Shown here one piece after another: positions 1 through 32,000 of a stretch of DNA of 32,000 nt. Made by a program: the position numbers and the translations under genes. The stretch is taken from positions 1,230,001 to 1,262,000 of the forward strand of contig NC_009776.1 of the NCBI RefSeq assembly GCF_000017945.1, written 5' to 3'. Source of the DNA: Ignicoccus hospitalis KIN4/I. Its GTDB lineage: Archaea; Thermoproteota; Thermoprotei_A; Sulfolobales; Ignicoccaceae. Numbering within the stretch: position 1 is the stretch's first letter; each line of letters begins with the position of its first letter. The notes beneath the pieces were generated by a model. The model saw nothing but the letters and a program-made list of their open reading frames with translations, was not told the origin of the DNA and did not search any database.

Positions 1-1219
1 TGGCTCTGTTGGAGTAGTTCAACATCAAATTTATTAAGTCGCGGCCGCGGATCCTCAAGATCCCCTTCCTAACGGCACGCTCGTTATATTCAACGGCCTC
101 GTCGGGTATGAGAGTGGGGGCGTATAGCAGTACGGGCACCGGGTCTCCGGTGTGTTCCTTCACAGTCACGGGCGTCGCGTGGTCGGGGGTGACGGCGAAC
201 ACCGCCTCCCCGTCGTAGTAATCCAACAAGTAGCCCAAGACGTAGTCCAACGCCTCTATCATTTTAATTTTGTTCTCCACATCCCCGTCGTGGGAGGCGG
301 CGTCCGTGCCCTTTATGTGGACGAAGACCATGTCGTAGTCCTTGAGGAGCTCGACGGCCGTCCTAGCCTTGCTCTTGTAGTCCGTGTTAACGCCGCCGGT
401 GGCTCCCGGAGGCACTATCACGTCCATGCCCACCGCCCGGGCTACTCCTAGGACGAGGGCGGTCGCTCCTACAGCTGCAGCTTTGATGCCGTACCTCTCT
501 TGCAAGGTGGGCAATTTCTTTCTCATCATTCCGGCCCCTCTGAGCAACACTATGTTAGCCGGAGGAAGGCCCTTTTCGACCCTCCTCTTGTTGGCCGGGT
601 GGTCCTTGAGTATTTGGTAGCTCCTAAAGGTAATTTCATTAATCACTCTTGCAGTCTTCTTGGCCTCGGGGGTGTCCCTCAAGGGCCTCGCCTCCTGGAC
701 GGGCTTGCCCACCTCGTGAGGGTCCGTGTCGCTGACCTCGTCGCTGAGGCCCTCCCCTTTCAAGACCACGGCCACTCGGTGCTCCGTGGCGTGGTAGAAC
801 CTTACCTTAACGCCCTCTACTTCGCTGAGCTCCTCGTTCAAAGCTTTCACGAGTTCCTCCGCCTCCGGCAAGTACCTTCCGGCCCTCCGGTCCACTACGA
901 CGAGACGGCCTCCCCTCTCCTCAACCGTGGCGAAGTTTCCTCTGAGGGCCACGTCCCCCGGGCCGACCTCTGCTCCCACGCCCAAGGCCTCGAAGGGCCC
1001 CCTCCCCTCGTACCACTCGAAGGGGTCCAGCCCGAAGAGCGCCAAGTGGGCGGTGTCGCTCCCGGGAGGGACGCCGGGGGCTATCACGTCCATCAGGCCC
1101 GCTTGGCCCCTCCTCGCCGCTTCGTCCAGGTTGGGGGTGCTGGCGACCTCCAGCGGGGTCTTGTTACCCAAGGACGGCACCAAACGGTCGCCCATGCCGT
1201 CCCCTACGATTAACACCAT
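1..1219 (-). CDS. apgM: 2,3-bisphosphoglycerate-independent phosphoglycerate mutase, archaeal type (partial; extreme C-terminus lies beyond the window start)
   Basis: Absent from the ORF track because its stop is off-window. My reverse-complement translation from ATG 1219-1217 reads MVLIVGDGMGDRLVPSLGNKTPLEVASTPNLDEAARRGQAGLMDVIAPGVPPGSDTAHLALFGLDP...VFVHIKGTDAASHDGD...FAVTPDHATPV...HTGDPVPVLLY and stays open to position 1. These motifs match the archaeal iPGM/ApgM family. In-frame TTG codons at 1225 and 1234 are alternative starts. The + strand ORFs 152-451, 500-1213 and 927-1340 are Arg/Pro/Gly-rich antisense artefacts. Confidence 0.85.
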   Translation of the reverse strand, partial: MVLIVGDGMGDRLVPSLGNKTPLEVASTPNLDEAARRGQAGLMDVIAPGVPPGSDTAHLALFGLDPFEWYEGRGPFEALGVGAEVGPGDVALRGNFATVEERGGRLVVVDRRAGRYLPEAEELVKALNEELSEVEGVKVRFYHATEHRVAVVLKGEGLSDEVSDTDPHEVGKPVQEARPLRDTPEAKKTARVINEITFRSYQILKDHPANKRRVEKGLPPANIVLLRGAGMMRKKLPTLQERYGIKAAAVGATALVLGVARAVGMDVIVPPGATGGVNTDYKSKARTAVELLKDYDMVFVHIKGTDAASHDGDVENKIKMIEALDYVLGYLLDYYDGEAVFAVTPDHATPVTVKEHTGDPVPVLLYAPTLIPDEAVEYNERAVRKGILRIRGRDLINLMLNYSNRA

Positions 1220-1401
1220 CTTCAACTGCTTCAAGGCGCTCGCTCCGATACTTAGACGCTCGGCGCTGTATTATTATCCTCTGGCTCAGAGGAGGGAAGC
1301 GGAAGAGGACCTTGAGGCCCAGGACTCCCGAGGGACCTAGGTTTCTGAGGTCGGACGGGACGCCGGACAAGGCTACGAGGATACATAAGGAGGCTAAGTG
1401 G

Positions 1402-2133
1402 TTGGACTTCGCTCACCCTCCCGAGGCGTTGCACTCCCCCAACAGCACGCTCCGCGCCGCGCTGCTGGAGTTCTTGGCGACTCACAGGCTGAACATCATA
1501 GTAGTAGACGGCGACAAGTACGTGGGCGTAGCAACTCTTCCCCGCTTGGCGGCTACGGTAGCGCTCTGGAGGGAGAGGGAGGCGCCGATATACAAGATCT
1601 TGCTAGAGGGCATTAAGAGAATAGAAGAGAAGGTAGCCCCCGTGGCGGACGGGATGGGAGATAAGGAGGTCGCAGAGGTTTTGAGCTCCCTCCCCCCGTC
1701 CGTGGACGAAGTGCCAGTAGTCAAGGAAGAGAAGGTAGTGGGGGTGCTCAGAGTTAGAGAGGTTTTGCTTAGGGGAAGCGTTGACGTTCCCGTAGGCTCC
1801 TTAGCGGAGCCCCTGCCTTCTGTGGGCAGCGTAGGGGAGGCGTTAATGGAGATGGAGAACAAGGACTTACCGGTCGTAATGGTGGGTGACAGGGTTTTGG
1901 ACGCGAGGGACGTAGCGAGGCGCATATGGGAGGAGAGGACGGAAGAAATAGGAAGGGTGAGGTTCGAGGACTTATTGACGGAGCCCTACGAAGTATTTAA
2001 AGAGAACGTGACTATCAAGGAAGTCTTAGATAGCCTCGACCCCCTTAAAGTCGATTACGTGCTCGTGGAGCGCGGGGAGGGCTACGGCGTCGTCCCCTTG
2101 CCGAAGCTCGCGGCGAAGGTCATCCACCCCTAA
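1402..2133 (+). CDS. CBS-domain protein (four CBS motifs, two Bateman modules)
   Basis: Four repeats of the CBS pattern: ATHRLNIIVVDGDKYVGVATLPRL, VDEVPVVKEEKVVGVLRVREVL, NKDLPVVMVGDRVLDARDVARRI and LKVDYVLVERGEGYGVVPLPKL. The longest ORF starts at 1312, but a TTG at 1402 lies 8 nt after GGAGG (1389-1393) and removes an Arg/Pro-rich, non-domain N-terminus. The start is uncertain. Confidence 0.6.
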   Translation: MDFAHPPEALHSPNSTLRAALLEFLATHRLNIIVVDGDKYVGVATLPRLAATVALWREREAPIYKILLEGIKRIEEKVAPVADGMGDKEVAEVLSSLPPSVDEVPVVKEEKVVGVLRVREVLLRGSVDVPVGSLAEPLPSVGSVGEALMEMENKDLPVVMVGDRVLDARDVARRIWEERTEEIGRVRFEDLLTEPYEVFKENVTIKEVLDSLDPLKVDYVLVERGEGYGVVPLPKLAAKVIHP

Positions 2134-2140
2134 GTGTTTT

Positions 2141-2554
2141 GTGTGCGACGCGATGTTGGGCAGGCTCGCTAGGTACCTCAGGATTATGGGCTATTCCACA
2201 AAATATAGCGTAGAGGAAGACGAGAAGATACTCGAAGGGCTCGGGGACTGTATACTGCTCACCAGAGATAAGGGCCTCTGCTCCAAGGCCGGGCCCAACT
2301 GCGTTTACATCTCGTCGGGAGACCTAAAGGAGCAGCTCGCCCAGCTGAGGCTCGAGATAGGGTTGCCCCTAAGGCTCCCGGAGAGGCCGTTGAGGTGTTC
2401 CGTCTGCAACGGCCCCTTGGAGTACGTGGGCAAAGTCGGGGACAGAGAGCTCTGGAGGTGCAAGGTTTGCGGTCAGCCCTACTGGATGGGGAGTCACATA
2501 AAAAGGATTAAGAGGACGCTGGAAGAGGTAAACAAAACCTTGGGGTTTACTTAG
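2141..2554 (+). CDS. Mut7-C RNase domain (DUF82, PIN-like) protein with C-terminal zinc ribbon
   Basis: The N-terminus CDAMLGRLARYLRIMGY matches the family signature (D-x-ML-G-x-LAR-x-LR-x-x-GYD). The C-terminal pairs CSVC and CKVC form a zinc ribbon. GTG start. It overlaps the convergent napH end by 8 nt. Confidence 0.7.
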   Translation: MCDAMLGRLARYLRIMGYSTKYSVEEDEKILEGLGDCILLTRDKGLCSKAGPNCVYISSGDLKEQLAQLRLEIGLPLRLPERPLRCSVCNGPLEYVGKVGDRELWRCKVCGQPYWMGSHIKRIKRTLEEVNKTLGFT

Positions 2555-3518
2555 TCCTCTTTAATCTAAAGCCCAACGAGATCACGTTGGTAGGGCAGAC
2601 CTCGACGCAGCGCCCGCACCTAAAGCAGCGGTAATCGGTCACGTCCTTGTTCTTTAAAACGTAGTCGCCCATAACGTCTATACCCATAGGGCAGACCATG
2701 CTACAGAGCCTACACTTGGTGCACCTACTCACGTCGTTTATCTTTATTTTAAACGGGTCATACTTATTCATGACGAAGCCGTAGAGGGCGCCGATGGGGC
2801 ACACGAACCTGCACCAAGCCCTCTTTATACCGAAGACCTTCTCGGCCACTACGTTGACTATCAAGGCGAAGACTACGAAGGCTCCGTACGCCAAGGCGGT
2901 TCCTGCCGCGGCCCCCGGCACGTTAGCTATGACGCCGAGCACCGCGCTGCCTAGCTTGGACGCGTTCGAAGTGGGAGATATCGTAGTGTAGAAGGGGTAG
3001 CCCAAAGCCCAAGAGAGCAGGACGTATGCTATTAAGGCGATTATCGGTACCGCCTTCTCTGCTTTGGTAGGAGTGTGGAAGGTGGAGTGCCTCGGCTGGT
3101 TAGGCAAGTTCAGCTTCTTCTCGAAGATGCTGAAGAGGAGGTCCATCGGGCACACCCAGCCACAGAAGAACCTGCCCAGAACGGAGTACAGCGCGACGAC
3201 CACCAGCACGGCGGTTAAGCTCTCTATCGTGGCGTAGTGGGTGGCCGCGAGCATTTCTAAGAACGCTATTGGATCCAACATTGGGATGTATATTTCGTTT
3301 ACCTCCATTCCCGGCAAGGCAATGGTCTGGTTGAGTACTATATCTATTGGCCTGCTCGAGGCCAAGCTCCCGTTGAAGAGCACTCCTCCGGTGAACAGCT
3401 GTATAGAGAACATTATTAGGATGAACAACTGGAGGGAGCGTCTTAGAAGGGTCCACTTCCCTCTAGGCGGCCTGCCCCTCAGCCACTTCTTCACCTTACC
3501 GACGGCCTTCAACCTCAC
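2547..3518 (-). CDS. napH: NapH-type membrane-bound iron-sulfur quinol dehydrogenase subunit
   Basis: Two C-x3-CP motifs follow transmembrane segments (FCGWVCPMDLL and WCRFVCPIGALYG). Two C-terminal ferredoxin motifs follow (CTKCRLCSMVCPMG and CFRCGRCVEVCPTN). The N-terminal LLRRSLQLFILIMF... and PMLDPIAFLEMLA...ALYSVLGRFFCGWVCP line up with bacterial NapH as I recall it. The GTG start overlaps the napG stop (GTGA, 3515-3518). Confidence 0.8.
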   Translation of the reverse strand: MRLKAVGKVKKWLRGRPPRGKWTLLRRSLQLFILIMFSIQLFTGGVLFNGSLASSRPIDIVLNQTIALPGMEVNEIYIPMLDPIAFLEMLAATHYATIESLTAVLVVVALYSVLGRFFCGWVCPMDLLFSIFEKKLNLPNQPRHSTFHTPTKAEKAVPIIALIAYVLLSWALGYPFYTTISPTSNASKLGSAVLGVIANVPGAAAGTALAYGAFVVFALIVNVVAEKVFGIKRAWCRFVCPIGALYGFVMNKYDPFKIKINDVSRCTKCRLCSMVCPMGIDVMGDYVLKNKDVTDYRCFRCGRCVEVCPTNVISLGFRLKRTK

Positions 3519-4492
3519 TCACCTAGGCCGCTGCTCTCCAAGGGCTTCGCTTTGCGGACGTTAAGTAGGTAGTCCGCGTTGAGGGACGACCTTATAGTAG
3601 CGGTGAAGGGGTCCGTCTCCTCCGCTTTCTTTATTAACTCTAAGTACTCATCATAGGTCATTCCGGTGTTCTTGAAGTTCTTGATCCTCTTCTCGTACTC
3701 CTCCTTCGGTAGGACGTGAATTGCCGCTCCGGGGACCGGGCAAGCCCTTACGCAAAGCCCGCAGCCGTTGCATTCCTCACCTTTCACTCGGGTGTGAACC
3801 CCCCACTCGTTGAAGTGGAAGTCGAACACTTCCGAGCCTCTGGGGCACGCGGAGGCACAGCTCTTGCAGTCGCCGCTGTTCCACGCCCAACACAAGTCCG
3901 GGTCTATGAGGGCAACGCCCATCTTAACCTCGGAGGGCTTAACTTCTTTGAGGGCGTCCGTCGGGCAGACCTCTGTACAGCGCATACACAGCTCGCAAGG
4001 GTAGTTCATTACGTCATATACCACCGGCGTGCCGACGTACTTAAGACCCTTTTCCAAGCCCCTCAACTTCAAAGTGTGGTAGTTCATGTGAGTACAAGCG
4101 GTATAACAGAGCCCGCACCTTACGCACTTCGAATAGAAGTTCTCGTCCGCCCCGGGGGGCAACAGCTCGTACTTGTCGTACTTGTACTCCTTCGTGTAGG
4201 TCTGACACTTGTCGGGTAGAAGCGGGTTCTTTACTAAGTACTTCCCATTTACCTCTTCTACTAAGTTTAGCGCCTTGTAATAGTTTATCTTCTCTTGGCT
4301 CTCGAGCACCCACGGTTCGTAGTAATAACCGTAGCACTCGTCATTATGTTCTTCATTCTCCTTTGCTTCGAGCTCCTTTAGCACCTTTTCCGCTATGGGG
4401 GCAGTCTTAGTTATAGCCGGTATGGCCGCGCTGGAGATCAACAGCCCTTTAATGAGGTTGCGTCTCGAGGGGTTCAAAGCCTCGCGACCCAC
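3515..4492 (-). CDS. napG: NapG-type periplasmic ferredoxin (four 4Fe-4S motifs) with twin-arginine signal
   Basis: Tat motif SRRNLIKGLLISSAAIPA. Four cluster motifs: LLPPGADENFYSKCVRCGLCYTAC, PCELCMRCTEVCPTDAL, LCWAWNSGDCKSCASACP and CNGCGLCVRACPVPGAAIHVLP. Each is collinear with E. coli NapG as I recall it ([22 protein letters not shown]..., [20 protein letters not shown], ...AAIKVLP). GTG start. Confidence 0.85.
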   Translation of the reverse strand: MGREALNPSRRNLIKGLLISSAAIPAITKTAPIAEKVLKELEAKENEEHNDECYGYYYEPWVLESQEKINYYKALNLVEEVNGKYLVKNPLLPDKCQTYTKEYKYDKYELLPPGADENFYSKCVRCGLCYTACTHMNYHTLKLRGLEKGLKYVGTPVVYDVMNYPCELCMRCTEVCPTDALKEVKPSEVKMGVALIDPDLCWAWNSGDCKSCASACPRGSEVFDFHFNEWGVHTRVKGEECNGCGLCVRACPVPGAAIHVLPKEEYEKRIKNFKNTGMTYDEYLELIKKAEETDPFTATIRSSLNADYLLNVRKAKPLESSGLGE

Positions 4493-4593
4493 TGCGTTCC
4501 GCTGAAGCGGAACCTAATAACGAGGACATTTACATTGCGAGGGCGATACGAAAAGATGGGTAGAGTAGGGACGCAAGCCCTCATTGAGGAGAT

Positions 4594-4605
4594 AAAAAAT
4601 AAAAA
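4594..4605 (-). terminator. T-rich tract (TTTTTATTTTTT on the minus strand) 7 nt after the napA stop; possible archaeal oligo-T terminator or pause site
   Basis: The plus strand reads aaaaaataaaaa at 4594-4605. Archaeal termination commonly uses oligo-T runs. The same A/T box could instead act as a TATA element for napGH, about 100 nt upstream of the napG GTG. Confidence 0.3.
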
Positions 4606-4611
4606 CGTGTG

Positions 4612-7600
4612 TTAGGCTAGCTCGGTCTTACAGTCCGGACAGTAGTCCTTTAGGTTTATGTCGTACTTGGGAGCCGAAGTCTGCACCGGCGCGGTGACGG
4701 ACTCCGGAATCTCGTCGGGCCTGGCCTTCCTTATCTTAGCAGCACAAGTCTTGAAGTCCGGCTGGAAGAAGTACGGCTGGACGTCGTAGTTGTCCAGAGT
4801 TATTGCGTTGGCTAGCTTGTTGGGGTCGAACCACGGTATGAAGACGTAGTCTTTCCTCGGACCTCCCAGGCCGGTCTTGGGGTTGAGTACCCTTGCCGGG
4901 ACTACGATCTTCCCTCTCGGGCTCTCCACCACGACCCAATCGCCAGACTTTATACCCAGCTCTTCAGCGAGTTCGTAGTTTATCTCGACGTAAGCGGTGG
5001 GCTTGACGCGGTAGAGCTCCGGCACCCTACAAGTCATAGTGCACGTGTGCCAGTGCTCTATCACCCTTCCGGTGGTCGCCACCAGCGGGTACTCGTTGCT
5101 GTCCCTCACGGATATTATGTTACCGTCCTTCGTCCTGTACCTCAAGTTGAAGCCGGGCGCCTCGGCCGGGGCCAACGCTATCTGGAATATCGCGGCGACG
5201 TCGCCCTTGTAGGCCTTCAGTGCCTCGCCCCAGCTCATCTCCTCCAGCACTTGCAAGCCTCTCTCGGGGTCGCCGTCAGCTGGCTCAGCTTCGTACTTCT
5301 TTACTATCCTAAACGGACCCTTCGGCTCGGAGAACACGCTTATCTTGCCCTTGAAAGCCGCGTCGGCGTCCAACTTCTCTTCGGTTATTAGCACAGTCTT
5401 GTTTATGGTAATCTTTCCGGTCTTGTGGTCTATGTTCACTGGCAACCACGGCCTGGTCCACATGGTGACCCTTCCGGTGGGCTTCGGATAGATGACGTTG
5501 TACCAGTCCTCCGGCAAGTTGTTCTTCCTCTTGTACTCCTTGTCGTCTATCTCCTCGACTATGTTCTTCAATATCCACTTGAGCAACGGCGGGTTGTGCC
5601 ACAACTTTCCGAGCCACTTCTTCTTGTGTATCGGGTGGAGCTTCGTATCGTCGTAGTTCATTATTACTTCGTGTATCTTCTCCGGATCGTCCAAGTCCTT
5701 AATCTTGTTATACAAGTCCTTAATGACCTCTGGATCTGGCATTAACGCGTCGTACGGATAGACATACCTCATAGCGCTCTCGTAAGTGTCATACCTCTTC
5801 TTCACGCTGGGGTTGTAAGCGTAAGTCCACGGCCACGGCCAGCGGAAGGCGCGCTGCTGCTCCCAAGTCCTCTTACGGAAGGTCTCTCTGTCGGGGTAGC
5901 TGAAGTCGTAGTAGGTGTTCTTCGCAAGCGCCCTGATATCGTAGTTCCATATCCTATCGAGCACCTTCATGTGCCACTTCAAGTCGTGGCTCTTCTTCAC
6001 TACGTAGTCTACCCAGCTGGTCCCGGCTTTCTTCGCCGCCTCGTCGACTCTCTCGGGGAAGAACACGCTCACTATGCCCTTCGGTACCAGGCCTTCGTCC
6101 TCCCACGCCTTGCCTAACATGGCGAAGATTATGTGGTCACCAACCGCCTCCCCTGGCGGCTTGACGAGGTAGCGTGCGATGGAGTACCTCCTCTCAGTAC
6201 AGCCGTAGAAGAACTCCTTCTCGCCGTAGGCGGCCGCGGGCAATATCAAGTCAGCCAAGTCGGTGGTCCTAGTGGGGTAGATGTCGCTGACCACCACGAA
6301 GGGGAACGCCGGGTCGTCGTCGTGGGGCTTGGCCATGCCTAGCCTGAACTTGTAGAGGTTGGGCAAGCTCTGGCCGGGGTTCGTCTCGGCTATCCATACA
6401 ACCTTTATCTGGCCGGCGTTGACCCTGCGGAACAGCTCTATCACGTGCGGGCCGGGGACGGGGTGTACGTAGATCTTCTTCATGGTGTCTTGTATCTCGG
6501 CCTCGGAGTAACCTAAGTCCTTCATGAGCTCCGCGGTCACGTTCCTCCAGATGTTCTCCACTTCCTCCCTCGCAGCCTTGTTGGCTATTAGCCTACCGTA
6601 AGGGAGCACGTGGGCGAGGCCTCCTTGGTCCCTTATGCCGCCACACGCGTTAGGCTGGCCGGTCAGGCTGAGCGTGCCGCTACCATACTTGCCTATCTTG
6701 CCAGCTAAGGCCAAGAAGTCTATTATTGCGTTTATGCTGTGAACGCCTTGGATCTTCTGGTTTATACCCATCGTCCAGAGGACTAGCGGCCTGCCCTCCG
6801 CCAACCACTTCGCTGCGAGCTCCATGGCCTTCACGGGCTCTATTTCGACGAAGGGGTCGTTACCGCTCAAGTTGACTTGGGTGGGCTCCAGCTCGCCGCT
6901 CGCTATGAGCTTCTCCGCCAAGCTCCTCTTAATGAGTGGCTTCTCGTCGCCGAAGAGCAACTTCACCATTACTTCCGGCTTATACATTTCGAAGAACTTG
7001 ACGAAGAGCGCGAAGCCCTTCCACCAGTCCTTCTCGACCTCGTCCTCGTTCTTGTACTCCTTCCCTACGCTGGGGTACATGGCGTAGTTGGAGTTAATGC
7101 TAGCGGTGGTACCCATGTCCCATACTTTGTTTGCCTCGCCTAGGTTGTTGTACTTGGTATTGTAATCCTTCAACGCCCAAGTCTTCTGGGACTGCTTGAT
7201 TACGGCAAAGTCAGCATGCCTCTTGAGCCAGTCTATGTCTATGTACTCAGGGTTCTCGCACTCTACCTTACCGGCTTCGGGGTCGGCCTTACACTTGGCT
7301 AAGCGGAAGAGCAGTATGTGTATCAACGTGTTCATGAAAGCGACGTCCATTGACCACCTAAGTGGTAGCCAGAGGTCGCTGACTACTCCGGTCCTAGTCT
7401 TCCTGGGATCCGCGAGGATTATCTTGCCCTTGTCGCCTAGCTTCTCCTTAACCCTAGCTATCCTACCGAAGACTATTGGGTGCGCCTCGGAAGTGTTGGT
7501 ACCTATTAAGAGGAAGGTGTCCGCGTGAACGCCGGTGTTAGGCTCTGGGACGTCTATCAAGTCGTAGCTGGTTTCCGGTTCGTCGGCGCCAAAGCTAGTT

Positions 7601-8391
7601 ATGTAGCCACCGACCGCGGAGACCATACACATCCTCGGGTTTCCGTCTAGGTTGTTGGTGTGGATACCGCCCTTGGTTAGCTTGTTTATGACGTAACTCT
7701 CCTCAGTCCCTAACTGGCCGCTCCCGTAGTAGGCGAAGCTGTGTGGACCGTACTTCTGTAGGGCATACTTCATTATTGCAGTGAAGAACTTGACTGCGGT
7801 ATCCCAGTCCACTTCGACGTAATTGCCTCCGTAGACCCAGTCGTCTATGGGTATCTTCGCGTCGACGTTCTTGTTGACTTGCTTGTTCTTGACCCTCGGG
7901 GCCAGAGGTATTTCTTCCGGCTTGATAGGCGGCCTGTTGAGGTCTGGGATTATCCAGTCCTTGTTAACCATTGGCTTCCTGAGCCTCCTCTTCCAAGCGT
8001 TGGGCTCAGCCCAACCCATGGCCTTGTGTATGTAGAAGGCCTTGGTACACATGGCACCGTGGTTGACCGGGTAACCGGGCATTCCGAGGATTCCGTAGAC
8101 CTTACCGTAGCTGCTAAGGCCGGTCTCGGGGTCGACGATGGCCATCGCTTGGACTCCACAACCGGTCCCACAGAATCGGCACGGACCTATGGGAACGATG
8201 GTCATCTTTCTAGGACCTTGCATGTTTAGGACAGAGTTTATCGACGCCTTGACTTCGCCCTCGAGCTCCTTGTTGATGACCTTCGCCGCCTTGCTCGCGG
8301 TTGCCATAGCGGCTCCTAGGGCTAGGGCCTTTAGTAAGCTCCTTCTGGTAGAACTCGGCAAGGCAGACACTGCACCCGATACTAGCCTCAT
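4612..8391 (-). CDS. napA: NapA-type periplasmic nitrate reductase catalytic subunit (Mo-bisPGD, Tat-exported), unusually long at 1259 aa
   Basis: Start placed at ATG 8391-8389 (MRLVSGAVSALPSSTRRSLLKALALGAAMATASKAAKV, a twin-arginine signal). The 8661 start of the longest ORF would overlap the upstream gene. Hallmarks are the N-terminal 4Fe-4S motif PCRFCGTGCGV...GAMCTKAF, the Mo-ligand region NNLDGNPRMCMVSAVGG (Cys codon 7627-7629), SLTGQPNACGGIRDQGGLAHVLP, TTGRVIEHWHTCTMTCRVPEL and IPWFDPNKLANAITLD...DFKTCAAKI. All are collinear with bacterial NapA as I recall it. Confidence 0.85.
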   Translation of the reverse strand: MRLVSGAVSALPSSTRRSLLKALALGAAMATASKAAKVINKELEGEVKASINSVLNMQGPRKMTIVPIGPCRFCGTGCGVQAMAIVDPETGLSSYGKVYGILGMPGYPVNHGAMCTKAFYIHKAMGWAEPNAWKRRLRKPMVNKDWIIPDLNRPPIKPEEIPLAPRVKNKQVNKNVDAKIPIDDWVYGGNYVEVDWDTAVKFFTAIMKYALQKYGPHSFAYYGSGQLGTEESYVINKLTKGGIHTNNLDGNPRMCMVSAVGGYITSFGADEPETSYDLIDVPEPNTGVHADTFLLIGTNTSEAHPIVFGRIARVKEKLGDKGKIILADPRKTRTGVVSDLWLPLRWSMDVAFMNTLIHILLFRLAKCKADPEAGKVECENPEYIDIDWLKRHADFAVIKQSQKTWALKDYNTKYNNLGEANKVWDMGTTASINSNYAMYPSVGKEYKNEDEVEKDWWKGFALFVKFFEMYKPEVMVKLLFGDEKPLIKRSLAEKLIASGELEPTQVNLSGNDPFVEIEPVKAMELAAKWLAEGRPLVLWTMGINQKIQGVHSINAIIDFLALAGKIGKYGSGTLSLTGQPNACGGIRDQGGLAHVLPYGRLIANKAAREEVENIWRNVTAELMKDLGYSEAEIQDTMKKIYVHPVPGPHVIELFRRVNAGQIKVVWIAETNPGQSLPNLYKFRLGMAKPHDDDPAFPFVVVSDIYPTRTTDLADLILPAAAYGEKEFFYGCTERRYSIARYLVKPPGEAVGDHIIFAMLGKAWEDEGLVPKGIVSVFFPERVDEAAKKAGTSWVDYVVKKSHDLKWHMKVLDRIWNYDIRALAKNTYYDFSYPDRETFRKRTWEQQRAFRWPWPWTYAYNPSVKKRYDTYESAMRYVYPYDALMPDPEVIKDLYNKIKDLDDPEKIHEVIMNYDDTKLHPIHKKKWLGKLWHNPPLLKWILKNIVEEIDDKEYKRKNNLPEDWYNVIYPKPTGRVTMWTRPWLPVNIDHKTGKITINKTVLITEEKLDADAAFKGKISVFSEPKGPFRIVKKYEAEPADGDPERGLQVLEEMSWGEALKAYKGDVAAIFQIALAPAEAPGFNLRYRTKDGNIISVRDSNEYPLVATTGRVIEHWHTCTMTCRVPELYRVKPTAYVEINYELAEELGIKSGDWVVVESPRGKIVVPARVLNPKTGLGGPRKDYVFIPWFDPNKLANAITLDNYDVQPYFFQPDFKTCAAKIRKARPDEIPESVTAPVQTSAPKYDINLKDYCPDCKTELA

Positions 8392-8521
8392 TCCAGGAGC
8401 TAATATACGCTCTCTGTATATGGGAGGGCCGAAAGTCGGGTTGTGCTCCCTCGTCTTGTCAGTACATGCTTCAAAACTTGGGACGCATTGTTTTTGAAAT
8501 AAAATAGAGGTCCCTCGAACT

Positions 8522-8884
8522 TCAGAGGGAACGCAACAGATCCTCGAAATACTTGCGAGCTTCATCAGATAAAGATATCTCGCCCCTTTCCAACATCTCT
8601 TCCAACTCTCTCCTCGCGTCGTCGTCCGCCAAGAACCCCCATACCACGAAGGCCTTCGCAACGCCCTCGATCGTTTCGCCGGTCTTTATTACCCTCTCTA
8701 AGCTCTTTACGTCTGGCGCCTCTACATAGAATATCAAATAAGCTGGATTATCCGTCTCGTATATCTCAAAACCTAACTCCCTCAACTGGGAGGCGATCCT
8801 CGCGTACTCCTCTGTGCCCCTATAGTTAGGGGCGACTAAGAAGAAGCCCGTCGCAAAGGGCACTAGACTCGCACCGCTGAACAC
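8522..8884 (-). CDS. napD: NapD-like Tat-substrate chaperone candidate with a C-terminal acidic helical extension
   Basis: Sits directly upstream of napA on the same strand. IASQLRELGFEIYETDNPAYLIFYVEAPDVKSLERVIKTGETIEGVAKAFVVW follows the pattern I recall for E. coli NapD (ISTQLNAFPGCEVAVSDAPSGQLIVVVEAEDSETLIQTIESVRNVEGVLAVSLVY). This is the beta-alpha-beta-beta-alpha-beta ferredoxin fold. GTG start. The assignment rests on pattern and position only. Confidence 0.45.
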   Translation of the reverse strand: MFSGASLVPFATGFFLVAPNYRGTEEYARIASQLRELGFEIYETDNPAYLIFYVEAPDVKSLERVIKTGETIEGVAKAFVVWGFLADDDARRELEEMLERGEISLSDEARKYFEDLLRSL

Positions 8885-8932
8885 TTATCCAAAATTCATT
8901 AAATAGTGACCGCCCGGCGCTCGGGGCTCAAT

Positions 8933-9574
8933 ATGAAGCTGCTGAAGTACAAGACTTACCCAGAGGTTGAACTCGAAATAGAGGACTTCGAAGGACAGCC
9001 CTACTTGTTCTACGAGGAGTGTAGCAGCGGCATAAGGTTGGAGGCCGCACTGGAGGATGAGCTAGTAGAAGAAGCTAAGAACGCCTTGGAAGGCGAGCTG
9101 CCGGACTCCTTGCTGGCCTTATTGGGTATAGAGGTTTTCGGAGAGGACCTCGAGGCTCTTTGCGACGAACTTAGGGCGAGGGGGTTCCAGTGCGAGTTCA
9201 AGCGTAAGGAGGACGAGGAGTACTGTGAGAGCATAACCCTCAAGCTCTCCTCACCTAGCTCCAAGCTAGTAAAAGTAGTAGTGGAAAACGGTAAAATAAA
9301 GGTTTATCCCGCCAACGCCCGGAAGGGCTACATAGCCTTCAAGTGGGACGGCCGTAAGGCCACTTTGGAGGCCGCGGTCCCCTCTGCAATCCTCTCAGCC
9401 CTCGAAGACAAGGACGATAAAATCAAAGCTTTGATCGCTGCGTTGGTGCCGGAGCTCAGGGACGTAGGGGTGGAGGACCCAATTGAAGTCCTAAAGGCGC
9501 TAGAAGACTCCGGAAGAGATTATAAATTTTGTGTCGAGCGGAACGAACGTTTAGTAAGTTGGAGGCTCGAATAG
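8933..9574 (+). CDS. hypothetical acidic protein
   Basis: Clear ORF (MKLLKYKTYPEVELEIEDFEGQPYLFYEE...) with normal codon texture and no motif I recognise. ATG 8933 is preferred over GTG 8906 because the A/T-rich box aaaattcattaaata (8891-8905) lies about 30-40 nt upstream. Divergent from the napD-like gene. Confidence 0.5.
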   Translation: MKLLKYKTYPEVELEIEDFEGQPYLFYEECSSGIRLEAALEDELVEEAKNALEGELPDSLLALLGIEVFGEDLEALCDELRARGFQCEFKRKEDEEYCESITLKLSSPSSKLVKVVVENGKIKVYPANARKGYIAFKWDGRKATLEAAVPSAILSALEDKDDKIKALIAALVPELRDVGVEDPIEVLKALEDSGRDYKFCVERNERLVSWRLE

Positions 9575-9650
9575 CGAGACGAGCGTCGATTAGTACTCTA
9601 AACGTCCTAACATATTAGTGTTGTCCCGAGCCCCCGTAGGGTAGATCACA

Positions 9651-11516
9651 TTGACCGTAGTCCTACAGAAGACGGACGTTCCTCTGCAAATAGAGAAGCC
9701 GGCGACCAGAGAGCTCGTGGACAAGCTATGGGAGGTCGCCGGGGAGGCGAAGTACATCCTAGTAGAGGCGAGGGACGTAGAGGAGGCGCGCAAGGCCTTG
9801 TACCAGTGGCTCAGCGAAATGGAAACCAAGTACATGTACGGCGAAGTGGAAGTGCACCCGCTGATAAGGGCTCAAGCGCTTGAAGCCATAAGGGTATTCA
9901 AGAACGTCATTGCCCCTCTGAACGAGAAGCTGACTGGTTATTCCGCCTTGAAGTACTTGTACAAACTGGCGAGGTATGAGGGCATTGAAGAAGTCGACGA
10001 GGGCTTCGTCCTGGAATTCATTCACTTATTCAAGGCGATTTATGGAAAGCCGGACATATACCCCGCAAAGTACGCGGAAGGTCTAGGGTATTTCGACTTC
10101 TCCAAGTTGAAGGGGCGCCAAGCCGGCATAGCCCGGAGCGAATACTTGGATAGGTTGGCCTCACGGGTCTGGGAGTACATAAAGCGTTACCCCAGCGGCC
10201 TCGACCCGGAGGTAATAGAGAAGAGAAAGGAGAACCGAAGGAAGATATTGGAAGTTTTGGGAGGAAGCGAAGACGACTGGAAGGACTACAAGTGGCACTA
10301 CAAGAACGCGCTAAGGGGTAAGAGGGCAATAAAGGTGTTGAAAGAGCTCGTAAAGGGGTTGAGTGAGGAAGACTGGAAGGCGCTGGAGGACGCCGTCAAG
10401 TACAACGTCCCCTTCGGGATAACTCCGTACTACTTACACCTCTTCGACTTTGATGAGGGCTGGAAGCACGACTACGCGGTGAGGAGGCAAGTGCTACCGC
10501 CTCTCCACTACGTTAAGGAGATGGTTGCTCACCTGGACGAGAGGGAGTACTACTTCGATTTCATGGGAGAGCACGACACCAGCCCGCATCCGTTGATAAC
10601 TAGGAGGTACCCCATGGTAGCGATACTAAAGGCCGCCCACACGTGTCCCCAGATCTGCGTCTACTGTCAGAGGAACTGGGAGATAATGACTGCTATGGAC
10701 AAAGAGGCCATCCCCACCAGGATGACTATAGATGAAGCCATAGACTGGTTCGCCGAACACCCCAATATAATAGACGTTCTGGTGACCGGCGGCGACCCCT
10801 TCATACTAAGGGACGAAGACATAGAACATATAGTGAAGAGGCTGAGCGAGTTGGACCACGTCAAGATGATAAGGTTCGGCACCAGAACTCCAGTTACCGT
10901 TCCCATGAGGATAACGCCGGAGTTCGCCGAAATGCTCGGCTCTTACATCGAGCCCGGAAAGAGGAATATCCACGTGGTAACTCACGTAGAACACGCCTAT
11001 GAGGTAACTCCGGAGATGGCCGAGGCCGTGACCAACTTGCGCAAGAACAAGATATACGTCTATAACCAGCAAGTGTTCACCTTCTGGAACAGCAGGCGGT
11101 TCGAGACCTCTGCCCTTAGGATAGCGCTGAAGAGCATAGGCATCGACCCGTACTACACGTTCTACCCCAAAGGGAAGTGGGAGACGAAGGACTACCTAGT
11201 GCCCGTGGCCAGGATACTCCAAGAGAGGAAGGAAGAGGCGAGGGTCCTACCGGGCACCTTTAGGACGGAAGAGCCCGTCTTCAACGTCCCCAGGCTGGGC
11301 AAGAACCACTTGAGGGCGTGGCAAGACCACGAGCTGATAATGATAAGGCCCGACGGCAGGAGGGTGTACTTGTGGCACCCGTGGGAGAAGAACATCCAGT
11401 TGGTAGCGCCGTACATCTACACCGATATAGTGTCTATTAGGATGTACTTAGACAAGCTGAAGGAAGTCTTCGGAGAGGACTTGGAGGACTACAAGAGCAT
11501 ATGGTACTACTACTAA
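9651..11516 (+). CDS. KamA-family radical SAM protein (lysine 2,3-aminomutase-like), long form with a roughly 330-aa N-terminal region
   Basis: Radical-SAM cluster motif CPQICVYCQRNWE (10644-10667), followed by VLVTGGDPFIL, IRFGTRTPV and VYNQQV, which are typical of the KamA/EpmB family. TTG start, with the A/T box catattag at 9611-9618 about 35 nt upstream. Confidence 0.7.
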   Translation: MTVVLQKTDVPLQIEKPATRELVDKLWEVAGEAKYILVEARDVEEARKALYQWLSEMETKYMYGEVEVHPLIRAQALEAIRVFKNVIAPLNEKLTGYSALKYLYKLARYEGIEEVDEGFVLEFIHLFKAIYGKPDIYPAKYAEGLGYFDFSKLKGRQAGIARSEYLDRLASRVWEYIKRYPSGLDPEVIEKRKENRRKILEVLGGSEDDWKDYKWHYKNALRGKRAIKVLKELVKGLSEEDWKALEDAVKYNVPFGITPYYLHLFDFDEGWKHDYAVRRQVLPPLHYVKEMVAHLDEREYYFDFMGEHDTSPHPLITRRYPMVAILKAAHTCPQICVYCQRNWEIMTAMDKEAIPTRMTIDEAIDWFAEHPNIIDVLVTGGDPFILRDEDIEHIVKRLSELDHVKMIRFGTRTPVTVPMRITPEFAEMLGSYIEPGKRNIHVVTHVEHAYEVTPEMAEAVTNLRKNKIYVYNQQVFTFWNSRRFETSALRIALKSIGIDPYYTFYPKGKWETKDYLVPVARILQERKEEARVLPGTFRTEEPVFNVPRLGKNHLRAWQDHELIMIRPDGRRVYLWHPWEKNIQLVAPYIYTDIVSIRMYLDKLKEVFGEDLEDYKSIWYYY

Positions 11517-11741
11517 CCTCCAGTCTCTTTCATCATCTTTCATTTCCGTGTCTCCTGGAGCTTTAAGGAGTAAGTTACCAAAGGTCCATCCCGGCTATGG
11601 GGCTCTGGAACTATCGAGGCAACGGCACTATGACCCTCCGACGTCGCCTTGGCGAGGGCTTCCCAATAGCTTGAAAACAGAGGCGTTGTTAGTAGTTACT
11701 TAACAATAGAGGGATAAAACTTCTTTCTGTACCCTTCCCCG

Positions 11742-13964
11742 TTAAGGCCCGAGGAAGTCCTCTGCCTTGGGTGGTTCTGGGGGTAGGCCTTTCCTCTCCC
11801 TGATCTTCCTTATGAGCTCCGGTAGGAGCTGGTCGGGCACTGGCTCCCACCCGTAGAACTCGGTGCCCCAGAACGCCCTACCGGCGGTTACGCTCCTCAG
11901 CTCCATGGGGAGTTCGAAGCTCTCAGCTATGGGTACCGCCGCCACTATTCTGGCTTGCCCGCCCATGTCGATGACCTCCAATATCTTGCCTCTGTGCTTA
12001 GTTATGACGCCCGTCACCGCGCCTATGTACTCGTTAGGAACCCTTATGTCTAGCTTCTGCCACGGCTCCAGCAAGGTCGGGCTGTCGGTCAGCATGCTTG
12101 CGTAAACGGCGTTCCTAACTGCCGGGTATAGCTGGGCGGGACCTCTGTGCGCGGGGTCCTCGTGTATCACGGCATCCCACAGTATCACTTTGACGCCCCT
12201 TACCGGCTCCTTCGCTAAGGGCCCTTCCTTCATGGCGAGCCTCCAGCCGGCCAGTATGGTGTCCTTCACCTCCCTTAAGTGCTGGACGCCCACGGTCTTG
12301 TCAATGAATATGTTGAAGTTCTCCTCGTCGACGGCCCATATCCTCCTAGCGGTGTCGGCGTCCCAGTTGACCTTGTCCCTAAGGACCTTCGCCCTCTCCC
12401 TCGGGTCTTGGTCGTCAGTTATCTCGCCCTTCTGTATCATCTCAATTACTTCCTTCTCTAGCGGTTCCACGGTGATGTACAGCTTGTTGTGTTTGTTGGG
12501 GCTCTTGCCCTCTACCTTCTCTCCGGGCTTCCTCACGGTCTCACGGTAGGTTATCACGGGCGGGCTTACCTTGACCTCAAGGCCGTAAACCTCCTTGAGC
12601 TGTGTCAGCGCAATCTCTATGTGTAGCATGCCCATGCCGCTGAGCAAGTACTCGCCAGTCTCTTGGTTTATGGTCACCTTGAGGTTGGGGTCCTCTATGC
12701 TTAACGTCCTCAACGCCTCGATAAGCTTGGGCAAGTCCCTGGGGTTCTTGGGCTCTATCGCCACGGTCACCACGGGCTCGCTGACGTAGTGGAGCTGCTC
12801 GAAGGGCGCTGCTTGGTCCTTGTAGTTTATGTCGACTAGGGTCTCGCCGGCCCTGGCGTCGTCCAGACCGAGCATGGCAACTATGTTGCCCGCCGTCACG
12901 TAGTCCACTATTTCCCTGTCGGGACCCATGTAAATCGAAACTTGCAGTATCTTGCCCGGCTTTTGGGCGTTGACCAACCAGACCTCCTTGCCCGCGGTCG
13001 CGGTACCGGCCCAGACTCTGCCGGTGGCGACGAGCCTCTTAGTGTGGGGGTCTAGCCTCATGTCGTTTATGAATACTACCAAGGGGCCCTCGGGGTCGCA
13101 GTTGAGCATGGCCTTGCCTAGCTCGCTGTTTATGTCGCCCTTCCAGAGCCTGGGCACCCTGTACTTCTGGGCCTCTCTGGGGTTGGGCACCCAGCGGACC
13201 ACCATGTCTAGCAAGGTCTCGTGTAAGGGGGCCTTGTGGAAGAGCTCCTCTATAGCGTCCTTGCTTCCCTTTGCGTAGGCCTCTACTATGTCACTGAACT
13301 TTATTCCCTTTTCTTGGGCCATAGGTATCGTAATGCCCCACTTGTCCTTGGCACTGCCCAAGGCCACATGGCCCTTGGCGGGGTCCAACAACCACTTCTT
13401 GGCTATCTCTGGGTCGGGCGCGAAAGTCAATATGCGCTCGTTAACGTCCTTAATGATTTGGACTATCCTCTGTTGGATCTCTTGGGGGCTGAGCTTGAGC
13501 TCCTTGATGAGGCGGTCGACCTTGTTGATGAACAGAAGCGGCCTTACCAGCTCTTCTAGAGCTTGCCTCAAGACGGTCTCGGTCTGAGTCATTACCCCTT
13601 CTACAGCATCGACCACCAGTATGGCTCCGTCTAGTACCCTCAAGCTCCTGGTGACCTTACCGCTGAAGTCGACGTGGCCAGGGGTGTCTATCAAGTTTAT
13701 TACATAGGGCTTACCCTTGTACTCGTGGTACAAGCTTACGTTAGCCGCCTTTACGGTTATTCCCCTCTGCTGCTCAACGTCCAAGTAGTCTAGCGCCCTC
13801 GCCTCTCCCGCCAGTTTAGGGCTGAGTATCCCCGCGTGGGCCAAAAGCGCGTCGCTCGTCGTGGTCTTGCCGTGGTCCACGTGGGCTATGATGCCTATGT
13901 TCCTCACTTGCTCTACGTTTCTCATTATCTTCAAAATGTCTTCTACATGTTTGTACTTTGGCAT
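11742..13964 (-). CDS. fusA: translation elongation factor 2 (aEF-2)
   Basis: G-domain motifs [17 protein letters not shown] and NKVDR. Diphthamide-site motif [13 protein letters not shown]. Normal length of 740 aa, so no intein. Confidence 0.97.
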
Positions 13965-13993
13965 ATTCTTGCCCGGTAGGGCTAAGGGTAAGG

Positions 13994-14003
13994 ATTTATA
14001 AAA
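13994..14003 (-). promoter_or_regulatory. TATA box candidate for EF-2 (TTTTATAAAT on the minus strand)
   Basis: The plus strand reads atttataaaa at 13994-14003. The box ends 30 nt upstream of the EF-2 ATG (13964), which fits a very short leader. Confidence 0.55.
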
Positions 14004-14013
14004 GGTGTGGGCT

Positions 14014-14892
14014 CTAGTGGACCAAGCTGCCGAGGCGTTGTTCGGAAATCATCCCCCTAACCACAGTGAGTATCTTAGACTCCTTCTCGACCCCCAAGAT
14101 GTTTCTTACTACCATAGTCAGCAGTTTACTTATGCTCTTCGCGTGCTCATTATACTCGGCCTTCATGAGGAGGGGAAGGTAAGAGTTTAAGTCACGATAG
14201 TACAACTGCATGGTCAGCGGTATTAGACCTATTAAGAGGGGGGAGCCCTTAGGGGCGGTCTTCTTGAGCAACCTAACCTTTACGTCTTCCCGGACGCCGT
14301 CCAGAACACCCATGGGTATCTTGTTTATTATTATCGAGGCCACTCTCCTCGAGAGGAGGTCGTTGCTGGAGATCATCCGGGGCCGGTCTATGCAGCTCTT
14401 CTTCTCGTTGCTAGTGATCACGATTTTTGCCCTGTTCACGAGTCCCGTATCTACGAAGGCCCTCTCTAGGAGGTACTCCCCTATCATGTCGGGAGGTACG
14501 TAAACTATCACGCCGAAGTCCTTGTGTAACAAGTAGTTTACGAACTCCGCGAGCTGCGCGCTCAAACCTCCTCCGAAGATGTTTTTTATGAATTTCCTCT
14601 CGTCTATTATCTTCATACACTCCTCAGTTATGATCTTTGTTATGAGTACGTCGGGAGCTTTTTCGAACCTCCTCGTCGCCTGCGCCGTGTGAATGATGTT
14701 GTTGAAGTATGCCGTGAGGCAGTTTGTCTCCATGTCGAACGAAGTGAAATCTGTGGATAGGTCTATGAGGATCACCGGCCTCTTGGTTTCTATGTTTAGG
14801 TGGATTGCCAGTTCCAGTGCGAGCACTTTGCTACCAGACCCTCTGCACGTCGGCGTCACCAATACTAGCATTGTTGGTCTGCCCCCATACAT
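14014..14892 (-). CDS. hypothetical protein with ParA/MinD-like (SIMIBI NTPase) strand-helix topology and a degenerate P-loop
   Basis: [25 protein letters not shown] sits where the deviant Walker A (KGGxGK[ST]) would be. It is followed by [19 protein letters not shown] (Walker-B-like), AKIVITSN and SIIINKIP. An alternative ATG at 14871 gives MLVLVTP. The A/T box AATATAAAT (minus strand, 14909-14918) lies just upstream. Confidence 0.3.
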
Positions 14893-15002
14893 TCAATGAT
14901 GAGAGGAGATTTATATTCGACCATGGTGACCCCTCAAGTACGTCTTAATGGTCTCGGGTTTTGAGAAGGATCGCAAACCCTTGACTGGAGCAGTCCTCTC
15001 AA

Positions 15003-15012
15003 ATCTTAAAAG
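15003..15012 (+). promoter_or_regulatory. TATA-like box for tRNA-Ser(UGA)
   Basis: atcttaaaag ends 23 nt before the mature tRNA 5' end at 15035. Confidence 0.5.
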
Positions 15013-15034
15013 AACGTCAGCGAGCTCCTCTACC

Positions 15035-15121
15035 GCCGGGGTGCCCGAGCGGCCCAAGGGGCCGGCCTTGAGAGCCGGTGGGGGAAACCCCGCGCGGGTT
15101 CGAATCCCGCCCCCGGCGCCA
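15035..15121 (+). tRNA. tRNA-Ser (anticodon UGA), class II with long variable arm, CCA encoded
   Basis: GCCGGGGTGCCCGAGCGGCCCAAGGGGCCGGCCTTGAGAGCCGGTGGGGGAAACCCCGCGCGGGTTCGAATCCCGCCCCCGGCGCCA. Acceptor GCCGGGG/CCCCGGC, anticodon stem CCGGC/GCCGG, loop CTTGAGA (TGA at 15069-15071) and T arm GCGGG-TTCGAAT-CCCGC. Confidence 0.93.
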
Positions 15122-15158
15122 GAGTCGCACGAACGCGTCGGGCGACTGGTAGATAGTT

Positions 15159-17795
15159 ATGAAGGCCCAATTATTGAAGCTAGAGTTAAGAAACTTCCTT
15201 TCGTACGAGAACTTAGAAGTGCGCATACCGGAAGGCGTGGTAGTCGTAGTGGGTCCCAACGGCGCTGGTAAGAGCAGCTTTGTGGACGCCATAGCCTACG
15301 CCCTGACGAGCGCCGCGGTGAGCCGAAAGGTCACCAACAAGGAGCTGATTAATTACGGCGCCAAGAGCGCCGAGGTGGTCCTTACCTTCTCCGCGTCAAA
15401 TAAGGTATACGAAGTGAAGAGGGCTATAGGAGTTGGAAACTCTGTACAAGCCGTCCTAAAGGAGGGCGGCAAACTATACGCCTCGGGCTCTCAAGCCGTA
15501 AACAAAGCCATAGCTTCCTTATTGGGATTCGGAGACGTCAAAGCGCTGCGTGAAACCGTCTTCGTACCCCAGGGAAAATTGACCGAGTTGGTGGAGTTGA
15601 GTCCTTCGGAATTGAAGAACAAGGTTCTAGAGTTGCTGGGAGTTAGAGACAAGGAAGCCGTCGAAGCTTCTCTGAGAGAAATAATAAACTACTATAAGGG
15701 CACCGCATCCAACTTGGTGAACGTTCAAAGGACGTATGAAAAGTATAAGAAAGAGTTGAATAGCGAAATGAACAGGATAAAGGAATTACAAGAGAAGCTG
15801 CCGTTGCTCAAGGAAGAGCTCCGCATGGTCGAGGACAAACTGAACGACTTAAGGTCTGAACTTAACGAGCTTAAAGAGAAGAAGGCCAAATACCAAAAGG
15901 TTAAGGCCCAACTAATGAAAGTCCAAGAGGAGTTGAGGACGCTAATTGGAGAACTTGAAGCTCTTAGCGACCTCGACGAAGCTGAGCTAAACTTGCTGAG
16001 GTCCAAGCTAGTTAAGGTTAAGGACCTAAGCCTGATTAAAGAGCGCCTCGAAAACGAACTGAAAGCCATAAAGAGTAAGAAAGAGCTCTTAGCCAAAAGA
16101 GAGGCCGTTAAATCCGAGCTGCGCAAGCTCAAGGACTTGGAGAGGAGAAGGGATGAGCTTTCAAAGAAGTTAGACGAAATGTTGGAAAGGCGTCAATTAC
16201 TCGTCATGAAGTTGGGAACGCTTGAAAAAGAGGTGGAGGAAATAGAGAAAGAAATCAAAAGGATTGAGAAGAACTATGTCGTGTTGGAGAGGGAGTTGGA
16301 CGGCCTTACGATCAGCGACCTCGAGCAACGGGTTACAGAGCTCGAAAAGATGTACGAGAACGTCAAGAAAGAGCTAGAGGAGGTCACTAACGAGAGAAGG
16401 CTCGTCGAAGTAATGTTGGACGAAAGGCGCCGCGCAATAGAGATGCTAAGGGGGAGGGACTCCTGCCCGGTCTGCGGGTCCCCACTCCCTCCCGAAAGGC
16501 GGGAGTCCCTCATAAGGCGCTACGCCGAGGAAGTCGCGAAGTTTGAAGAAAAGCTGACCGAGTTGAAAGCTAGAGAGAAGAGGTTGGAAACGGAAGCACG
16601 GCTCTTGGAGTCTAGGCTAGAGAAGCTCAAGAGGGCTTTGGACAAGGCGCGCGCCCGATTGGAGAGCCTAGGCTTCGAAGACCTAGACGCATTAGGACTT
16701 TATTTAGCTGACTTGAAAAAGAGGTTTAACGAACTGAAAGAACAATTATCGCGAACTAGGGCTTCGGTCGAGCATTACGACAAGCTGGTCAAAGAAGTTA
16801 AGGAAGAGCTAAGCGCCGTGACGGCCCAACTAGAGGAGCTAAAAAGGAAGGAGGGGATGCTCAGACAAATAGAACATCAGCTAGAAGAGCTACGAGGAGT
16901 AGACGCAAGCAAAGAAGAAGAGGTAGAGAAGCGCTTGAGCGAAATAAAGAAAGAGTTGGAAGTGCTTGGCTCACCAGAAGAGCTCGAAAGGAGAATAGCG
17001 GAGCTGGAGAGGTTAGCCTCCAAGAAAAAGGAGCTAAGCGCCGCAGCAGAGCTCAAGAGGAGAGAGGAGGCTGAGCTGAAGAGAGAGTTAGCCTCGCTGG
17101 GCTTCGACGAAGCCTCATTAGAACGGCTAGCGCGAGAGGTCGAGGCCTTGGAAAGGAAGAGGGACGCCCTCCTCCGCAACATATCAGAAACGGAGGCAAA
17201 AATAATGGAAACTAGGCGGAACGTAGCGAAGCTGAGAGAGGAGCTAAACAGGTACCAGAATGAGATAGAAAAGCTTAGGGCGTACGAACAATACGCCATC
17301 TTCCTTGAGGAGTTCAGAAAAACCTTCTCCACCGTCATTATAGACAAACTGACTGAGAGCTTCAGAAAGGCGTGGGAGGAGGAAGCGAACAGAATATTAG
17401 ATATGTTCGACCTTAACGTAAAGAAGGTGGAGATAAAGGAGATAATTGAAAAGAGGAAGAAGGGGTGGACGATAAGGGCGGTACTAGACGGCGGCGCGAG
17501 GGTGACCGTGGACTCCCTCTCCGGAGGCGAGAGGGTCGGGGTCGCCTTGGCTCTGAGGCTCTCGTTAGCGAAGCTCCTCTCTCGCGGGAGGATATCCTTC
17601 TTGATAATGGACGAGCCAACAGCCTACTTGGACTCCGAAAGGAGGCAAGCTTTGAAGAAGATAATCTCGTACGCCGTCGGCCCCTCTTTGACCCAAATGA
17701 TAGTTGTGACTCACGACAGAGAGATGATGGATATTGCCGACTCCGCATGTCACGTTAGAAGGACCCCCAAGGGTTCTACGATTACGTGCGAATGA
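15159..17795 (+). CDS. rad50: Rad50-type SMC-family ATPase with central zinc hook
   Basis: Walker A GPNGAGKSSFVDAI. Long heptad-rich coiled coils. CPVC hook at the midpoint (aa 436 of 878; 16464-16475). Signature LSGGERVGVALALRLSLA. Walker B FLIMDEPTAYLD. D-loop/His region VVTHD. No mre11, herA or nurA lies adjacent. Confidence 0.8.
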   Translation: MKAQLLKLELRNFLSYENLEVRIPEGVVVVVGPNGAGKSSFVDAIAYALTSAAVSRKVTNKELINYGAKSAEVVLTFSASNKVYEVKRAIGVGNSVQAVLKEGGKLYASGSQAVNKAIASLLGFGDVKALRETVFVPQGKLTELVELSPSELKNKVLELLGVRDKEAVEASLREIINYYKGTASNLVNVQRTYEKYKKELNSEMNRIKELQEKLPLLKEELRMVEDKLNDLRSELNELKEKKAKYQKVKAQLMKVQEELRTLIGELEALSDLDEAELNLLRSKLVKVKDLSLIKERLENELKAIKSKKELLAKREAVKSELRKLKDLERRRDELSKKLDEMLERRQLLVMKLGTLEKEVEEIEKEIKRIEKNYVVLERELDGLTISDLEQRVTELEKMYENVKKELEEVTNERRLVEVMLDERRRAIEMLRGRDSCPVCGSPLPPERRESLIRRYAEEVAKFEEKLTELKAREKRLETEARLLESRLEKLKRALDKARARLESLGFEDLDALGLYLADLKKRFNELKEQLSRTRASVEHYDKLVKEVKEELSAVTAQLEELKRKEGMLRQIEHQLEELRGVDASKEEEVEKRLSEIKKELEVLGSPEELERRIAELERLASKKKELSAAAELKRREEAELKRELASLGFDEASLERLAREVEALERKRDALLRNISETEAKIMETRRNVAKLREELNRYQNEIEKLRAYEQYAIFLEEFRKTFSTVIIDKLTESFRKAWEEEANRILDMFDLNVKKVEIKEIIEKRKKGWTIRAVLDGGARVTVDSLSGGERVGVALALRLSLAKLLSRGRISFLIMDEPTAYLDSERRQALKKIISYAVGPSLTQMIVVTHDREMMDIADSACHVRRTPKGSTITCE

Positions 17796-18291
17796 TCCTC
17801 TCCCGAGCGAGCGCGAGCAGCTTCCTAAGCGTCTTTTCTCCGACGTTATACCTTTTGCTCACCTCCCTGACGTTCTTCCCGTTGACTACGTAGGCACATA
17901 CCAACGCCATCAAGTGCTTGCTCCTCTTAGGCCTCGCAGACAAGACTGGGTCCCTCTCTATTAGTTTGAGATAATATTCGAAGTCCGTCCTCAACTCCGC
18001 TGGTACCTCCGGCAAACGTTCGACCTTTTCCAAGCTCTTCACGGTCTTATTCGTGAGGCCTAACTTGTACTGAACAAAGGTGCCGCGCACGTCTCTGTAG
18101 CCCCTCTCGTTGAGTTCCTTCACTATCTCAGTTCCCTTGAGAAGCGCTCTCTCTTCCTCACTAATCTTACTACCAACCCTCTTGTCGGCGAAGCGCTCCT
18201 CCGAAACGTAAAAGTCCACGATATAATCGACGACTTCTCCGGTCTCGATATCTATCACTACCCCGTTCTCGTAGTCCCACACCAACCTCAT
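17782..18291 (-). CDS. truncated TFB/TFIIB-like protein with a Cys-less ribbon-like N-terminus and one cyclin/HTH-like repeat
   Basis: LVWDYENGVVIDIETGEVVDYIVD resembles the TFB zinc-ribbon hairpin (compare Sulfolobus TFB1 IIFDAERGEYICSETGEVLED, as I recall it) but has no Cys ligands. The C-terminal HLMALVCAYVVNGKNVREVSKRYNVGEKTLRKLLALARE resembles a TFB cyclin-repeat helix-turn-helix. ATG 18291 is preferred because TTAATTACTATAT (minus strand, 18318-18330) lies about 27 nt upstream. The longest ORF starts at TTG 18333. It overlaps the convergent rad50 end by 14 nt. Confidence 0.4.
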   Translation of the reverse strand: MRLVWDYENGVVIDIETGEVVDYIVDFYVSEERFADKRVGSKISEEERALLKGTEIVKELNERGYRDVRGTFVQYKLGLTNKTVKSLEKVERLPEVPAELRTDFEYYLKLIERDPVLSARPKRSKHLMALVCAYVVNGKNVREVSKRYNVGEKTLRKLLALARERIIRT

Positions 18292-18417
18292 ATCGCTCTC
18301 CGTGCATTTGTTTTGAGATATAGTAATTAACAAGTAGGTACACTCTGTACCGGGAGAGGGTAGCTAGACGAAAGTGTTAAGGCTCTCGCGACGCGGCGAG
18401 GAGCGGGAAGGCGCAGA

Positions 18418-19353
18418 TTGCATCTGAAAGGCCGCAGCATGTTGACGTTGCTGGATTTCGCCGAGGACGAAATAAAATTCATCGTAGATACCGCCCTGCA
18501 GATGAAGAGGGAGAACTACGCCGGGAGGCGGTACTGGGGCCTCTTAGAAGGTCGTCACTTGGCCTTGTTGTTCGAAAAGCCCAGCACGAGGACCAGAGTG
18601 GCCTTCGAAGTCGCAGCGAGTCAGCTGGGCATGAGCGTAAGCTACGTAACGAAGTCTGACAGCCAGCTGTCAAGGGGGGAACCCCTCAAGGACGCCGCGA
18701 GGGTCCTAGGAAGGTACGTAGACGCTATAGCGGCCAGGGTGAAGAGGCACGAAGACCTAGAAACCCTGGTCGAGCACTCGGGCGTCCCAGTCATAAACGC
18801 TCTAAGCGATAAGTTCCACCCGACCCAAGCGATAGCAGACGTGATGACCATACTGGAAAAGTTGGGCAGAGTCCGCGGGGTAAAGATAGCCTTCGTGGGA
18901 GACGGGGCCGACAACGTGGCCCACAGCCTAGCCCTAGCGGCGACCAGCTTGGGCGCCGACGTAAGAATAGTAACTGCTCCCGGGTACGAGCCGCTGGACG
19001 CGGTGATCGCAGCCGCTGAGGAGAGGGCCCGGAGGAGCGGGGGGAGCTTCGAGCTCGTGTACGACCCTTGTAAAGGGGTGAAAGGGGCAGACGTCGTGTA
19101 TACTGACGTGTGGGTGAGCATGGGTCTCGAGGCGGAGAGGGAGAAGAGGCTTAGGGACTTAAGACCTTACCAAGTCAACTCAGAGCTCTTGAAGTGCGTA
19201 GGAAAGGACTACATATTCATGCACTGTTTACCCGCGCACAGGGGCGAGGAGGTAACCGAAGAGGTCTTGGAGTCCAGCAGAAGCGTCGTGTGGGATCAAG
19301 CTGAAAACAAGCTCCATGCTCAGAGAGCGGTCTTGGCCCTTTTGGTCCCCTAA
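18418..19353 (+). CDS. argF: ornithine carbamoyltransferase
   Basis: FEKPSTRTRVAFE (carbamoyl-phosphate site), HPTQ, DVWVSMG and HCLPAHRGEEV (the ornithine-specific HCLP motif, rather than the HPLPR of aspartate carbamoyltransferase). The TTG start gives HLKGRSMLTLLDF, which matches typical OTC N-termini. Confidence 0.9.
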   Translation: MHLKGRSMLTLLDFAEDEIKFIVDTALQMKRENYAGRRYWGLLEGRHLALLFEKPSTRTRVAFEVAASQLGMSVSYVTKSDSQLSRGEPLKDAARVLGRYVDAIAARVKRHEDLETLVEHSGVPVINALSDKFHPTQAIADVMTILEKLGRVRGVKIAFVGDGADNVAHSLALAATSLGADVRIVTAPGYEPLDAVIAAAEERARRSGGSFELVYDPCKGVKGADVVYTDVWVSMGLEAEREKRLRDLRPYQVNSELLKCVGKDYIFMHCLPAHRGEEVTEEVLESSRSVVWDQAENKLHAQRAVLALLVP

Positions 19354-20147
19354 TCCTTCAAGGTTATCCAACGGGTAAAGGAGTCAGAGAACAAGTGCTT
19401 CGGCCTCTTACCACAACACCACAAGAAGGCGCCCAGCGCTCCGGAGTACTTCCCGCAAGCCTCGCTGGGGCAGAGTACCTCCTCTCCCACGAAAGTTGGT
19501 CGGTAGAAATCGAGCCACGCCTCCACGACCCTCTCGTCAACGCCGGAGCGCAGTATGGAGCCCTTATCCTTGGGCCATTCCTTATAGATCAATAACAGCT
19601 CGGCGTCCACCAACCCTGGCGAACAACGGCCGGGCATGCCTCTAGTTGCGCTCACGAACTTCGTGATAGCTCCGTCCTCCACGTACAGTATACTCACAAA
19701 GCAACCCTTATCTACCATCGTGAAGGTCCTCTTCCCGTTATGTATCAAGTAGTTTGCCTTAGCCACCTTGTCAGGGGTGCCGCTGTCCAAGGCGTTTATC
19801 AAAAGGCCCTCGGGCACCTCGCCCGAGGCCCCGGCGGAGGGGAGCAAGGTCGTTTCGAAGTAAGCGAGCGCAGCGGTCAAGAGTCTTCGAAGGCCGTGGG
19901 TCTCCTCTCTCCCGGCGTTTGGCACTACCTCGTCGTACAGCCTGGAAAGGGCTTCGTGGTCCTTAACCTCTCTCCACTGATAGCCCCCCGCCAAGCAGAG
20001 CTCCTTTACCCCTATACCCTTTAAGAACTTCAGTGCCTCTTCGATCTCATTTTTAGAGAACTCGAGGTACCCTAAGACGTGTGGGCACCTACCGTAGACC
20101 GCTCGTATGCCCCTCGTCCCTACGTCTACTCCCGCCGAGGTGGGCAA
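19350..20147 (-). CDS. hypothetical protein, possibly an ASKHA-fold (actin/sugar-kinase-like, DUF1464-like) ATPase
   Basis: The only recognisable element is the N-terminal AGVDVGTRGIRAV, which resembles the phosphate-1 motif (G-x-D-x-G-T). TTG start. It overlaps the upstream ORF by 59 nt and the argF end by 4 nt (convergent). Confidence 0.25.
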   Translation of the reverse strand: MPTSAGVDVGTRGIRAVYGRCPHVLGYLEFSKNEIEEALKFLKGIGVKELCLAGGYQWREVKDHEALSRLYDEVVPNAGREETHGLRRLLTAALAYFETTLLPSAGASGEVPEGLLINALDSGTPDKVAKANYLIHNGKRTFTMVDKGCFVSILYVEDGAITKFVSATRGMPGRCSPGLVDAELLLIYKEWPKDKGSILRSGVDERVVEAWLDFYRPTFVGEEVLCPSEACGKYSGALGAFLWCCGKRPKHLFSDSFTRWITLKD

Positions 20148-20559
20148 ACGGGTTCTCCCTCTTAACTGGTAAGTTTAAGTATTTGAAGACGCTGCTGACG
20201 AAGTAGTGGTACGCCGGGTCGCCGTAGGAGGACCTCAGCTTGAGCTTCCGGTAGGAGGCCTTGTAAACCAGTTTGCCCCTGTCGTAAACCTCCGCCGAAC
20301 CAGAGACTCGGTCCCGCGCGTTCTTCTTGAGCTCTAAGACGACAACCACCTCCTCCCCCTTGTAAGGGACGCTGACCTCTCCCCCTCGGCCCCGCGAGTA
20401 GACCTCGGGCTTGCCCTCCGGTGGTTGGTACTCGGCGACTACCCTCCCGGAGTGATCCACTACGAAGGCCAATCTCAAGAAGGCGTGTTTGCCGGACTTG
20501 CTCTTGGAGCGTTCCAGCCACACGGGCAACACGAACTCAGCTCGGCTTTTCTTCATCAT
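20089..20559 (-). CDS. hypothetical protein (beta-rich, basic)
   Basis: ATG-initiated 156-aa ORF with coding-like composition (MMKKSRAEFVLPVWLER...). No motif recognised. Its C-terminal roughly 20 aa overlap the next gene. Confidence 0.35.
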   Translation of the reverse strand: MMKKSRAEFVLPVWLERSKSKSGKHAFLRLAFVVDHSGRVVAEYQPPEGKPEVYSRGRGGEVSVPYKGEEVVVVLELKKNARDRVSGSAEVYDRGKLVYKASYRKLKLRSSYGDPAYHYFVSSVFKYLNLPVKRENPFAHLGGSRRRDEGHTSGLR

Positions 20560-20611
20560 TGGTCTCAGCCAACCCTGCGGACTTCATCGTTCAATAAAGG
20601 CGTAGCTCTCA

Positions 20612-20621
20612 AAATTTATAA
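20612..20621 (+). promoter_or_regulatory. TATA box for tRNA-Ile
   Basis: aaatttataa ends 23 nt before the mature tRNA 5' end at 20644. Confidence 0.55.
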
Positions 20622-20643
20622 GGTGATCGTAGTCACCTTCGGC

Positions 20644-20717
20644 GGGCCCGTAGCTTAGCCCGGCAGAGCGCCCGGCTGATAACCGGGAGGCCGGGGGTTC
20701 AAATCCCCCCGGGCCCA
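20644..20717 (+). tRNA. tRNA-Ile (anticodon GAU), no encoded CCA
   Basis: GGGCCCGTAGCTTAGCCCGGCAGAGCGCCCGGCTGATAACCGGGAGGCCGGGGGTTCAAATCCCCCCGGGCCCA. Acceptor GGGCCCG/CGGGCCC, anticodon stem CCCGG/CCGGG, loop CTGATAA (GAT at 20678-20680) and T arm GGGGG-TTCAAAT-CCCCC. Confidence 0.93.
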
Positions 20718-20760
20718 CTAAACCTCCCGCCCAATCACCTCAAAGCGGGAAGGAGAGGCT

Positions 20761-21969
20761 TTGCCCGGCTTGAAGAAGCTACACCCCGTCCCCTACGTGA
20801 TTGACGAAATAAGCAAGAGGTTGGGCCCCGCACCGCTCGAGAGGATCAAGACAGTAGAATCAGTGGGCATGTTCTCGGGCTCAGACGTGAGGGCCTCACA
20901 AGACGTCCCTCCAGAAGACAAGGCCGTCTTGGACGGGTTCGCGGTGAACAGCGAATTCGTAGAGGACTGCAGCGAGACGTCGCCGTGTAAGTTGAAGTTG
21001 TGTGGGGAGGCTGAGGGCGGCTGTGCGGTCCCGGTCAACACGGGTAACCCCTTGCCGCCGGGAGCTGACACGGTAGTGCCCATCGAGGCTTGTAAGGTCG
21101 AGGACGGCGAGGTATACGTCTTCCGCCCCTTCCCGCCGGGCAACGCGATAGCGAAGAGGGGGGAGGACCTAAAGTCTGGGGACACAATAATAACGAAAGG
21201 AACGTACCTCAGGCCTTGGCACGTGGCCGCCTTGTTATCTCAAGGGGTAGTCGAGGTAGACGTGGTAGCGCCCAAAATAGCCTTAGCGGCCACGGGTTCG
21301 GAATTGGTAGAGCCGTGGGAGGAGAGGGAAGGCGTGAAGAACACCACGGCGTGGCTGGCCTCCTCTTTCTTTAAAGAGAGGATGGGCATCAAAGTGGATT
21401 ACTTCGGCATAATTGAAGACGACAAAGAAGCTATAAGAGAGTTCTTCGAGAAGAAGGTGAAGGAGGGCTACGACATTGTAATGACCACCGGGGGGACCTC
21501 CGTCGGTCGCGTCGACTTCACCTCGTCCGCGCTGAAAGAGGTCTCTGAGTTCAGCCTTCACGGCGTCGCCCTCACCCCGGGCAGGCCCCTCGCCGTGGGG
21601 GTGAGCGAGGGCGGCAAGCTGTTGGTAGCCCTTTCCGGCTACCCCGTGGCCGCGCTCAGCGAGCTTGAGGTCGTCGTGTGGAACATCCTAAAGAGGGCTT
21701 GGGGTCTCAAGGAGCCCCCGAGGCCCAAGGTTAAGGCGAAGCTGGCTAGGAGGCTGCCGGTCCAACCCAACATGGTCCACGTCTACAGGGTAGTCGTGAG
21801 GAAGGTCGGTGAGGAGTACGTCGTAGAGCCCTTGAGGCTCACGGGTTCGGGTATTCTCTCGTCACTACTCAAGGGAAACGGGATCTTGGTGGCGGGTCTC
21901 AAGGGCGAGACCGGGTACGACGTGGGCGCCGAAGTCGAGGTAGAGTTGATCTCCGAGGTGTTAGAGTGA
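20761..21969 (+). CDS. moeA: molybdopterin molybdenumtransferase MoeA
   Basis: LDGFAV, VNTGNPLPPGADTVVPIE, MTTGGTSVGRVDF and LTPGRPL are MoeA/gephyrin-E signatures. The TTG start follows GGAAGGAGAGG. Confidence 0.85.
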   Translation: MPGLKKLHPVPYVIDEISKRLGPAPLERIKTVESVGMFSGSDVRASQDVPPEDKAVLDGFAVNSEFVEDCSETSPCKLKLCGEAEGGCAVPVNTGNPLPPGADTVVPIEACKVEDGEVYVFRPFPPGNAIAKRGEDLKSGDTIITKGTYLRPWHVAALLSQGVVEVDVVAPKIALAATGSELVEPWEEREGVKNTTAWLASSFFKERMGIKVDYFGIIEDDKEAIREFFEKKVKEGYDIVMTTGGTSVGRVDFTSSALKEVSEFSLHGVALTPGRPLAVGVSEGGKLLVALSGYPVAALSELEVVVWNILKRAWGLKEPPRPKVKAKLARRLPVQPNMVHVYRVVVRKVGEEYVVEPLRLTGSGILSSLLKGNGILVAGLKGETGYDVGAEVEVELISEVLE

Positions 21970-21981
21970 GTGGTCAACTCG

Positions 21982-22098
21982 TGGCGCCGGGGGCGGGATT
22001 CGAACCCGCGCGCCCCTGATTGGGGCAGTGGGTCTCTCGGTCGCTTCGGGCGCTGGAGGTCTCGAGCCCACCCCCTTGGGCCGCTCGGGCACCCCGGC
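21982..22098 (-). tRNA. tRNA-Ser (anticodon CGA) with a 27-nt intron after position 37, CCA encoded
   Basis: The minus strand reads GCCGGGGTGCCCGAGCGGCCCAAGGGGGTGGGCTCGAG[ACCTCCAGCGCCCGAAGCGACCGAGAG]ACCCACTGCCCCAATCAGGGGCGCGCGGGTTCGAATCCCGCCCCCGGCGCCA. The anticodon CGA is at 22064-22062. The spliced loop is CTCGAGA between stem GTGGG/CCCAC. Confidence 0.88.
22034..22060 (-). other. tRNA intron in a bulge-helix-bulge-like context
   Basis: A central 4-bp helix CUCG/CGAG includes the anticodon. It is flanked by two 3-nt AGA bulges on opposite strands, next to the anticodon stem. Symmetric cuts after AG in each bulge give a canonical 7-nt loop. Confidence 0.7.
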
Positions 22099-22120
22099 GT
22101 TGTGAGCTCAGCGGCTTCCC

Positions 22121-22130
22121 CTTATTAAGT
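22121..22130 (-). promoter_or_regulatory. TATA-like box for tRNA-Ser(CGA) (ACTTAATAAG on the minus strand), overlapping the nadE stop codon
   Basis: The box ends 23 nt upstream of the tRNA 5' end at 22098. The nadE TAA is at 22125-22127. Confidence 0.5.
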
Positions 22131-22952
22131 TAGCAGCGCATCCGCCTCCTCGACGAACTCGAAGGCTGTCCTTCTCGTTACTTTGACGATTGGAGGAGTT
22201 ATGAGTTTATGCTTATTTAACTTTATCCTTTGGATTATTCTGTCCACGATTTCTTTGTCTACTCCTAACCTCTCCACTATTTCTTGGGGCCTCATACCGT
22301 TCTCAACGAGATTGTAGAGGACCACGTCGGCTACCTCGTAACTAAAGCCCAACTCCTCCTCAGCCAAATGGCCGGGCCAGAGGCGGGGGCTCGAAGGCTT
22401 CAATGCCACGTCCTCCGGCAAGCCCATGTGCAACGCGAGCTTCCTTACCCAGGTCTTGTAAAGGTCCCCTATGGGGAAGACGTCCGCACAGCCGTCGCCG
22501 CACTTGGTGAAGTAGCCCAACAAGAACTCGCTCTTGTCCCCGGTGCCTACGACTATGCCGTCCTTGTGAGCTACGGCGTAGAGTATGGTCATCCTTATCC
22601 TTGCTAGGGTGTTGCCTCTCACGACCCTGTCGTCGACCTTTAGTAGGTCGTCGAAAGCTCGGAGGGCCGGCTCTACGTCAATCACTCTCACGTCCTCGAT
22701 GCCGAGGAGCCGGGCGACGCGCTTGGCGTCTTCCACGTCTTTCTCTGGTGTAGAGGCGGAGGGCAAGATAAGCGCTCGCACCCTCTCGGGGCCTAAAGCC
22801 TCGCTCAGTAACGCCGCAGTAACCGCGGAATCAACCCCGCCGCTAAGCCCTATTACGGCCACCCTCCCGGTTCGCTGGAAGAAATCCTTCAGCCACCCTA
22901 CTATCCTCTTCCTAACAGAGTCCCAGTCCGGCTCCGGCAGTTTCATTCTCAT
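22125..22952 (-). CDS. nadE: NH3-dependent NAD+ synthetase
   Basis: PP-loop motif VIGLSGGVDSAV, then GTGDKSE and a typical length of 275 aa. TTTATATTAA (minus strand, 22977-22986) ends 25 nt upstream of the ATG, suggesting a near-leaderless transcript. Confidence 0.88.
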   Translation of the reverse strand: MRMKLPEPDWDSVRKRIVGWLKDFFQRTGRVAVIGLSGGVDSAVTAALLSEALGPERVRALILPSASTPEKDVEDAKRVARLLGIEDVRVIDVEPALRAFDDLLKVDDRVVRGNTLARIRMTILYAVAHKDGIVVGTGDKSEFLLGYFTKCGDGCADVFPIGDLYKTWVRKLALHMGLPEDVALKPSSPRLWPGHLAEEELGFSYEVADVVLYNLVENGMRPQEIVERLGVDKEIVDRIIQRIKLNKHKLITPPIVKVTRRTAFEFVEEADALLT

Positions 22953-22988
22953 AACCGAGCCTTTGTAACTTGGTCCTTAATATAAAGC

Positions 22989-24974
22989 TCACTTCCAACG
23001 GGAGGCCCTATACTCTTGTAAGAGTTTTTCGAGGTCTTCTACTTGCATCTGCCTCATAGACTTCAGTTTCTCCATTCTCTCGTTCCACTCGTCTTTAAGG
23101 TCAATGGGAAGGACGGCATACCTACCGTAGACCTCGCCCGACGCCGTTATTACGGGGATCCCCCTATCCTCTAATTCTTTCTTAGTCTTCTCATTTATCT
23201 CAGAGGCAAATAACATTATATTATTCTCTAATATCTTTTCTATGAAGTCTTCGTTTAGCGCTTCCACCTTGTTCGCTAAGATCGCCCTCGTGGGTAGCTC
23301 CTCTATTTCGTGTTCCGGGAACTTGGAAGTAAAAGTAATGTCGTCCAAGTACAAGGCTACGAACGCCTCACCTCTCTCGACCTTTAACGCCGCCTCCCCG
23401 GCCTTCTCCAACAACGAGCTCAGTTCCTCGTTAATCCTCTGGAGCTCCTCAACCTTACGCGTCAGCTGGGAGTAACTCTCCTTTATCGAGGATACCTTCC
23501 TCTCCACTTCGTCCTCTATCTGTCTCCTAATTAGGTTCAGTTCCAAGTTTAGCTTCTCAATTGTAGCTTCTAACTCCTTAATCTTTAGCTTTAGGCTAAC
23601 GTTCTCGGCCTCTAGGTACGCTAGTTTTAAGGCGCTCTTCAGGCCGCCGCCCTCGAGGTCGTTCCTCTTAGGTTGTTGAGCTGTAGGGTAGACGTCTTCT
23701 TCGCCCCCCTCTTCTTTTATAAGTTCACCTATCTCTTCTTCAACCACGTCCGCTATCGAACGTCCTTCTTTCAAGACGCTGAGGCGCACTCTATCTCTAT
23801 CGACGTCGAGTCCTATTCTCTCCAAGTAGTTCTCTACTTTTTCTATCTTACCCTTTATCGCATTGAGGGCCTTGTGCGCCGCCGCCAACGCGTCCCTTTG
23901 GTGGCTGTCCTCCACGTTGACCCCTCTAGCCCGGTACTCCTCCGCTATCCTCTCCTTCTCCTTGACGCTTAAGGAGTTCTTAGGATAATATAACTCCGCG
24001 TTGAGCGTCGCGGCGAGCTTCTTCGCGGTGTGGGAGGGGGGACTAGTATCAGTAGCAATAATTATAGGTAGTCCGAACTTGTTTATCAGAGATACTAGCT
24101 CGCCCCTATCTGCATTCTTGAACGAGCCTAAGAAGAGGACCTCGCCTTCTACGTTCAATATAGCCAGTCCGGTCTTTATGCCGGGGTCAATGCCTACGAC
24201 GAGTAGCTCTTTTGTCCTTTGTTCTTCGTCTTCGAACATAAATTTGCGCGTGACGACCGGTCTAACCTTTACGCGCACCGCGCTGCTGCTGACCGGCTTA
24301 ACGAGCCCCTCTAGGGACTTTCGCGGGGCGTAGACGATAAAGGTTGCAGAATCTATAGAGCCGTCACTCTTCCTTATGAAGAGGTCGTAGTCAAGTCCCT
24401 CCTTTTCCAAGGTTGACTTTATTTCGTTCACTGTCTCGATTACCGCGTTCCTAGTGGCCCTTACAAAGCGATTCATACTGCTCCCGCCGGCTCTGGGAGT
24501 TCGACCCTTCGTCACAATGATCTTGGTCTTCTCTTCGAAAACTTTGACCTTTGTGCCTACGCCCTTGAGAGCCAAAAAGGCCAGTGCCAGCGCCGTTTCC
24601 CGGGGCGTGAGCTTCTCCGAGGTGAAACGCATTCCGTGAACCTTCAAGAGTTCCCTTAGGTCGACGAACTCCCCGTCCACCCGAGTTACTTGTACCACTT
24701 CAGTCTCTGGGGGAATCAAGTTCAAGAACTTGATCAATTCCCTCTGGTTCTCACCTAGTTCCGTTAAGTTGTCGACGGCAATCAGTTTCGGCCTGAACTC
24801 CCAGAGTATGCGTATGAGCTTCTTAATGTCAACCCTCTTATCTATGATTACTTTCCCGTCGCAGTCGACTAACACCAAGTGGAACTTTCCCTTAATCCCC
24901 GGCGGAGAGCCCGGCTCTAGGTCAACCGCTACCACTGGGCAATTCTTTGAGCCTTCTGACCACCTCATCAACAT
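22989..24974 (-). CDS. conserved archaeal DUF460/COG2433-type protein (RNase H-fold RuvC/YqgF-like domains plus coiled coil)
   Basis: LLVVGIDPGIKTGLAILNVEGEVLFLGSF...LPIIIATDTSPPSHTAKKLAA is the DUF460 core. A second, N-terminal RNase-H-like start is VVAVDLEPGSPPG...LIAVDN. A central heptad region follows (LKLKIKELEATIEKLNLELNLIRRQIEDE). The start overlaps the rio2 end. Confidence 0.65.
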   Translation of the reverse strand: MLMRWSEGSKNCPVVAVDLEPGSPPGIKGKFHLVLVDCDGKVIIDKRVDIKKLIRILWEFRPKLIAVDNLTELGENQRELIKFLNLIPPETEVVQVTRVDGEFVDLRELLKVHGMRFTSEKLTPRETALALAFLALKGVGTKVKVFEEKTKIIVTKGRTPRAGGSSMNRFVRATRNAVIETVNEIKSTLEKEGLDYDLFIRKSDGSIDSATFIVYAPRKSLEGLVKPVSSSAVRVKVRPVVTRKFMFEDEEQRTKELLVVGIDPGIKTGLAILNVEGEVLFLGSFKNADRGELVSLINKFGLPIIIATDTSPPSHTAKKLAATLNAELYYPKNSLSVKEKERIAEEYRARGVNVEDSHQRDALAAAHKALNAIKGKIEKVENYLERIGLDVDRDRVRLSVLKEGRSIADVVEEEIGELIKEEGGEEDVYPTAQQPKRNDLEGGGLKSALKLAYLEAENVSLKLKIKELEATIEKLNLELNLIRRQIEDEVERKVSSIKESYSQLTRKVEELQRINEELSSLLEKAGEAALKVERGEAFVALYLDDITFTSKFPEHEIEELPTRAILANKVEALNEDFIEKILENNIMLFASEINEKTKKELEDRGIPVITASGEVYGRYAVLPIDLKDEWNERMEKLKSMRQMQVEDLEKLLQEYRASRWK

Positions 24975-25809
24975 CTAAGGGGATACCGTATACTTTCTTA
25001 AAAAATCTTACCACGTACTCTACGTCCCTCCTCAACAACCTCTCAGCTAGCGGGCTATCTTTCTCTACGTACTGTGGCCAATCTATTATGAAGGCCTCAG
25101 AGGTAGAGGGAACTACTATTATGTTATACTCGCTCAAGTCGCCGTGCACTATACCTACGTCTTTGTACGCGATTTCTATTGTAACCAGCACGTCCTCAAG
25201 TGCCTTTAAAGGGTCGGGGATGTCGGGCTTGGTGTAAAGTTCGACGGCCCCCTCTATCAGTTCGGTGACCACTACGTGCCTACTCTTATCAACAGGTTTG
25301 GGAACCTTCGCGCCCCTAGGATATAACTCTTTGAGTGCCGCGAACTCCCTGCTAGCCGACACCTTAGACTGGAGGAGCCAACTGTCCTCCAATTTGTAAG
25401 GCCTGTTCCTTGCCACGTGCCTAAAGCTCTTCCTTCCGACCCTGTGAAACTTAACCGCAAGCCTCTTTCCGCCGGGGGCTATTCCGAGATATACGTCGCT
25501 CTCCTTCCCGACCCCTATCTTGTCGCCTATCTCGGCTAAGACCCCCCTCTTCATGAGGGTATGAATGGCCAAGACGTCGTAGGCCAAAATGGTGAGCCTG
25601 TATCCCAAACTGCTCCCGCTCATCCTCCTCAAGAGCTTGAGCTTGTTGAGGTGGTAGAGACTCCTCTCCAACCTGTGAAGGGGGAGTTTGGTCTCCTTCT
25701 CGAGGATCTCCACCGGGACGAACTCATGCGTCTTAAGTCTCCTCTCAATTGCCTTGAGAACCTTTATGTCGTCCTCTGTCAGTTGAGCATATATCTCCTT
25801 CAGGTTCAA
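24922..25809 (-). CDS. rio2: RIO-type serine/threonine kinase Rio2 (N-terminal winged helix plus RIO domain)
   Basis: N-terminal wHTH LTEDDIKVLKAIERRLKTHEFVPVEIL. Kinase elements IGVGKESDVYLG, LAVKFHR, catalytic HGDLSEYNIIV and metal-binding IDWPQ. TTG start. Confidence 0.88.
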   Translation of the reverse strand: MNLKEIYAQLTEDDIKVLKAIERRLKTHEFVPVEILEKETKLPLHRLERSLYHLNKLKLLRRMSGSSLGYRLTILAYDVLAIHTLMKRGVLAEIGDKIGVGKESDVYLGIAPGGKRLAVKFHRVGRKSFRHVARNRPYKLEDSWLLQSKVSASREFAALKELYPRGAKVPKPVDKSRHVVVTELIEGAVELYTKPDIPDPLKALEDVLVTIEIAYKDVGIVHGDLSEYNIIVVPSTSEAFIIDWPQYVEKDSPLAERLLRRDVEYVVRFFKKVYGIPLDVDEVVRRLKELPSGSG

Positions 25810-26665
25810 CTGGCTCCCCGGAGAGCGCCTCTAGGAATTGTTGTAAGTTTTCCGTGACCTTTACCTTGGAGTTCTCCAGAGTCTTCGGGACGTCGCTGTA
25901 ACCCACAGCAACGGACATCCTATCGATGATCTCGCTTAACTCGGCGAACCACTCGAGCTCCTCGTCGCCGTGCGGGACTACCGCGGTGAACTTCACCCCT
26001 CTCGCCTCGCCCCCCACGCTTACGTTTCCCTTTGGAACGTGAATTGAGTCCGTCACCTCCATCAACTCCCTCTCCAGCGGGGTATGGGGCTCCACCTTCA
26101 GCTCGATACCTTGGAACTCTTCAAGGTTTACGGGCTTTAACACCTCGTCTCCTACGAGCTCTGCTAGTCTTATGGCGGTGTCTACGCTCACGTCCTTGTT
26201 ACCCCTTATGTAGTCGTACACGGACTTCCGACTGACCCCCAAGTAGTTGGCCAACTCACCCATGCTTATCCCCATCTCCTCACATAACTCCTTCAACCTC
26301 TTGCTGTCTATAGATACCGTGAAGATAGATTTTTTCTTCCTTATGTAGATCTTGTTCCCCTTCAGTATGTTTTCGAACGTCTCTAAATTCACCACCGCGA
26401 CTCCGTACTTCTCGTAAACGACGTCCTCTAAGAGCTCCTCGTCTCCGGACTTTTTGGCGACCAGCAAGGGCTTCGCGCCTATACCCTTCGCCAACATCGT
26501 CAGCGTCCCTACCTTTCTCTTGCTTACCTTTGCGCTGTTCTCCACACCCAGTACTACGAACACGTCGTCGTTGGACCTCACGACTACGTCGCTCACCTTT
26601 CCGTTTTCTATGTATTTATACTTCTCCACGATCCTAACCAAATCCTTTCGGAGGGACATCTTCAC
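25745..26665 (-). CDS. archaeal XRE-family HTH transcriptional regulator (COG1395-like)
   Basis: Central Cro/C1-type HTH MGISMGELANYLGVSRKSVYDYIRGNKDVSVDTAIRLAELVG. The size (about 306 aa) and its position upstream of rio2 fit the conserved archaeal family. ATG 26659 is an alternative to GTG 26665. Confidence 0.65.
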   Translation of the reverse strand: MKMSLRKDLVRIVEKYKYIENGKVSDVVVRSNDDVFVVLGVENSAKVSKRKVGTLTMLAKGIGAKPLLVAKKSGDEELLEDVVYEKYGVAVVNLETFENILKGNKIYIRKKKSIFTVSIDSKRLKELCEEMGISMGELANYLGVSRKSVYDYIRGNKDVSVDTAIRLAELVGDEVLKPVNLEEFQGIELKVEPHTPLERELMEVTDSIHVPKGNVSVGGEARGVKFTAVVPHGDEELEWFAELSEIIDRMSVAVGYSDVPKTLENSKVKVTENLQQFLEALSGEPVEPEGDICSTDRGRHKGSQGN

Positions 26666-27080
26666 CGACCCCCACGAGGCGGGCCACGTCTACCTCGAAT
26701 ATTATGAAAACCAAGCTGGAGAATCGAGTTATTAACCTCTCCAAGTGGTATAACCGTAAGGGTTCTTCCTTGTCTATGCCTACGAGCCTCCTCACGGCCT
26801 TTTCATCCCATTCGGAACCTAGTACCTTCACGACCCCCGTGAGCGGCTCGTAGGCCAGTAGCAGAGGTACTCTCACGACCCACTTCATCCAAGAGGGTAA
26901 TAAGTTTATCATCTCGTTGAGCTCGTCTGTATCCATTAAGTGCTCGCTCCCGTCCCTTAGCTTTATGAGTCTCCTGCCTTCGGCAGCGGCCTTGAGTAGT
27001 ACCCTTTCTTGGGGCACGCTCTGATTGATCGATCGGAACTCCTCGATGACGTTTCTTACTACTCCGTTCGCGTCCGTCAT
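26634..27080 (-). CDS. UPF0216 (DUF61)-like small archaeal protein
   Basis: The pattern LIKLRDGSEHLMDTDELNEMINLLP...VRVPLLLAYEP...VKVLG resembles the UPF0216 family as I recall it. ATG start. Confidence 0.4.
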   Translation of the reverse strand: MTDANGVVRNVIEEFRSINQSVPQERVLLKAAAEGRRLIKLRDGSEHLMDTDELNEMINLLPSWMKWVVRVPLLLAYEPLTGVVKVLGSEWDEKAVRRLVGIDKEEPLRLYHLERLITRFSSLVFIIFEVDVARLVGVGEDVPPKGFG

Positions 27081-27128
27081 GCTATCATTTACTTTAACGC
27101 TGGAGGGGGAGTTTATAGTAATGTGTAT

Positions 27129-27485
27129 CTACACGCCCTCGCCCTCGAATTCTTTCTCTATTTCGTCCAAGTCTAGCTCGATAACTTCGCCCTCCCGAGC
27201 TTCTTGTACTTCCGACTTCCGCTTGACCTCGTCTTTTATCTCCTTCTTCTTGCCCCTGGCTTCGACCTCGACCTCGTCGTTTCCTATCTTGATCTTGGAA
27301 ACTACGCCCCTCCACTTATATCCGCAGTTGGGACACTCAAAAGAGCCCATTACGGTTACCGTTATCCTTCCTTTGGAGTCCGGAAGGGGCGAGACTAACT
27401 GCCACGTCTTCTTGGGTTCACTAACCCTAGTGCCACACTTCGGGCACACGAAGGGGTCTTTCTTTTTCTTGCTCTTCCGCGCCAT
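27129..27485 (-). CDS. zinc-ribbon protein with Lys-rich N-terminus and Lys/Glu-rich tail
   Basis: The pairs CPKCG and CPNCG form a 4-Cys ribbon. The preferred start is MARKSKKKKDPFV (ATG 27485). The longest ORF begins at GTG 27503. Confidence 0.5.
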   Translation of the reverse strand: MARKSKKKKDPFVCPKCGTRVSEPKKTWQLVSPLPDSKGRITVTVMGSFECPNCGYKWRGVVSKIKIGNDEVEVEARGKKKEIKDEVKRKSEVQEAREGEVIELDLDEIEKEFEGEGV

Positions 27486-27591
27486 TCCGAGGTTTCCCGA
27501 CACCCACGCGCCGGCCTCTGTTTTATTGTAGTACGGTTAACGCCACTCATAAAGGATCATTGAGGGGAGTTGGGTCGGGGGCGCACAACCC

Positions 27592-27936
27592 ATGGTAGAT
27601 TTGGACAAGGTTCGAGAAGCTATTAGGAGATTTAATGAGAAATACGGAGCAGAGAGCGAGTTGATTGAGGTAAAGAACGATGAGATAGTTGTCCACGTTA
27701 AGGGTCACATATGCTTCACGTGCGGGGCGTACGACTACTTCGAGGACTTAGCTTTTGAATTGAGCGACGTGCTAGGGAGGGAGTACGCCGTGGCCGAAGA
27801 GAAACAGTTGGAAGACGGCACGTACATCGTTCGCTACTTGCCCGCCGAGAAGGTCGATAAGGTCGTGAGAGAAGCCATGATTGTTATTTATGACAACGTG
27901 GAGAAGCTCCGATTGGAAATTCCTAAGAGGGGATAA
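27592..27936 (+). CDS. small CxxC protein, possibly Nfu/NifU-C-like
   Basis: ELIEVKNDEIVVHVKGHICFTCGAYDYFEDLAFELSDVL loosely follows the Nfu pattern (strand, strand, G-x-C-x-x-C, helix). ATG start, with the A/T box cataaagg about 30 nt upstream. Confidence 0.3.
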   Translation: MVDLDKVREAIRRFNEKYGAESELIEVKNDEIVVHVKGHICFTCGAYDYFEDLAFELSDVLGREYAVAEEKQLEDGTYIVRYLPAEKVDKVVREAMIVIYDNVEKLRLEIPKRG

Positions 27937-27941
27937 GACCC

Positions 27942-28544
27942 TTGGGGAACGTGCGCGACGTAATATTAATGACATTATTGGTCACGCCGAGCGGGGCCTT
28001 CAGTCCGGGCCTCCTCTCAGCCAGCGCGGTGGCGGCGGGAGCGGGTAGCGGCGTCTTAGGGGGGATTGCAGTAGCGACCGGGCACGTACTCTTCGAACTC
28101 CCTTACGTCTTCTTGTTAACTAAGACTTTGGGGAAGGTTAAGAATGTCTTAGATAAGTACAATAAAGTCCTAGCTCTGGTGGTTTTCGCCTTCGCGCTGT
28201 TCTTCGCAAAAGGACTCTTGGAGAGCCCCGACATGCCGAAGGTTACTGTCAACGATGCTCTGATGGCGGGGTTTGTCTTCACAGCGTTTAACGCCTACTT
28301 CTTGTTGTGGTGGGTAACAGTAGGCCTCCCGCTGGTCGAGGCCGCGTCGCTGAGCACAACCACCTTCGTTGCTATGTACTTATCGCACGTGTGGATGGAT
28401 TACGTCTGGTTAGCTGCGCTGGCGGCTTTGGGTGGCAGCGTGGCCAACTTCACTCTAATAAATTACATACTGGCAGCCTTGTTAATGCTCTTCGCCGTAG
28501 ACGTAGTCACGAAGAGCTTTTTTGGAAAAGGTATTTTGCCGTGA
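27942..28544 (+). CDS. integral membrane protein, about 6 TM, LysE/RhtB-like exporter candidate
   Basis: Six hydrophobic segments. The N-terminal LLVTPSGAFSPGLLSASAVAAG resembles the LysE-family PGP-type first helix. The start is TTG 27942 or ATG 27969. Confidence 0.35.
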   Translation: MGNVRDVILMTLLVTPSGAFSPGLLSASAVAAGAGSGVLGGIAVATGHVLFELPYVFLLTKTLGKVKNVLDKYNKVLALVVFAFALFFAKGLLESPDMPKVTVNDALMAGFVFTAFNAYFLLWWVTVGLPLVEAASLSTTTFVAMYLSHVWMDYVWLAALAALGGSVANFTLINYILAALLMLFAVDVVTKSFFGKGILP

Positions 28545-28599
28545 AGCCCGGGGATGACGTCTAGCTGGATTGGCTGAAGGGGATGATGACGGTTTCGGG

Positions 28600-31500
28600 T
28601 CATGACCCTAACAATTCACCATATTCCTTTATCTCGAGTCGGGCCGGGTCCAACGCGCCGTACTTCTCGTAAACCTTGATGAAGGCCTTTGACAGCTCAG
28701 CACCTAAGTAGGAGTTAAGTACCAAGGGTACATTCATGTCCACTGCAGTTCTTCTGACCACGTAGTCCACGCTCCTATTGCTCCCTGAAGTGATTACTAA
28801 GCCTATTTCCCTTTTAACCAACATTTCTTTTATCTTTGATGAATCGTAGGGCTCATAGCCCTTTACCTCCACTCCTTCTAGCGTTATCACGTGGTACCCC
28901 AACTCGGACATCGCGTCAGCTGCCTCCTTCGCCTTAGTCCTGTCTTCATCAAAGACCTCGAGGGAGTAAACTAACACTTTCTTGTCCTTGTTGGGTATAT
29001 CGTTGGGCACTGCCGACAGCCATGATAATATTAACGCGTCCTCGTAACTCCTCGAGAACGCCGCCACCTCCCCCGTGGAGCGCATCTCGGGACCCAAGTC
29101 CGGGTAAGCCCCCTTGAGTTGGGTCCAACTGAACTGGGGCGACTTGACTCCCCATACCTTGGTCGGGGGGACGTACACGCCTTCTCCCAACCCCAAGGTT
29201 CCCTCTACCACGACCTTCGCTGAGAGCTCCATCAGGTTGACGTTCCTAGACTTGCTGGAGAAGGGCATACTCCTACTCGCCCTCAAGTTCAGCTCTATCA
29301 CGTATGGGTCGTTGTTCTTTACTAAGAACTGGATATTGAACGGGCCCCTTATTTCCAGCTCTCTAGCTAAGGTTAACGAGATGTCTAGCATCTTGTTTAC
29401 TACCTCGTCCTCCAGCCTCGCTGGCGTGACCATCGTAGAGTCCCCAGAGTGAACGCCGGCCGGCTCCACGTGGCTTAAGGGAACTGCCACTACGCTTGCC
29501 GAGTCGGAGACCGCGTCCACCTCGGCTTCCCTAGCGCCCACGAAGAACTCCGACACCACCACCGGGTGCTCCCTGCTCACTTCACTCGCTTTCCTCACGA
29601 ACTCTACTAACTCTTCCCAGCTCCACACCACCTTCATCGCGGAGCCGCTTAGAACGTAGCTGGGCCTAACAATTACAGGAAATCCGACTTCATCGACGAA
29701 CTTCTTGAGCTCCTCCATACTAGAAGCGCTGACCCACCTAGGCTGTTTGATGTTAAGTTTATCTAACAAGTCGCTGAACTTCTTCCTGTCCTCCGCCGTG
29801 TCCACGCTCCTCCCGGGTGTCCCCAGTAAGGGAACGCCCAGCGCCTCTATCTTCTTGTATATTTTGTTGGCTATCTGACCCCCGGCGAACGCTATTACGC
29901 CCCACGGCCTTTCTTTCTCAACTACCTTGTAGACCGTCTCCTCCGTTATCTCTTCGAAGTATAGCTTATCGCTCTCGTCCCAATCGGTCGACACGGTCTC
30001 GGGGTTGTAGTTGAGCGTTATCACTTCTTCGGCGCCGTACTTTCTTAACGACCTAACTAACGATACCACGGCCCAATCAAATTCTACTGAGATCCCTATC
30101 TTGAAGACTCCCGCTCCGAGTACCATAGTCTTGTACCTCTTGTCTGTGAATTTCACGTCATCCTCAGTGCCGTCATAAGTCAAGTACAAGTAGTTAGTTA
30201 CCGCGGGCCACTCCGCCGCTAGGGTGTCTATCCTCTTAACCTTAGGTAATAGACCAGTCCTTATATCCACCTTCAGTTCCTTGTCACTGAAGCCAAGTAT
30301 CTTCGAATACTCGTAGTCGGCAGCGCTTCTTTCGATCTCTTTCTTCTGTTCTACCACTTCTTTTATCCAATGTAAGAAGTACTTGTCTACCCCATACGCC
30401 TCGTGTACCTCGTCCAGCGTGGCCCCTTCGTATATCGCCTTAGCAGCGTACAGGGGCCAATACGGCTCCCTCTTCCGGAGCTTTTCTAAGGCCTCCTCCT
30501 TACTCTTTACCTTTATTGGCTCAAAGTCTGTTATCCCCTCCACCCCTATGTCTAACATCCTAAAGGCCTTCTGGAGGGCCTCTGCAACGTTCCTACCAAT
30601 CGCCATTACCTCCCCTACACTCTTCATCTCGCTGTCGAGACTTTTTTCAACGCCTTCGAATTTATCCAAATCCCACCTTGGAACCTTAATCACGACGTAG
30701 TCTAAACTGGGTTCGAAGCAAGCACACGTGGCACCGGTGACTTTGTTCAGGATTTCCCAAAGTTTGTAGCCCAGCGCCAGTTTCGCAGCGACGTACGCCA
30801 ACGGATATCCGGTAGCCTTGCTCGCTAGGGCGCTCGACCTACTCATCCTGGGGTTCGTCTCTATAACGTAATAAGTCTCGCCGCGCGGGTCGAGGGCCAG
30901 CTGGACGTTCCCTTCCCCAACTAATCCAATGACTTCTGCCACCCTAATTGAGGCATCTCTCAATATCTGGTACTCTCTGTTGGTTAACGTCTGACAAGGC
31001 GCTATCACCACTGAGTCGCCCGTGTGGACCCCCATGGGATCTAAGTTCTCTAAGCACGCCACAGCTACCGAATTGTTGTATGCATCCCTAACCACCTCAA
31101 ATTCTATCTCCTTCCAATGGTGGAGGTACTTCTCTACCAGCACTCTCCCGACCGCGCTCTGCGCGAAAGCCCTCACGACCCACTTCTCGAGTTCTCTTCT
31201 ATTCCATGCAATGAAGCTGCCCTTACCGCCCAAGGTGAACGCTATCCTCACTATTACCGGATATCCCAACCTTTCCGCTATCTCCAACGCTTCGTCCACA
31301 TTACTCGCCGCCTCGCTAGGGGGCATTGGGATTCCGTTTTCCTTCATAGTCTTGGCAAACAGAGTCTTGTCGGTGGCTTTCTTTATACCCTCTATGGGCG
31401 TTCCTATCACCTTCACGCCGTACTTCTGCAAGACGCCGCTTTCCCAGAGCTCCACCCCTAACGTGAGGGCCGTCTGTCCGCCGAAGCCTATGAGTATGCC

Positions 31501-31743
31501 GTCGGGCCTCTCGGCCTCAATTATTTTTTCTAGTATGTCCCTCCTCAGCGGAACGAAGTACAACTTGTCGCTCATCTCTTTGGTGGTTTGAACTGTCGCC
31601 ACGTTAGGGTTTACTAGTATGGTTTCTATACCTTCCTCGCGGAGGGCCTTCAGCGCTTGGCTCGTGCTATAATCGAACTCGGCCGCCTCGCCTATCTTGA
31701 TTGCGCCGGAGCCTATAATCAAAACGCTCCTCAAGTCGTTCAT
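28600..31743 (-). CDS. carB: carbamoyl-phosphate synthase large subunit
   Basis: Duplicated ATP-grasp architecture. It begins VLIIGSGAIKIGEAAEFDYSTSQALKALREEGIETILVNPNVATVQT and repeats at MVLGAGVFKIGISVEFDWAVV. An MGS-like C-terminal domain follows. Normal length of 1047 aa. The start overlaps the carA stop (ATGA, 31740-31743). Confidence 0.97.
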   Translation of the reverse strand: MNDLRSVLIIGSGAIKIGEAAEFDYSTSQALKALREEGIETILVNPNVATVQTTKEMSDKLYFVPLRRDILEKIIEAERPDGILIGFGGQTALTLGVELWESGVLQKYGVKVIGTPIEGIKKATDKTLFAKTMKENGIPMPPSEAASNVDEALEIAERLGYPVIVRIAFTLGGKGSFIAWNRRELEKWVVRAFAQSAVGRVLVEKYLHHWKEIEFEVVRDAYNNSVAVACLENLDPMGVHTGDSVVIAPCQTLTNREYQILRDASIRVAEVIGLVGEGNVQLALDPRGETYYVIETNPRMSRSSALASKATGYPLAYVAAKLALGYKLWEILNKVTGATCACFEPSLDYVVIKVPRWDLDKFEGVEKSLDSEMKSVGEVMAIGRNVAEALQKAFRMLDIGVEGITDFEPIKVKSKEEALEKLRKREPYWPLYAAKAIYEGATLDEVHEAYGVDKYFLHWIKEVVEQKKEIERSAADYEYSKILGFSDKELKVDIRTGLLPKVKRIDTLAAEWPAVTNYLYLTYDGTEDDVKFTDKRYKTMVLGAGVFKIGISVEFDWAVVSLVRSLRKYGAEEVITLNYNPETVSTDWDESDKLYFEEITEETVYKVVEKERPWGVIAFAGGQIANKIYKKIEALGVPLLGTPGRSVDTAEDRKKFSDLLDKLNIKQPRWVSASSMEELKKFVDEVGFPVIVRPSYVLSGSAMKVVWSWEELVEFVRKASEVSREHPVVVSEFFVGAREAEVDAVSDSASVVAVPLSHVEPAGVHSGDSTMVTPARLEDEVVNKMLDISLTLARELEIRGPFNIQFLVKNNDPYVIELNLRASRSMPFSSKSRNVNLMELSAKVVVEGTLGLGEGVYVPPTKVWGVKSPQFSWTQLKGAYPDLGPEMRSTGEVAAFSRSYEDALILSWLSAVPNDIPNKDKKVLVYSLEVFDEDRTKAKEAADAMSELGYHVITLEGVEVKGYEPYDSSKIKEMLVKREIGLVITSGSNRSVDYVVRRTAVDMNVPLVLNSYLGAELSKAFIKVYEKYGALDPARLEIKEYGELLGS

Positions 31744-32000
31744 TGAGCCTTCACCTCAGAGGCGAACTTGTCGAAAATCCACAAGGTGTCGTGAGGACCC
31801 GGGGAGGATTCTGGGTGGAACTGGACGCTGAAAACTGGCCTCTTCGGGTCCTTGCTTATCACCCCCTCGAGGGTGTTGTCATCAGGGTTCACGAACCACT
31901 TCCTAAACTTTACGTTGTCTATAGTTTTCGGGTCCACCGCGTATCCGTGGTTCTCGCTAACTATGAAGCACCTCCCCTCTGAGTCCTTGACGGGCTTGTT
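31740..32000 (-). CDS. carA: carbamoyl-phosphate synthase small subunit (glutaminase), C-terminal part; N-terminus beyond the window end
   Basis: The frame is open from position 32000: NKPVKDSEGRCFIVSENHGYAVDP...VFSVQFHPESSPGPHD. This is the class-I amidotransferase His/Glu region. The GTG-initiated 65-aa track ORF is only the tail of this gene. Confidence 0.9.
   Translation of the reverse strand, partial: NKPVKDSEGRCFIVSENHGYAVDPKTIDNVKFRKWFVNPDDNTLEGVISKDPKRPVFSVQFHPESSPGPHDTLWIFDKFASEVKAQ

Follow-up and report, generated by a model that had tools for sequence, protein, structure and literature searches.

Igni_1377-1380 of Ignicoccus hospitalis: a giant NapA of the monomeric lineage, probably acting in quinol-dependent nitrate reduction

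The stretch of I. hospitalis KIN4/I chromosome analysed here (the window, 32 kb in length) carries four co-directional minus-strand genes at 2547-8884, for which GenBank gives the labels 'putative nitrate reductase subunits H/G/A/D' (Table 1). All four reading frames picked out by an earlier, sequence-only reading of this DNA (napH, napG, napA and a napD-like gene) were recovered, and the NapH frame matches GenBank ABU82553 ('putative nitrate reductase subunit H') at 99-100 %. The translational coupling proposed for napG and napH also held, the napG stop codon and the GTG start of napH sharing 4 nt (GTGA); GenBank starts napH at a TTG two codons downstream of this GTG, and the coupling is tight either way. 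Judged by its sequence, the T-run 3' of napA may be an archaeal terminator and, if it is real, napGH would be a transcription unit of its own. The surroundings are archaeal, as had been noted, with an EF-2 gene that is an exact I. hospitalis match, Rio2 and a 114-nt tRNA gene that probably contains an intron; moeA lies about 12 kb away.

Table 1. Features of the nap locus and its surroundings (positions in the window; residues are those of the encoded protein)
Feature	Position	Strand	Remarks
napH (Igni_1377)	2547..3518	minus	323-aa ORF; predicted membrane quinol-dehydrogenase subunit, four hydrophobic segments (hydropathy)
napG (Igni_1378)	3515..4492	minus	325-aa ORF; predicted Tat-exported polyferredoxin, SRRNLIK at residue 9, four Fe-S cluster motifs
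napA-napG intergenic region	4493..4611	minus	T-run TTTTTATTTTTT right after napA stop
napA (Igni_1379), giant	4612..8391	minus	1259 aa from ATG 8391
Largest insertion-rich NapA region	5086..5814	minus	residues 860-1102
NapA SLTGQPNACG(GIRD)	6640..6669	minus	residue 575; conserved Nap segment with Arg587
NapA PRMCMVSA	7615..7638	minus	residue 252; Mo-ligand Cys255, then Met
NapA N-terminal [4Fe-4S] motif CRFCGTGCGV	8152..8181	minus	residue 71; fourth Cys is residue 115
NapA twin-arginine motif TRRSLLK	8329..8349	minus	residue 15
napD-like (Igni_1380)	8522..8884	minus	120-aa ORF; divergent NapD chaperone core, extended by about 40 helical aa at its C-terminus
moeA	20761-21969
tRNA	21985-22098
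Rio2	24922-25809

The module itself is not new. Podar et al (2008) described the Igni Nap cluster as a laterally acquired, bacterial-type periplasmic nitrate reductase-like operon, hard for them to assign a function in an organism that does not respire nitrate, and orthologous clusters of Pyrodictium delaneyi were reported in 2017 and 2021, so the novelty that had been attached to an archaeal Nap module does not stand. Since the GenBank annotation and Podar et al (2008) already cover Igni_1377-1380, the finding is a rediscovery; what we add is the placement and active site of NapA, the giant clade to which it belongs, a monohaem cytochrome c linked to that clade and the two copies of it in I. 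hospitalis.

The napA frame is open over 4612-8661, overlapping napD, and the part upstream of ATG 8391 is not conserved. This ATG is the likely start; GenBank calls a protein of 1249 aa, and the RefSeq start (M29, 1231 aa) would remove the twin-arginine motif, whose arginine pair is invariant in 10/10 aligned long-clade sequences. Every motif that had been quoted for NapA is present, including TGRVIEHWHT at residue 1107, and the protein carries the Pfam domains Molybdop_Fe4S4, Molybdopterin and Molydop_binding. A Cys-Met pair at the Mo ligand is of Nap/Nas type, formate dehydrogenases having Cys/Sec-His in the same alignment columns and lacking the Arg. Pairwise alignment sets Cys255-Met256 against Cys140-Met141 of Desulfovibrio desulfuricans NapA, and Arg587 is the counterpart of its Arg354. 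Together with Met541, these residues are kept in all 23 long-clade sequences, save for one Ile at position 256. As read from these residues, the active site (Cys-Met, Met, Arg) is of the nitrate type.

The top NCBIfam profile for NapA was NapA itself (362 bits, against 279 for Fdh), and NapG and NapH likewise matched their own families best (NF007012, 101 bits; NF007013, 140 bits). However, these scores lie far below the curated cut-offs (904, 269 and 234 bits, respectively), as does that of the NapD-like protein. Among PDB sequences, D. desulfuricans NapA came first (386 bits), with other NapAs at 255-276 bits and Fdh at 189 bits or less. In a bootstrapped neighbour-joining tree of 741 columns, Nap as a whole, the clade of long sequences and the archaeal and bacterial halves of this clade each received 100 % support, Nas and Fdh falling outside; NapA of I. 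hospitalis takes its place within Nap, beside the monomeric-type NapAs. Its AF2 model (pLDDT 91.3) has its best structural match in 2v45/2nap, with a TM score of 0.90 (Foldseek). These comparisons establish the identities of the genes, the phylogenetic position within Nap, the fold and an active site of the nitrate type.

The partner proteins fit a module of the Nap type, as had been proposed. NapG has the expected twin-arginine signal and canonical CxxCxxCxxxC motifs at 123, 166 and 241, the fourth ferredoxin motif being a variant (C-x8-C-x2-C-x3-CP, around 200-217); it aligns with E. coli NapG at 37 % identity over 176 aa (E = 2e-24) and is about 100 aa longer than it at the N-terminus. NapH, which is collinear with its E. 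coli counterpart (28 % identity over 321 aa, E = 2e-29), contains two CxxxCP motifs (119 and 236) and two ferredoxin motifs (266 and 298). Igni_1380 scored 17.2 bits (E = 0.005) against Pfam NapD, under the cut-off of 28, and so its identity is confirmed only by profile-profile alignment (hhalign, 95.9 %, E = 5.8e-9). BLASTP against E. coli NapD gave 33 % over 61 aa (E = 1e-6), and all five archaeal orthologues (5/5) match Pfam NapD weakly.

NapA belongs to a distinct giant clade of 1100-1260 aa, common to Pyrodictiaceae, Ignicoccus and several bacterial phyla. About 457 of its residues (some 36 % of the protein), in about 15 segments, are missing from NapAs of about 775 aa. The largest insertion-rich region is confidently folded inside the full AF2 model; taken alone, it had no structural match in the PDB, and among 1.8 billion representatives it is carried solely by NapA's own 50 % cluster. 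Hyperthermus butylicus, I. islandicus and I. pacificus, none of them known to reduce nitrate, have orthologues too. The giant clade is nested among bacterial sequences, in keeping with the horizontal acquisition and remodelling suggested earlier, and a single old bacterium-to-archaeon transfer is therefore the simplest history. The module would have entered the ancestor of Ignicoccus and Pyrodictiaceae once and been inherited vertically afterwards.

The sequence-only reading had also stated that there is no cytochrome c partner. This holds for the locus, since reading-frame stretches of 60 codons or more throughout the window contain no CxxCH motif, and neither napB nor napC is present in it; a published genome-wide survey of I. 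hospitalis CxxCH proteins likewise lists no NapB and no NapC/NrfH. In bacteria, however, the long napA is immediately preceded by a gene for a Reeler-type monohaem cytochrome c at 37 of 38 evaluable loci, often with a 4-nt overlap, compared with 0/33 other Nap loci, and an octahaem cytochrome gene is usually near napA in the giant clade. I. hospitalis has two Reeler-type homologues away from the nap locus, Igni_0759 (E = 1e-33) and Igni_1052 (E = 3e-48). Given this clade-wide linkage, the statement is probably not true of the system. From gene linkage, and co-expression in another organism, the Igni_0759/Igni_1052 cytochrome is likely to be an additional redox partner of the giant NapA.

The closest bacterial relatives are the NapAGHD systems of Desulfurivibrio (D. 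dismutans P0N66_RS11650-11630; D. alkaliphilus), in the bacterial half of the clade. Their NapA of about 1111 aa shares most insertions (37-40 % full-length identity) and has identical active-site residues; NapG, NapH and NapD come after it, NapB and NapC are absent, and, like I. hospitalis, these bacteria live on sulfur and hydrogen. In D. dismutans nitrate raises the long napA (RS11645; 3336 nt, 1111 aa) about 65-fold, and NapG, NapH and the neighbouring Reeler-type protein were seen under nitrate only. The I. hospitalis locus differs in lacking both cytochrome genes that adjoin napA in the bacteria (the octahaem gene usually, in the wider clade), in having napD upstream rather than downstream, in about 114 further inserted NapA residues and in the NapG and NapD extensions. 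It is also expressed without nitrate, whereas the Desulfurivibrio enzyme is nitrate-induced and sustains growth by DNRA.

Pyrodictiaceae are closer still, with NapA orthologues at 68-73 % identity (P. delaneyi Pyrde_1154/Pdsh_02770-02795; Pyrolobus fumarii; H. butylicus), NapG, NapH and NapD-like genes and the archaeal NapA insertions. Here a Reeler-type cytochrome gene (Pyrde_1151, Pyrfu_1333, Hbut_1376) lies within a few kb of napA and HAO-like octahaem cytochromes within about 2 kb (Pyrolobus) to about 10 kb (Hyperthermus), whereas the I. hospitalis partner genes are dispersed; in Pyrolobus, napAGHD stands beside both the Reeler-type and an 8-haem cytochrome. P. delaneyi grows on nitrate with nitrate reductase activity and detectable Pyrde_1154 (its partial NapA sequence is 73 % identical to Igni_1379), and nitrate is a reported electron acceptor of P. 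fumarii; no nitrate respiration is known in I. hospitalis.

More distantly, the monomeric NapA of D. desulfuricans ATCC 27774 (2NAP/2V45; napCMADGH) shares Cys140, Met141, Met308 and Arg354, the absence of NapB and an operon with NapG, NapH and NapD, but has 723-755 aa. That operon also includes the tetrahaem NapC and NapM. The A-G-H gene order recurs in Wolinella succinogenes and other Campylobacterota (NapAGHBFLD; for example Sulfuricurvum pSULKU01), in which NapGH and not NapC is the quinol dehydrogenase; unlike that of I. hospitalis, their NapA of about 925 aa is heterodimeric, works with dihaem NapB, NapF and NapL and falls in another Nap subclade. The E. coli system (NapFDAGHBC), in which NapA is about 30 % identical, requires NapB and NapC, its NapA (828 aa) being of the heterodimeric type.

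We lean towards the view that Igni_1377-1380 encode a Mo-bisPGD nitrate reductase from the monomeric-NapA lineage, exported by the Tat route, dependent on quinol and served by a cytochrome partner. NapH, with its four membrane helices, would oxidise quinol, and electrons would pass from its Fe-S clusters to the exported polyferredoxin NapG and on to the [4Fe-4S] cluster and Mo centre of NapA, where, outside the cytoplasmic membrane, nitrite would be formed from nitrate; NapD would act as chaperone for the NapA Tat signal. The nitrite would probably be handed to IhOCC (Igni_0955), described as an octahaem nitrite reductase. Such a system could provide a low-flux nitrate-to-ammonium route, or a redox-balancing or detoxifying one, without growth on nitrate alone. 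Published proteomes of I. hospitalis grown without nitrate contain abundant NapA; under H2/S0 the spectra numbered 793/924 for NapA, 73/63 for NapG, 20/14 for NapH and 102/99 for Igni_0759. Expression is constitutive without nitrate, as in P. delaneyi, which indicates no nitrate-linked regulation and counts against this explanation. So do the lack of growth on nitrate alone, the orthologues in species not known to reduce nitrate, the profile scores under the cut-offs and the large share of NapA taken up by insertions.

The self-contained chain of the earlier reading, in which electrons flow from quinol through NapH and NapG to NapA without a cytochrome anywhere, retains a real but minor chance of being correct. 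In some bacteria NapG is thought able to donate electrons towards NapA. The lack of CxxCH in the window, and for 8 kb on each side of the I. pacificus locus, is consistent with a haem-free chain, as are the absence of NapB and NapC/NrfH from the genome survey and the clustering of NapA with a monomeric class that lacks NapB. Against it stand the Reeler-type genes at the bacterial loci, often translationally coupled to napA, their proximity to napA in all three Pyrodictiaceae, the restriction of the D. dismutans homologue to nitrate respiration and the retention of two homologues in I. hospitalis, one of them expressed. We regard it as unlikely that Ignicoccus reduces chlorate, selenate or another oxyanion with an enzyme that looks like Nap by ancestry only. 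In its favour, several relatives carrying the gene are known only as sulfur-dependent, the inserted residues could remodel the substrate funnel, C. jejuni NapA accepts chlorate and perchlorate as well, every profile score is under its equivalog cut-off and I. hospitalis does not grow on nitrate. However, the nitrate-specific residues are invariant clade-wide, the NapA core superposes closely on a known nitrate reductase, the bacterial sister enzyme is nitrate-induced and the closest cultured archaeal carriers are nitrate reducers.

A membrane-bound formate dehydrogenase or CO2 reductase, the alternative kept by Podar et al (2008), who noted likeness to both enzyme types, is hardly credible. 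Fdh does give the second-best profile and structure matches, but Met replaces the catalytic His after the Mo ligand, GQPNACGGIRD stands in place of the Fdh-type GQNNVQG, NapA falls inside Nap with full support, the partners are NapG, NapH and NapD rather than FdhB/C/E, and formate dehydrogenase activity was not found in I. hospitalis extracts (Podar et al, 2008). It is also distinctly improbable that the complex is an evolutionary leftover, made in I. hospitalis but without a selected function. In favour of this are the failure of I. hospitalis to use nitrate as sole electron acceptor, nitrate respiration being undetected in cultures (Podar et al, 2008), and the fact that, unlike in Pyrolobus and Hyperthermus, the locus is no longer linked to the cytochrome genes or to a conserved neighbour gene of about 320 aa. 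However, four intact genes with invariant catalytic residues persist in a streamlined 1.3-Mb genome, their NapA is abundant in the proteome, and identities of 68-87 % among Ignicoccus and Pyrodictiaceae, in a tree that resembles that of the species, point to purifying selection.

All four co-directional minus-strand ORFs that the sequence-only reading had placed at 2547-8884 were found, every motif it had quoted lay at its expected position, and the coupling it had proposed between napG and napH was seen as a 4-nt GTGA overlap. These genes are ABU82553-ABU82556 (Igni_1377-1380), carried in GenBank as 'putative nitrate reductase, subunit H/G/A/D'. Podar et al. (2008) regarded the role of the nap operon as unclear, because nitrate could not serve as sole electron acceptor for I. 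hospitalis and no formate dehydrogenase activity was found. Orthologous genes have also been reported, as a NapADFGH cluster in P. delaneyi strain Hulk, which grows on nitrate, and as napA in a metagenome-assembled Pyrodictiaceae genome (in a 2026 paper). The finding is therefore a correct rediscovery: the observation of the locus is confirmed and its interpretation partly supported, the finding itself is already known and, since it repeats the 2007 GenBank annotation and the 2008 genome paper, knowledge of archaeal nitrate reduction is unchanged. What remains is a puzzle: this obligate H2/sulfur respirer, for all its minimal genome, retains a Nap complex and produces it abundantly, yet cannot grow with it.

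Features of the nap locus, its neighbourhood in the window, and recurrent neighbours of long napA in the compared loci (L-numbers denote loci of the gene-neighbourhood comparison)
Feature	Coordinates	Strand	Remarks
napH	2547-3518	minus	ORF, 323 aa
napG	3515-4492	minus	ORF, 325 aa; 4-nt overlap (GTGA) with napH
Long napA ORF	4612-8661	minus	conserved part from ATG 8391, MRLVSGAVSALPSSTRRSLLK, 1259 aa
napD-like	8522-8884	minus	ORF, 120 aa
Igni_1381, hypothetical	8906-9574	plus	222-aa ORF, divergent from napD
KamA-family radical-SAM protein (lysine 2,3-aminomutase-like, Igni_1382)	9651-11516	plus	neighbour of nap cluster
EF-2	11742-13964		exact protein look-up
tRNA, 114 nt	21985-22098	minus	Rfam match, 31.4 bits; missed by ARAGORN
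Reeler-type genes, bacterial	L007-L047, e.g. L013:7421-7903, L029:7414-7917, L042:5761-6261		upstream of giant napA
Reeler-type genes, further loci	L001:6781-7509; L093:8037-8720; L094:6960-7664		near napA
Octahaem cytochrome	L013:5696-7360 and equivalents in ~27 bacterial loci; L093:5219-7798		usually adjoins Reeler-type gene
Conserved ~300-330-aa ORF	L093:8887-9846(-), L094:8876-9841(-), L037:6990-7880(-), L002:6404-7348, L003:2977-3978		immediately beside napA

The NapA product was matched by Pfam Molybdop_Fe4S4, and its best NCBIfam match was NapA, at 362 bits versus 279 for Fdh-alpha and 223 for NasC. NapG and NapH likewise gave their own families as best match (NF007012, 101 bits; NF007013, 140 bits). 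The profile searches thus bore out the naming of the three subunits in rank but not in score, since all fell far below the curated cut-offs (269 bits for NapG, 234 for NapH and, for the NapA equivalogs NF010055 and TIGR01706, 362 and 355 bits against 904 and 930). The match to the NapA equivalog profile was broken into three stretches by insertions. By its scores, therefore, the protein is a divergent member of the Nap clade rather than a canonical equivalog. When solved structures were searched by sequence, the monomeric NapA of D. desulfuricans came out on top (386 bits), ahead of other NapAs (255-276) and of the best Fdh (189). Residues 61-1259 were modelled with AlphaFold2 (pLDDT 91.3, pTM 0.93); the model has the four-domain Mo-bisPGD fold, and Foldseek ranked it closest to D. 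desulfuricans NapA (2v45/2nap; TM(target) 0.90, E = 2e-51), followed by NapAB-type NapAs and then by Fdh.

The active site was also informative. The N-terminal [4Fe-4S] motif CxxCxxxC...C (C71, C74, C78 and C115) is invariant in 23 long-clade sequences, that is, NapAs of 1100-1260 aa from Pyrodictiaceae, Ignicoccus and several bacterial phyla. The Mo-ligand Cys is followed by Met (C255-M256), where Fdh sequences have C/U-H. M541 and R587 correspond to Met308 and Arg354 of D. desulfuricans NapA, and Fdh is without this Arg. Save for one Ile at position 256, these four residues are invariant in the same 23 sequences. Judged by its residues, this is a nitrate-type and not a formate-type active site.

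Two other assignments were weighed, a formate dehydrogenase, left open by Podar et al., and an assimilatory Nas. To place the protein, we used a neighbour-joining tree only (54 sequences, 741 well-occupied columns, 100 bootstraps), with reference sequences drawn from annotated database entries (NapA, FdhF, FdnG and DmsA of E. coli, NapA of Sulfuricurvum and of Chelatococcus, four Nas and two more FdhF). In this tree Nap was monophyletic at 100% bootstrap with Nas and Fdh outside, and the catalytic subunit did not branch within a non-Nap clade, the outcome that the sequence-only reading had named as fatal to its proposal. The long proteins formed a clade (100%), sister at 85% to the ~775-aa monomeric-type NapAs. 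Given this branching, the Cys-Met active site and the NapA-like fold, the formate dehydrogenase alternative is very unlikely; active-site residues, phylogeny and partner genes all led to its rejection. An assimilatory Nas was rejected because of the protein's Tat signal, the NapG/H/D partners and the tree.

The twin-arginine signal of NapA, TRRSLLK, occupies residues 15-21, and its RR is invariant in the long-clade alignment. The start of napA is annotated inconsistently (window 8307-8391, minus strand): GenBank ABU82555 (1249 aa) retains the motif, and RefSeq WP_238374089 (1231 aa) begins with Met29, which lies downstream of the RR, so that this protein would be without a Tat signal. At the other end, the C-terminal tail finishes in DYCPDCKTELA (4615-4650, minus strand); its CPxC pair is confined to the I. 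hospitalis subclade, and the homologues from other Ignicoccus, from Pyrodictiaceae and from bacteria lack it.

The partner subunits are recognisable in their own right. NapG carries the Tat motif SRRNLIK and four [4Fe-4S] cluster motifs, three of them canonical and the fourth a C-x8-C-x2-C-x3-CP variant, and is 37% identical to E. coli K-12 NapG over 176 aa. The napH product has four hydrophobic segments at NapH-like positions, along with two CxxxCP motifs and, near the C-terminus, two ferredoxin motifs, and aligns collinearly with E. coli K-12 NapH over its full length (28% identity). For the napD-like product, the Pfam NapD score was 17 bits against a cut-off of 28. BLASTP with E. coli NapD gave 33% identity over 61 aa (E = 1e-6), and a profile-profile comparison by hhalign (five NapD-like proteins from archaea, ten NapDs) gave 95.9% probability (E = 5.8e-9). 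On these comparisons, the gene is a NapD homologue within the nap cluster, encoding a predicted small ferredoxin-like chaperone. At the bacterial long loci, NapD escaped phmmer queries made with individual sequences, and a small HMM recovered it directly after napH.

Mapped against ~775-aa NapAs, the 1259-aa protein contains ~457 inserted residues in ~15 segments, of which ~345 are common to the bacterial long clade and ~114 are archaea-specific. Its homologues can be sorted into three groups: archaeal sequences 1220-1290 aa long that are 60-87% identical to it (Ignicoccus, Hyperthermus, Pyrolobus, Pyrodictium and metagenomes), bacterial ones of ~1110 aa with 37-40% full-length identity, and ordinary NapAs. 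Among the matches listed in a genome scan, the bacterial long forms came from Thermodesulfovibrionales, Dissulfurispiraceae, Caldimicrobium, Desulfurivibrio, Desulfobulbaceae, Kryptonia and Ignavibacteriales. In the neighbour-joining tree, the archaeal and bacterial long forms were reciprocally monophyletic (100% each), and within the archaeal branch Ignicoccus split from Pyrodictiaceae roughly as in the species tree. The nesting of the long clade among bacterial Naps makes a single old transfer the simplest reading; we infer that it went from bacterium to archaeon. The composition profile had no GC anomaly over the nap locus and therefore gives no sign of a recent transfer. A 2025 NapA phylogeny and a 2026 review consider size classes to ~975 aa only and do not mention archaea, which places the giant-NapA clade outside the coverage of recent structural and phylogenetic reviews.

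The insertions are well folded in the full AlphaFold2 model. Residues 860-1102, the largest insertion, when modelled alone reached pLDDT 79 and pTM 0.48, and this model had no structural match in the PDB (best E ~1). A search with the largest insertion among 1.8 billion representatives returned only the protein's own 50% cluster and gave no functional lead. Rather than making up a recognisable domain, the insertions decorate the NapA core.

The sequence-only reading had also proposed that the module works without a cytochrome c partner, as a haem-free chain from quinol through NapH and NapG to NapA. Within the 32-kb window this stands, since no CxxCH occurs in any frame, over open stretches of 60 codons or more. 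The absence of the classical partners was also borne out: dihaem NapB and tetrahaem NapC had no matches in the window or at any archaeal long-clade locus examined, and the genome-wide CxxCH survey of Kletzin et al. (2015) lists no NapB or NapC/NrfH-type protein for I. hospitalis. For the system as a whole, however, the claim probably fails, on the strength of linkage within the clade and of two cytochromes encoded outside the window.

We compared gene neighbourhoods in 83 loci. In the bacterial long clade the order is nearly fixed: a cytochrome with seven CxxCH and one CxxCK, a ~165-aa secreted protein with one CxxCH, napA, napG, napH and napD. The small protein matches the Reeler domain (PF02014), and its gene lies directly upstream of long napA, frequently with a 4-nt overlap, in 37 of the 38 bacterial loci with enough upstream DNA. 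It was found in none of 33 other Nap loci, many of which instead have small four-haem proteins near napA. The archaeal version is 224-245 aa long, with a C-terminal membrane anchor in several cases. Its gene adjoins napA in a metagenome-assembled Hyperthermus (L001), lies 1.3 kb upstream in Pyrolobus fumarii, where an HAO-like multihaem protein of 859 aa is encoded next to it, and 2.3 kb upstream in H. butylicus; in P. delaneyi it is Pyrde_1151, three genes from NapA. Neither the Ignicoccus nap loci nor the 32-kb window contains such a gene. Kletzin et al. (2015) had, however, modelled two monohaem cytochromes of I. hospitalis, Igni_0759 and Igni_1052, on the reelin-N fold, with homologues Hbut_1376 and Pyrfu_1333. 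We took both sequences from their supplement, I. hospitalis being absent among the matches listed in our protein searches and cluster look-up. By BLASTP, Igni_0759 was 37% identical to a bacterial napA-adjacent protein (E = 1e-33) and Igni_1052 52% identical to the Hyperthermus Reeler-type protein (E = 3e-48). A full-text search found no paper tying a Reeler-type cytochrome to nitrate reductase.

In Nitrospirota and Thermodesulfobacteriota the octahaem neighbour matches Pfam Cytochrom_C552; the one in Pyrolobus is HAO-like. Together with the Reeler-type and long nap genes, it makes up a compact candidate gene set for the conversion of nitrate to ammonium. In one Bacteroidota locus (L033:7484-7855), a 123-aa protein with four CxxCH replaces the Reeler-type gene upstream of long napA, apparently a natural exchange of the putative redox partner. 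A conserved ORF of ~300-330 aa was also seen next to napA in Pyrolobus, Hyperthermus, I. pacificus and metagenome-assembled Pyrodictiaceae; it has no Pfam match, and the I. hospitalis window contains no equivalent of it. At three of the loci (L094, L002 and L003) it is accompanied by a ~335-aa protein with Fe-S motifs.

Published expression data bear on function. In D. dismutans, long NapA (RS11645, 3336 nt) is strongly upregulated on nitrate (log2 ratio -6.0), and NapG, NapH and an adjacent 'choice-of-anchor V' (Reeler-type) protein were detected in the nitrate condition only; Desulfurivibrio carries out DNRA via NapAGHD and an octahaem nitrite reductase. For I. hospitalis cells cultured on H2/S0 in nitrate-free conditions, the published proteome lists spectra of NapA (793/924), NapG (73/63), NapH (20/14) and Igni_0759 (102/99), and none of NapD. 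Production of the Nap complex is therefore constitutive, as it is in P. delaneyi Su06, in which the Nap-like Pyrde_1154 was found constitutively and the activity of nitrate reductase was determined. The data from D. dismutans and P. delaneyi lend indirect support to a nitrate reductase activity of Igni_1379; I. hospitalis itself does not respire nitrate. In preparations of purified Nanoarchaeum, the enriched I. hospitalis proteins included NapG as well as subunits of hydrogenase, sulfur reductase and ATPase. This enrichment hints, speculatively, at a location in the outer cellular membrane.

Several points are thus added to what was known: the Nap-versus-Fdh ambiguity is resolved; a giant-NapA clade is recognised, with a bacterial member that is nitrate-induced in Desulfurivibrio; and giant napA is tightly linked to the gene for a Reeler-fold monohaem cytochrome c, with an octahaem cytochrome usually encoded close by. 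Both cytochromes have homologues in I. hospitalis, and the structure of the octahaem one (IhOCC, Igni_0955; PDB 4QO5), described as a nitrite reductase, has been solved. Taken together, the active site, the clade, the nitrate induction and the cytochrome linkage suggest a hypothesis of cryptic nitrate ammonification or redox balancing, a concrete, cheap and testable model for the old Ignicoccus puzzle. Most likely, the I. hospitalis Nap would function as a nitrate reductase and supply a low-flux route for ammonification or redox balancing. A fuller scheme, which we put forward tentatively and think rather doubtful as a whole, is that the 1100-1260-aa NapAs constitute a fourth, hitherto unrecognised architectural class of Nap, in which insertions specific to the clade would serve as the docking site of a Reeler-fold monohaem cytochrome c standing in for NapB, the complex feeding an octahaem nitrite reductase; in I. 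hospitalis, a dispersed set (Igni_1377-1380, Igni_0759/1052 and Igni_0955/1359) would then run a nitrate-to-ammonium route in the intermembrane compartment. If true, a cryptic nitrate-to-ammonium pathway would exist in an organism held for 25 years to be a strict sulfur respirer.

T-rich runs follow directly after the stops of napD (8392-8521) and napA (4493-4611), so the unit may be transcribed in pieces, and an AT-rich TATA-like box lies ~30 nt upstream of the napA ATG. The T-runs were read by eye in the sequence. These features suggest that napD, napA and napGH may form separate, possibly leaderless, transcripts instead of one operon. Elsewhere in the window, the 114-nt length of the Rfam tRNA match suggests an intron-containing archaeal tRNA, in agreement with the spliced tRNA noted earlier from the sequence. 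EF-2 and the KamA-family protein were identical to Ignicoccus hospitalis KIN4/I proteins by exact look-up. The product of Igni_1381 gave no match in a Pfam search and was seen in the published proteome (25/23 spectra), and for that of Igni_1382 the two samples in the published table list 63 and 13 spectra.
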